A stretch of 53,590 bases of DNA, taken from Prorocentrum cordatum. Lineage: Eukaryota. The position numbers and the translations under genes are program-made. Shown here piece by piece: positions 1 to 53,590 of the stretch; position 1 is the first letter of the stretch, and each line of letters starts with the position of its first letter. The stretch is taken from contig CAUYUJ010000308.1 of the NCBI GenBank assembly GCA_963575745.1, positions 62,001 to 115,590 of the forward strand, in the 5' to 3' direction. The notes under the pieces are model-generated. The model was not told where the DNA came from, did no database searches, and was given only the letters and a program-made list of their open reading frames with translations.

Positions 1-903
1 AGTGCGTAGTAAGTAGTGGGTAGTGATGATTACAGAGTAGTGGGTAGTGGCAGTGGGTAGTGAGTAGTGAGTAGCGAGTAGTGAGTAGCGAGTAGTGAGT
101 GGTGAGGAGCGAGTAGGGCGTAGTGAGTAGTGAACAGTGAGTAGTGAGTAGTGAGTAGAGAGTAGTCGCTAGTGAGTAGTGGGTAGTGATCAGTGAGTGA
201 AAAGTAGGGAGTAGCGAGTAGTGGGTAGTTAGTAGTGAGTAGTGAGTAGGGGGTAGTGAACAGTGAGTAGTAATAAGTGGGTAGCGAATAGTGGGTAGTG
301 AGTTGCGATTGGTGGGTAGTGTGTAGTGGGTAGTGAGTAGTGACTAGTGACTAGTGAGTTGTGACTAGTGGCTTGAGACTATGTAGTGACTAGTGAGTAG
401 GGAGTAGTAAGTAGTGAGTAGTGAACAGCGAGTAGCGGGGAGTGAGTAGTGAGTATTGAGTAGCGAATATGGGAGTAGCGAGTAGTGAGTACTGAGTACT
501 GTGTATTCAGTCATGTGTAGGGAGTAGGGAGTAGCGAGTAGCGAGTAGTGGGTAGTGAGTAGTGATTTGTGGGCAATGAGTAGTTACTAGTGAGTAGTGA
601 GTAGTGAGTAGTGGAAAGTGGGTAGTGGGGAATGAGTAGTGATTAGTGGGTAGTGAGTAAGGAATAGCCAGTAGTTCTTAGTGAGTAGTGAGTGTTGAGT
701 ACTGGGTAGTGAAGAGTGAGTAGCGAGTAGTGAGTAGCGAGGAGGGAGTAGTGAGTAGGGAGTAGTGAGTAGCGACTAGTGGGTGGTGGGTAGTGAGTAG
801 TGGATAGTGAGTAGTGAGTCGTGAGTAGTGAGTAGGGGGTAGTGAGAAGTGAGTAGCGAATAGCGAATAGTCAGTAGTGGGTAGTGAGTAACGAGTAGTG
901 AGT
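1..903. repeat. Degenerate 7-bp tandem repeat (GAGTAGT/GGGTAGT)n, running off the window start
   Basis: Continuous gtagtga/gtagtgg/gtagcga heptamers with scattered substitutions. Confidence 0.95.
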
Positions 904-1189
904 GCTCTTTGGGGCTGGGGTTAGTGGTTGGGGTTGTGATTCGGGGTTTGGGTGAGGACTAGGGGTAGGGGTGGCGGGGGTCGGGTTCCGGAATCAGGGG
1001 GCGGCGTGGCGAAAGGGGTGGGGGGGGTTGGGGACCGCCACACCCCTTGAAAGGGGGGAAGGGGGGGGGGGGGTCCCTCGACGACGGATCGGGGAAGGGA
1101 GGGAGGGGGGGGGGTTCCCCGACGACGGATCGGGGAAGGGGGGGGGTCCTAACCCCCCCCCTTGGGGAGATCCAGCGGCGCATCCTCCA

Positions 1190-1635
1190 CAATCGATCTC
1201 ACGACCCTTCGCATTATCGATCTTACAGGCGATGTCACTATCGATTTCACTTTTGATCGAATTATCAATCTCACGTGGTCGATCTCATATTCGATACCAC
1301 TATCGATTTCACGCGATCGATCTCTTGATCGATCTCGTTATCGCTCCCACGACCGATCGTGCAACCGATCTCGCTGTCCCTTTCGCTGCCGACATCGCAA
1401 TCTATCTCGCCATCGATCTCGCCATCGATCTGACCACCGATCTCACTGCCCCTCTCATCGTTGATGTCACAATCGATCTCACTTCCCCCTCCTCCTCCTT
1501 CTCCTCGTCTTCCACCTCCCCCTCCTCCTCCTCCTCCTCCTCCTCCTCTTCCTCCTCTTCCCTCACCATCGATCTCGCTGTCGATCTCACCATCGATATC
1601 GCCACCGATCTCGCCATCGATCTCGCCACCGATCC
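1190..1635. repeat. ATCGAT-rich ~12-bp degenerate minisatellite (CATCGATCTCRC)n with an internal (CCT)n tract
   Basis: Repeated catcgatctcgc/catcgatctcac units; (CCT)n at ~1485-1563. Confidence 0.85.
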
Positions 1636-1705
1636 GACAGTCCACCTCACCAGCACAGAGGGGCGCCCACGAGGCGCCCACGGGCGGCCACGGGCAGCAG
1701 CGTGT

Positions 1706-1847
1706 CAAGGGGGGAAAAAACACACACAAACACAATTACTCGTCGATTCCCAGGGACATCTGGGAAAATTTGGGAAGTGGGGGGGGGACGAGAACCCCAG
1801 AACTATGGGAACATATGGGGGATCCTGTTATGTGTGTATATTTATTT
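1706..1847 (+). mobile_element. Truncated, diverged copy of the ~162-bp CAGGAGGG...CCCCTTCA family
   Basis: Shares aaaaaacacacacaaacacaatta..cgtcgattccc..gggaagtggggg..atatggg..tgtgtgtat with the copies at 46100, 46350, 48805, 50302 and 52798; the 3' end is missing. Confidence 0.75.
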
Positions 1848-2059
1848 CATCGCTTCGCTCATTCCGCCGGCCCGTATTGGTGCACGGCTGTCGAGTGCCC
1901 GTGTGATCGTTGTCAATGGGGTGCTGCTGGGTAGTTTTTTTGTTTATGGATGGTTGGCTTTACCCTCCTGAACCTTCTGTTTCGGAAGGTGGCGGCTCGT
2001 GAATACGATCGCAGGGAACAAGACAACATTCTGCAGTTTCCTTTTTGCATTATTCGGGC

Positions 2060-2965
2060 CCCTTGTCGCTGGTTGGGGCCTCTTAGGCGCCTTTTAGGGC
2101 GTCCAGGAGGACTCCTGGAGTGGAAGGCTCGGATTCTCGGTTGGTGGTCTCCATCTTGGGCCTCTCTTGGGGCCCTCTTGGGGTCCTTTTGGGCCGTCTT
2201 GGGCGCCTCTTGCGCTGTCGTGGGCCTCTCTTGGACGGTCGTGGGCCTCTCTTGGAGGCCCCTTGGGCCGTCTTGGGGTGGTCTTGGAAGCTTCTTGGGC
2301 CGTCTTGGAGCGTCGGAAAGGCGAAAAGGCGAGGAAATCAAAAAGCTTGAAAGAACCAAATGGAAATCAATGGTTTTGGCGCTCTGAGGCTTCGTGGACG
2401 TTCATTGGGATCTCGTTGGATGCCTCTCGAGGGCTTCTTGGAGACTTTCGGGAGTCGTTGTCGAGCCTCTTGGGGTCTCTTTCGGGCCCCTCGTCGCCTT
2501 TTGGGGCCTCTTGGGGGCCTCTTGGAGCCTCCAGGAGGCCTCTTGGAGCGGAAGGCTCGGATTCTCGGTTCGTGGTCTCCATGTTGGGCCCCTCTTGGGG
2601 CCCTCTTGGGGTCCTTTTGGACCGTCTTGGGCGCCTCTTGGGCTGTCGTGGGGCCCTCTTGGGCGGTCTTGGGGCTCTCTTGGAGGCCTCTTGGGCCGTC
2701 TTGGGGTGGTTTTGGAGGCTTCTTGGGCCGTCTTGGAGCGTCGGAAACGCGAAAAGGCGAGGAAGCCAAAAACCTTGAAAAACCCAATGGGAATCAATGA
2801 TTTTGGCCTCTTGGGGCTCTCTTGGAAAGGGTCGGGGTTCTCTTGGGACGTCTTGGAAGCTTCTTGGGCCGTCTTGAGGCCGTGTTGGGCGTCTTGGGCC
2901 GATCAATCGGTGATTCGGAACCCTCTTGGACCGTCTTGGAAGCCTGTTGAGGCCCTCTTGGCGCG
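2060..2965. repeat. Dispersed low-complexity (GGGCCNTCTTG)-type repeat with an internal ~420-bp duplication
   Basis: Recurrent cctcttggg/ccgtcttgg units; 2095-2390 resembles 2520-2820. The same repeat type occurs at 43900-45110 (reverse) and 53060-53330. Confidence 0.85.
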
Positions 2966-3144
2966 CTCCGGGGAGCGTGGAAGGCCGCACCCAGGAGGAA
3001 AACCATCTCTGACCCGAGTCTGCCGGGAGTGTCCCGGGACCTTGCCGGGGTATTTTCCAGCCGGGGACCCCCAGGGGCCGCTCCGCGCGCGCGAAGTATA
3101 GAATTATTGTTAACCAGTTACCGGAGATCTTAGCATAGTCTGGG

Positions 3145-3242
3145 GACTATTCTTTGCGTATTTTTGACCATTTTGGAATATTTTTGAATATTTTTTGTTT
3201 TTCGCCGAAAATCCCCCTGTAGGGGGACACGCCCGACTTAAC
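3145..3242. mobile_element. Partial (right-half) copy of the GTCGGGC/GCCCGAC MITE family
   Basis: cctgtagggggacacgcccgacttaa (3216-3241) and the upstream T-rich gaccatttt segment match the right half of 39781-39938. Confidence 0.6.
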
Positions 3243-4143
3243 GGTGGCGTTCCACCGATCCCCCTCCCCATCCTTATTTATGGTGTTCCAACCTGCTTCA
3301 GCCTTGACCACCAGGAAGAATTTCGAGCCCCTCCAAAGTGCCTAAACTCGAGGGATTTCACGTGTCGGGCCCTGGGAGGCACTCGTCCGACACTGTTTCG
3401 ACACTCCTTCGACACTCTTGCGGGTGCTCGAAATTATTACTGAGATGTGGTCCTTAAGTACGACGGAGCAACATCACCCCATCCCTGTCCCCTTCGAGAC
3501 CCCCACCAAATTACCGCTTCTGTTGGGGATACACCCCTCGAAACCCGAAGGGAACGACCCATATCCCCATCCAGCGGGGTAAATCGGCCAGTGGGACCCA
3601 GGCCACGCCGCTGGGGATGGGGATCGGTGAAACGATACTCAATGCGCCCAGCGCCGGAGCCCAGAGCTTAGGGCTGCTCTCGGCCACGCGCAGAGTGGGG
3701 TTAGGGGAAGGGGGGAAGGCTTCTCAGAAGCACCCTTGCTTCGGCGAAGGCGCTGGCCTTACCTGTAGATGTAAGGCCGGCGCCTTCCAAGAAGCAGCCC
3801 CCTCCTATGAAGCCTTCCCCCCACCCCCTACCCCCCTCTGCGCGCAACCAGGTACAGTGGGGGCCCATGCCAAGAAGCACCCTGCTTGTCTCCAGGGTGC
3901 CCTGGGTTTCTTGGGTGTCGATGGTTTTGCGATGGAAAGCGTGACGCTCCCACAACAGAAATCAATGGCTTCCTGGGGTCTCAGGGTTGGGTTTTTTGTG
4001 GAAGGTTTCTTGTGGACTGGCCTCCACTGTAAGAGCCTGGCGCCGGGGCTCCCAGGGCTTCTGGGCTCTTGCTCGTCTTCTGCGGTGGGGCCTGCCTCAG
4101 TGGCTCCCCTCGGGCGGCCAGTGCAGAGCGGCGAAGCTCCTCT

Positions 4144-5016
4144 TGATGGGCCCCCCTTTCCAACGCCGCTACCACAGGTGGGAGAGGAGGAGGAGGAGGA
4201 GGAGGAGGAGGAGGAGGAGGGAGGAGGAGGGAGGAGGAGGAGGAGGCGGAGGCGGAGGCGGAGGCGGAGGCGGAGGCGGAGCGGAGGCGGAGGCGGAGGG
4301 CGGAGGCGGGGAGGCTGAGGACGGAGGCGGAGGCGGAGGGCGGAGGCGGAGGCGGAGGCGGAGGCGGAGGAGGGCGGCGGAGGCGGAGGAGGAGGAGGAG
4401 GAGGAGGAGGAGGAGGAGGATGGAGGAGGGAGGAGGCGGAGGCGGGGTGGAATCGAGGCGGAGGCGGAGCGGAGGCGGAGCAGAGCGGAGAGGAGGCGGC
4501 GGCGGAGGCGGAGGCGGAGGCGAGGAGGAGGAGGAGGAGGCGGGAGAGGAGGAGGGCGGAGGCGGAGGCGGAGGCAGGCGGAGGCGGGAGGAGGAGGGAG
4601 GAGGAGGAGGAGGGGAGGAGGAGGAGGAGGAGGAGGAGGAGGGGAGGAGAGGAGGAGGAGGAGGAGGAGGAGGAAGAGGAGGAGAGGATGCTGCGGCGGA
4701 GGCGGAGGCGGAGGCGGCGGCGGAGGCGAGGACGGAGATACGGAGGGAGGAAGGAGAGGAGGAGGAGGAGGCGGAGGAGAGGCGGAGGAGAGAGGAGGAG
4801 TGAGGAGGAGGAGGAGGAGGAGGAGGAGGAGGAGGCGGAGGGTGGGAGCGGAGGCGGAGGGCGGAGGCGGGGGCGGAGGCGGAGGAGGGGAGGAAGGAGG
4901 AGGAGGAGGAGGAGGAGGAGGAGGAGGAGGAGGAGGAGGAGGAGAAGGAGGACCTCCTCATCCTCCCTCTTCCCCCGTCCTACATATTGTAGTGGTGGTG
5001 GAACATTTGCCCATCA
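4144..5016. mobile_element. TGATGGGC...GCCCATCA terminal-inverted-repeat element filled with (GGA)n/(GGCGGA)n microsatellite
   Basis: Perfect 8-bp TIR plus subterminal inverted motifs; flanks CCTCT/TCTCT (4/5 match, candidate 5-bp TSD); a relative lies at 37457-37715. Confidence 0.65.
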
Positions 5017-5263
5017 TCTCTGGCTCTCAAGTTTGTGTTCAGCCGCCGCCCTCGCGCTACAGTCGGACTGAGGTAGAAGGTCGAGGTCGGTTCGGGGAGG
5101 GTGCCCTAGTGCTCTTCGTGTTTGTTGGATGCTCTTGTGCGTCCTGGGGGAGGGTACCTTCGAATCCTCCCCATATTTTGGCCGGCGGGGGGCCTCATGT
5201 TCTTGAGGGATGTTCTGCTGGCCCAGGTCCGACTGTATCCACCCATCCCCGTCCTCCCCGCAG

Positions 5264-5387
5264 GGCGCCAGAGGGCGCGCTGCTGGCGTGCGGTGGGTGC
5301 AAGGCGGCGGAGTACTGCTCCCGCCACTGCCAGAGGGCCGCCTGGGGGCTCCACCGGGCGGCGTGCGCGGGGCGGCCCCGGGGCTGA
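5264..5387 (+). CDS. Terminal exon of a MYND-type zinc-finger protein (upstream exons not identified)
   Basis: Translates APEGALLACGGCKAAEYCSRHCQRAAWGLHRAACAGRPRG*, matching the CxxC-x4-YCSxxCQxxxWxxHxxxC part of zf-MYND. It is preceded by pyrimidine-rich ccccgtcctccccgcAG|G. The first CxxC pair is absent, implying an upstream exon. Confidence 0.8.
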
Positions 5388-5657
5388 GAGCTCGGTGCGG
5401 CCGCGGCGGCCGCGCGCGACGTGCGGCAGAGGGCGCAGCCCGCGCTGGGGAAGGGGTGGCCTTGGCATCGCTCGGACGTGTGCATTTTTTCTCGGCGGGG
5501 ACCTTAGAGGAGCATTTTGGATCATCTTGCGAAGAATACACACGCGAAATCGAAAATGCATGGGGAATGGACGCCCAGCGGTGGCGAGTGGCGGGTCGCC
5601 CGCCGAGGGCGTGAGGAGGATCGCGCTTCGCATGTCGCAGCCAGGGCTGGAGAGTTG

Positions 5658-6221
5658 CTATCGTCCAGGTGCCCTGGGGGGCCTGGCGACGGCGCGAAGA
5701 GAAACGCGCATCGCGCACCGCGGCGGGGCGCGGTGTGCGAGATCAGGCGGGGGATCCACAGAAGGCTCCTGTGCATCAGACCATGCCTGGCCAGAGACAT
5801 CCTGGGCCCCAGGCTTGAGAGTATAGACCCTCTTGGCCTCGGCCAAGAGGACGTTTACACCATACTGGGGCCCAGACTGGCCCTGGCCAGGCATGGTGGG
5901 GGCGTATACATGCCTTCTGCGTAGGGGGGGGCAGTCAGTCGTTGGCGATGATTTTGACGACGGCAGCGGCAATGACTGCGGCGGCGTCCGCCGTACTGCC
6001 CAGCAGAGCAAAGCTTGATGCCCCGTCGCCGGCAGGGGCTTCCTCTCTAGCAGAGCAGGGCTCGATGCCTCACTGCCAGCAGGGGCTTCTCTCTCCCTCC
6101 CTGCTCCCCCTGCCCCTTCTTCTGGCCCCTCATTCCCGTCCCCCCCTGGCGAGCTGGTTGTCGCCTCCCTCCTCCACCCAGTCCCGGCATTCTCTTTCTG
6201 AGTGACGTGATCAATCAGACC
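5658..6221 (-). CDS. Candidate 3' exon(s) of an unknown minus-strand gene
   Basis: AG|G acceptor at 6222/6221 is in frame with the open ORF GLIDHVTQKENAG...HVYAPTMPGQGQSGPQYGVNVLLAEAKRVYTLKPG; non-repetitive, protein-like composition; no recognisable domain. Confidence 0.3.
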   Translation of the reverse strand, partial: GLIDHVTQKENAGTGWRREATTSSPGGDGNEGPEEGAGGAGREREAPAGSEASSPALLERKPLPATGHQALLCWAVRRTPPQSLPLPSSKSSPTTDCPPLRRRHVYAPTMPGQGQSGPQYGVNVLLAEAKRVYTLKPGAQDVSGQAWSDAQEPSVDPPPDLAHRAPPRCAMRVSLRAVARPPRAPGR

Positions 6222-6384
6222 CTTGGCCCGCCCGCCCGACCCGCCCGTTGAGGTTCTCGCCCGCCCGACCTGCCCTTTGGGGTCAGCCCGCCAGCCAGCC
6301 CGTCGCCTGCTTGGGAAGCCCGCCCGCCCACTTCGGTGTTCCGCCCGACTCTCTAGGACTCCAAGATGGGGTCGGAGCAGACGG

Positions 6385-6515
6385 GGTCGAAGAGTCGCGC
6401 CGCATCGCTGATGCATCGACGATGCGGCTCGATGTGGAGTCCGATTTTCTCCACGCCGACGGCGCCGATGCATCGTCGACGTCGACGATGCATCGCCAGT
6501 ACATCACCGATGCAT
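6385..6515. repeat. CGATGCATCG-rich dispersed element containing a perfect 30-bp palindrome (6466-6495)
   Basis: CGATGCATCGTCGAC|GTCGACGATGCATCG; 6385-6445 is homologous to 38830-38893. Confidence 0.8.
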
Positions 6516-6581
6516 AGCCTGTCCTCCGACCCGATATACTCCGACCCTCCTTGCCTCGTGACCCGCTTCCCGCAATCGGAC

Positions 6582-6637
6582 CTGCTGCTGCTGCCGCATC
6601 TCTCGCCGTCGCCTCTCCAGGGCGACGAGATCTAGAC
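6582..6637 (-). CDS. Candidate 56-nt internal exon (G)LDLVALERRRREMRQQQQ
   Basis: Bounded by cgcAG|G and cAG|GT on the minus strand; its phase-0 donor fits the acceptor at 6221. Confidence 0.35.
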
Positions 6638-9600
6638 CTGCGGCGGGCGGACACAATTTGAGTGAACGCCCCACTTCCCCGCTCAAATGGGTGCCAGCCA
6701 GGTGGTTTTTTTTGGATCCATCTCGTTCTGAAGCCCTACTCCTCCATCTCCGTTCCAGCGCCAACCTGGGAGGCCGCTCTGGGGCGCGCCTGGATTGCGG
6801 CCGCGCCGTTTTAACGGCCGGCAGCTTCTTCCATGAGGCGTCGGCTATCCAACCGCGCCACAGCCAGGCCAATGTCTGGCATGAAGCGCCCCTGTGTTGC
6901 TTTTTTTCAACCTGGGGCGTCATCCGCTCAGAGGACAGCTCGCGTACACTGTACGACTTGGCCGCCCCCTGCTGGGGTGGCGTGCGAATGTCCGACTCGG
7001 TGGTGGAGCGTGCGGGCAGGGGCCAGGCAGACAGGAGGGGGTGCTGTACCCGTGCTGAGCCAGCTTTTCCGAATTTTCGGCAGCGTCGAGCTTCATTCCG
7101 CCTTGTCCAACCGAGCAGAGGGTGTGGTTGACGATTTCTGACGCGCCGCTGTGTCAGCATGTGCGCTCCCCCATTGCGCCAGTGCCAGCGCCTTCATGAC
7201 AGCATCTCCCCATTTCGGCACAGCCTTCACACGCTTCTTGGCCCCATATGGACTTCCCCTCCCTTCGTCCTGCCTGCCTTTCGGTATTCGCGCCTGCATA
7301 TGGTCGGGTCCGTCGCCAGGATAAGTTTGGATCCATTATCTCTTTCCGAAGGTCTCCTCCTCCATACTCGCTCCAGTGCCAACCTGGAAGGCTTCAGGGT
7401 ACACGGATTGCGGACGCGCCGTTTTAACGGCCGGCAGCTTCTTCCATGAGGCGTCGGCTATCCAACCGCGCCACAGCCAGGCCAATGTCTGGCATGAAGC
7501 GCCCTGTGTTGTTTTTTTTCAACCTGGGGCGTCATCCGCTCAGAGGACAGCTCACGTCCACTGCCCGACTTGGGCGCCCCCTGCTGGGGTGGCGTGCGAA
7601 TGTCCGTCGCAGTGGGAGAGCGGGGCAGGGAGGGGCCAGGCAGACAGTAGGGAGGGGGAACCATACCCGCTTTCAGCCTGTTTTTCCGAAGGCACCGCAC
7701 CGTCAAGCTTCATTCCGCCTTGTCCAACCGACCAGGGGGTGTGGTTGACGATCTCCTATTAGAAGTGCCGCTGTGTCAGCACGTGCACTCGCCTATTGCC
7801 CGCCTGCCTTTGCCGCTGCTCCCTTGATGCGCTTCCAGAGAGGTCTCGGAGTCATTGCCGTTGTCGACGAGCCAGCATTACGACCGAACGCCAGTGACGA
7901 GTCCCATTCCTGTTGGTTCAACCGAGCAGAGGATGAGAATGACAAGTTTCAGCCTTGGCCGAGGCGTCATGGTGTGAACATATGCTATCTCCTCTGCTTG
8001 CCCCCTCCCCAGTGCCCCACCTGTGCATCTGCATCTGCTGCCTGGACCTCCTTGCAGACCGCTCGTGGAATCATGGCCTTCATCGGGCGTGCTTCGGGCT
8101 GGTAATTATCATTCGTTCTCGTCGGCGCAACCGAGCCGAGGGTGAGGATGAAGTATTGCAGCCGTGGCCGAGGTCCTGTTCTGCGTGCGCTGGCCATCGC
8201 CACGTTTTCGGGACGCTTGGATCGTGGCTAAATGGGTGCTGGCTAGGTGGGCCTTGTTCTGGATCCATCTCGTTCCGAAGCCCTCCTCCTCCATCTCCGC
8301 TCCAGTGCCAACCTGGGAGGCCACTCTGGGGTGCGCCTGGATTGCGGGCGCGCCGTTTTAACGGCCGGCAGCTTCTTCCATGAGGCGTCGGCTATCCAAC
8401 CGCGCTACAGCCAGGCCAATGTCTGGCATGAAGCGCCCCTGTGTTGCTTTTTTTCAACCTGGGGCGTCATCCGCTCAGAGGACAGCTCGCGTACACTGCA
8501 CGACTTGGACGCCCCCTGCTGGGGTGGCGTGCGAATGTCCGTCTCGGTGGTAGAGCGGGCGGGAAGGGGCCAGGCATACAGTAGGGAGGGGGTGCTGTAC
8601 CCGTGCTGAGCCAGCTTTTCCGAATTTTCGGCAGCGTCGAGCTTCATTCCGCCTTGTCCAACCGAGCAGGGGGTGTGGTTGATGATATCTGAAGCGCCGC
8701 TGTGTCAGCATGTGCGCTCCCCCATTGCGCCAGTGCCAGCGCCCTCATGACAGCACCTCCCTATTTCGGCACAGCCTTCACACGCTTCTTGGCCCCATAT
8801 GGACTTCCCCTTCCTTCGTCCTGCATGCCTTTCGGTATTCGCGCGTGCACTTGGTTGGGTCCGTCGCCAGGATAAGTTTGGATTCATCATCTCTTTCCGA
8901 AGGTCTCCTCCTCCATACCCGCTCCAGTGCCAACCTGGAAGGCTTCAGGGTACACATGGATTGCGGACGCGCCGTTTTAACGGCCGGCAGCTTCTTCCAT
9001 GAGGCGTCGGCTATCCAACCGCGCCACAGCCAGGCCAATGTCTGGCATGAAGCGCCACTGCGTTGTTTTTTTTTCAACCTGGGGCGTCATCCGCTCAGAG
9101 GACAGCTCACGCCCACTGCACGACTTGGGCGCCCCCTGCTGGGGTGGCGTGCGAATGTCCGTCTCGGTGGTAGAGCGGGCGGGAAGGGGCCAGGCATACA
9201 GGAGGGAGGGCGTGCTGTACCCGTGCTGAGCCAGCTTTTCCGAATTTTCGGCAGCGTCGAGCTTTATTTCGCCTTGTCCAACCGAGCAGGGGGTGCGGTT
9301 GACGATTTCTGAAGCGCCGCTGTGTCAGCATGTGCACTCCCCCATTGCGCCATTGCCAGCCCCCTCATGACAGCATCTCCCTATTTCGGCACAGCCTTCA
9401 CACGCTTCTTGGCCCCATGTGGACTTCCCCTTACTTCGTCCTGCCTGCCTTTCGGTATTCGCGCTTGCATATGGTCGGGTCCGTCGCCAGGATAAGTTTG
9501 GATCCACTATCTCTTTCCGAAGGTCTCCTCCTCCATACCCGCTCCAGTGCCAACCTGGAAGGCTTCAGGGTACACATGTATTACGGACGCGCCGGTTTAA

Positions 9601-9815
9601 CGGCCAGCAGCTTCTTCCATGAGGCGTCGGCTATCCAACCGCGCCACAGCCAGGCCAATGTCTGGCATGAAGGGCTCCGTGTTGTTTTTTCCCAACCAAC
9701 CTGTGTTGTTGGGCCCTCGTTTTGAAGAGACAGCGCCCGCGTCCTCCCGCTGCCCCCCTCCCTCTCCCCATCATCAGCAGCCCCATCATCAGGATCACCG
9801 TCACCATCGTTATCG

Positions 9816-9816
<1 letters not shown>

Positions 9817-9914
<98 letters not shown>

Positions 9915-11505
9915 GTTCGGCACACCCCTCACACGGCTCGTGGCCCCATAGGGAGCTCCACCGAAGGCCTCAATGGCTGCGTCCTCATGCGTCACCGCAT
10001 CCATTACGGCACACCCCCCACACGGTTCGTGGCCCCATGGGGAGCTCCACCGAAGGCCCCAGTGGCTGCGTCCTCATGCGCCACCGCCACCCATTACGGC
10101 ACACCCCTCACACGGTTCGTGGCCCCATGGGGAGCTCCACCGAAGGCCCCAGTGGTTGCGTCCTCATGCGTCACCGCCACCCATTACGGCACACCCCTCA
10201 CACGGTTCGTCGCCCCATAGGGAGCTCCACCGAAGGCCCCAATGGTTGCGTCTTCATGCGTTACCGCCACCCATTACAGCACACCCCTCACACGGTTCGT
10301 GGCCCCATAGGGAGTTCCACCGAAGGCCCCAGTGGTTGTGTCCTCATGCGTTACCGCCACCGATTACGGCACGCCCCTCACACGGTTCGTGGCCCCACAG
10401 GGAGTTCCACCGAAGGCCTCAATGATTGCGTCCTCATGCGTTACCGCCACCCATTACGGCACGCCCCTCACACGGTTCGTGGCCCCATAGGGAGTTCCAC
10501 CGAAGGCCTCAATGGCTGCGTCCTCACTCGTCACCGCCACCCATTACGGCACACCCCTCACACGGTTCGTGGCCCCATGGGGAGCTCCACCGAAGGACCC
10601 AGTCGCTGCGTCCTCAAGCGTCACCGCCACCCATTACGGCACACCCTTCACACGGTTCGTGGCCCCATAGGGAGCTCCACCGAAGGCCCCAGTGGCTGCG
10701 TCCTCATGCGTTACCGCCACCCATTACGGCACACCCCCCACACGGTTCGTGGCCCAATAGGGAGCTCCACCGAAGGCCCCAAAACAGGCCCCAGTGGCTG
10801 CGTCCTCATGCGTCACCGCCACCCATTACGGCACACCCCCCACACGGTTCGTGGCCCCATGGGGAGCTCCACCGAAGGACCCAGTCGCTGCGTCCTCACT
10901 CGTCACCGCCACCCATTACGGCACACCCCTCACACGGTTCGTGGCCCCATAGGGAGCTCCACCGAAGGCCCCAGTGGCTGCGTCCTCATGCGTCACCGCC
11001 ACCCATTACGGCACACCCCTCACACGATTCGTGGCCCCATAGGGAGCTCCACCGAAGGCCCAAGTGGCTGCATCCTCATGCGTCACCGCCACCCATTACG
11101 GCACACCCCTCACACGGTTCGTGGCCCCATAGGGAGCTCCACCGAAGGCCTCAATGGTTGCGTCCTCGTGCGTCACCGCCACCCATTACGGCACACCCCT
11201 CACACGGTTCGTGGCCCCATAGGGAGCTCCACCGAAGGCCCCAGTGGCTGCGTCCTCAAGCGTCACCGCCACCCATTACTGCACACCCTTCACACGGTTC
11301 GTGGCCCCATAGGGAGCTCCATTGAACGCCCCAGTGGTTGCGTCCTCATGCGTCACTGCCACCCACTACGGCACACCCCTCACACGATTCGTGGCCCCAG
11401 AGGATGTTCCACCGAAAGCTCCAGTGGGAGGGTTCGCATGTCACCACCACGCCCAATCCGGCACGCCCCTCACTGTGCGTGGCCCCATAAGGAGCTCCAT
11501 CGGAA
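9817..11505. repeat. (CAT)n tract followed by a 90-bp minisatellite block (~17 units)
   Basis: Unit cacacccctcacacggttcgtggccccatagggagctccaccgaaggccccagtggctgcgtcctcatgcgtcaccgccacccattacgg at 90-bp periodicity. Confidence 0.95.
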
Positions 11506-14500
11506 GCGGTACCCACAATGCGGTACTCGCAGCTTCATATGGTTGGGTCTTTCTTCAGGCTAATTTTCAACTTGGGGCGTCATCCGCTCAGAGGACAGCT
11601 CACATCCACTGCACGACTTGGGCGCCCCCTGCATTCCGCCTTGTCCAAGCGACCAGGGGGTGGGGTTGACGAGATCACATTAGAAGTGCTGCTGTGCCAG
11701 CATGTGCGCTCCCCCATTGCCCGCCTGCCTTTGCAGCGGCTCCCTTGATGCGCTTCCGGGGTGGTCTCGGAGTCATTGCCGTTGTCGACGAGCCGGCATT
11801 ACGACTGAACGCCAGTGACGAGTCCCATTCCTATTGGTTCAACCGATCAGAGGGTGAGGATGACAAGTTTCAGCCTTGGCCGAGGCGTCAAGGTGTGGAC
11901 ACATGCCCTCACCTCTGATTGCCCCCTCCCCAGTGCCCCATCTGCTGTCTGGACCGCCTTGCAGACCGCTCGTGGAATCATGGCCTTCATCGGGCGTGCT
12001 TCGTGGTGGTATCATTCGTTCTCGTCGGCGCAACCGAGCCGAGGGTGAGGATGAAGTATTGCAGCCGTGGCCGAGGTCCTGCTCTGCGTGTGCTGGCCAT
12101 CGCCACGTTCTCGAGACGCCTGGATCGTGGTCAAATGGGTGCTGGCCAGGTGGACCTTGTTCTGGATCCATCTCGTTCCGAAGCCCTCCTCCTCCATCTC
12201 CGCTCCAGTGCCAACCTGGGAGGCCGCTCTGGCGTGCGCCTGGATTGCGGACGCGCCGTTTTAACGGCCGGCAGCTTCTTCCATGAGGCGTCGGCTATCC
12301 AACCGCGCTACAGCCAGGCCAATGTCTGGCATGAAGCGCCCCTGTGTGGCTTTTTTTCAACCTGGGGCGTCATCCGCTCAGAGGACAGCTCGCGTACACT
12401 GCACGACTTGGACGCCCCCTGCTGGGTGGCGTGCGAATGTCCGTTTCGGTTGGAGTGCGGGCGGGGAGGGGCCGGGCAGACGGAAGGGAGGAGGAGCCAT
12501 ACCCGCGGTGAGCCAGCTTTGCCGAATTTTCGGCACCGTCAAGCTTCATTCCGTCTGGTCCAACCGACCAAGGGGTGTGGTTGACGAGACCATATTAGAA
12601 GTGCCGTTGTGTCAGCATGTGCGCTCCCCCATTGCCCACTTGCCTTTGCAGCTGCAGGCTGCTGCCTTGTCATGCTTCCAGAGTGGTCTTGGAGTCAGTG
12701 CCATTGTCGACGAGCCAGCATCATGACCGAACGCCAACGACGAGTCCCACTCCTATTGGTTCAACCGAGCAGAGGGTGAGGATGACAAGTTTCAGCCTTG
12801 GCCGAGGCGTCATGGTGTGAACACATGCTATCTCCTCTGCTTGCCCCCTCCCCAGTGCCCCCCCGTGCTTCTGCATCTGCTGCCTGGACCGCCTTGCAGA
12901 CCGCTCTTGGAACCATGGCCTTCATCAGGCGTGCTTTGTGTTGGTATCGTTCGTTCTTGTCGGCGCAACCGAGCCGAGGGTGAGGATGAAGTATTGCAGC
13001 CGTGGCCGAGGTCCTGTTCTGCGTGTGCTGGCCATCGCCACGTTTTCGAGACGCCTGGATCGTGATCAAATGGATGCTGGCCAGATGGGCCTTGTTCTGG
13101 ATCCATCTCGTTCCGAAGTCCTCCTCCTCCATCTCCGCTCCAGTGCCAACCTGGGAGGCCGCTCTGGGGTGCGCCTGGATTGCGGCCGCGCCGTTTTAAC
13201 GGCCGGCAGCTTCTTCCATAAGGCGTCGGCTATCCAACCGCGCTATAGCCAGGCCAATGTCTGGCATGAAGCTCCCCGCGTTGTTTTTTCAATCTGGGGC
13301 GTCATCCGCTCAGAGGACAGCTCACGTCCACTGCACGACTTGGGCGCCCCCTGCTGGGGTGGCGTGCGAGTGACCGTTTCCGTGGGAGTGCGGGCGGGGA
13401 GGGGCCGGGCAGGCGGAAGGGAGGAGGAGCCATACCCGCGGTGAGCCAGCTTTGCCGAATTTTCGGCACCGTCAATCTTCATTCCGCCTGGTCCAACCGA
13501 CCAGGGGTGTGGTTGACGATATCTGAAGCGCCGTTGTGTCAGCATGTGCGCTCCCCCATTGCCAACCTGCTTTTGCAGCTGCTTCCTTGCTGCGCCTCCA
13601 GAGTGGTCTCGGAGTCATTGTCGCTGTTGTCGAGCTGACATCATGACCGAACGCCAATGACGAGTCCCACTCCTATTGGTTCAACCGAGCAGAGGGTGAG
13701 GATGACAAGTTTCAGCCTTGGCCGAGGCGTCATGGTGTGAACACATGGCCTCTCTTCTGATTGTCCTCTCCCCAGTGCCCCATGCTTCCGCATCTGCTGC
13801 CTGGACCTCCTGGCAGACCACTCGTGGAACCATGGCTTTGGTCTGGCGTTCTCTTCGTTATGGTATCATTCGTTCCTGTCGGTGTAGCCGAGAAGAAGGT
13901 GAGGGTGAAGTGTTGCAGCATTGGCCGAGGTACTGTTCTGCGTGTGCTGGCCATCGCCACGTTTTCGAGACGCCTGGATCGTGATCAAATGGATGCTGGC
14001 TCGGAGGGTGTGAAGCACCTTTTCGTTCTCAAACCATCTCGTTCCGAAGTCCTCCTCCCCCCCCTTCCTCCTCCTCCATCTCCGCTCCAGTGCCAACCTG
14101 GGAGGCCGCTCTGGGGTGCGCCTGGATTGCGGCCGCGCCGTTTTAACGGCCGGCAGCTTCTTCCATGAGGCGTCGGCTATCCAACCGCGCCATAGCCAGG
14201 CCAATGTCTGGCATGAAGCTCCCCGCGTTGTTTTTTCAATCTGGGGCGTCATCCGCTCAGAGAACAGACAGCTCACGTCCACTGCACGACTTGGGCGCCC
14301 CCTGCTGGGGTGGCGTGCGAATGTCCGTTTCGGTTGGAGTGCGGGCGGGGAGGGGCCGGGCAGGCGGAAGGGAGGAGGAGCCATACCCGCGGTGAGCCAG
14401 CTTTGCCGAATTTTCGGCACCGTCAAGCTTCATTCCGTCTGGTCCAACCGACCAAGGGGTGTGGTTGACGAGACCATATTAGAAGTGCCGTTGTGTCAGC

Positions 14501-16209
14501 ATGTGCGCTCCCCCATTGCCCACTTGCCTTTGCAGCTGCAGGCTGCTGCCTTGTCATGCTTCCAGAGTGGTCTTGGAGTCAGTGCCATTGTCGACGAGCC
14601 AGCATCATGACCGAACGCCAATGACGAGTCCCACTCCTATTGGTTCAACCGAGCAGAGGGTGAGGATGACAAGTTTCAGCCTTGGCCGAGGCGTCATGGT
14701 GTGAACACATGCTATCTCCTCTGCTTGCCCCCTCCCCAGTGCCCCCCCCTGTGCTTCTGCATCTGCTGCCTGGACCGCCTTGCAGACCGCTCGTGGAACC
14801 ATGGCCTTCATCGGGCGTGCTTTGTGTTGGTATCGTTCGTTCTTGTCGGCACAACCGAGCCGAGGGTGAGGATGAAGTATTGCAGCCGTGGCCGAGGTCC
14901 TGTTCTGCGTGTGCTGGCCATCGCCACGTTTTCGAGACGCCTGGATCGTCGTCAAATGTGTGCTGGCCAGATGGGCCTTGTTCTGGATCCATCTCGTTCC
15001 GAAGTCCTCCTCCTCCATCTCCGCTCCAGTGCCAACCTGGGAGGCCGCTCTGGGGTGCGCCTGGATTGCGGCCGCGCCGTTTTAACGGCCGGCAGCTTCT
15101 TCCATGAGGCGTCGGCTATCCAACCGCGCCATATTTTGTTGCCAATGTCTGGCATGAAGCGCCCCGCGTTGTTTTTTTCAACTTGGGGCGTCATCCGCTC
15201 AGAGGACAGCTCACGTCCACTGCGCGACTTGGGCGCCCCCTGCTGGGGTGGCGTTCGAATGACCGTTTCGGTGGGAGTGCGGGCGGGGAGGGGCCGGGGC
15301 AGGCGGAAGGGAGGAGGAGCCATACCCGCGGTGAGCCAGCTTTTCCGAAGGCGCGGCACCGCCTTGTCCAACCGACCAGGGGGTGGGGTTGACGAGATCA
15401 TATTAGAAGTGCCGTTGTGTCAGCATGTGCGCTCCCCCATTGCCCTCTTGCCTTTGCAGCTGCTGCCTTGTCATGCTTCCAGAGTGGTCTTGGAGTCAGT
15501 GCCGTTGTCGACGAGCCATCGTCATGACCGAACGCCAATGACGAGTCCTACTCCTATTGGTTCAACCGAGCAGAGGGTGAGGATGACAAGTTTCAGCCTT
15601 GGCCGAGGCGTCATGGTGTCAACACATGCCCTCACCTCTGATTGTCCCCTCCCCAGTGCCCCCCCGTGCATCTGCATCTGCTGCCTGGACCTCCTTGCAG
15701 ACCGCTCGTGGAATCATGACCTTCATCGGGCGTGTTTCGGGCTGGTAATTATCATTCGTTCTCGTCGGCGCAACCGAGCCGAGGGTGAGGATGAAGTATT
15801 GCAGCCGTGGCCGAGGTCCTGCTCTGCGTGCGCTGGCCATCGCCACGTTCTCGAGACGCCTGGATCGTGGTCAAATGGGTGCCAGCCAGGTGGGCTTTTT
15901 TTTGGATCCATCTCGTTCCGAAGCCCTACTCCTTCATCTCCGCTCCAGTGACAACCTGGGAGGCCGCTCTGGGGTGCGCCTGGATTGCGGGCGCGCCGTT
16001 TTAACGGCCGGCAGCTTCTTCCATGAGGCGTCGGCTATCCAACCGCGCCATAGCCAGGCCAATGTCTGGCATGAAGCGCCCCGTGCTGCTTTTTTCCCAA
16101 CCAGCCTGTGTTGTTGGGTCCTCGTTTTGAAGAGCCAGCGCCCGCGACCTCCCGCTGCCCCTCCTCCCTCTCCCCATCATCAGCATCCCCATCATCAGGA
16201 TCGCCGTCA

Positions 16210-17022
16210 CCATCATTATCGTCATCATCATCATCACCACCATCATCATCAGTTCGGCACATCCCTCATACCGTTCGTGGCCCCACAGGGAGCTCCACCG
16301 AAGGCCCCAATGGCTGCGTCCTCATGCGTCACCGCCACCCATTACGGCACACCCCCCACAGGGTTCGTGGCCCCATAGGGAGCTCCACCGAAGGCCCCAG
16401 TGGTTGCGTCCTCATGCGTCACCGCCACCCACTACGGCACACCCCTCACACGGTTCGTGGCCCCATAGGGAGCTCCACCGAAGGCCCCAGTGGCTGCGTC
16501 CTCATGCGTCACCGCCACCCATTACGGCACACCCCTCACACGGTTCGTGGCCCCATAGGGAGCTCCACCGAAGGCCCCAGTGGTTGCGTCCTCATGCGTC
16601 ACCGCCACCCATTACGGCACACCCCTCACGCGGTTCGTGGCCCCACAGGGAGGTCCACCGAAGGCCCCAGTGGCTGCGTCCTCATGCGTCACCGCCACCC
16701 ATTACGGCACACCCCTCACGCGGTTCGTGGCCCCATAGGGAGCTCCACCGAAGGCCCCAGAGGCTGCGTCCTCATGCGTCACCGCCACCCAATTCGGCAC
16801 ACCCCTCACGCGGTTCGTGGCCCTACAGGGAGGTCCACCGAAGGCCCCAGTGGCTGCGTCCTCAGAGCGTCACCGCCACCCACTACGGCACACCCCTCAC
16901 ACGGTTCGTGGCCCCAGAGGATGTTCCACCGAAGGCTCCAGTGGGAGGGTTCGCATGTCACCACCGCGCCCAATCCAGCACGCCCCTCACTGTGCGTGGC
17001 CCCATAAGGAGCTCCACCGAAA
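16210..17022. repeat. Short (CAT)n plus 90-bp minisatellite block (~8 units)
   Basis: Same 90-bp unit and same degenerate terminal units. Confidence 0.95.
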
Positions 17023-20000
17023 GCGGTACCCACAATGCGGTACTCGCAGCTTCATATGGTTGGGTCTTTCGTCAGGCTAATTTTCAATTTGGGGCGTCAT
17101 CCGCTCAGAGGACAGCTCACGTCCACTGCACGACTTGGGCGCCACCTGCTGGGGTGGCGTGCGAATGTCCGTCGCGGTGGGAGTGCGGGCGGGGAGGGGC
17201 CGGGCAGGCGGAAGGAAGGAGGAGCCATACCCGCGGTGAGCCAGCTTTTCCGAAGGCACCGCACCGCACCGTCAAGCTTCATTCCGCCTTGTCCAACCGA
17301 CCAGGGGGTGGGGTTGACGAGATAATATTAGAAGTGCCGCTGTGTCAGCATGTGCACTCCCCCATTGCCGCAAGGCCCATTGCCCGCCTGCCTTTGGAGC
17401 TGCTCCCTTGATGCGCTTCCAGAGAGGTCTCGGAGTCATTGCCGTTGTCGACGAGCCGGCATTACGACTCAACGCGTTGTCATGACCGAACGCCAGTGAC
17501 GAGTCCCATTCCTATTGGTTCAACCGAGCAAAGGATGAGGATGACAAGTTTCAGCCTTGGCCGAGGCGTCAATGTGTGGACACATGCCCTCACCTCTGAT
17601 TGCCCCCTCCCCAGTGTCCCATGCTTTTGCATCTGCTGCCTGTACCTCCTTGCAGATCACTCGTGGAACCATGGCTGTGTTCGGGCGTTCTTATTGTTCT
17701 GGTATCATTCGTTCCTGTCGGGGCAACCGAGATGAGGGTGAGGATGAATCATTGCAGCATTGGCCAGGGTACTGTTCTGCGTGCGCTGGCCATCGCCACG
17801 TTTTCGGGACGCTTGGATCGTGGTCAAATGGGTGCTGACCAGGTGGGCCTTGTTCTGGATCCATCTCGTTCCGAAGCCCTCCTCCTCCATCTCCGCTCCA
17901 GTGCCAACCTGGGAGGCCGCCCTGGGGTGCGCCTGGATTGCGGACGCGCCGTTTTAACGGCCGGCAGCTTCTTCCATGAGGCGTCGGCTATCCAACCGCG
18001 CCACAACCAGGCCAATGTCTGGCACGAAGCGTCCCGTGTTGCTTTTTTTCAACCTGGGGCGTCATCCGCTCAGAGGACAGCTCACGTCCACTGCACGACT
18101 TGGGCGCCCCCTGCTGGGGTGGCGTGCGAGTGACCGTTTCGGTGGGAGTGCGGGCGGGGAGGGGCCGGGCAGGCGGAAGGCAGGAGGAGCCATAGCCGCG
18201 GTGAGCCAGCTTTTCCGAAGGCACCGCACCGCACCGTTAAGCTTCATTCCGCCTGGTCCAACCGACCAGGGGGTGGGGTTGACAAGATCATATTCGAAGT
18301 GCCGTTGTGTCAGCATGTGCGCTCCCCCATTGCCTTATTGCCTTTGAAGCTGCTGCCTTGTCATGCTTCCAGAGTGGTCTTGGAGACAGTGCCGTTGTCG
18401 ACGAGCCAGCATCATGACCGAACGCCAATGACGAGTCCCACTCCTATTGGTTCAACCGAGCAGAGGGTGAGGATGACAAGTTTCAGCCTTGGCCGAGGCG
18501 TCATGGTGTGAACACATGCCATCTCCTCTGCTTGCCCCCTCCCCAGTGCCCCCCCGTGCTTCTGCATCTGCTGCCTGGACCGCCTTGCAGACCGCTCGTG
18601 GAACCATGGCCTTCATCGGGCGTGCTTTGTGTTGGTATCGTTCGTTCTTGTCGGCGCAACCGAGCCGAGGGTGAGGATGAAGTATTGCAGCCGTGGCCGA
18701 GGTCCTGTTCTGCGTGTGCTGGCCATCGCCACGTTTTCGAGACGCCTGGATCGTCGTCAAATGGATGCTGGCCAGATGGGCCTTGTTCTGGATCCATCTC
18801 GTTCCGAAGTCCTCCTCCTCCATCTCCGCTCCAGTGCCAACCTGGGAGGTCGCTCTGGGGTGCGCCAGGATTGCGGCCGCGCCGTTTTAACGGCCGGCAG
18901 CTTCTTCCATGAGGCGTCGGCTATCCAACCGCGCTATAGCCACGCCAATGTCTGGCATGAAGCGCCCCGCGCTGTTTTTTTCAACCTGGGGCGTCATCCG
19001 CTCAGAGGACAGCTCACGTCCACTGCGCGACTTGGGCGCCCCCTGCTGGGGTGGCGTGCGAGTGACCGTTTCGGTGGAAGTGCGGGCGGGGAGGGGCCGG
19101 GCAGGCGGAAGGGAGGAGGAGCCATAGCCGCGGTGAGCCAGCTTTTCCGAAGGCACCGCACCGCACCGTCAAGCTTCATTCCGCCTGGTCCAACCGACCA
19201 GGGGGTGGGGTTGACGAGATCATATTCGAAGTGCCGTTGTGTCAGCATGTGCGCTCCCCCATTGCCCTCTTGCCTTTGAAGCTGCTGCCTTGTCATGCTT
19301 CCAGAGTGGTCTTGGAGACAGTGCCGTTGTCGACGAGCCAGCATCATGACCGAACGCCAATGACGAGTCCCACTCCTATTGGTTCAACCGAGCAGAGGGT
19401 GAGGATGACAAGTTTCAGCCTTGGCCGAGGCGTCATGGTGTGAACACATGCCATCTCCTCTGCTTGCCCCCTCCCCAGTGCCCCCCCGTGCTTCTGCATC
19501 TGCTGCCTGGACCGCCTTGCAGACCGCTCGTGGAACCATGGCCCTCATCGGGCGTGCTTTGTGTTGGTATCGTTCGTTCTTGTCGGCGCAACCGAGCCGA
19601 GGGTGAGGATGAAGTATTGCAGCCGTGGCCGAGGTCCTGTTCTGCGTGTGCTGGCCATCGCCACGTTTTCGAGACGCCTGGATCGTCGTCAAATGGATGC
19701 TGGCCAGATGGGCCTTGTTCTGGATCCATCTCGTTCCGAAGTCCTCCTCCTCCATCTCCGCTCCAGTGCCAACCTGGGAGGCCGCTCTGGGGTGCGCCAG
19801 GATTGCGGCCGCGCCGTTTTAACGGCCGGCAGCTTCTTCCATGAGGCGTCGGCTATCCAACCGCGCTATAGCCAGGCCAATGTCTGGCATGAAGCGCCCC
19901 GCGTTGTTTTTTTCAACCTGGGGCGTCATCCGCTCAGAGGACAGCTCACGTCCACTGCGCGACTTGGGCGCCCCCTGCTGGGGTGGCGTGCGAGTGACCG

Positions 20001-21983
20001 TTTCGGTTGGAGTGCGGGCGGGGAGGGGCCGGGCAGGCGGAAGGGAGGAGGAGCCATACCCGCGGTGAGCCAGCTTTTCCGAAGGCGCGGCACCGTCAAG
20101 CTTCATTCCGCCTGGTCCAACCGACCAGGGGTGTGGTTGACGAGACCATATTAGAAGTGCCATTGTGGCAGCATGTGCGCTCCCCCATTGCCCACTTGCC
20201 TTTGCAGCTGCAGGCTGCTGCCTTGTCATGCTTCCAGAGTGGTCTTGGAGTCAGTGCCATTGTCGACGAGCCAGCATCATGACCGAACGCCAATGACGAG
20301 TCCCACTCCTATTGGTTCAACCGAGCAGAGGGTGAGGATGACAAGTTTCAGCCTTGGCCGAGGCGTCATGGTGTGAACACATGCCATCTCCTCTGCTTGC
20401 CCCCTCCCCAGTGCCCCCCCGTGCTTCTGCATCTGCTGCCTGGACCGCCTTGCAGACCGCTCGTGGAACCATGGCCTTCATCGGGCGTGCTTTGTGTTGG
20501 TATCGTTCGTTCTTGTTGGCGCAACCGAGCCGAGGGTGAGGATGAAGTATTGCAGCCGTAGCCGAGGTCCTAATCTGCGTGTGCTGGCCATCGCCACGTT
20601 TTCGAGACGCCTGGATCGTCGTCAAATGGGTGTTGGCCAGATGGGCCTTGTTCTGGATCCATCTCGTTCCGAAGTCCTCCTCTTCCATCTCCGCTCCAGT
20701 GCCAACCTGGGAGGCCGCTCTGGGGTGCGCCTGGATTGCGGCCGCGCCGTTTTAACGGCCGGCAGCTTCTTCCATGAGGCGTCGGCTATCCAACCGCGCT
20801 ATAGCCACGCCAATGTCTGGCATGAAGCGCCCCACGTTGTTTTTTCAACCTGGGGCGTCATCAGCTCAGAGAACAGACAGCTCACAACCACTGCACGACT
20901 TGGGCGCCCCCTGCTGGGGTGGCGTGTGAATGTCCGTTTCGGTTGGAGTGCGGGCGGGGAGGGGCCGGGCAGGCGGAAGGGAGGAGGAGCCATACCCGCG
21001 GTGAGCCAGCTTTGCCGAATTTTCGGCACCGTCAAGCTTCATTCCGTCTGGTCCAACCGACCAAGGGGTGTGGTTGACGAGACCATATTAGAAGTGCCGT
21101 TGTGTCAGCATGTGCGCTCCCCCATTGCCCACTTGCCTTTGCAGCTGCAGGCTGCTGCCTTGTCATGCTTCCAGAGTGGTCTTGGAGTCAGTGCCATTGT
21201 CGACGAGCCAGCATCATGACCGAACGCCAATGACGAGTCCCACTCCTATTGGTTCAACCGAGCAGAGGGTGAGGATGACAAGTTTCAGCCTTGGCCGAGG
21301 CGTCATGGTGTGAACACATGCTATCTCCTCTACTTGCCCCCTCCCCAGTGCCCCCCCCGTGCTTCTGCATCTGCTGCCTGGACCGCCTTGCAGACCGCTC
21401 GTGGAACCATGACCTTCGACCTTCATCGGGCGTGCTTTGTGTTGGTATCGTTCTTTCTTGTCGGCACAACCGAGCCGAGGGTGAGGATGAAGTATTGCAG
21501 CCGTGGCCGAGGTCCTGTTCTGCGTGTGCTGGCCATCGCCACGTTTTCGAGACGCCTGGATCGTCGTCAAATGGGTGCTGGCCAGATGGGCCTTGTTCTG
21601 GATCCATCTCGTTCCGAAGTCCTCCTCCTCCATCTCCGCTCCAGTGCCAACCTGGGAGGCCGCTCTGGGGTGCGCCTGGATTGCGGCCGCGCCGTTTTAA
21701 CGGCCGGCAGCTTCTTCCATGAGGTGTCGGCTATCCAACCGCGCCATATTTTCTTGCCAATGTCTGGCATGAAGCGCCCCGTGCTGCTTTTTTTCAACCT
21801 GGGGCGTCATCCGCTCAGAGGACAGCTCACGTCCACTGCGCGACTTGGGCGCCCCCTGCTGGGGTGGCGTTCGAATGACCGTTTCGGTGGGAGTGCGGGC
21901 GGGGAGGGGCCGGGGCAGGCGGAAAGGAGGAGGAGCCATACCCGCGGTGAGCCAGCTTTTCCGAAGGCGCGGCACCGCCTTGT

Positions 21984-22443
21984 CCACCGAAGGCCCCAGT
22001 GGCTGCGTCCTCATGCGTCACCGCCACCCATTACGGCACCCCCCTCACACGGTTCGTGGCCCCATAGGGAGCTCCACCGAAGGCCCCAGTAGCTGCGTCC
22101 TCATGCATGCGTCACCGCCACCCATTATGGCACACCCTTCACACGGTTCGTGGCCCCATAGGGAGCTCCACCGAAGGCCCCAGTGGTTGCGTCTTCATGC
22201 GTCACCGCCACCCATTACGGCGCACCTCTCACACGGTTCGTGGCCCCATCGGGAGCTCCACCGAAGGCCCCAGTGGTTGCGTCTTCATGCGTCACCGCCA
22301 CCCACTACGGCACACAACTCACACATTTCGTGGCCCCAGAGGATGTTCCACCGAAGACTCCAGTGGGAGGGCTCGCATGTCACCACCACGCCCTCCGGCA
22401 CGCTCTTCACTGTGCGTGGCCCCACAAGGAGCTCCACCGAAAG
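21984..22443. repeat. 90-bp minisatellite block (~5 units) with no (CAT)n lead-in
   Basis: Same unit, entered directly from the satellite monomer at gccttgtcca|ccgaagg. Confidence 0.92.
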
Positions 22444-24160
22444 CGGTACCCACAATGCGGTACTCGCAGTTTTATATGGTTGTGTCTTTCGTTAGGCTAA
22501 TTTTCAACCTGGGGCGTCATCCACTCAGAGGACAGCTCACGTCCACTGCACGACTTGGGCGCCCCCTGCTGGGGTGGCGTGCGAATGTCCGTCGCAGTGG
22601 GAGAGCGGGCGGGGAGGGGCCAGACAGACAGTAGGGAGGGGGAACCATATCCGCTTTCAGCCAGCTTTTCCGAAGGCACCGCACCGTCAAGCTTCATTCC
22701 GCCTTGTCCAACCGACCAGGGGGTGGGGTTAACGAGATCATATTAGAAGTGCCGCGGTGCCAGCATGTGCGCTCCCCCATTGCCCGCCCGCTCCCCCGCC
22801 TGCCCGCCTGCCATTGATGCGCTTCCAGGGTTGTCTCGGAGTCATTGCCGTTGTCGACGAGCCGGCATTACGACTGAACGCCAGTGACGAGTCCCATTCC
22901 TATTGGTTCAACCGATCAGAGGGTGAGGAGGACAAGTTTCAGCCTTGGCCGAGGCGTCATGGTGTCAACACATGCCCTCACCTCTGAGTGCCCCCTCCCC
23001 AGTGCCCCATCTGCTGCCTGGACCGCCTTGTAGACCGCTTGTGGAATCATGGCTTTCATCGGGCGTGCTTCGTGGTGGTATCATTCGTTCTCGTCGGCGC
23101 AACCGAGCCGAGGGTGAGGATGAAGTATTGCAGCCGTGGCCGAGGTCCTGCTCTGCGTGCGCTGGCTATCGCCACGTTCTCGAGACGCCTGGATCGTGGT
23201 CAAATGGGTGCTGGCCAGGTGGGCCTTGTTCTGGATCCATCTCGTTCCGAAGCCCTCCTCCTCCATCTCCGCTCCAGTGCCAACCTGGGAGGCCGCTCTG
23301 GGGCGCGCCTGGAATGCGGACGCGCCGTTTTAACGGCCGGCAGCTTCTTCCATGAGGCGTCGGCTATCCAACCGCGCCATAGCCAGGCCAATGTCTGGCA
23401 TGAAGCGCCTCGTGTTGCTTTTTTTCAGCCTGGGGCGTCATCCGCTCAGAGAACAGCTCACGTCCACTGCACGACTTGGGGGCCCCCTGCTGGGGTGGCG
23501 TGCGAATGACCGTCGCGGTGGGAGTGCGGGCGGGGAGGGGCCGGGCAGGCGGAAGGGAGGAGGAGCCATAGCCGCGCTGAGCCAGCTTTGCCGAATTTTC
23601 GGCAGCGTCGAGCTTTATTCCGCCTTGTCCAAGCGAGCAGGGGGTGTGGTTGACGATTTCTGAAGCGCCGCTGTGTCAGCATGTGCGCTCCCCCATTGCG
23701 CCATTGCCAGCGCCCTCATGACAGCATCTCGCCATTTCGGCACAGCCTTCACACGCTTCTTGGCCCCATACGGACGTCCCCTCCCTTCGTCCTGCCTGCC
23801 TTTCGGTATTCGCGCCTGCATATGGCCGGGTCCGTCGCCAGGATAAGTTTTGATCCATCATCTCTTTCCGAAGGTCTCCTCTTCCATACCCGCTCCAGTG
23901 CCAACCTGGGAGGCCGCTCTGGGGCGCGCCTGGATTGCGGCCGCGCCGTTTTAACGGCCGGCAGCTTGTTCCATGAGGCGTCGGCTATCCAACCGCGCCA
24001 CATCCGGGCCAATGTCTGGCATGAAGCGCCCCGTGTTGCTTTTTTTTCAACCAGCCTGTGTTGTTGGGTCATCGTTTTGAAGAGACAGCGCCCGCGACCT
24101 CTCGCTGCCCCCCCTCCCTCTCCCCATCATCAGCATCCCCATCATCAGGATCACCGTCAC

Positions 24161-25510
<1,350 letters not shown>

Positions 25511-28500
25511 CGGTACCCACAATGCGGTACTCGCAGCTTCATATGGTTGGGTCTTTCGTCAGGCTAATTTTCAACTTGGGGCGTCATCCGCTCAGAGGAC
25601 AGCTCACGTCCACTGCACGACTTGGGCGCCACCTGCTGGGGTGGCGTACGAATGTCCGTCGCGGTGGGAGTGCGGGCGGGGAGGGGCTGGGCAGGCGGAA
25701 GGGAGGAGGAGGAGCCATACCCGCGGTGAGCCAGCTTTTCCGAAGGCACCGCACCGCACCGTCAAGCTTCATTCCGCCTTGTCCAACCGACCAGGGGGTG
25801 GGGTTGACGAGATCATATTAGAAGTGCCGCGGTGCCAGCATGTGCGCTCCCCCATTGCCGCAAGGCCCATTGCCCGCCTGCCTTTGCAGCTGCTCCCTTG
25901 ATGCGCTTCCAGAGTGGTCTCGGAGTCATTGCCGTTGTCATGACCGAACGCCAGTGACGAGTCCCATTCCTATTGGTTCAACCGAGCAAAGGATGAGGAT
26001 GACAAGTTTCAGCCTTGGCCGAGGCGTCAATGTGTGGACACATGCCCTCACCTCTGATTGCCCCCTCCCCAGTGTCCCATGCTTTTGCATCTGCTGCCTG
26101 TACCTCCTTGCAGATCACTCGTGGAACCATGGCTGTGTTCGGGCGTTCTTATTGTTCTGGTATCATTCGTTCCTGTCGGGGCAACCGAGATGAGGGTGAG
26201 GATTGGCCAGGGTACTGTTCTGCGTGCGCTGGCCATCGCCACGTTTTCGGGACGCCTGGATCGTGGTCAATTGGGTGCTGGCCAGGTGGGCCTTGTTCTG
26301 GATCCATCTCGTTCCGAAGCCCTCCTCCTCCATCTCCGCTCCAGTGCCAACCTGGGAGGCCGCTCTGGGGTGCGCCTGGATTGCGGACGCGCCGTTTTAA
26401 CGGCCGGCAGCTTCTTCCATGAGGCGTCGGCTATCCAACCGCGCTACAGCCAGGCCAATGTCTGGCATGAAGCGCCCCGCGTTGTTTTTTTCAACTTGGG
26501 GCGTCATCCGCTCAGAGGACAGCTCGCGTCCACTGCACGACTTTGGCGCCCCCTGCTGGGGTGGCGTGCGAATGACCTTTCCGGTGGGAGTGCGGGCGGG
26601 GAGGGGCCGGGCAGGCGGAAGGGAGGAGGAGCCATTCCCGCGGTGAGCCTGTTTTTCCGAAGGCACCGCACCGTCAAGCTTCATTCCACTTTGTCCAACC
26701 GACCAGGGGGTGGGGTTGACGAGATCATATTAGAAGTGCCGTTGTGCCAGCATGTGCGTTCCCCCATTGCCCACTTGCCTTTGCAGCTGCTGCCTTGACG
26801 TGCTTCCAGAGTGGTCTTGGAGACAGTGCCGTTGTCGACGAGCCAGCATCATGACTGAACGCCAGTGACGAGTCCCATTCCTATTGGTTCAACCGAGCAG
26901 AGGATGAGGATGACAAGTTTCAGCCTTGGCCGAGGCGTCAATGTGTGGACACATGCCATCTCCTCTGCTTGCCCCCTCCCCAGTGCCCCCCCGTGCTTCT
27001 GCATCTGCTGCCTGGACCGCCTTGCAGACCGCTCGTGGAATCATGGCCTTCATCGGGCGTGCCTTGTGTTGGTATCGTTCGTTCTTGTCGGTGCAACCGA
27101 GAAGAGGGTGAGGATGAAGTATTGCAGCCTTGCCCGAGGTCCTGTTCTGCGTGCGCTGGCCATCGCCACGTTTTCGGGACGCCTGGATCGAGGTGCGCCT
27201 GGATTGCGGACGCGCCGTTTTAACGGCCGGCAGCTTCTTCCATGAGGCGTCGGCTATCCAACCGCGCCACAGCCAGGCCAATGTCTGGCATGAAGCGCCC
27301 CGCGTTGTTTTTTTTCAACCTGGGGCGTCATCCGCTCAGAGGACAGCTCACGTCCACTGCACGACTTGGGCGCCCCCTGCTGGGGTGGCGTGCGAGTGAC
27401 CGTTTCGGTGGAAGTGCGGGCGGGGAGGGGCCGGGCAGGCGGAAGGGAGGAGGAGCCATAGCCGCGGTGAGCCAGCTTTTCCGAAGGCACCGCACCGCAC
27501 CGTCAAGCTTCATTCCGCCTGGTCCAACCGACCAGGGGGTGGGGTTGACGAGATCATATTCGAAGTGCCGTTGTGTCAGCATGTGCGCTCCCCCATTGCC
27601 CTCTTGCCTTTGAAGCTGCTGCCTTGTCATGCTTCCAGAGTGGTCTTGGAGACAGTGCCGTTGTCGACGAGCCAGCATCATGACCGAACGCCAATGACGA
27701 GTCCCACTCCTATTGGTTCAACCGAGCAGAGGGTGAGGATGACAAGTTTCAGCCTTGGCCGAGGCGTCATGGTGTGAACACATGCTATCTCCTCTGCTTG
27801 CCCCCTCCCCAGTGCCCCCCCGTGCTTCTGCATCTGCTGCCTGGACCGCCTTGCAGACCGCTCGTGGAACCATGGCCTTCATCGGGCGTGCTTTGTGTTG
27901 GTATCGTTCGTTCTTGTCGGCGCAACCGAGCCGAGGGTGAGGATGAAGTATTGAAGCCGTGGCCGAGGTCCTGTTCTGCGTGTGCTGGCCATCGCCACGT
28001 TTTCGAGACGCCTGGATCGTGATCAAATGGATGCTGGCCAGATGGGCCTTGTTCTGGATCCATCTCGTTCCGAAGTCCTCCTCCTCCATCTCCGCTCCAG
28101 TGCCAACCTGGGAGGCCGCTCTGGGGTGCGCCTGGATTGCGGCCGCGCCGTTTTAACGGCCGGCAGCTTCTTCCATGAGGCGTCGGCTATCCAACCGCGC
28201 TATAGCCAGGCCAATGTCCCCCGCGTTGTTTTTTTCAACCTGGGGCGTCATCCGCTCAGAGGACAGCTCACGTCCACTGCGCGACTTGGGCGCCCCCTGC
28301 TGGGGTGGCGTGCGAGTGACCGTTTCGGTTGGAGTGCGGGCGGGGAGGGGCCGGGCAGGCGGAAGGGAGAAGGAGCCATACCCGCGGTGAGCCAGCTTTT
28401 CCGAAGGCGCGGCACCGTCAAGCTTCATTCCGCCTGGTCCAACCGACCAGGGGTGTGGTTGACGAGACCATATTAGAAGTGCCGTTGTGTCAGCATGTGC

Positions 28501-30346
28501 GCTCCCCCATTGCCCACTTGCCTTTGCAGCTGCAGGCTGCTGCCTTGTCATGCTTCCAGAGTGGTCTTGGAGTCAGTGCCATTGTCGACGAGCCAGCATC
28601 ATGACCGAACGCCAATGACGAGTTCCACTCCTATTGGTTCAACCGAGCAGAGGGTGAGGATGACACGTTTCAGCCTTGGCCGAGGCGTCATGGTGTGAAC
28701 ACATGCTATCTCCTCTGCTTGCCCCCTCCCCAGTGCCCCCCCGTGCTTCTGCATCTGCTGCCTGGACCGCCTTGCAGACCGCTCGTGGAACCATGGCCTT
28801 CATCGGGCGTGCTTTGTGTTGGTATCGTTCGTTCTTGTTGGCGCAACCGAGCCGAGGGTGAGGATGAAGTATTGCAGCCGTGGCCGAGGTCCTGTTCTGC
28901 GTGTGCTGGCCATCGCCACGTTTTCGAGACGCCTGGATCGTCGTCAAATGGGTGCTGGCCAGATGGGCCTTGTTCTGGATCCATCTCGTTCCGAAGTCCT
29001 CCTCCTCCATCTCCGCTCTAGTGCCAACCTGGGAGGCCGCTCTGGGGTGCGCCTGGATTGCGGCCGCGCCGTTTTAACGGCCGGCAGCTTCTTCCATGAG
29101 GCGTCGGCTATCCAACCGCGCCATATTTTCTTGCCAATGTCTGGCATGAAGCGCCCCGTGCTGCTTTTTTTTCAACCTGGGGCGTCATCCGCTCAGAGGA
29201 CAGCTCACGTCCACTGCGCGACTTGGGCGCCCCCTGCTGGGGTGGCGTTCGAATGACCGTTTCGGTGGGAGTGCGGGCGGGGAGGGGCCGGGGCAGGCGG
29301 AAAGGAGGAGGAGCCATACCCGCGGTGAGCCAGCTTTTCCGAAGGCGCGGCACCGCCTTGTCCAACCGACCAGGGGCTGGGGTTGACGAGATCATATTAG
29401 AAGTGCCGTTGTGTCAGCATGTGCGCTCCCCTGCCCTCTTGCCTTTGCAGCTGCTGCCTTGTCATGCTTCCAGAGTGGTCTTGGAGTCAGGGCCGTTGTC
29501 GACGAGCCATCGTCATGACCGAACGCCAATGACGAGTCCCACTCCTATTGGTTCAGCCGAGCAGAGGGTGAGGAGGACAAGTTTCAGCCTTGGCCGAGGC
29601 GTCATGGTGTCAACACATGCCCTCACCTCTGATTGCCCCCTCCCCAGTGCCCCCCCGTGCATCTGCATCTGCTGCCTGGACCGCCTTGCAGACCGCTCGT
29701 GGAATCATGGCCTTCATCGGGCGTGCTTCGGGCTGGTATCATTCGTTCTCGTCGGCGCAACCGAGCCGAGGGTGAGGATGAAGTATTGCAGCCGTGGCCG
29801 AGGTCCTGCTCTGCGTGCGCTGGCCATCGCCACGTTCTCGAGACGCCTGGATCGTGGTCAAATGGGTGCTGGCCAGGTGGGCCTTGTTCTGGATCCATCT
29901 CGTTCCGAAGCCCTCCTCCTCCATCTCCGCTCCAGTGCCAACCTGGGAGGCCGCTCTGGGGTGCGCCTGGATTGCGGCCGCGCCGTTTTAACGGCCGGCG
30001 GCTTCTTTCATGAGGCGTCGGCTATCCAACCGCGCCATAGCCAGGCCAATGTCTGGCATGAAGCGCCCCTGTGTTGCTTTTTTCAACCTGGGGCGTCATC
30101 CGCTCAGAGGACAGCTCGCGTACACTGCACGACTTGGACGCCCCCTGCTGGGGTGGCGTGCGAATGTCCGTCTCGGTGGTAGAGCGGGCGGGAAGGGGCC
30201 AGGCATACAGGAGGGAGGGGGTGCTGTACCCGTGCTGAGCCAGCTTTTCCGAATTTTCGGCAGCGTCGAGCTTTATTCCGCCTTGTCCAACCGAGCAGGG
30301 GGTGTGGTTGACGATTTCTGAAGCGCCGCTGTGTCAGCATGTGCGC

Positions 30347-30833
30347 CACACGGTTCGTGGCCCCATAGGGAGCTCCACCGAAGGCCCCAGTGGCTGCGTC
30401 CTCATGCGTCACCGCCACCCATTACGGCACCCCCCTCACACGGTTCGTGGCCCCATAGGGAGCTCCACCGAAGGCCCCAGTAGCTGCGTCCTCATGCATG
30501 CGTCACCGCCACCCATTATGGCACACCCCTCACACGGTTCGTGGCCCCATAGGGAGCTCCACCGAAGGCCCCAGTGGTTGCGTCTTCATGCGTCACCGCC
30601 ACCCATTACGGCACACACCTCACACGGTTCGTGGCCCCATCGGGAGCTCCACCAAAGGCCCCAGTGGTTGCGTCTTCATGCGTCACCGCCACCCATTACG
30701 GCACACAACTCACACATTTCGTGGCCCCAGAGGATGTTCCACCGAAGACTCCAGTGGGAGGGCTCGCATGTCACCACCACGCCCTCCGGCACGCTCTTCA
30801 CTGTGCGTGGCCCCACAAGGAGCTCCACCGAAA
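30347..30833. repeat. 90-bp minisatellite block (~5 units), duplicate of 21984-22443
   Basis: Shares diagnostic variants (catgcatgcg, cacaactcacacatttcg) with the 22-kb block. Confidence 0.92.
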
Positions 30834-32551
30834 GCGGTACCCACAATGCGGTACTCGCAGTTTTATATGGTTGGGTCTTTCGTTAGGCTAATTTTCAACC
30901 TGGGGCGTCATCCACTCAGAGGACAGCTCACGTCCACTGCACGACTTGGGCGCCCCCTGCTGGGGTGGCGTGCGAATGTCCGTCGCAGTGGGAGAGCGGG
31001 CGGGGAGGGGCCAGACAGACAGTAGGGAGGGGGAACCATATCCACTTTCAGCCAGCTTTTCCGAAGGCACCGCACCGTCAAGCTTCATTCCGCCTTGTCC
31101 AACCGACCAGGGGGTGGGGTTAACGAGATCATATTAGAAGTGCCGCGGTGCCAGCATGTGCGCTCCCCCATTGCCCGCCTGCCTTTGCAGCTGCTCCCTT
31201 GATGCGCTTCCAGGGTGGTCTCGGAGTCATTGCCGTTGTCGACGAGCCGGCATTACGACTGAACGCCAGTGACGAGTCCCATTCCTATTGGTTCAACCGA
31301 TCAGAGGGTGAGGAGGACAAGTTTCAGCCTTGGCCGAGGCGTCATGGTGTCAACACATGCCCTCACCTCTGATTGCCCCCTCCCCAGTGCCCCATCTGCT
31401 GCCTGGACCGCCTTGTAGACCGCTTGTGGAATCATGGCTTTCATCGGGCGTGCTTCGTGGTGGTATCATTCGTTCTCGTCGGCGCAACCGAGCCGAGGGT
31501 GAGGATGAAGTATTGCAGCCGTGGCCGAGGTCCTGCTCTGCGTGCGCTGGCTATCGCCACGTTCTCGAGACGCCTGGATCGTGGTCAAATGGGTGCTGGC
31601 CAGGTGGGCCTTGTTCTGGATCCATCTCGTTCCGAAGCCCTCCTCCTCCATCTCCGCTCCAGTGCCAACCTGGGAGGCCGCTCTGGGGCGCGCCTGGATT
31701 GCGGACGCGTCGTTTTAACGGCCGGCAGCTTCTTCCATGAGGCGTCGGCTATCCAACCGCGCCATAGCCAGGCCAATGTCTGGCATGAAGCGCCTCGTGC
31801 TGCTTTTTTTCAACCTGGGGCGTCATCCGCTCAGAGAACAGCTCACGTCCACTGCACGACTTGGGCGCCCCCTGCTGGGGTGGTGTGCGAATGACCGTCG
31901 CGGTGGGAGTGCGGGCGGGGAGGGGCCAGGCAGGCAGAAGGGAGGAGGAGCCATACCCGCGGTGAGCCAGCTTTGCCGAATTTTCGGCAGCGTCGAGCTT
32001 TATTCCGCCTTGTCCAAGCGAGCAGGGGGTGTGGTTGACGATTTCTGAAGCGCCGCTGTGTCAGCATGTGCGCTCCCCCATTGCGCCATTGCCACCGCCC
32101 TCATGACAGCATCTCCCCATTTCGGCACAGCCTTCACACGCTTCTTGGCCCCATACGGACGTCCCCTCCCTTCGTCCTGCCTGCCTTTCGGTATTCGCGC
32201 CTGCATATGGCCGGGTCCGTCGCCAGGATAAGTTTTGATCCATCATCTCTTTCCGAAGGTCTCCTCTTCCATACCCGCTCCAGTGCCAACCTGGAAGGCT
32301 TCAGGGTACACATGGATTGCGGACACGCCGTCTTAATGGCCAGCAGCTTCTTCTATGAGGCGTCGGCTATCCAACCGCGCCACATCCAGGCCAATGTCTG
32401 GCATGAAGCGCCCCGTGTTGCTTTTTTTTCAACCAGCCTGTGTTGTTGGGTCATCGTTTTGAAGAGACAGCGCCCGCGACCTCCCGCTGCCCCCTCCCTC
32501 TCCCCATCATCAGCATCCCCATCATCAGGATCACCGTCACCATCATTGTCG

Positions 32552-32552
<1 letters not shown>

Positions 32553-32606
<54 letters not shown>

Positions 32607-32625
32607 GATCATCATCATCATCATT

Positions 32626-32659
<34 letters not shown>

Positions 32660-33850
32660 GTTCGGCACACCCCTCACACCGTTCGTGGCCCCACAGGGAG
32701 CTCCACCGAAGGCCCCAATGGCTGCGTCCTCATGCGTCACCGCCACCCATTACCGCACACCCCCCACAGGGTTCGTGGCCCCATAGGGAGCTCCACCGAA
32801 GGCCCCAGTGGCTGCGTCTTCATGCGTCACCGCCACCCATTACGGCACACCCCTCACACGGCTCGTGGCCCCATAGGGAGCTCCACCGAAGGCCCCAGTG
32901 GTTGCGTCCTCATGCGTCACCGCCACCCATTACGGCACACCCCTCACGCGGTTCGTGGCCCAATAGGGAGCTCCACCGAATTCATGCGTCACCGCGGCAC
33001 ACCCCTCACACGGTTCGTGGCCCCATAGGGAGTCCACCGAAGGCCCCAGTGGCTGCGTCCTCATGCGTCACCGCCACCCATTACGGCACACCCCTCACAC
33101 GGTTCGTGGCCCCATAGGGAGCTCCACCGAAGGCCCCAGTGGCTGCGTCCTCATGCGTCACCGCCACCCATTACGGCACACCCCTCACGCGGTTCGTGGC
33201 CCCATAGGGAGCTCCACCGAAGGCCCCAGTGGCTGCGTCCTCATGCGTCACCGCCACCCATACGGCACACCCCTCACACGGTTCGTGGCCCCATAGGGAG
33301 TCCACCGAAGGCCCCAGTGGGCTGCGTCCTCATGCGTCACCGCCACCCATTACGGCACACCCCTCACACGGTTCGTGGCCCATAGGGAGCTCCACCGAAG
33401 GCCCCAGTGGTTGCGTCGTCATGCGTCACCGCCACCCATTACGGCACACCCCTCACACGGCTCGTGGCCCCATAGGGAGGTCCACCGAAGGCCCCAGTGG
33501 CCGCGTCCTCATGCGTCACCGCCACCCATTACGGCACACCCCTCACACGGTTCGTGGCCCCATAGGGAGCTCCACCGAAGGCCCCAGAGGCTGCGTCCTC
33601 ATGCGTCACCGCCACCCATTACGGCACACCCCTCACGCGGTTCGTGGCCCTACAGGGAGTTCCACCGAAGGCCCCAGTGGCTGCGTCCTCAGAGCGTCAC
33701 CGCCACCCACTACGGCACACCCCTCACACGGTTCGTGGCCCCAGAGGATGTTCCACCGAAGGCTCCAGTGGGAGGGTTCGCATGTCACCACCGCGCCCAA
33801 TCCGGCACGCCCCTCACTGTGCGTGGCCCCATAAGGAGCTCCACCGAAAG
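32553..33850. repeat. (CAT)n plus 90-bp minisatellite block (~13 units)
   Basis: Same unit; parallels 24173-25510. Confidence 0.95.
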
Positions 33851-36800
33851 CGGTACCCACAATGCGGTACTCGCAGCTTCATATGGTTGGGTCTTTCGTC
33901 AGGCTAATTTTCAACTTAGGGCGTCATCCGCTCAGAGGACAGCTCACGTCCACTGCACGACTTGGGCGCCACCTGCTGGGGTGGCGTGCGAATGTCCGTC
34001 GCGGTGGGAGTGCGGGCGGGGAGGGGCCAGGCAGGCGGAAGGGAGGAGGAGCCATACCCGCGGTGAGCCAGCTTTTCCGAAGGCACCGCACCGCACCGTC
34101 AAGCTTCACTCCGCCTTGTCCAAGCGAGCAGGGGGTGGGGTTGACGAGATCATATTAGAAGTGCCGCTGTGTCAGCATGTGCAGTCCCCCATTGCCGCAA
34201 GGCCCATTGCCCGCCTGCCTTTGCAGCTGCTCCCTTGATGCGCTTCCAGAGAGGTCTCGGAGTCATTGCCGTTGTCATGACCGAACGCCAGTGACGAGTC
34301 CCATTCCTATTGGTTCAACCGAGCAAAGGATGAGGATGACAAGTTTCAGCCTTGGCCGAGGCGTCAATGTGTGGACACATGCCCTCACCTCTGATTGCCC
34401 CCTCCCCAGTGCCCCATGCTTTTGCATCTGCTGCCTGTACCTCCTTGCAGATCACTCGTGGAACCATGGCTGTGGTCGGGCGTTCTTATTGTTCTGGTAT
34501 CATTCGTTCCTGTCGGGGCAACCGAGATGAGGGTGAGGATGAATCATTGCAGCATTGGCCAGGGTACTGTTCTGCGTGCGCTGGCCATCGCCACGTTTTC
34601 GGGACGCTTGGATCGTGGTCAAATGGGTGCTGACCAGGTGGGCCTTGTTCTGGATCCATCTCGTTCCCGAAGCCCTCCTCCTCCATCTCCGCTCCAGTGC
34701 CAACCTGGGAGGCCGCCCTGGGGTGCGCCTGGATTGGACGCGCCGTTTTAACGGCCGGCAGCTTCTTCCATGAGGCGTCGGCTATCCAACCGCGCCATAG
34801 CCAGGCCCATGTCTGGCATGAAGCGCCTCGTGTTGCTTTTTTTCAACCTGGGGCGTCATCCGCTCAGAGGACAGCTCACGTCCACTGCACGACTTGGGGG
34901 CCCCCTGCTGGGGTGGCGCGCGAATGTCCGTTTCGGTGGGAGTGCGTGCGGGGAGGGGCCGGGCAGGCGGAAGGGAGGGGGTGCTGTACCCGTGCTGAGC
35001 CAGCTTTTCCGAATTTTCGGCAGCGTCGAGCTTCATTCCGCCTGGTCCAACCGACCAGGGGGCTGGGTTGACATATTAGAAGTGCCGTTGTGTCAGCATG
35101 TGCGCTCTCCCATCGCTCACTTGCCTTTGCAGCTGCTGCCTTGACGTGCTTCCAGAGTGGTCTTGGAGTCAGTGCCGTTGCCGACGAGCCAGCATCATGA
35201 CCGAACGCCAATGACGAGTCCCATTCCTATTGGTTCAACCGAGCATAGGGTGAGGATGACAAGTTTCAGCCTTGGCCGAGGCGTCAATGTGTGGACACAT
35301 GCCCTCACATCTGACTGCCCCCTCCCCAGTGCCCCACCTGTGCTTGCTTCTGCATCTGCTGCCTGGACCTCCTTGCAGACCGCTCGTGGAATCATGGCCT
35401 TCATCGGGCGTGCTTCGTGCTGGTATCATTCGTTCTCGTCGGCGCAACCGAGCCGAGGGTGAGGATGAAGTTTTGGAGCCGTGGCCGAGGTCCTGTTCTG
35501 TGTGTGCTGGCCATCGCCACGTTTTCGGGACGCCTGGATCGTGGTCAAATGGGTGCTGGCCAGGCGGGCCTTGTTCTGGATCCATCTCGTTCCCGAAGCC
35601 CTCCTCCTCCATCTCCGCTCCAGTGCCAACCTGGGAGGCCGCTCTGGGGCGCGCCTGGAATGCGGACGCGCCGTTTTAACGGCCGGCAGCTTCTTCCATG
35701 AGGCGTCGGCTATCCAACCGCGCTATAGCCAGGCCAATGTCTGGCATGAAGCGCCCCTGTGTTGCTTTTTTTCAACCTGGGGCGTCATCCGCTCAGAGAA
35801 CAGACAGCTCGCGTCCACTGCACGACTTGGGCGCCCCCTGCTGGGGTGGCGTTCGAATGACCGTTTCGGTGGGAGTGCGGGCGGGGAGGGGCCAGGCATA
35901 CAGGAGGGAGGGGGTGCTGTACCCGTGCTGAGCCAGCTTTTCCGAATTTTCGGCAGCGTCGAGCTTCATTCCGCCTTGTCCAACCGAGCAGGGGGTGTGG
36001 CTGACGATTTCTGAAGCGCCGCTGTGTCAGCATGTGCGCTCCCCCATTGCGCCAGTGCCAGCGCCTTCATGACAGCATCTCCCCATTTCGGCACAGCCTT
36101 CACACGCTTCTTGGCTCCATATGGACTTCCCCTTCCTTCTTTCCTGCCTGCCTTTCGGTATTCGCGCCTGCATATGGTCGGGTCCGTCGCCAGGATAAGT
36201 TTTGATCCATCATCTCTTTCCGAAGGTCTCCTCCTCCATACCCGCTCCAGTGCCAACCTGGAAGGCTTCAGGGTACACATGGATTGCGGACGCGCCGTTT
36301 TAAAGGCCGGCAGCTTCTTCCATAGGCGTCGGCTATCCAACCGCGCCACAACCAGGCCAATGTCTGGCACGAAGCGTCCCGTGCTGTTTTTTTTCAACCT
36401 GGGGCGTCATCCGCTCAGAGGACAGCTCACGTCCACTGCACGACTTGGGCGCCCCCTGCTGGGGTGGCGTGCGAATGTCCGTTTCGGAGGGCCGGGGAGA
36501 CAGCAGGGAGGAGGAGCCATGTGCCCGCGCCGAGCCGGCGTCTCCGAAGACGCGGCACCGTCAATTTTCCTTCTGCCTGGTCCGACGAGATCAGATTAGA
36601 AGTGCCGCTCTGTCAGCATGTGTGCTATCCCATTGCCCGCCTGCCTTTGCAGCTGCTGCCTTGATGCGCTTCCAGGGTGGTCTCGGAGTCATTGCCGTTG
36701 TCGACGAGCCGGCATTACGACCGCACGCCAGTGACGAGTCCCATTCCTATTGGTTCAACCGAGCGTAGGGTGAGGAGGACAAGTTTCAGCCTTGGCCGAG

Positions 36801-37320
36801 GCGTCAATGTGTGGACACACGCCCTCTCCTCTGCTTGCCCCCTCCCCAGTGCCCCGTACTTCTGCATTTGCTGCCTGGGCTTCCTTGCAGACCACTCGTG
36901 GAACCATGGCCTTGGGTGTGCGTTCGAGACGCTTAGTTCGTGCTCAAGCGGGTGCTTGCTAGGCGGGTTTGAGGTGCGTCTTGTTCTGGATCCATCCTCT
37001 CGTTCCGCAGCCCTCCTCCATCTCTCCTCCAGTGCCAACCTGGGAGGCCCTGTGGTGCGCCTGGATTGCGGACGCGCCGTTTTAACGGCCGGCAGCTTCT
37101 TCCATGAGGCGTCGGCTATCCAACCGCGCCACAACCAGGCCCGTGTTGCTTTTCAGCCTGGGGCGTCATCCGCTCAGAGGACAGCTCACGTCCACTGCAC
37201 GACTTGGGAGCTCCCTGCTGGGGTGGCGTGCGAATGTCCGTCTCGGAGGGAGAGCGGGCGGGAAGGGGCTGGGCAGACGGCAGGGAGGCGCGGCTCCGCA
37301 GGCGCGGCAGCTTGGCATGC

Positions 37321-37393
37321 CTGGATGGTTGAGCTTCGAGGCCGCGATGGCCCAAGCCCGGCCCCGGCTCGTGCGGCTCCCTGCCCGCGCGCC
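37321..37393 (-). CDS. Candidate 73-nt exon GARAGSRTSRGRAWAIAASKLNHP(G)
   Basis: ttcAG|G acceptor and cAG|GC donor on the minus strand; the phase-1 donor matches the phase-1 acceptor at 6637. Confidence 0.25.
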
Positions 37394-37456
37394 CTGAATG
37401 GCCCCGCTGCTTGCGCGGCATGCCTTCGGGCTCGCAGGACCGCTGGAGGCCCAGGC

Positions 37457-37715
37457 TGATGGGCATCTTTTCCCCCACCACCACCATACGCAGGACGGGG
37501 GCGAAGGGGGGAGGAGGAGCTCCTCCTCCTCCTCCTCCTCCTCCTCCTCCTCCTCCTCCTCCTCGATCCTCCTCCTCGATCCTCCTCCTCCTCCTCCTCC
37601 TCCTCCTCCTCCTCCTCCTCGTCCTCCTCCTCCCCCTCCTGCTCCTTCTCCTCGATCCTCCTCATCCTTCTCCTCCTCCTGCCTGTGGCAGTGGTGGTGG
37701 AAAATGGGCCCATCC
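37457..37715. mobile_element. TGATGGGC...GCCCATCC TIR element with (TCC)n interior and 5-bp TSD CAGGC
   Basis: CAGGC at 37452-37456 and 37716-37720; 7/8 TIR; ccaccaccac/gtggtggtgg subterminal inverted motifs. Confidence 0.75.
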
Positions 37716-38166
37716 CAGGCGGTAGCGCACGGGCGCCCCCGGGCTGCCCGCGGCGGCGGCGCGGCGCCCGTGGCCTGGGCCGCCGCTGCGGTGCCGGGAG
37801 CCGGCCGCGGCGCCGCGCCAGCGAGGGGCCCAGCCGGCGGTCGCCCGAGGCCAGGCTCCGAGGCCCAGCCGACCTCCTCCTCCCTCCTCCCTCCTCCTCC
37901 TCCTCCTCTCCTCCTCCTCCTTTTCCTCTTCCTCCTCCTCCTCCTCCTGCTCCTGCTCCTCCTCCTCCTGCTCCTCCTCCTCCTCCTCCTCCTCCTCTAT
38001 CCTCCTCCTTCTCCTCGATCCTCGATCCTCCCCTCCTCCTCCTCCTCCTCCTCCTCCTCCTCCTCCTCCTCCTCCTCGATCCTCCTCCTCGATCCCTATG
38101 GAAGGGGTTCGGCCTGGGGGGTACCCTAGAAGAGGCGCGCGTCCTTACTATGCGCGTTGGCTGGAA

Positions 38167-38451
38167 GTCATTCTTTCGCTCCAGAGTGTAAGGTCCGTGC
38201 CGACCACCCCCCCAGGCCGAACCCCCTACATGGGGGGAACGACGAATGACAGAAAGATAACAACTCGGAGGTCCGGCGGATTTCTCGGATCGGCGCTTCG
38301 CGCGCCAGGGAGGGGGGTACAGCGCCGATCCGAGGAATCCGCGCGGACCTCCAAGTTCTTATATTTCTGTCATTCTTTGTTCCCCCGTGTAGGGGGTTCG
38401 GCCTGGGTGGGTCGTCGGCACGGACCTTGCATTCTGGGGGGAAAGAAGGAC
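38167..38451. mobile_element. ~285-bp fold-back (long inverted repeat) element
   Basis: Arms ~38167-38297 and ~38321-38451 are near-complementary (aggtccgtgccgac..cccaggccgaaccccctaca vs tgtagggggttcggcctggg..gtcggcacggacct); the inner arms and loop resemble 51975-52227. Confidence 0.85.
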
Positions 38452-39780
38452 ATACGGCCAGGCCGAGGTATCAGATCGCGGTCGGTTCGGAGAGGGTACC
38501 CGAATGTACTTCGTATTTGTTGTATGCTCTGGTGCGTTCTGGGGAAAGATACCCTGAAGGACGGTTTGTTTTGTCCTGGCGGAGGGTCTCGTGCTCTTAA
38601 AGAATGTTCTTCTCTCCCTGCTCCGAGTGTACACGCACACGAATCCACGTTGATTTCGAGAGCACGCATTGCGCTGCCGTTCGTATCACGCGGGTGGTCT
38701 CGCGGATTGGGGGGCCGTTTCCATGCACGTGGTTGGGCGCGTGCGTCCTCTGTGGGCTGCCTAACTACATGTTGCCCCGGGAAAGGCGCCGACACCGCGG
38801 GCGCCCAGGAGGCCAGGATCTGCCGATCTTGGGGTCGCAGGATCGCGCCGCGTCGCCGATGCGTCGGCGATGCGGCTCGACGTGGAGCCCGATGACGCCG
38901 GCGTCGCCGGTGCGTCGCCGCAGTTGGCGGTGCGTCGCCGACGTTGCGGCGGTGCATCGTCGATGCGTCCTCGGCCCCACCACATCTCCTTCCTCCCTTC
39001 TCCTCGCTCCTACCGCTTCCCGAGGAGGAGGAGGAGGAGGAGGAGGAGGAGGAGGAGGAGGAGGAGGAGGAGGAGGAGGAGGAGGAGGAGGGAGGAGGAG
39101 GAGAGAGGAGGGAGGGAGAGAGGTAGGAAGGGAGGAGCAGGAGGAGGAGGGGGAGGAGGAGGGAGGAGGGGAGGGAGGAGTGAGGCGAGGGAGGCCTCTG
39201 GCCGCGCCGGCGGCTGCCGGCGCCTCTTCCCGCGGCCACCATCCTCCTCCTCTTCCTCCTCCTTCTTCCCCCCCTCCAGCTCCTTCTCCTCCTTCTCTTC
39301 TTCCCTCCTCCTCCCCCCCCACCCTCCCCCCTCCCTCCTCCTTCTTCCCCCCTCCTCCTCCTCCTTTTCCTCCACCTCCTTCCCCCCTCCAGCTTATGGT
39401 GGTGGTGTTGGAAGACAAGCCCATCGTTTTCTGTGCCTCCAGCGCCCTCTCCCCGAGCCGTGGTGCCCTCCCGGCCCATCCCCGGGGTGGCGCGCCCCCG
39501 GGCGTGCCGTCGGCCGGCAGGCGAGCTTCTTCGGAGGAGCGGGCGGTGCAGCAATCGCCCACCCGTTCCTCGCCGAGCGCGTGCACTCAAGTCGGGCGAG
39601 GGAGGGGATCGGCCGAGGGGGGGCGCGCATCGACCCCCAAATCGCCCACTGATCGTCACCAGCGGGCCCGACAGCTCACCCCGCTCGGGAGCGTGGGGCC
39701 CTCCTAGGGGGCCCCGTCGCCGATCTGTCGGCGACGTGTCGCCGACTCCAGGCTGATGTCTTCCTCGCAGAGTGCCTACT

Positions 39781-39938
39781 CTCAAGTCGGGCGTGTCCCT
39801 CTACAGGAGGAATGCTCACAAGTAGTCAAAAAGCGACAGGGGATGATTTTTGTGGACCATTTTGTCAATGTTTTTTTTTTCTCCTATTTCTATTTTTTTG
39901 TCCAAAGTTCGCCTGTAGGAGGACATGCCCGACCTAAA
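39781..39938. mobile_element. 158-bp MITE with ~27-bp imperfect TIR and 6-bp TSD CCTACT
   Basis: TIRs 39781-39807 and 39912-39938 (21/27 complementary); CCTACT on both sides; empty paralogous sites at 49727 and 50086. Confidence 0.85.
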
Positions 39939-40550
39939 CCTACTCGCAAACGTCAGACACAAAAAACACATGCCTGCTTTGACTTAATTTGTCGTAGATC
40001 CCCCGCGCGAGTAGTGGAGCGCGCTCGTCTAGTTCCATAAACGATCATCGAAGGGCGAAGAGCGGTATGACCATGATTTCTCGGATGGCCGCGCTGACCT
40101 CTGGAAGTAGTTATGTTTATGCAGTTTGTGTTGTAGATGAGGCGCGCCAGGCGTGATTGAGGGAATGCTCTTCTAGTTTTTGATTGCGGTCACGCCCGGG
40201 TTCCGGGACCATCTGCATAATGCAGCACAAACGCGTTCGGTAGAAATCTTCGGAGTTTTGTATGTCATGGAAGTTCCGTCTTCAGAGCTGAGAATGCGCA
40301 TTAGCGTGCGCGAGAGTCTGGTAGTCGATGAGAAATCGCCGATTTAGCGTCGATCAGCGCCGACTGGCGTCGTTCAGCGTCGATTCGCAAGAGCCAGCAA
40401 GATGGCATGGGATGCTCCCATGAGCTGCCCTACAGAAGACGCGCGCCGTGTTTGGCGTGCCCTCCACGGAGCAGCATGCACACAACACCGCAGCGTCCTT
40501 TTCTCGCTGCGTTTCCTGCTGCCCGAAGGATTCGAGGCGGGAATTTATAC

Positions 40551-40666
40551 ATGACCACCGCCTGGAGGTTCAATTTTCGGAGACCTCGGCAGGCGGTGGA
40601 TATGGATATATTCGGGCCCCCGGGGGCCAAACTATATGCATATCTACCGCCCGCTGGGGCACCAGG
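40551..40666. repeat. Hairpin element GGCGGTGGATATGGATATA...TATATGCATATCTACCGCC (copy 1)
   Basis: ~19-bp imperfect stem; homologous to 41932-42206. Confidence 0.75.
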
Positions 40667-41092
40667 ACTCAGGCGATCGCAAACAAGGACTAAGGGGGCG
40701 TGGATTAGCGACGGGTCCCGTTTCCATGAGAGATCGCGGACTTCCGCCGCCGAGCGAGGCGGCAGAGGCCGCATCTTGGGGAGGGCACCTCTCCCGACCC
40801 GTGGATTTGGCGACCGCGCGCCGGGTCCATGGATCGCCCATCCATGCTGGCGCGCCCCCGAGAGGAGGAGGACCAGGAGGAGGAGGAGGAGGAGGAGGAG
40901 GAGGAGGAGGAGGAGGAGGAGGAGGAGGAGGAGGAGGGGAGGAGGGGAGCAGGAGGAGGAGGAGGAGGAGGAGGAGGAGGAGGAGGAGAGGAGGAGCGAG
41001 GAGGAGGAGGAGGAGGAGGAGGTGGAGGAGGAGGAGGAGGAGGACGTCGGTTCCCGGGCGGTGGATGTGGACGGATCCCCGCCTCGCCGCAG

Positions 41093-41225
41093 GAGGCCCT
41101 GGGCACGGCGGGCAGGCGGGCCGCCCCGCAGCCGGGCACGGCGGGCCGCTCACCCCGGAGGAGGAGCACCGGCAGGCCGTCGCCAAGCGGGAGGCGGAGA
41201 AGGCGTCGGCTGGCTGGGAGCCCAG
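41093..41225 (+). CDS. Candidate exon ...GPLTPEEEHRQAVAKREAEKASAGWEPR
   Basis: cgcAG|G acceptor, G/C-ending codons and a helical-looking peptide; donor and gene context are unresolved. Confidence 0.3.
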
Positions 41226-41644
41226 GGGTGGAGGGCTTCTCCGGAGGGCTTGGGCGACCCGTCCTCCTCGTCCTCCTCGTCCTCCTCGTCCTCCTCGTCC
41301 TCCTCCTCCTCGTCCTCCTCCTCCTTGTCCCTCCTCCTTGTCCCTCCTCCTCCTCCTCCTCCTCCTCCTCCTCCTCCTCCTCCATCTCCTCCCCCTCCCC
41401 CTCCTCCACCTCCCCCTCCTCCTCCTCGGGTCGCCTACGGCCCCGGGGGAAACCGTGCACCCAGGGGTGGATCCAAAAACGGTGTTTTGGCGACTTCGTG
41501 GGGCCGTCTTCGTTTCCATGCCGTTCTGCAGCAGAGCCAGATGGATGGAAGACGACACCGGGGAGAACGAGAACAGGAGGGAGACGAAAGGCACTTCCCT
41601 AAGGGCTTGTCGACTTTTCGCCAATCGACTTGTGAGAATCGAGC

Positions 41645-41740
41645 CAGATAAACCCAGGTAAATGCAGATAAATCGAGGTAAATCCAGGTAAATCTAGATA
41701 AATCAGGGTAAATCCAGGTAAATCCAGAGATCTCCAGGGA
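41645..41740. repeat. 10-bp tandem repeat (GGTAAATCCA)n
   Basis: About eight degenerate rrtaaatcca units. Confidence 0.85.
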
Positions 41741-41931
41741 AAGTTCGAGCACTTCGCGGCCGCTCCAGCGCGAGTCGAAGGACGGCAGAAGTCGTTAAGC
41801 CTTTAACGAGCACTGCTCAGGTTCATCCCCGTGGGAGCCTCAGGGCAGGGGGCAGACGCAGGGAGCCCGTCGGCGGCCAAGCGAGGGGGGGAAAATACGC
41901 TCGCAGAGAGCCCCGAGGCGGGAACTCCTAC

Positions 41932-42206
41932 GTGACCACCGCCCAGAGGGTCAGTGTTCGGAGCCTCGGCAGGCGGTGGACATGGACATATATGCGGCCC
42001 CCCCGGGGGCAATACATATATATATATATATATGTATACATGTGTGTATATATATATATATTTATATTTATATTTATATATATGTATATGTATATGTATA
42101 TATATATATTTATATATATGTATATCTATGTATATATATGTATACATGTGTATATATACATATATATATATACATATCCACACCCACCGCCCGCTGGGGC
42201 ACCAGG
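41932..42206. repeat. Hairpin element copy 2 with an expanded (TA/TG)n microsatellite (42013-42177)
   Basis: Flanks match 40551-40666 (tgaccaccgcc..ttcggag..cctcggcaggcggtgga..; accgcccgctggggcaccagg). Confidence 0.85.
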
Positions 42207-42221
42207 GCGTCGGTTCCCGGG

Positions 42222-42243
42222 TCCGTAGCCATTTTGGTTCAAG
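42222..42243 (+). other. Relict dinoflagellate spliced leader (DinoSL) in genomic DNA
   Basis: TCCGTAGCCATTTTGGTTCAAG vs the consensus DCCGTAGCCATTTTGGCTCAAG is 21/22; it ends 63 nt upstream of the PPR ATG. Confidence 0.93.
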
Positions 42244-42306
42244 GCTCAGCAGTTGAGATTCTCGGGAGGCGTGACGTGCACCAACACCTGATGCGGAGAT
42301 CCGTTG

Positions 42307-43810
42307 ATGCAGAAAAGCTTGAAGGGGTCTCGGCAGGGTGCCTCCGTCAAAGGTGCGATCGACAAGTGTGGGGCCGCAAAGCAATGGATTGCAGCGCTGC
42401 GACTGCTGCGCGAGGCGTCCCAACCACATGCGGATTGCAGCCTCAGTCTGTATTGTGTGACCGTAGGCATATGCGGAAAAAGCAAACAGTGGCGACATGC
42501 GCTGTCGCTTTTCAGGGAGCTGGCTGGCATGATGCTGGAGCCAGACGTCATCTGCTACAGCAGCGGTATCAGCGCGTGCGGAAATGCCAATCAGTGGCAG
42601 CAGGCGCTGTGGCTGCTCAGGGAGATGTGGTCGCTGGATCTAATGCCAGACCACATTAGCTACACCGCTGGGATCAGCGCGTGCAGCACAGGTGTAGAGT
42701 GGCAGCGGGCACTGTTCTTGATCAGCGAGATGCGGGAGGTGAGATTGGAGCCGAACGGCTTTAGTTACAGCTGCGGGATTAGCGCCTGCGGGAAATGCGG
42801 GCAGTGGCAGCCTGCGCTGTCGTTGCTCAGGGAAGCGTGGGAGGCGAGGTTGGAGCCAAATGTGATCAGCTGCAATGCTGCGATCAGCGCGTGCGAGAAA
42901 GGCAGGCAGTGGGAGCAGGCGCTGTCGCTGCTTGGCGAGATGCGGGAGGGGGCACTGGAACTCAACGTTAGGAGCTACAATGCTGGGATCAGCGCGTGCG
43001 AAACATGTGCGCAGTGGCAGCAAGCATTATCGTTGCTCGGCGAGATACGGGATGTGAAGTTGGATTTGGACGTTTTCAGCTACAGCGGCGGAATCAGCGC
43101 GTGCGGGAAAGGCGGGCAATGGCAGCAGGCGTTGTCGCTGTTCAACGAGATGTGGCAAGCGAAGTTGGAGTTGGATGTCGTTTGCTGCAGTGGGGGCGTC
43201 AGCGCGTGCGAGAAAGGCGGGCAGTGGCAGCAGGCGCTGTCGCTGCTAAGTGGGATGTGGGACGCGACGATGAAACCAGACGCCTTCATCTACGGTGCTG
43301 GGATCAGCGCGTGCGAGAAAGGCGGGCAGTGGGAGCAAGCGATGTCGCTGCTCAGCGAGATGCGAAACGTGAAATTGCAGCTTGACATTGTATGCTCCAG
43401 TGGCGCGATCAGCGCCTGCGAAAAATGCGGGCAGTGGCAGCAGGCACTGTCATTGCTCGGCAAGATGCGGGAGGCGAAGTTGAAGCCAGACGTCACCAGC
43501 TACAGCGCTGCGATCAGCGCATGTGAGAAAGGTGGACCGTGGCAGCACGCGCTGTCGCTGCTTAGCGAGATGCGGGAGGTTGAATTGAGACCAAACGTCA
43601 TCAGTTACACTGGTGTGATCCGCGTGTTCGGAGTAGGCGGGCAGTGGCAGCAGGCGTTGTCGATATTGGGCGACATGTTAGCGGCAACGCTAAAATTTGA
43701 CGTCCTCTGCTGCAATGAAGGAATCAACGCGTGTCAGAAAGGCGGGCAGTGGCAGCAAGCGTTGGCGGTGATCGGGCAGATGCAGGAGGCGAGCGTGGAG
43801 CCAGACATCA
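42307..43810 (+). CDS. P-class pentatricopeptide repeat (PPR) protein, 5' part (repeats 1-14), probable retrogene
   Basis: Tandem 35-aa repeats [34 protein letters not shown], uninterrupted for 1.5 kb; ATG at 42307. Confidence 0.93.
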
Positions 43811-45436
43811 TCTCTTCTACATGGCCGGTGGAAGCGCGTGCGAGAAGCCCAGGGCCTCAAGTGCACAACATCGTCCCTTTCCGGCGCCAACACGGGGCCG
43901 AATCGCTCAGGTCAGTCCCAGAGGCGCTCCAGAGGGGTTCCCAGACCGTCCAAGAGCGCTCCAAGTCGACCTCAGTGGGTCCCGAGACGGCCCACGAGGG
44001 CCCGAAGCCTTCCCGGGGTGGCTCCACGACGATCCATGAGGCCGCAAAGACGCCCCAAGAGGGCCCCGAGCGCACGCCAAAGAGTCACAAATCGTCAAAT
44101 TCCGATAGGAAAACGTATATTTTCAGCATGCCCGCCTTATGTGCTCCTCAGTGGCCCGGGACACGCCAAGAGGCCTCCCAAATCGCTCCAAGAAGACGCC
44201 AGCAGCCCCTAAGAGGGCTCCAAGACGGCCCACAAGAGCCCCAAGACGACGCCAGAGAGCCCTGAAACGGCCTCACAGAACCCCAAGACGGCCCCAAGAG
44301 AACTCCTAGGGGGCCCCGAGTGGCTCCCAAGACGGCCTCAGGCAGCCTCAAGAGAGCTCCAAGACGGTCCAAGGCCTACCGGACGCCCCGTGACGGCCCA
44401 AAACGGCACCAAGACGTCCCAAAACGCTCCCAGAGCAGCCCAAACAAGCTTCTGAATGGCCCGAGAAAGACCCCCACAAGGACCACCAAGCAGGTCCAGA
44501 GACGCCCATTAAAAGAGCGATCGGTGAAGTACAAAGCTCTTCTCACCAAGTCTCCCAAGAGCGGGCCGCAGGCCCTGGTGCGCTTCGAAGATGGCCAACG
44601 AGCGCTCCGAGATGCCCCCGGAGGCCCCCAAGAGGGCCCCAAGGGGGTCCAAGACCGTCCAAGAGAGACTCCAAGGCGCCCAAGATTCCTTCTACACGGC
44701 TTCAGACGCCTCCGGAACGTCCCGACGGGGCTCCGAGAAGGGCCCCGAGAGGGCCCAAACAAGAACAAATCGTCACAATCCCCAGGGAAAACTTGCATTT
44801 TTGTAATTCCCGTGCTTTTCGTCTCCGACGCTTCCACGACGGCCATACAGGCTCCCAAGAGTGTTTAAGATCCCCAGGCCAGCCGCATGAGGGCCCCAAG
44901 ACAGCCCAACACAGCATCCAGACGGGTCCTGAGGCGCTCATGACAGCCCACGAGCCATCCAAGACAGCCTCAAGAGCTGCCCAAGATGCTCCAAGACGGC
45001 GCCAAGACGATCTTAGCCGAAAAGCTCCAAACTCCATGGACTGCCGACAACCTCGAGAGCGTCCAGGAGGCCGAAAGAAGCTCCGAGAAGCTCCCAAACT
45101 ATCCCTAGGAGAAGACAGCGCCCGCCTTCTGGTTTCTACAAGACAAACAACACAGTTTCCGGATCCGGACACGCTTCGTGGCCGCATCCGGACCGCTGCC
45201 CTTCTCCGTGGGTGCGGGCGCCCGCCGTCACGCTTCACCCAGGCAACTGGGAAGACCTCACCACAGCTTTCCGGGCGTACCCCGCCCACGGATCTTCGCC
45301 GTACTTAGAGCGCTGCTCTTCTCCGTGGGTGCGGGCGCGAGAGCGCGAAGGTATGCGCGTATGGCACGGAGCTGCGCTGTGGAGGCGCACCAGGGGGACC
45401 TGAAGGTCGTGGGCGAAGTCCACGGGTTCGCCCTAG
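43811..45436 (+). mobile_element. Non-autonomous Helitron-like insertion (1626 bp)
   Basis: Starts TC, ends CTAG and sits between A(43810) and T(45437). Hairpin CGTGGGC-GAA-GTCCACG (45408-45424) ends 12 nt before the 3' end. Removal restores [13 protein letters not shown]. No RepHel ORF is visible. Confidence 0.85.
43900..45110. repeat. (CCCAAGANGG)-type low-complexity repeat inside the Helitron-like element
   Basis: Reverse complement of the 2060-2965 repeat type. Confidence 0.75.
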
Positions 45437-45744
45437 TCAGCTACAACGCTGGGATCAGCGCGTGCGAGAAAGGCATGCAGTGGCAGCGGGCTCTGGTGTT
45501 GCTGAGCGAGATGCTGGAGGCGAAGCTGGTGCCCGACGTCATCAGCTGCCACACTGCGACCAGGGCTTGCGACAGAAGCGGGCAGGTGCAGCAAGCGATC
45601 TGGCTTCTCACCGCGACGCGGAATGCGAAGCTCGAGTCCCACGTCGCCAGCCTCAGCGATGCCATGGTGATTGCGATGCAGAGGTCAGCGTTGCGCAGTT
45701 CCAGCCGCAATCCCGAGACCCGCGCGCGCGAGAGACGCGGGTAG
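45437..45744 (+). CDS. PPR protein, 3' part (repeats 15-16 and C-terminus)
   Basis: [57 protein letters not shown]...ERRG*; continues exactly from 43810. Confidence 0.88.
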
Positions 45745-46099
45745 CCACGGCAGGCCATGCCGCTGGTCGAGGACGAGCCGACGACGGAGACCACAGCCAC
45801 CCTTGCTGCACGCGATACAGTAGGGGTCTTGAAGAAAGAACCCTTTTCGTTGGGGAGGGGCTCGGTGTTCCTGGGTTGTTCGACAGTTTGCCTTCTGTTT
45901 TCTTGAGGTTTTCCATGGGAAATCGAAGTTCAACTTATGGGAGAAGGGGGCCCCGTTCCTTAGTTAGATTTCCTTGGGTCAACGCCCCGACTGTACTGGG
46001 CAGCGCGCGTGCCGCCGGGGCCCGCTGGCTGCAGACGGCCTGGCCCTGGGCGGCAGAGCTGCGCCCCGGGGGGCGCCTCGGCCGCGGGCGTCCAGGTCT

Positions 46100-46261
46100 C
46101 AGGAGGGAAAGAAACACACAGACACAATTAATCGCCGATTCCCCAGAAAATATGGGAACATATGGGAAGTGGGGGGGAAGACAAACAACCAGAAAATAGG
46201 GGAAAATAGGGGGAAACCTTTGAACTGTGTGTATTTATTTGTGTGTCTCAGGGCCCCTTCA
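46100..46261 (+). mobile_element. 162-bp CAGGAGGG...CCCCTTCA element, 6-bp TSD AGGTCT
   Basis: AGGTCT at 46094-46099 and 46262-46267. Confidence 0.88.
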
Positions 46262-46349
46262 AGGTCTCCTCCGCGGGAGAGCCCCGGACCGTCCTCGGCG
46301 GCCCCGCGCTCTGCCCGAAGCCCCCCCCCCGCACGTGCCCCGCGCTCGG

Positions 46350-46510
46350 CAGGAGGGGAAAAACCACACAGACACAATGAATCGTCGATCCCCCAGAAAA
46401 TATGGGAGAGTATGGGAGTTGGGCGGGAAGACAAAAACCCAGAAAATGTGGGAAAGTATGGGGAATTGTTTTATTGTGGGTATTTATTTGTGTGTCCTGG
46501 GGCCCCTTCA
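46350..46510 (+). mobile_element. 161-bp CAGGAGGG...CCCCTTCA element, 6-bp TSD GCTCGG
   Basis: GCTCGG at 46344-46349 and 46511-46516. Confidence 0.88.
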
Positions 46511-46863
46511 GCTCGGCCACGAGGGCCCGCCCTGCCCGCGGGACGGCGCCGGGCGAGGGCGAGGACGAGGGCGAGGCCGAGGCGCGGGGCGGGCGGGCGC
46601 GCGTCACGCGGGCGTCTTGCCCCTCGGCCCGGGCGAGGCCTCCAGGGGCGCCCTGGGCCCGCTGCTGGTGCCAGCCCCCTCCTCGTCTGCGGCACGCCCT
46701 GCGCTGGACGTGCGGGCCATCTCGCCGCCCGGGGAGCGGGGCCAGCCTCGCGGGCGCGGTGCTGGAGCGTCCTTCAACGAGGAAGAGGACGGCGGCTCCC
46801 GGGCGGTGGACGTGGACAAGCCCCCGCCTCGCGCGATAGGGGCCTGTCAGCCCCGCACCGCCC

Positions 46864-46978
46864 AGGAGGAGGAGGAGGAGGAGGAGGAGGAGGAGGAGGA
46901 GGAGGAGGAGGAGGAGGAGGAGGAGGAGGAGGAGGAGGAGGAGGAGGAGGAGGAGGAGGAGGAGGAGGAGGAGGAGGA
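46864..46978. repeat. Perfect (GAG)n microsatellite
   Basis: Read directly; similar (GAG)n/(CTC)n tracts occur at 37520-38090, 39021-39390, 40862-41425, 50228-50790 and 51495-51790. Confidence 0.95.
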
Positions 46979-48000
46979 CCAGGGCGAAAGGGGGGCAGAT
47001 GGCAAGAGTGTGGAACAGGCACCGGGCGAGGGGTCCAGGTGATCGTTTTTTGTTCCTTGTTCTGCCGATCGGCGAGGGGCCTCGGGCCCCCCCTCCTCCC
47101 CTTCCCTCCCTGGAGTGTGGCTCTTGGCTGTTCTTTGGCGCCTGCTTCGAGCAGGTGGGGTCCCTCCCCCATGGGACGCACTGTCGCAAGCAGTCGCACT
47201 AAGCAGAGGTCCGGAGTCAGACCCCCCCCCCCCCCGCCCAGTGTCGAAACGCCCCGAATGAGAAAACGCTCACCAGCGGGTCCAGGGGTCGAGGCTTCCG
47301 TTTCTCTGTGCAGCGAGAGCTGCCAGGACCCTCGTGGTGACAGTAGGTACGGGCCCGTCGTCGTTTCCTGATTCGTCGCCCTCCGCCTCTGACTCGTCAC
47401 CCCCTCAGCGCCGTCCCCTGGCCGCTTCCTCGGCGCGCTGCCCGGCTCGGTGGCCTGGTGGCTCCCTGGCTCGTCGCCCCGTTCTCTGCCTCGCCCCCTG
47501 GCTTGCTGGTGCGTCCCCTGGTTCCTCGCTGGGGGTCGTCCCCGCTCTCGTCTCTGGGCTCGTCTCGCCCGTCTCCCGGCTGGTCCACTTGTCTGGCAGC
47601 CGTGCCCGTCGTAGCAAGGTCGTCGCCCTCCCCGTGTTCCCCCGCTCCGTCGCCCCTTTCCCTGGGACTCTCCTGGTTCCCGTGGTCTGACCCGACTCGT
47701 CGGCCTGATCGTTGGGTCATTCCTGGTCTCGGTGCCCCGATCACCAGTTCGTTTCTGTGCTCGGCGGCAGGGTCGTTCTGTGTCTGGTCGCCCTGGGCCC
47801 TGGCTCGTTCCTTGGCTTGGCTTCTGGGTCCCTGCCTGCCCGATGTGATGTGGACTACGCTTCGCGAGCCTGCTCCGGGTGTTGCTAGAATTACCCCTGG
47901 CCCAAGGTCCCCCCAGGATTCTCTGGGTGGCCCAGACGGCCTCCAGGCACCCCTCACGAGGTCCAGAGGGCCCCAGGGGCTCAAACATGGAGCGAAAAGC

Positions 48001-48122
48001 TGGGGGCACCTTGGGCCAGGGGCACTTCTAGCCGTGCTTGGGCCAGGGCCTGGGGCACCTTGGGCCTGGGGCACCTTGGGCCAGGGGCACCTTGGGCCAG
48101 GGGCACCGTGGGCCAGGGGCAC
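48001..48122. repeat. ~19-bp tandem repeat (GGGGCACCTTGGGCCA...)n
   Basis: Repeated ggggcaccttgggcc units. Confidence 0.85.
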
Positions 48123-48583
48123 CCGACTGCTCAGGATCTCCCCAGTTCCTTGCTGCCCCCCTCGGCCTTGGGCCCCGACCCTCTACAGGGCTGCCCCTGT
48201 GCCCCCCGGCCGGCGAGAGGCCGCCCTGCGCGCGCAGATCCAGGCGCAGGAGGACCGTTCCTGTCTTGCGCTGCTTCTGGCGCAGCTGCCCCCTTTCTCT
48301 CGCCACCCAGGGCTCGTTTCGATTCTCTCGATTCTTTCGATTCTTTGATGGCTTCCGATTCCGATTCGACTCGACTCGATTCGACTTCGATGGCTTCTGA
48401 TTCCGATTCGATTCGACTTGGGATTCCAGTTTGGGCTCCGATGTCTCGTTGGAGGCACACTGGCCTGCCGATCTCCGCCGACCCGACGTCTCCCGACGTG
48501 GCCCCCGATTCCCGCCGATCCGATTCGCTTCGATCGCCGATTCGACCTCGATTCGATCCTGGACTCTCCTGCCCTCGCCACCC

Positions 48584-48704
48584 TTGAACGAAGGATTGCA
48601 AAAAAAACCGAAGGATTGCAAAAAACGCCCAGGATGGAATGCAAAACAACCCAGGGTTTTTTTGCAATCCTTCGGTTTTTTTGCAATCCTTCGTTTGGGT
48701 TTTT
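48584..48704. mobile_element. ~120-bp hairpin element flanked by the 9-bp direct repeat TCGCCACCC
   Basis: Two cgaaggattgcaaaaaa units opposed by two tttttgcaatccttcg units; TCGCCACCC at 48575-48583 and 48705-48713. Confidence 0.65.
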
Positions 48705-48804
48705 TCGCCACCCACCCGCACGACGCCCAACGCCCGGCTCACGCCACTCTCGCCGCCACCCGCACCCGAGCCTGCACTCGGCCATCGGCCCGCCGCCTAC
48801 CTCC

Positions 48805-48969
48805 CAGGAGGCGAAAAAACACACACACAGACACAATGAATCGTCCACTCCCAGGAAAATATGGGAAACATGGGAAGTGGGGGGGAAGAGAAACACCCCG
48901 AAAATATGGGAAAATATGGGGGATATTTTTATTTGTGTGTATTTACTTGTGTGTCCCAGGGCCCCTTCA
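48805..48969 (+). mobile_element. 165-bp CAGGAGG...CCCCTTCA element, 6-bp TSD ACCTCC
   Basis: ACCTCC at 48799-48804 and 48970-48975. Confidence 0.88.
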
Positions 48970-49031
48970 ACCTCCCCTGCCCGCCCTCTCGAGCCCGCCC
49001 CCCTCCCGCTTCTCACCCTTCCACAGAAGAA

Positions 49032-49202
49032 CTTATGTCGGGCATGCCCCTCCACGGGGAGGAATGCTTATCAGTAGTCAAAGCAAATCATATTGTTTTT
49101 GGTGTCACGGTGCCTTTCTTCTCGGATTTTTGAGATAAAGAGGACGTGCTTCCCCCCCCCAAACACAAACATCCGCCTGTAGGGGGACGTGCCCGACCTG
49201 AA
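49032..49202. mobile_element. Second full copy of the GTCGGGC/GCCCGAC MITE
   Basis: cttatgtcgggcatgcccctcc...ggaggaatgct..agtagtcaaa...cctgtagggggacgtgcccgacctgaa; flanks are degenerate (GAAGAA/GAAAAG). Confidence 0.75.
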
Positions 49203-50301
49203 GAAAAGCGGGGGAAACCCAAAAGGTACCCATGCCGCTGCTCCCCAGACCTCTCCCGGGGCGCGCTCCGACCAGGGTCCCGAGGCGAAGCCGGCGGTGG
49301 CGACGAGGGCCTCCCAGGAGGCCCCACCAGGGGCAAACGAGAGAAGGATAGGGAGGGAGGGAGGGAGGGATGGCGGGAGGGAGGGAGGGAGGGAGGGAGG
49401 GAAGGACAGCGGCATATCCAGTATAACGTTTTCGCCGTCGGGGGCCTCCGTCCCGGGGCGGCTGGAAAGTTGATACCCTTGCGGTGCCGCGTCAAGGCAT
49501 GCGCTTTCCAGCCGCCCTGGGGCAGCGCCCCCGGCGACGGAAAAGTTTATCTGATACCGTTCTTCGCCCGCTCAGTATATGGGTATCTTTTCTTGCTTCC
49601 CCCCTTCCACCCAGCAGCCACAAAACTTTGGCTCTCTGCCCGCCCTCTGCGCCCTCCCACCAGCCCAGCCATCGCACCCTCTCGCGCAGCCGGGCCAGCG
49701 AGTGTATCACCGAGCGCGCTCCGCTGCTCGCAGAGTGCCTACTCGCAAACGTCTGAAACAAAAACATGTGTGCTTCGATTTAATGTTTTGGCTGATCCGT
49801 TCCTGGGGCGCCTGCTTGCTGTGCCACCGCTCGACGTTACGCGCTCGGTTGCAACGCCTGGGAGGTTAAGTTCAGTATCGGCGCTGGTATATCGGTGGTA
49901 GAAAACTACAGCTTAATGGTCACAATGCTGTTTAATTTCGATGTGTTGCAGTCCTGCCTGATCTGGCTCAATCCTGGGCCCCATCCAGCCAACTACAGCT
50001 TACCACACCCACCTCGTTCTTACGAAGACTTGCCAGAAGCTGTCTCCAACCGATGCCCCCCCTGTTCACCGGGCGCGTTCCACTACTCGCAAAGTGCCTA
50101 CTCGCAAACGTCTGAAAAAGGCTTGTAAATCCCCCGCGGCGGATCCAGGACATTGCAAGCGGATCGCGCTTGTCTACCTGTGCTGCAGCGCTGTGGGAGT
50201 GGGGGGCGGAGAGGGAAAGGAGGGGGGAGGAGGAGGAGGAGGAGGAGGAGGAGGAGGAGGAGGAGGAGGAGGAGGAGGAGGAGGAGGAGGAGGAGGAGGA
50301 T

Positions 50302-50464
50302 CAGGAGGGGAGAAAGCACACAGACACAATTAATCGTCGATCCCCCAGAAAATATGGGAACATATGGGAAGTGGGGCGGAAGACAAAAACCCAGAAAATA
50401 TCGGAAAATATGGGGAATCTTTTTATTTGTGTGTATTTATTTGTGTGTCCCCAGGGCCCCTTCA
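50302..50464 (+). mobile_element. CAGGAGGG...CCCCTTCA element inserted in a (GAG)n tract
   Basis: Full-length body; flanks GAGGAT/GTGGAG (degenerate TSD). Confidence 0.82.
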
Positions 50465-50747
50465 GTGGAGGGAGGGAGGAGGATGAGGAGGAGGAGGAGG
50501 ATGAGGCGAGGTTGGAGGACGGGGCGAGGTTGGAGGAGAGCAGGAGGAGGAGGAGGAGGAGGAGGCGGAGGAGGGACTAGGATGAGGAGGAGTGAGGTGG
50601 AGGAGGAGGAAAGAGAAAGAGAAAGAGGATAAAGGAGGAGGAAGAGGAGGCTCAGGAGCAGGAGCAGGAGGTTTAGGAGGAGGAGGAGGAGGGGAGGAGG
50701 AGGAGGAGGAGGGAGGTAGGAGGAGGAGGAGGAGAGGAGGGAGGAGG

Positions 50748-50783
<36 letters not shown>

Positions 50784-51921
50784 AGGAGGAGAAACTGACT
50801 TTTCGAGCAGTGGAACGCGCATGTCTGGTGGAGCACAAGCGGCGGCAGCGGCAGCGGCGCCCGTGGACGGCCGTCGGCGGCGCTCCCCGAGGGGAGGGCA
50901 GAGGGGGCGCGGGCCCTTTCGGAGGCTTCTCGGAGGGTCTTCCGGCCCTCTGAGAGAAGCTTCGGAGGCCCCCTTCGAGGCCGCGGAGGGCTTCTCGAAC
51001 GCCTCGAACTCCTCGAACTCCTCGAACTCCTCGAGGTCCTCGAAGTCCTCGAACTCGAGCTCGGACTCTCCGAAGCCACAGAGGGCTTCCGAGAAGGCCG
51101 GAGGACTTGTAAGAAGCCCCGCCGCCCTCCGAGAAGGCCTCCTCTGGACGGGGTTAGGGCGAGGAAAGATCCGTTCCAGAGCGTTCCGGAACACTCACAG
51201 AGCGTTCCAGAACGCTCTGAGAAGGCCGCGGCGCCCGATACATTCCCTAGATCTGCCAGATGTCATAGGATCTCGATTCGTCCGTACACGTCCTAGCTTC
51301 GTCTTACTCCTCTCACTTCCCACGCGTCTGACGCTGTTCAGGGATCCGATGCTCCTCTCACCTTCTGCTGCCCCCATCGTGTTTGGGGACCACAGGGCCA
51401 CGCCCCAAAAGCAAGTTCGATCACCCCGCCAAGCGTGGAAGCAGTGTCGAACGAGCATCGCCTCCCAGAGCCCGAGGTGAGCAAGGCGAGCGTGGAGGAG
51501 GAGGAGGAGGAGGAGGAGGATAGGAGGAGGAGGAGGAGGAGGGGGAGGCGGAGGATTTCCTCGGCCCCCCGCCGAAGCCCTGCCTCGCGCACGGTGGGGG
51601 CAGGCGGCGCCCCCTGACGGTGCGCGGCCCGTCTATAAAACACGAGCCTCGAGGACGTCCCTTCCCCCCCCTCCCCTCTTCCACCTCCTCCTCCTCCTCC
51701 CCTCCTCCTCCACCCTCCCTCCTCCTCCTCCTCCTCCTCCTCCTCCTCCTCCCTCTCCTCCTCCCACTCCTCCTCCTCCTCCTCCTCCTCTCGGGCTGTT
51801 TAGTCCAATCCGCACTGGCGCCGATTGTCTGTCGCAGCGAACCACGGCAGGAACCATGGGTGTCCTTGCCAGCCCACGCGTCCTTCAGGATGCATGGCCT
51901 TCTTGCTTGCTTGCTTGCGAG

Positions 51922-51972
51922 GACCTCTACCAGCAGCAGCGCGGGGTGGAGAGGCACCACAGCGACACCGAG
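51922..51972 (+). CDS. Exon of a coiled-coil protein (DLYQQQRGVERHHSDTE)
   Basis: AG|G acceptor at 51921/51922 (alternative at 51888/51889); joins 52229 in frame if 51973-52228 is removed. Confidence 0.55.
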
Positions 51973-52228
51973 GATCAAAGAAGAACAAAACGCCAGAAAC
52001 AGGAACTCTTGGCGCTCCGCGCGGATCTCTTGGACCCGCGCTGGGCCCCCCCGGCGGCGCCTCCGGCGCCGCCCCTGGCGCGCTCCGCGCGCCGGGGAGG
52101 GGGTTCCAGCGCGCCGGCGCCGCCCCTGGCGCGCTCCGCGCGCCGGGGAGGGGGTTCCAGCGCGGATCCAAGAAACCCGCGCGGAGCGCCAAACGTTTAT
52201 GCTTCTGGCGTTTTCTCTTCTTCTGGAG
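51973..52228 (+). mobile_element. Introner-like fold-back element forming a putative 256-nt GA-AG intron
   Basis: ~70-bp imperfect TIRs within 51975-52227; GAGGA overlaps both junctions; AG|GA donor and AG|G acceptor; an internal ~50-bp tandem duplication. Confidence 0.72.
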
Positions 52229-52463
52229 GAGCAGATCGCCCAGCAGAAGGGAGCAACAGGGGCGCGTCTTACCGAGGGCCAGGAGCAGCTGGTGCAGCAG
52301 AAGGCCCAGGCACAGCAGCTGCAGCACGATGCCATCATAAAGGAGGCCGAGGCGCTGAAGGAGAAGGAGCGCCTTCTCCAGGAGCTGCAGGCTCTGGAAG
52401 GCGAGATGCACATGAGGATGAGGCGCCCGCCCATGGTGTCGGTCGAGGAGGACGGGATTCAAA
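52229..52463 (+). CDS. Exon of a coiled-coil protein (EQIAQQKGATGARLTEGQEQLVQQKAQAQQLQHDAIIKEAEALKEKERLLQELQALEGEMHMR...); 3' boundary uncertain
   Basis: E/Q/K/L-rich heptad-like peptide, strongly G/C-ending codons, non-repetitive DNA. Confidence 0.65.
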
Positions 52464-52797
52464 GTGCACGGGCTCCCCCGCCCCCTCCTCCCGGACCCTC
52501 CCCTTCGTCCCCCTTCTCCCCCCTCTCATTCCCGCCCGCTCCCCCCCCCTCCCCTCGAGTCGCCGCTCCTTGCCCTCCCCTCCCTCATCGTCCTCCTCCC
52601 CACGCCCCCTCCTCGCCCGACCTCCCCCCCCCCCCCTCCCCTCCGCTCCCCTCCTCCCTTGGAGCTCCGACGCCGCAGCTTCTCCGCTGCGTGGACGCCC
52701 GGAGGTCTCGGCCCCTTCCCCGGGACAGCTCCTTCCTCCTGGGGCCTTCCTCGGCGGCGCAGACCGCAGGCCTCCCCAGAGGTCGACCATAGCATCT

Positions 52798-52932
52798 CAG
52801 GAGGGAACAAAAACACAGACACAATTAATCGTCGATTCCCCAGAAGATATGGGAAAATATGGGAAGTGGGGGGGAAGACAAAAACCAAGAACATATGGGA
52901 AAATATGGGGAATCGTTTTATTTGTGTGTATT
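52798..52932 (+). mobile_element. 3'-truncated CAGGAGGG family copy
   Basis: Matches the other copies up to tttgtgtgtatt and lacks the CCCCTTCA end. Confidence 0.78.
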
Positions 52933-52971
52933 GATTGCGAAGGCCTTACGGCCTGTGCCGCCGACCCTGAA

Positions 52972-52974
<3 letters not shown>

Positions 52975-53057
<83 letters not shown>
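52975..53057. repeat. (GAC)n microsatellite
   Basis: Read directly. Confidence 0.95.
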
Positions 53058-53059
<2 letters not shown>

Positions 53060-53330
53060 CGCTCTTGGGGGCCTCTTGGGGGTAGTTTGTGGGCCTCTTG
53101 GGAAGCTCTCAGGGGCCGCGAGGAAGCCTCGTGGGGGCCTCTTGGGGCTTCCTGGGGGTCTCTTGGAGGGGGCCTGGGACGTCTTGGAAGCTTCTTGGAC
53201 GGTCTTGGGGCTATCGTGGGCGTTTTCGGCCGATCTTTGGGCGACTCGGGGCCCTCTTGGGCCGTCTCGGGTGCCATCTTGGGCATTCGGACCTCATTTG
53301 GAGTGTTTTCGAGGTTTCTAGGCCGCCCGA
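53060..53330. repeat. (GGGCCTCTTG)-type dispersed low-complexity repeat
   Basis: Same motif family as 2060-2965. Confidence 0.8.
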
Positions 53331-53590
53331 GGGAAAACGAATCTGCCCCCCCACCCACCCCGGGACCCCCCCCGGGACCCCCCCCCCACCCCCCCTGGGA
53401 CCCCCCCCCCCTGGGGAAGGGATCGAAGGGAAGGGGCTTCCCTTCGATTCGATTACGACACTGCTAGATTTTTCTCTCGCTCACGAGCTTGAGAAGGAAG
53501 CTGCAGGGAAAGGGGACGACGGAGGCGACGACCGATGGAGACGACGACTCGAACAGCCAAGCCACTCGCACACGACGACAGGGTCGGCGG

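What the first reader, a model, noticed from the sequence alone, without database searches (positions are those of the whole stretch)
43811..45436. Helitron-signature insertion splitting a PPR gene exactly between two PPR repeats
Seen: the PPR frame breaks at ...cca gac atc A and resumes 1626 bp later at Tc agc tac aac gct. Joining 43810 to 45437 gives [16 protein letters not shown] with no base lost or gained. The insert is TC...CTAG, has a 17-nt GC hairpin ending 12 nt from its 3' end, and carries a subterminal ~27-bp direct repeat (~45195 and ~45312). Established: 5'-TC, 3'-CTRR, a subterminal hairpin and A|T insertion without TSD define Helitrons. Inference: this is a non-autonomous dinoflagellate Helitron. 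It may favour the ATCA|TCAGC junction that recurs in PPR repeats, which would make it a way to truncate or shuffle PPR arrays. Its terminal AG could also let it be partly spliced out.
Basis: partly seen in the sequence, partly recalled or inferred. Interest (0 to 1): 0.82.

Follow-up and report, generated by a model that had tools for sequence, protein, structure and literature searches.

The report
Swollen pseudo-repeat intron in PPR gene
The 1.6-kb stretch interrupting this dinoflagellate PPR gene is probably not a Helitron but a decayed PPR repeat unit swollen by satellite DNA, one of a family found at the same spot in many Prorocentrum PPR genes and apparently removed from the RNA at an unusual splice border.

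Summary
The Helitron reading is not supported.

- **5' end is PPR-derived.** PPR homology runs 36 nt into the "insert": an out-of-frame YMAGGSACEK unit start. The 5' TC therefore lies in PPR-derived DNA.
- **Both ends recur elsewhere.** The first ~75 nt and last ~60 nt recur in other Prorocentrum PPR gene models. There they lie almost adjacent, forming a segment about one PPR period long, always at the same I|S register. That is 32 proteins, from at least 31 loci.
- **Interior is repeat DNA.** It is the genome's 10.5/21-nt satellite-like repeat, also present at window 2100-3000. It has no RepHel and no Pfam domain.
- **Host is a retrogene.** A spliced-leader relict lies 64 nt before its ATG.
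- **RNA evidence.** RNA-derived contigs of two runs from two studies join 43810 directly to 45437. No other copy of the DNA could be fetched.

Best reading (0.5): a degenerate PPR pseudo-unit, inflated by satellite DNA, behaves as an intron with a non-canonical UC..AG border.

Rivals:
- dead retrocopy, with the RNA coming from intact paralogues (0.28)
- introner-like mobile element (0.12)
- Helitron (0.05)

The parts
42223..42243 (+). Relict dinoflagellate spliced leader (21 of the 22 nt, 1 mismatch), 64 nt upstream of the ATG. It marks the PPR gene as a retrogene.
   Evidence: 1 match in the window with up to 3 mismatches allowed, 0 matches in 100 shuffles. The leader sequence is as printed in PMC5585692.
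42307..43810 (+). Exon 1 of the PPR gene: N-terminal part plus 105-nt PPR units in register, ending ...EPDI and the first base of an Ile codon.
   Evidence: PPR_2 E = 6e-59. RNA-derived contigs cover it; X1 and X2 hold 43633-43807 with 0 differences.
43811..45436 (+). The intervening sequence (1626 nt), TC..CTAG. It is absent from the contigs that join 43810 to 45437.
   Evidence: table 5: joint 43810>45437 in X17 (1 contig, side 33) and X1 (1 contig, side 18); 2 letters fit either side.
43813..43847 (+). 5' arm, part 1: an out-of-frame start of a PPR unit (frame +1 reads YMAGGSACEK), preceded by a duplicated TC.
   Evidence: nhmmer E = 0.027; 0 of 300 shuffles; 42-69% identity to the 14 units, so no closer to the downstream unit than to others; 9 of 9 identical to the N-terminus of P0227.
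43847..43885 (+). 5' arm, part 2: homologous to the middle of the short elements. Frame 0 AQGLKCTTSSLSG compares with SQGLVCTKSPLYG of P0235.
   Evidence: 8 of 13 identical, 0 of 300 shuffles reach the score.
43886..45100 (+). Interior filler: degenerate 10.5/21-nt CCAAGACGGCCC-type repeats in two higher-order copies about 680 nt apart. It is the same repeat kind as window 2100-3000 on the other strand.
   Evidence: spacer motif at 44088 and 44766, 0.01 matches expected by chance.
45191..45338 (+). Two 31-nt direct repeats (45191-45221 and 45308-45338) in a non-satellite part with no relatives found.
   Evidence: (D6).
45379..45436 (+). 3' arm: reads VEAHQGDLKVVGEVHGFALV in the exon-2 frame. 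It contains the 7-bp palindrome 45411-45433 and ends CTAG. It is conserved before SYNAG in other Prorocentrum PPR gene models.
   Evidence: P0211 matches 19 of 20.
45437..45744 (+). Exon 2: two PPR units and a C-terminal tail, with stop TAG at 45742-45744.
   Evidence: P0122, P. cordatum, 87% identity over 98%. Contigs 45516-45665 and 45636-45811 have 0 differences in X1, X2 and X5.

Best explanation
The 1626 bases are not a clean foreign insert. They are a degenerate, out-of-frame PPR-period unit (a "pseudo-unit"). It stands between the main array of 105-nt PPR units and the last two units of a Prorocentrum PPR retrogene.

The pseudo-unit has been inflated from about 105 nt to 1.6 kb. The filler is an internal block of the genome's 10.5/21-nt satellite-like repeat plus some unique DNA.

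Pseudo-units with the same 5' arm (YMAGGSACEK..SQGL..) and 3' arm (..VHG(F/S)(A/T)LV) stand at the same Ile|Ser register in at least 31 other Prorocentrum PPR loci.

In RNA the whole segment is missing, and 43810 is joined to 45437. It therefore behaves as an intron with a non-canonical border: UC at the 5' end, AG at the 3' end, and a 2-nt boundary repeat. The message then encodes an uninterrupted PPR array plus tail.

- **Shown:** the anatomy, the family, the retrogene mark, and the joint in RNA-derived contigs.
- **Inferred:** that the joint is made by splicing of this locus's own transcript; and that the family spread by unit or gene duplication and gene conversion between PPR arrays, not by a transposase.
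For: 1. **PPR-derived 5' arm.**
2. **Short forms join both arms.**
   - P0227 (P. cordatum) begins MAGGSACEK-GSQGLVLAQDD-VDEVHGFALV, then SYNAG.
   - P0235 reads SQGLVCTKSPLYG-DADEVHGFALV, then SCNAG.
   - P0259 has exactly 35 residues between ..EPDAI and SYNAG.
   - Our copy is therefore such a unit plus about 1.5 kb of interior.
3. **Family at one register.**
   - 32 proteins remain from the 39 rows. Dropped: the window's own protein, one Polarella false positive, and 5 cluster mates.
   - 34 of 254 in-frame unit starts carry the 3' arm, against 0 of 39 in the other-dinoflagellate set.
4. **Interior is a dispersed satellite-like repeat,** with no Pfam domain in 5 of 5 frames tested.
5. **RNA joint.**
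   - The joint 43810>45437 is seen in 2 of 4 runs laid, from 2 studies (X17 polyA RNA, X1).
   - Neither of those two runs has any depth over 43942-45415.
   - Exon pieces with 0 differences lie on both sides.
   - The 20 holder runs carry only 0.05-0.28 of the sampled words. The exons make up about 0.37 of the stretch searched.
6. **The element predates these paralogues.** The tail-type exon 2 keeps an open, indel-free frame in paralogues P0122 (82% over the whole alignment) and P0131 (62%). Both carry the 3' arm before it.
7. **Annotation would miss it.** The P. cordatum annotation allowed only GT, GC and GA donors (10.1101/2022.07.25.501386, passages). That fits the many gene models that start at an M inside the 3' arm (MDGVHGSALV..).
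Against: - A non-G donor is not described for core dinoflagellates. Reviews list GT, GC and GA; other borders are reported only in Amoebophrya.
- No G follows the AG.
- Contigs cannot say which locus they came from. Close paralogues are expressed: in X17 a contig matches up to 43812 and then continues into a different PPR unit (table 7).
- The joint row is flagged "between: not known". Its shorter sides are only 33 and 18 letters. X2 and X5 show no such joint, and the kind of X1 is not on record.
- X2 has a little depth (2.43) over 45282-45415.
- PPR ancestry of the 3' arm is not significant at DNA level: 165 of 300 shuffles score as well. It rests on peptide resemblance to out-of-frame unit ends.
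- All family evidence is read from predicted proteins, not from DNA.
Confidence: 0.5

Rival explanations
1. Dead retrocopy. The locus is a decaying PPR retrogene whose array was broken by a frameshifted unit and a satellite expansion. It is not spliced, and perhaps not expressed. The RNA contigs, including the 43810|45437 joint, come from intact paralogues or another strain.
For: - A spliced-leader relict marks a retrocopy.
- Close paralogues are expressed (loose end behind 43812; many contigs differ by 2-5%).
- The border is non-canonical.
- P. cordatum PPR gene models are full of out-of-frame units: among 231 unit ends classified, 14 are followed by +1-frame and 11 by +2-frame units. This looks like widespread decay.
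- The gene itself is absent from the protein collection at 278-888 aa.
Against: - A copy lacking the segment would need flanks identical to this locus. Contigs with 0 differences lie on both sides.
- It would also need a precise in-register loss of a pseudo-unit that the nearest paralogues P0122 and P0131 still carry.
- Exon 2 stays open and indel-free in those paralogues.
- Two of the four runs laid hold a contig joined across the segment.
Confidence: 0.28
2. Introner-like mobile element. A non-autonomous element with conserved ends inserts, with a 2-nt TC target duplication, at the Ile|Ser boundary of PPR units. It creates an intron on arrival, possibly guided by its PPR-like 5' arm.
For: - Both arms are conserved in many loci, around variable interiors.
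- The 3' arm does not track the host gene. P0211 matches 19 of 20 residues in the arm but only 5 of 35 in the second downstream unit. P0122 matches 6 of 13 in the arm but 33 of 35 downstream.
- The layout (first boundary copy intronic, element ends in AG, second copy exonic) is that of dinoflagellate introner-like elements (10.1101/2020.10.14.339549, passages).
Against: - There are no terminal inverted repeats.
- The end-to-end duplex is not better than shuffles: 56 of 500 do as well.
- The duplication is 2 nt and does not begin with G, whereas described classes have 3-8 nt GH.. duplications.
- The short forms are one PPR period long and PPR-like at the 5' end, as expected of a decayed unit.
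- Copies are known only inside PPR arrays, where recombination can copy them.
- The mismatch between arm and host is one comparison, read from proteins.
Confidence: 0.12
3. Non-autonomous canonical Helitron, inserted between A and T without target duplication.
For: - 5' TC, 3' CTAG, A|T flanks, and a significant palindrome next to the 3' end.
- The 3' end is conserved in other loci.
- A RepHel is on record from one dinoflagellate, Symbiodinium microadriaticum (PMC8788227, passage).
Against: - The 5' terminus lies in PPR-derived DNA, in register with the target.
- The TC and the T flank are one 2-nt repeat.
- The stable stem ends 3 nt from the end and includes the C of CTAG. The stem at 12 nt has only 5 bp.
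- There is no RepHel in the segment and no second copy in the window.
- That dinoflagellate RepHel falls in the Helentron/Helitron2 clade. That group has terminal inverted repeats and T|T insertion, not TC..CTRR.
- TC/CTRR signals are frequent false positives.
Confidence: 0.05

Closest known systems
Introner-like elements of dinoflagellates (Roy et al. preprint 10.1101/2020.10.14.339549; Gozashti et al. PMC12130899; passages read)
   Same: - A multi-copy family of intervening sequences with conserved ends.
- The intron starts in the first copy of a short boundary repeat, and the element ends in AG.
- It is missing from RNA.
   Different: - The boundary repeat is 2 nt (TC), not 3-8 nt starting with G.
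- There are no terminal inverted repeats.
- The ends look like a decayed PPR unit.
- It is known only at one register of one repeat family.
Non-canonical introns and introner elements of Amoebophrya (Farhat et al., PMC7789003; passages read)
   Same: - Intron borders that are neither GT-AG nor GC/GA-AG.
- Short direct repeats overlap the borders.
- Standard gene predictors miss them.
   Different: - Those have 3-5-nt direct repeats and 8-20-nt inverted repeats, and average 120-240 nt.
- They come from a basal parasitic lineage.
- Here there is no inverted repeat, the length is 1.6 kb, and the host is a core dinoflagellate (Prorocentrum).
Identically repeated intron boundary (IRIB) introns (Mendez et al., PMC5032977; abstract and passages read)
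   Same: A 2-9-nt sequence is repeated at both intron borders and kept once in the mRNA, so the exact cut is ambiguous. Here the repeat is TC, 2 nt.
   Different: IRIBs contain AG|G at both sites. This one has no G at the donor and none after the acceptor.
Canonical Helitron, HLE1 (features as listed in PMC11417382; passages read)
   Same: TC start, CTAG end, A|T flanks, and a palindrome near the 3' end.
   Different: - The 5' end is host-repeat-derived.
- The hairpin position is atypical.
- No RepHel is present.
- No copies with unrelated flanks are known.
DinoSL-relict retrogenes (Song et al., PMC5585692; passages read)
   Same: A near-complete leader relict lies 64 nt before the ATG, inside the -50 to -100 zone where that paper finds the best-kept relicts.
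   Different: Retrogenes are mostly intron-poor. This one carries a 1.6-kb intervening sequence. That paper does allow for retained introns.

Membership tests
Helitron (HLE1) | 5' end starts with TC, followed by family-specific (not host-derived) sequence | tested here: not met
   TC is present at 43811-43812. However, 43813-43848 is a PPR-unit start in register with the target.
Helitron (HLE1) | 3' end CTRR preceded by a short stem-loop | tested here: inconclusive
   CTAG is present. The 7-bp stem at 45411-45433 is significant (0 of 500 shuffles) but ends 3 nt from the end. The stem that ends 12 nt from the end has only 5 bp.
Helitron (HLE1) | Insertion between A and T without target duplication | tested here: inconclusive
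   The flanks are A|T. TC stands on both sides, so a 2-nt duplication or a slid junction fits equally well (both = 2).
Helitron (HLE1) | Several copies with the same termini in unrelated flanks, and an autonomous RepHel partner | not testable with these tools
   - No genome is held.
- There is no second copy in the window.
- Scans of metagenome, genome and viral collections found nothing.
- The segment has no Pfam domain.
- The relatives seen through proteins all have PPR flanks.
Spliceosomal intron of dinoflagellate type | Absent from mature RNA, with the flanking exons joined | tested here: met
   Joint 43810>45437 in contigs of X17 (polyA RNA) and X1. The locus of origin is not proven.
Spliceosomal intron of dinoflagellate type | Donor GT, GC or GA | tested here: not met
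   All three possible registers start TC, CT or TC. In-frame G(T/C/A)..AG pairs exist, but none gives the observed joint.
Spliceosomal intron of dinoflagellate type | Acceptor AG, usually followed by G | tested here: inconclusive
   AG is at 45435-45436, but the next base is T.
Introner element (criteria of Farhat et al., as used for P. cordatum) | Inverted repeats of 8-20 nt and direct repeats of 3-5 nt within 30 nt of the intron ends | tested here: not met
   No terminal inverted repeat. The best pairing is 7 of 8 bp, and the end-to-end duplex is not better than shuffles (56 of 500). The direct repeat is 2 nt.
Introner element | Many similar copies forming introns in different genes | tested here: inconclusive
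   Both arms are seen in other gene models only as peptides (32 proteins). Splicing of those copies was not tested.
DinoSL-relict retrogene | Leader relict within 500 nt upstream of the ORF | tested here: met
   42223-42243, 1 mismatch in 21, 0 matches in 100 shuffles. The criterion is from PMC5585692.
PPR protein | Tandem 35-residue PPR motifs above the Pfam cut-off | tested here: met
   PPR_2 at 196 bits (cut-off 30) and PPR at 156 bits for exon 1. Exon 2 alone is below the cut-off (20 bits).

The most novel reading that the evidence does not exclude
Prorocentrum PPR genes carry a family of "repeat-unit introns". These are decayed PPR units, some inflated by satellite DNA, cut out exactly at unit boundaries through a UC..AG border that the known GT/GC/GA rule does not cover. 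They would be copied to the same register of other arrays by homology. That would make them a class of non-canonical introns in a core dinoflagellate. Current annotation misses them and chops PPR genes into fragments.
Probability: 0.3. Interest if true: 0.8.

Novelty: new variant of a known kind. Interest (0 to 1): 0.55.

Why it matters
If the segment is truly spliced, a core dinoflagellate uses intron borders outside GT/GC/GA-AG. Until now such borders have been reported only for the parasite Amoebophrya. It would also mean that a repeat protein can shed a ruined repeat unit at the RNA level.

It would explain why the P. cordatum annotation holds many short PPR models that begin inside this element. 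It would also give a concrete rule for repairing them.

If it is not spliced, the locus is an ordinary decaying retrocopy. The value is then limited to a warning: TC..CTRR plus a seamless join inside a tandem repeat is weak evidence for a Helitron.

Tried and rejected
- **Whole-genome search.** No genome is held for this window.
- **Earlier notes of the scan.** Nothing near, nothing by sequence, and nothing relevant by words.
- **Collection scans, all with 0 hits:**
  - the 3' terminus in metagenome contigs
  - the exon-1 end in metagenome contigs
  - a degenerate 3'-arm/exon-2 pattern in genome contigs and viral contigs
- **Is the 5' PPR piece a long target duplication of the downstream unit start?** Rejected. 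It is 69% identical to that unit, no more than to another unit (range 42-69%; units average 70% among themselves).
- **Is the 3' arm PPR-like at DNA level?** Not significant: 165 of 300 shuffles for the last 120 nt, 266 of 300 for the last 60 nt. nhmmer finds nothing there.
- **Do the two intron ends pair with each other?** Not better than shuffles: 56 of 500.
- **A canonical alternative.**
  - CAG|GTCAGT at 43911 paired with AG at 45440 is in frame, and 20 other in-frame pairs lie near the ends.
  - None gives the observed joint.
  - Depth over 43808-43941 is below 1 in all four runs.
- **Runs without the joint.** X2 and X5 have no cover over 43942-45281 and no 43810>45437 joint. I do not count this as evidence. 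X2 has depth 2.43 over 45282-45415, unexplained.
- **HMMER search of 1.84 billion representatives** with the 110-residue translation of 45109-45438. It gave one hit, an unrelated repeat protein.
- **P0255 C-terminus against our 5' end.** Not significant: 19 of 300 at best.
- **Paper supplements.** The bioRxiv supplements of the P. cordatum paper, which list introner-bearing genes, were not available. They might list this gene family.

Full report
**What is there.** The window is GC-rich (about 0.6) and holds one PPR gene on the + strand.

- Its frame opens at ATG 42307 and runs through 105-nt PPR units to A43810.
- It resumes at T45437 with two more units and a tail, and stops at TAG 45742-45744. 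Pfam confirms PPR.
- The 1626 nt in between start TC and end CTAG, with A before and T after.
- A stronger 7-bp palindrome (45411-45433) ends 3 nt from the end. None of 500 shuffles fold as well.

The observation therefore stands.

**Organism and host gene.**
- A 21-nt match to the dinoflagellate spliced leader, with 1 mismatch, lies at 42223-42243, 64 nt before the ATG. No shuffle gave a match.
- By the criterion of Song et al. (PMC5585692, passages) this marks a retrogene. That paper notes that retrocopies can keep introns, so the mark does not prove the gene was born intron-less.
- The nearest proteins are almost all Prorocentrum cordatum. The best, P0122, is 87% identical to exon 2. Exon 1 has no relative above 50% among proteins of 278-888 residues.

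**Why it is not a clean insert.**
- PPR homology continues past 43810. After a duplicated TC, 43813-43848 is a PPR-unit start read out of frame (LFYMAGGSACEK).
- Support: nhmmer E = 0.027, and a local alignment that beats all 300 shuffles.
- The piece is 69% identical to the downstream unit start, no more than to another unit (42-69%). It is a further unit, not a target duplication.
- Joining equal registers of two units of a tandem array always looks seamless. The "no base lost or gained" point is therefore weak evidence for an insertion.

**The interior.**
- 43886-45100 is made of degenerate 10.5/21-nt repeats in two higher-order copies.
- The same repeat kind lies at window 2100-3000 on the other strand.
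- Five long frames in the segment hit no Pfam family.
- A HMMER search with the translation of the last 330 nt found only an unrelated repeat protein.

**A family at the same register.** Searches with exon 2 returned 72 proteins and 79 proteins.

- In 32 of them SY(N/S)AGISACEKG is directly preceded by ..VHG(S/F)(A/T)LV. This count comes from the 39 rows, after dropping the window's own protein, one Polarella false positive and five cluster mates.
- That peptide is the in-frame reading of our last 30-40 nt.
- Eight of the 32 are named P. cordatum, one is labelled Pyramimonas in EukProt, and the rest are unnamed ENA records.
- Without pre-selection, 34 of 254 in-frame unit starts in this set are preceded by xALV or xTLV. 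The figure is 0 of 39 in the set, which is mostly other dinoflagellates. The query favoured short models that begin at a unit start, so these shares are not genome-wide rates.
- P0211 shares 19 of 20 residues with our 3' arm.
- P0227 begins with MAGGSACEK, 9 of 9 identical to our 5' arm. Only 11 residues later it reads VDEVHGFALV and then SYNAG.
- P0235 links SQGLVCTKSPLYG to the same 3' arm. That peptide matches our 43847-43885 at 8 of 13 residues, with 0 of 300 shuffles as good.
- P0259 has exactly 35 residues between EPDAI and SYNAG.

The basic element is thus about one PPR period long and starts like a PPR unit. Our copy is that element with roughly 1.5 kb added inside.

**RNA.**
- No run holds half of the words of 43300-45900. 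Twenty runs hold 0.05-0.28 of them, while the exons make up about 0.37 of that stretch.
- I laid contigs of four runs. X17 (polyA RNA) and X1 (kind not on record), from two studies, each hold one contig joining 43810 to 45437. Two letters fit either side, and the shorter sides are 33 and 18 letters. Neither run has depth over 43942-45415.
- Pieces with no differences lie on both sides: 43633-43807 in X1 and X2, and 45516-45811 in X1, X2 and X5.
- Limits: the row is flagged "between: not known", and contigs cannot name their locus.
- Paralogues are expressed. A contig in X17 matches up to 43812 and then continues into another unit. Many contigs reach 45437 from other PPR ends.

**Reading.** I favour (0.5) a degenerate PPR pseudo-unit, inflated by satellite DNA, that is removed from the transcript as an intron with a UC..AG border and a 2-nt boundary repeat.

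In its favour, beyond the joint:
- The nearest paralogues of exon 2 (P0122, P0131) carry the 3' arm too and keep exon 2 open and indel-free.
- The P. cordatum annotation accepted only GT, GC and GA donors. That would explain the many models starting at an M inside the arm.

Against it:
- Such a donor is not described for core dinoflagellates.
- The locus of origin of the contigs is unproven.

Rivals:
- **Dead retrocopy read against RNA of intact paralogues (0.28).** Out-of-frame units are common in P. cordatum PPR models, which fits decay.
- **Introner-like mobile element (0.12).** It gains from the mismatch between arm similarity and host similarity: P0211 against P0122. It loses on the missing inverted repeats and the 2-nt repeat.
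- **Canonical Helitron (0.05).** It fails on the host-derived 5' end and has no RepHel. The one dinoflagellate RepHel on record belongs to the group with other termini.

**Known relatives and novelty.** The closest known things are:
- dinoflagellate introner-like elements (PMC12130899)
- Amoebophrya non-canonical introns
- boundary-repeat introns

This case shares the layout but not their defining repeats or the G-initial donor. My paper searches listed no paper describing PPR-boundary introns or Helitrons in Prorocentrum PPR genes; I read only listings and passages, and subscription journals are not covered. I rate it a new variant of a known kind. The splicing step is still to be proven with raw reads of the sequenced strain.

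Noticed in passing
window 42223-42243: Near-complete relict of the dinoflagellate spliced leader just upstream of the PPR gene, so the gene is a recycled cDNA copy. It is the only such relict in the window.
   Followed up: yes
P. cordatum PPR proteins (e.g. P0015, P0070, P0148, P0211, P0243): Many annotated PPR proteins run through whole repeat units in the +1 frame (..TTLGSARARR..) or the +2 frame (..LQRWDQRVREGRAVAAG..) and return to frame exactly at unit boundaries. Of 231 unit ends classified, 14 are followed by +1-frame and 11 by +2-frame units. These are either decayed units, unit-sized unrecognised introns, or assembly indels.
   Followed up: partly
window 9700-34000: Arrays of a 90-nt tandem repeat recur six times (9918-11499, 16255-17021, 21983-22366, 24298-25508, 30347-30757, 32663-33848). 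Three are preceded by (CAT)n. This suggests a large higher-order tandem duplication of several kb.
   Followed up: no
window 2100-3000, minus strand: A second block of the CCAAGACGGCCC-type 10.5/21-nt repeat, with an AT-richer spacer of about 420-nt period. It is the same repeat kind as the interior of the intervening sequence.
   Followed up: partly
window 45803-46010: One X2 contig skips 206 nt in the 3' UTR between two TGC triplets. No register gives an AG end, so it looks like an indel between copies, not splicing.
   Followed up: partly
window 45282-45415: Run X2 alone has a little contig depth (2.43) over the last part of the intervening sequence. This could be unspliced precursor, DNA carry-over or another start; the piece was not listed.
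   Followed up: no
window 45472-45474 (the M of EKGMQWQ): The tail-type paralogues (ours, P0122, P0131, P0130) all have Met where ordinary units have G, E, K or Q. It could be a family-specific residue or an internal start.
   Followed up: no
window 1-903 and 42012-42177: Long simple repeats: (AGTGAGT)n of 129 copies at the window start, and an (AT)n-rich tract of 166 nt just upstream of the PPR gene.
   Followed up: no

What the first reader, a model, noticed from the sequence alone, without database searches (positions are those of the whole stretch)
51922..52463. Fold-back transposon that appears to be a frame-restoring GA-AG intron (Introner)
Seen: a 253-bp element with ~70-bp inverted arms separates two protein-like segments in different frames. 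Removing 51973-52228 (GA...AG, 256 nt, phase 0, AG|G at both junctions) yields ...VERHHSDTE|EQIAQQKGATG..., a continuous coiled-coil sequence. The inner arms and loop (cgcgcgcc.gggagggggt..cagcgc) recur at 38240-38370, so the element is dispersed. Established: dinoflagellates use GA and GC donors and AG|G acceptors, and Introner TEs are reported in the group. Inference: this is a TE-derived intron whose splice sites come from the duplicated target.
Basis: partly seen in the sequence, partly recalled or inferred. Interest (0 to 1): 0.8.

Follow-up and report, generated by a model that had tools for sequence, protein, structure and literature searches.

The report
Transposon-born GA-AG intron in Prorocentrum
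A small hairpin-shaped mobile element sits inside a coding exon of a dinoflagellate gene and is missing, exactly, from the mRNA, so it behaves as an intron; this is a clean example of a kind of intron already reported for this species.

Summary
A 251-nt foldback element (51975-52225) flanked by a 5-nt direct repeat GAGGA interrupts a coding exon. The DNA fold is -117.8 kcal/mol, z -10.6.

mRNA-type contigs in 3 of 3 such runs, including two polyA metatranscriptomes from different studies, skip exactly 256 nt here with no other differences. They also lack the neighbouring introns. Of the six equivalent cuts, only 51973-52228 reads GA..AG|G.

The public Prorocentrum cordatum protein record (P0001) is reproduced 202/202 by exons that use exactly this intron. 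Three dinoflagellate homologues align across the junction without a gap. The only genomic-type contig found has the element in place.

The intron meets the structural definition of an "introner element" used in the P. cordatum genome paper, which reports such elements in 2.4% of introns and GA donors in 23.8%. A 5-nt NAGGH target duplication that supplies both splice sites is described for Polarella class 12 elements.

Not shown: DNA and RNA from one strain, and genome-wide copies, because no genome was held.

The parts
41065..41202 (+). Exon 1 of the public gene model (start codon to ...AEK). It is followed by intron 1, 41203-48219 (GC..AG|G).
   Evidence: tblastn of P0001. Joining the four exons reproduces P0001 202/202. 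No RNA was laid on this part.
48220..48252 (+). Exon 2 (AALRAQIQAQE).
   Evidence: The loose end of the mRNA contigs before 51919 matches 48233-48249 exactly. By eye, all 30 loose-end letters equal 48220-48249. Model check.
48253..51921 (+). Intron 2, 3,669 nt, GA..AG|G. A 7-nt direct repeat GAGGACC lies at its two boundaries; there is no terminal inverted repeat.
51922..51972 (+). Exon 3, 51 nt (DLYQQQRGVERHHSDTE).
   Evidence: Contigs of X2, X15 and X17 lie on 51919-51969 with 0 other letters. Translation.
51970..51974 (.). Left copy of the 5-nt direct repeat GAGGA (putative target-site duplication). It holds the AG|GA of the 5' splice site.
   Evidence: The joint has 'both = 5'. Six equivalent cuts give the same product. 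Boundary repeat measured.
51973..52228 (+). Intron 3, 256 nt, GA..AG followed by G, phase 0. It equals the foldback element plus one repeat copy.
   Evidence: Skipped in one contig each of X2, X15 and X17. It is the only one of six equivalent cuts with an AG acceptor. It is implied by P0001. As RNA it folds at -189.3 kcal/mol, pairing positions 3-254 of 256.
51975..52225 (.). Body of the foldback, MITE-like element, 251 nt. It is too short to encode a transposase.
51987..52051 (.). Left arm of the inverted repeat. Its partner is 52150-52214: 65 nt, 85% complementary.
   Evidence: I1. An exact 12-nt inverted repeat AAAACGCCAGAA lies 15 nt from each intron end.
52063..52164 (.). Exact tandem duplication, 2 x 51 nt, in the centre of the element.
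   Evidence: (D2).
52150..52214 (.). Right arm of the inverted repeat.
   Evidence: I1.
52226..52230 (.). Right copy of the direct repeat GAGGA. [quoted passage not shown]
52229..52450 (+). Exon 4, 222 nt, coiled-coil segment EQIAQQ...PMVSVEE. The next donor is again GAG|GA at 52451.
   Evidence: The mRNA contigs lie on 52226-52452 with 0 other letters and then continue unlike the window. Homologues stay alignable up to PMVSxEE(D) and diverge from P0001 after it.
38240..38370 (.). Shorter foldback relative with the same layout: A/G-rich ends, GGATC, and a CGCGCGCC-R-GGGAGGGGG loop.
   Evidence: blastn 76.7% over 90 nt, E 4e-15. Alignment. DNA fold z -14.2.

Best explanation
A non-autonomous foldback DNA transposon (251 nt, MITE-like) inserted into a continuous coding exon of a Prorocentrum cordatum gene. 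The gene encodes a dinoflagellate-specific coiled-coil protein. The insertion site was GAGGA (Glu + Glu/Asp codons), and the insertion duplicated those 5 nt.

Each copy of the duplication contains AG|GA. The left copy therefore supplies a GA 5' splice site and the right copy supplies the AG|G 3' splice site. The spliceosome removes the element plus one repeat copy (51973-52228, 256 nt, phase 0) and restores the original reading frame. The long hairpin probably brings the two sites next to each other.

This makes it an Introner-type, TE-born intron.
- Shown: the structure, the precise absence from mRNA-type contigs, the presence in DNA, and the agreement with the public gene model.
- Inferred: transposition as the origin, splicing rather than absence of the element in the genomes the RNA came from, and the role of the hairpin.
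For: 1. **Structure.** The arms are 65 nt at 85% and the whole element is palindromic. The DNA fold has z -10.6. A 5-nt direct repeat flanks it.
2. **mRNA contigs.** One contig each in X2 (886 nt), X15 (697 nt) and X17 (453 nt) joins 51969 to 52226, 'skips 256', with 0 other letters over 278 nt. X15 and X17 are polyA metatranscriptomes of two studies. The same contigs also lack intron 2 and the next intron, so they are processed mRNA.
3. **Boundaries.** Only 1 of the 6 equivalent cuts is GA..AG|G.
4. **DNA.** X1 record 8 is a 250-nt contig on 52221-52470 with 0 other letters. It runs from inside the element through the exon into the next intron, so it is genomic and the site is filled.
5. **Public annotation.** The NCBI protein P0001 [Prorocentrum cordatum] is reproduced 202/202 with this intron.
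6. **Homologues.** P0002 (55%), P0003 (Pyrodinium bahamense transcript, 42%) and P0004 (33%) align across the junction with no gap. The Glu at the junction is invariant.
7. **Species context.** In P. cordatum 23.8% of donors are GA, 79.7% of acceptors are AGG, and introner elements occur in 2.4% of introns.
8. **Precedent.** A 5-nt NAGGH TSD giving both splice sites is described for Polarella class 12.
9. **Age argument (inference).** The arms differ by 15%, while 308 nt of exon are identical between window and RNA contigs. That fits an old, fixed insertion better than a polymorphic one.
Against: - The skipped 256 nt equal the element plus one repeat copy. That is also exactly what an empty, never-inserted site looks like.
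- All runs laid were assembled contigs with coded organisms. I could not show that RNA and filled DNA come from one strain, and contigs cannot show that a retained form is absent.
- Four of the five repeat letters (AGGA) are also required by the dinoflagellate splice consensus, so the target-site duplication cannot be told apart from the consensus.
- No run covers the left element end, 51970-51990.
- No second copy at family-level identity was available. The only in-window relative is 77% identical over 90 nt, and two metagenome scans found 0 matches.
- The 3' part of the public model disagrees with the mRNA contigs, so that model is not purely transcript-derived.
Confidence: 0.84

Rival explanations
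1. Insertion polymorphism or an uninterrupted paralogue. The joined mRNAs would come from strains, alleles, duplicated copies or retrocopies that never received the element. The filled copy in the window would then be a frame-shifted, disrupted gene copy that is not spliced at this place.
For: The skip equals the element plus one repeat copy, which is the signature of an empty site. The organisms of the runs are coded, and the DNA-type run (organism A) and the culture-type run with the joint (organism B) carry different labels. By my own knowledge, dinoflagellate genomes hold many duplicated genes and retrocopies; PMC10666404 discusses duplication (passages).
Against: - There are 0 differences in 278 nt of exon plus 30 nt of upstream exon between the window and the contigs of three runs from three studies. 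Meanwhile the element's arms have diverged 15%.
- No empty-site DNA contig was seen. X1's contig passes the right junction into the element without stopping at the junction, though depth there is only 2.2.
- The boundaries are a legitimate GA..AG|G intron, and the public annotation calls it one.
Confidence: 0.09
2. Reverse-transcription artefact. The element stays in the mRNA, but reverse transcriptase jumps across the very stable hairpin between the two GAGGA repeats, so cDNA libraries show a false 'intron'.
For: The RNA hairpin is -189.3 kcal/mol with a 5-nt direct repeat at its base. By my own knowledge, not from a call, that is the classic setting for template switching. All the evidence here comes from cDNA-based contigs.
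Against: - Three libraries from three studies all give only the joined form as the assembled contig, at depths 47, 18.9 and 7.2.
- A retained element would shift the frame of a protein conserved across dinoflagellates.
- The neighbouring 3.67-kb intron has the same GAG|GA..AG|GA boundaries but no hairpin, and it is removed as well.
Confidence: 0.04
3. An ordinary older intron into which a foldback element later inserted. On this reading the element did not create the intron.
For: Foldback and simple-repeat elements litter the neighbouring introns.
Against: The intron holds nothing but the element and one repeat copy: 256 = 251 + 5. The inverted repeat is symmetric at 15 nt from both splice sites, and the RNA hairpin pairs positions 3-254 of 256. 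No older intron sequence is left.
Confidence: 0.03

Closest known systems
Introner elements (IEs) of Prorocentrum cordatum, as screened in its genome paper (PMC10666404) with the definition of Farhat et al. 2021 (PMC7789003)
   Same: Same species, by the NCBI name of P0001. The intron has a terminal inverted repeat (12 nt exact, 15 nt from each end), a 5-nt direct repeat over the boundaries, and a hairpin. That is the published search pattern.
   Different: As far as I read, the paper gives only a structural screen and percentages: 2.4% of introns and about 10-11% of genes (passages and the supplementary note). I saw no sequence families, TSD classes or splice-site origin for this species. I did not see its Tables S1 and S2.
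Polarella glacialis introner-like elements, class 12 (5-nt TSD NAGGH) and class 14 (AGGH); Roy et al., bioRxiv 10.1101/2020.10.14.339549, later Curr Biol 2023
   Same: A DNA-transposon-like element whose target duplication supplies both the 5' (GH) and 3' (AG) splice sites. GAGGA fits NAGGH. There is a GA donor, which the preprint reports as more common in recently gained introns, and the phase is 0.
   Different: Different species. Here the copy number and the share of copies that are introns are unknown.
Introners of Micromonas pusilla and Aureococcus anophagefferens (Huff, Zilberman & Roy 2016; known to me only as cited and from recall)
   Same: A non-autonomous DNA transposon with TIR and TSD. 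One or both splice sites are co-opted from the TSD, so splicing removes the element plus one TSD copy.
   Different: Those use canonical GT-AG sites and carry one splice site inside the element (passage on Aureococcus). Here both sites lie in the duplication and the donor is GA.
Amoebophrya introners (PMC7789003)
   Same: Hairpin-forming introns with 3-5-nt direct repeats over the boundaries and 8-20-nt inverted repeats. The hairpin is proposed to bring the exon ends together.
   Different: Amoebophrya introners have widely variable non-canonical boundaries. This one has the standard dinoflagellate GA..AG|G.

Membership tests
Introner element sensu Farhat 2021 / Dougan 2023 (structural definition) | The sequence is an intron, i.e. 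removed from mRNA. | tested here: met
   One contig each in X2, X15 and X17 skips 256 nt. The public protein implies the same intron. Caveat: RNA and DNA from the same strain were not shown.
Introner element sensu Farhat 2021 / Dougan 2023 (structural definition) | An inverted repeat of 8-20 nt within 30 nt of each intron end. | tested here: met
   AAAACGCCAGAA, 12 nt exact, lies 15 nt from each end. Among 5,000 random pairs of 30-mers from the neighbouring introns, 0.16% reach 12 nt.
Introner element sensu Farhat 2021 / Dougan 2023 (structural definition) | A direct repeat of 3-5 nt at or over both boundaries. | tested here: met
   GAGGA at 51970-74 and 52226-30.
Introner / ILE sensu Huff 2016, Roy 2023, Gozashti 2022 (family definition) | Many similar copies, each coextensive with an intron in unrelated genes. 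| not testable with these tools
   No genome was held, and the metagenome scans found 0 matches. The only indirect signs are very high word depth of the core in DNA and RNA runs and one 77% relative in the window.
Introner / ILE sensu Huff 2016, Roy 2023, Gozashti 2022 (family definition) | TIR plus TSD of a DNA transposon, with splice sites taken from the TSD and/or the element ends. | tested here: met
   However, 4 of the 5 TSD letters are also splice consensus, so TSD and consensus cannot be separated.
Introner / ILE sensu Huff 2016, Roy 2023, Gozashti 2022 (family definition) | Evidence of gain: the intron is absent at this position in orthologues or other strains. | not testable with these tools
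   The homologues found are transcripts or ORFs without gene structure.
Polarella class 12 ILE | A 5-nt TSD of the form NAGGH that supplies both splice sites. | tested here: met
   GAGGA; the intron starts at GA of the left copy and ends at AG of the right copy. Pattern as described.
Polarella class 12 ILE | Sequence homology to the class. | not tested
MITE (non-autonomous TIR DNA transposon) | Short, no transposase, terminal inverted repeats, TSD, multicopy. | tested here: inconclusive
   Length 251 nt, TIR and flanking repeat are met. Multicopy status is supported only by word depth, which the tool says is not a copy number. No autonomous partner or superfamily was identified.

The most novel reading that the evidence does not exclude
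All the introns of this gene that could be examined were born the same way. Three consecutive donors read GAG|GA (48253, 51973, 52451). The 3.67-kb intron 2 still carries a 7-nt boundary direct repeat GAGGACC, although it has lost, or never had, terminal inverted repeats.

If that holds genome-wide, TSD-generating insertions at GAGGA-like Glu/Asp codon pairs created far more of the P. cordatum introns than the 2.4% recognised by the published hairpin screen. The long introns of this 4.75-Gb genome would then be expanded introners.
Probability: 0.35. Interest if true: 0.5.

Novelty: new member of a known kind. Interest (0 to 1): 0.3.

Why it matters
This is a compact, fully resolved example of how a transposon insertion into coding sequence becomes a harmless intron at once. 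The duplicated target GAGGA carries both splice sites, so splicing restores the original codons.

It gives the P. cordatum "introner element" statistic a concrete sequence and a target-site class. It also links a Prorocentrales species to the TSD-recruitment mechanism worked out in Suessiales.

It does not open a new question. The phenomenon is published for this genome and the intron is already annotated.

One practical by-product: the deposited gene model appears to read through the next donor at 52451. It replaces the conserved C-terminal part of the protein with a proline-rich translation of intron sequence.

Tried and rejected
- **Own genome.** The search was not possible because no genome is held. 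A family census and a count of intron overlap could not be made.
- **Rfam.** 0 matches in the window.
- **Metagenome scans.** A 26-nt piece of exon 4 and a 24-nt piece of the element core both gave 0 matches. No empty-site or filled-site DNA from elsewhere, and no further copies, were obtained.
- **Next downstream exon.** A 16-nt motif from the loose end after 52452 gave 0 matches in the window with up to 2 mismatches. That exon lies outside the window.
- **Word-index protein searches.** Exon 4 searched among longer proteins, and P0001 residues 30-150 searched among near lengths, returned only P0001 itself. Only the exhaustive HMMER search found homologues.
- **Pfam.** Only a sub-threshold DUF3545 match, E 0.013 and 15.9 bits against a cut-off of 25. 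Rejected.
- **Earlier scan notes.** One unrelated bacterial hit sharing 3 of 140 words, and nothing for this genome.
- **Shares of words in the 24 listed runs.** 0.32-0.46 for X1-X18, 0.04-0.06 for X19-X20, and next to none (0.00) for X21-X24. An element-less form would give about 0.47 by my arithmetic. The filled DNA-type run X1 also has 0.46, so the share alone does not discriminate.
- **Parts of the stretch without cover** (51816-51865; 51970-51990 in all runs). No conclusion drawn.
- **Joint 51812 to 51869** in X15 and X17. The shorter side is 21 letters, which is under 30, so it was set aside as likely repeat or foreign.
- **Joint 52090 to 52177** in X17. It has 4 other letters between the sides, so another copy of the repeat family is the likelier source.
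- **Terminal inverted repeats in introns 1 and 2.** The longest are 6 and 3 nt, at chance level.

Full report
**1. What is in the sequence.**

Between 51975 and 52225 lies a 251-nt foldback.
- The repeat finder reports arms 51987-52051 and 52150-52214 (65 nt, 85% complementary). It also reports an exact 2 x 51-nt tandem duplication at 52063-52164 (TRF agrees).
- A blastn of the element against the window finds its own reverse complement over positions 4-248 at 74.6%.
- As single-stranded DNA the region folds at -117.8 kcal/mol, against -71.4 +/- 4.4 for 200 shuffles. That is z -10.6, and none of the shuffles folds as well.
- As RNA, the 256-nt intron folds at -189.3 kcal/mol with pairs from position 3 to 254.
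- The element is flanked by GAGGA on both sides, at 51970-74 and 52226-30.

The protein-like segments to the left and right are in different frames.

**2. Is it removed from mRNA?**

No run among the 24 listed holds more than 0.46 of the sampled words of 51900-52470. I laid X1 (DNA?), X2 (kind unknown), and X15 and X17 (polyA metatranscriptomes of two studies) on 51791-52519. All four are assembled contigs.
- One contig each in X2 (886 nt, depth 47), X15 (697 nt, depth 18.9) and X17 (453 nt, depth 7.22) lies on 51919-51969 and on 52226-52452 with 0 other letters.
- Each of these contigs joins the two parts: 'skips 256', with 5 letters fitting either side.
- The same contigs continue unlike the window before 51919 and after 52452.
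- The letters before 51919 are found exactly at 48233-48249. By eye, all 30 equal 48220-48249.

These contigs are therefore processed mRNA from which a 3.67-kb upstream intron and a downstream intron have also been removed.

Of the six cuts that give the same product, only 51973-52228 has an AG acceptor. It reads GA..AG followed by G.

**3. Is the element in DNA?**

X1 record 8 is a 250-nt contig on 52221-52470 with 0 other letters. It starts 5 nt inside the element, crosses exon 4 and runs 18-20 nt into the next intron.
- It is therefore genomic, and the site is filled at its right junction.
- Its depth is only 2.2, and the run may be the window's own source sample.
- No run covers 51970-51990.
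- The core of the element has summed word depths up to 67,782 in X1 and 1,430 in X15. It belongs to something highly repeated that is also present in polyA RNA. The tool warns that this figure is not a copy number.

**4. The gene.**

A protein search with exon 4 returned one hit, 100% identical: 'unnamed protein product, partial [Prorocentrum cordatum]', 202 aa (P0001).
- Joining 41065-41202, 48220-48252, 51922-51972 and 52229-52612 reproduces it 202/202. The public annotation therefore already contains the intron 51973-52228.
- Pfam finds nothing above threshold.
- The exhaustive HMMER search finds 4 proteins with E <= 0.001: P0001 itself and three relatives. These are P0002 (55%, 330 aa), P0003 (42%, a Pyrodinium bahamense transcript by its UniRef name) and P0004 (33%).
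- In the alignment all three run across the junction without a gap, and the junction Glu is invariant.
- They stay alignable up to PMVSxEE(D) and then diverge from P0001's proline-rich tail. That is the point (52450-52452) at which the mRNA contigs leave the window. The tail of the public model (52451-52612) is therefore probably intron read-through.

**5. Mechanism.**

- Shown: the intron equals the element plus one copy of the flanking repeat. Each repeat copy contains AG|GA. The donor GA is in the left copy, and the acceptor AG and the following G are in the right copy. The phase is 0.
- Inferred: a non-autonomous DNA transposon inserted at GAGGA in a continuous exon and made a 5-nt target-site duplication. 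It was spliceable at once because the duplication carried both sites. The hairpin juxtaposes the sites.

This is the mechanism described for introner-like elements of Polarella glacialis. There, class 12 has a 5-nt TSD NAGGH, and class 14 a TSD AGGH, from which both splice sites are recruited. GA donors are over-represented among recent gains (passages of the bioRxiv version; I did not see the Curr Biol version).

**6. Comparison with what is known for this species.**

The P. cordatum genome paper (PMC10666404; passages and the supplementary note read) reports the following.
- Genome G+C of 59.7%; the window bins run 0.54-0.69.
- Donors GT 24.7%, GC 51.4% and GA 23.8%.
- AGG acceptors at 79.7%.
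- Introner elements in 2.4% of introns.

Its search pattern, taken from Farhat et al. (PMC7789003), is an inverted repeat of 8-20 nt and a direct repeat of 3-5 nt within 30 nt of each intron end. Intron 3 meets it: an exact 12-nt inverted repeat lies 15 nt from both ends, and the direct repeat is 5 nt. Only 0.16% of 5,000 random 30-mer pairs reach 12 nt.

My three literature searches found no paper that describes sequence families or TSD classes of introners in Prorocentrum. I could not see Tables S1 and S2 of the genome paper.

**7. Rivals.**

- (a) *Empty site.* The skip is exactly what an uninserted allele, paralogue or retrocopy would show, and I could not tie RNA and DNA to one strain. 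Against it: 308 nt of exon are identical between the window and three runs, while the element's arms differ by 15%; no empty-site DNA contig was seen; and the boundaries are legitimate splice sites. I give it 0.09.
- (b) *Reverse-transcriptase jump across a -189 kcal/mol hairpin between 5-nt repeats.* Against it: only the joined form is assembled in three libraries; the protein is conserved; and intron 2 has the same GAG|GA..AG|GA boundaries without any hairpin. I give it 0.04.
- (c) *An older intron later invaded by the element.* Against it: no intron sequence is left over. I give it 0.03.

**8. Verdict.**

Novelty is low. The intron is in the public annotation, and the class is published for this genome and mechanistically for a related dinoflagellate. 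What is added here is the explicit anatomy and target class for one P. cordatum element, mRNA support from independent libraries, and a likely error in the 3' end of the gene model.

**9. Side observation that could be worth more.**

The three donors examined all read GAG|GA. The 3.67-kb intron 2 carries a 7-nt boundary repeat GAGGACC without terminal inverted repeats. This would fit serial intron creation by TSD-forming insertions at Glu/Asp codon pairs, followed by decay and expansion. It needs a genome-wide test.

Noticed in passing
window 48250-48256 and 51919-51925: The 3,669-nt intron 2 of the same gene has an identical 7-nt sequence GAGGACC at both boundaries, but no terminal inverted repeat (longest 3 nt). 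Its donor is also GAG|GA, as is the donor of the next intron at 52451.
   Followed up: partly
window 52451-52612: The public gene model (P0001) reads on through a proline-rich stretch. The mRNA contigs leave the window at 52450-52452, and three homologues diverge at the same point. This is a likely intron read-through in the deposited model.
   Followed up: partly
window 38110-38430: The shorter foldback relative at 38240-38370 sits in the centre of a second, outer palindrome (ggttcggcctgggg... / ...ccaggccgaacc). The DNA hairpin runs on into the flanks. It is either nested or modular foldback elements.
   Followed up: partly
window 41000-41053 / 41256-41330 and 51474-51544 / 51699-51760: (GGA)n and (TCC)n simple repeats face each other as inverted repeats around unique segments of about 150-230 nt. 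One such pair brackets exon 1 of the gene model (41065-41202).
   Followed up: no
window 9850-11580, 16100-17000, 22000-22500, 24150-25350 and further: Arrays of a 90-nt tandem repeat are interspersed with a repeat of about 930 nt (19-22 copies between 6.9 and 37 kb). Most of the first 37 kb of the window is satellite-like.
   Followed up: no
window 48826-48965, 50316-50470 and (reverse strand) 52800-52945: By eye, a dispersed unit of about 140 nt (cacacagacacaat...gaaaatatggg...tttgtgtgtcccagggcccc) occurs three times around the gene. Two copies are in intron 2 and one is downstream in the opposite orientation.
   Followed up: no
window 48590-48700 and 49420-49560: By eye, two further short palindromic (foldback-like) segments lie inside intron 2.
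   Followed up: no
loose ends (X15 at 52197, X17 at 52092): Other copies of the repeat family in polyA RNA contigs end in ...CTTCTTC followed by GAGG or CAG|GA. That resembles the right end and AG|G junction of this element. Only the printed 30-letter consensus was available.
   Followed up: no
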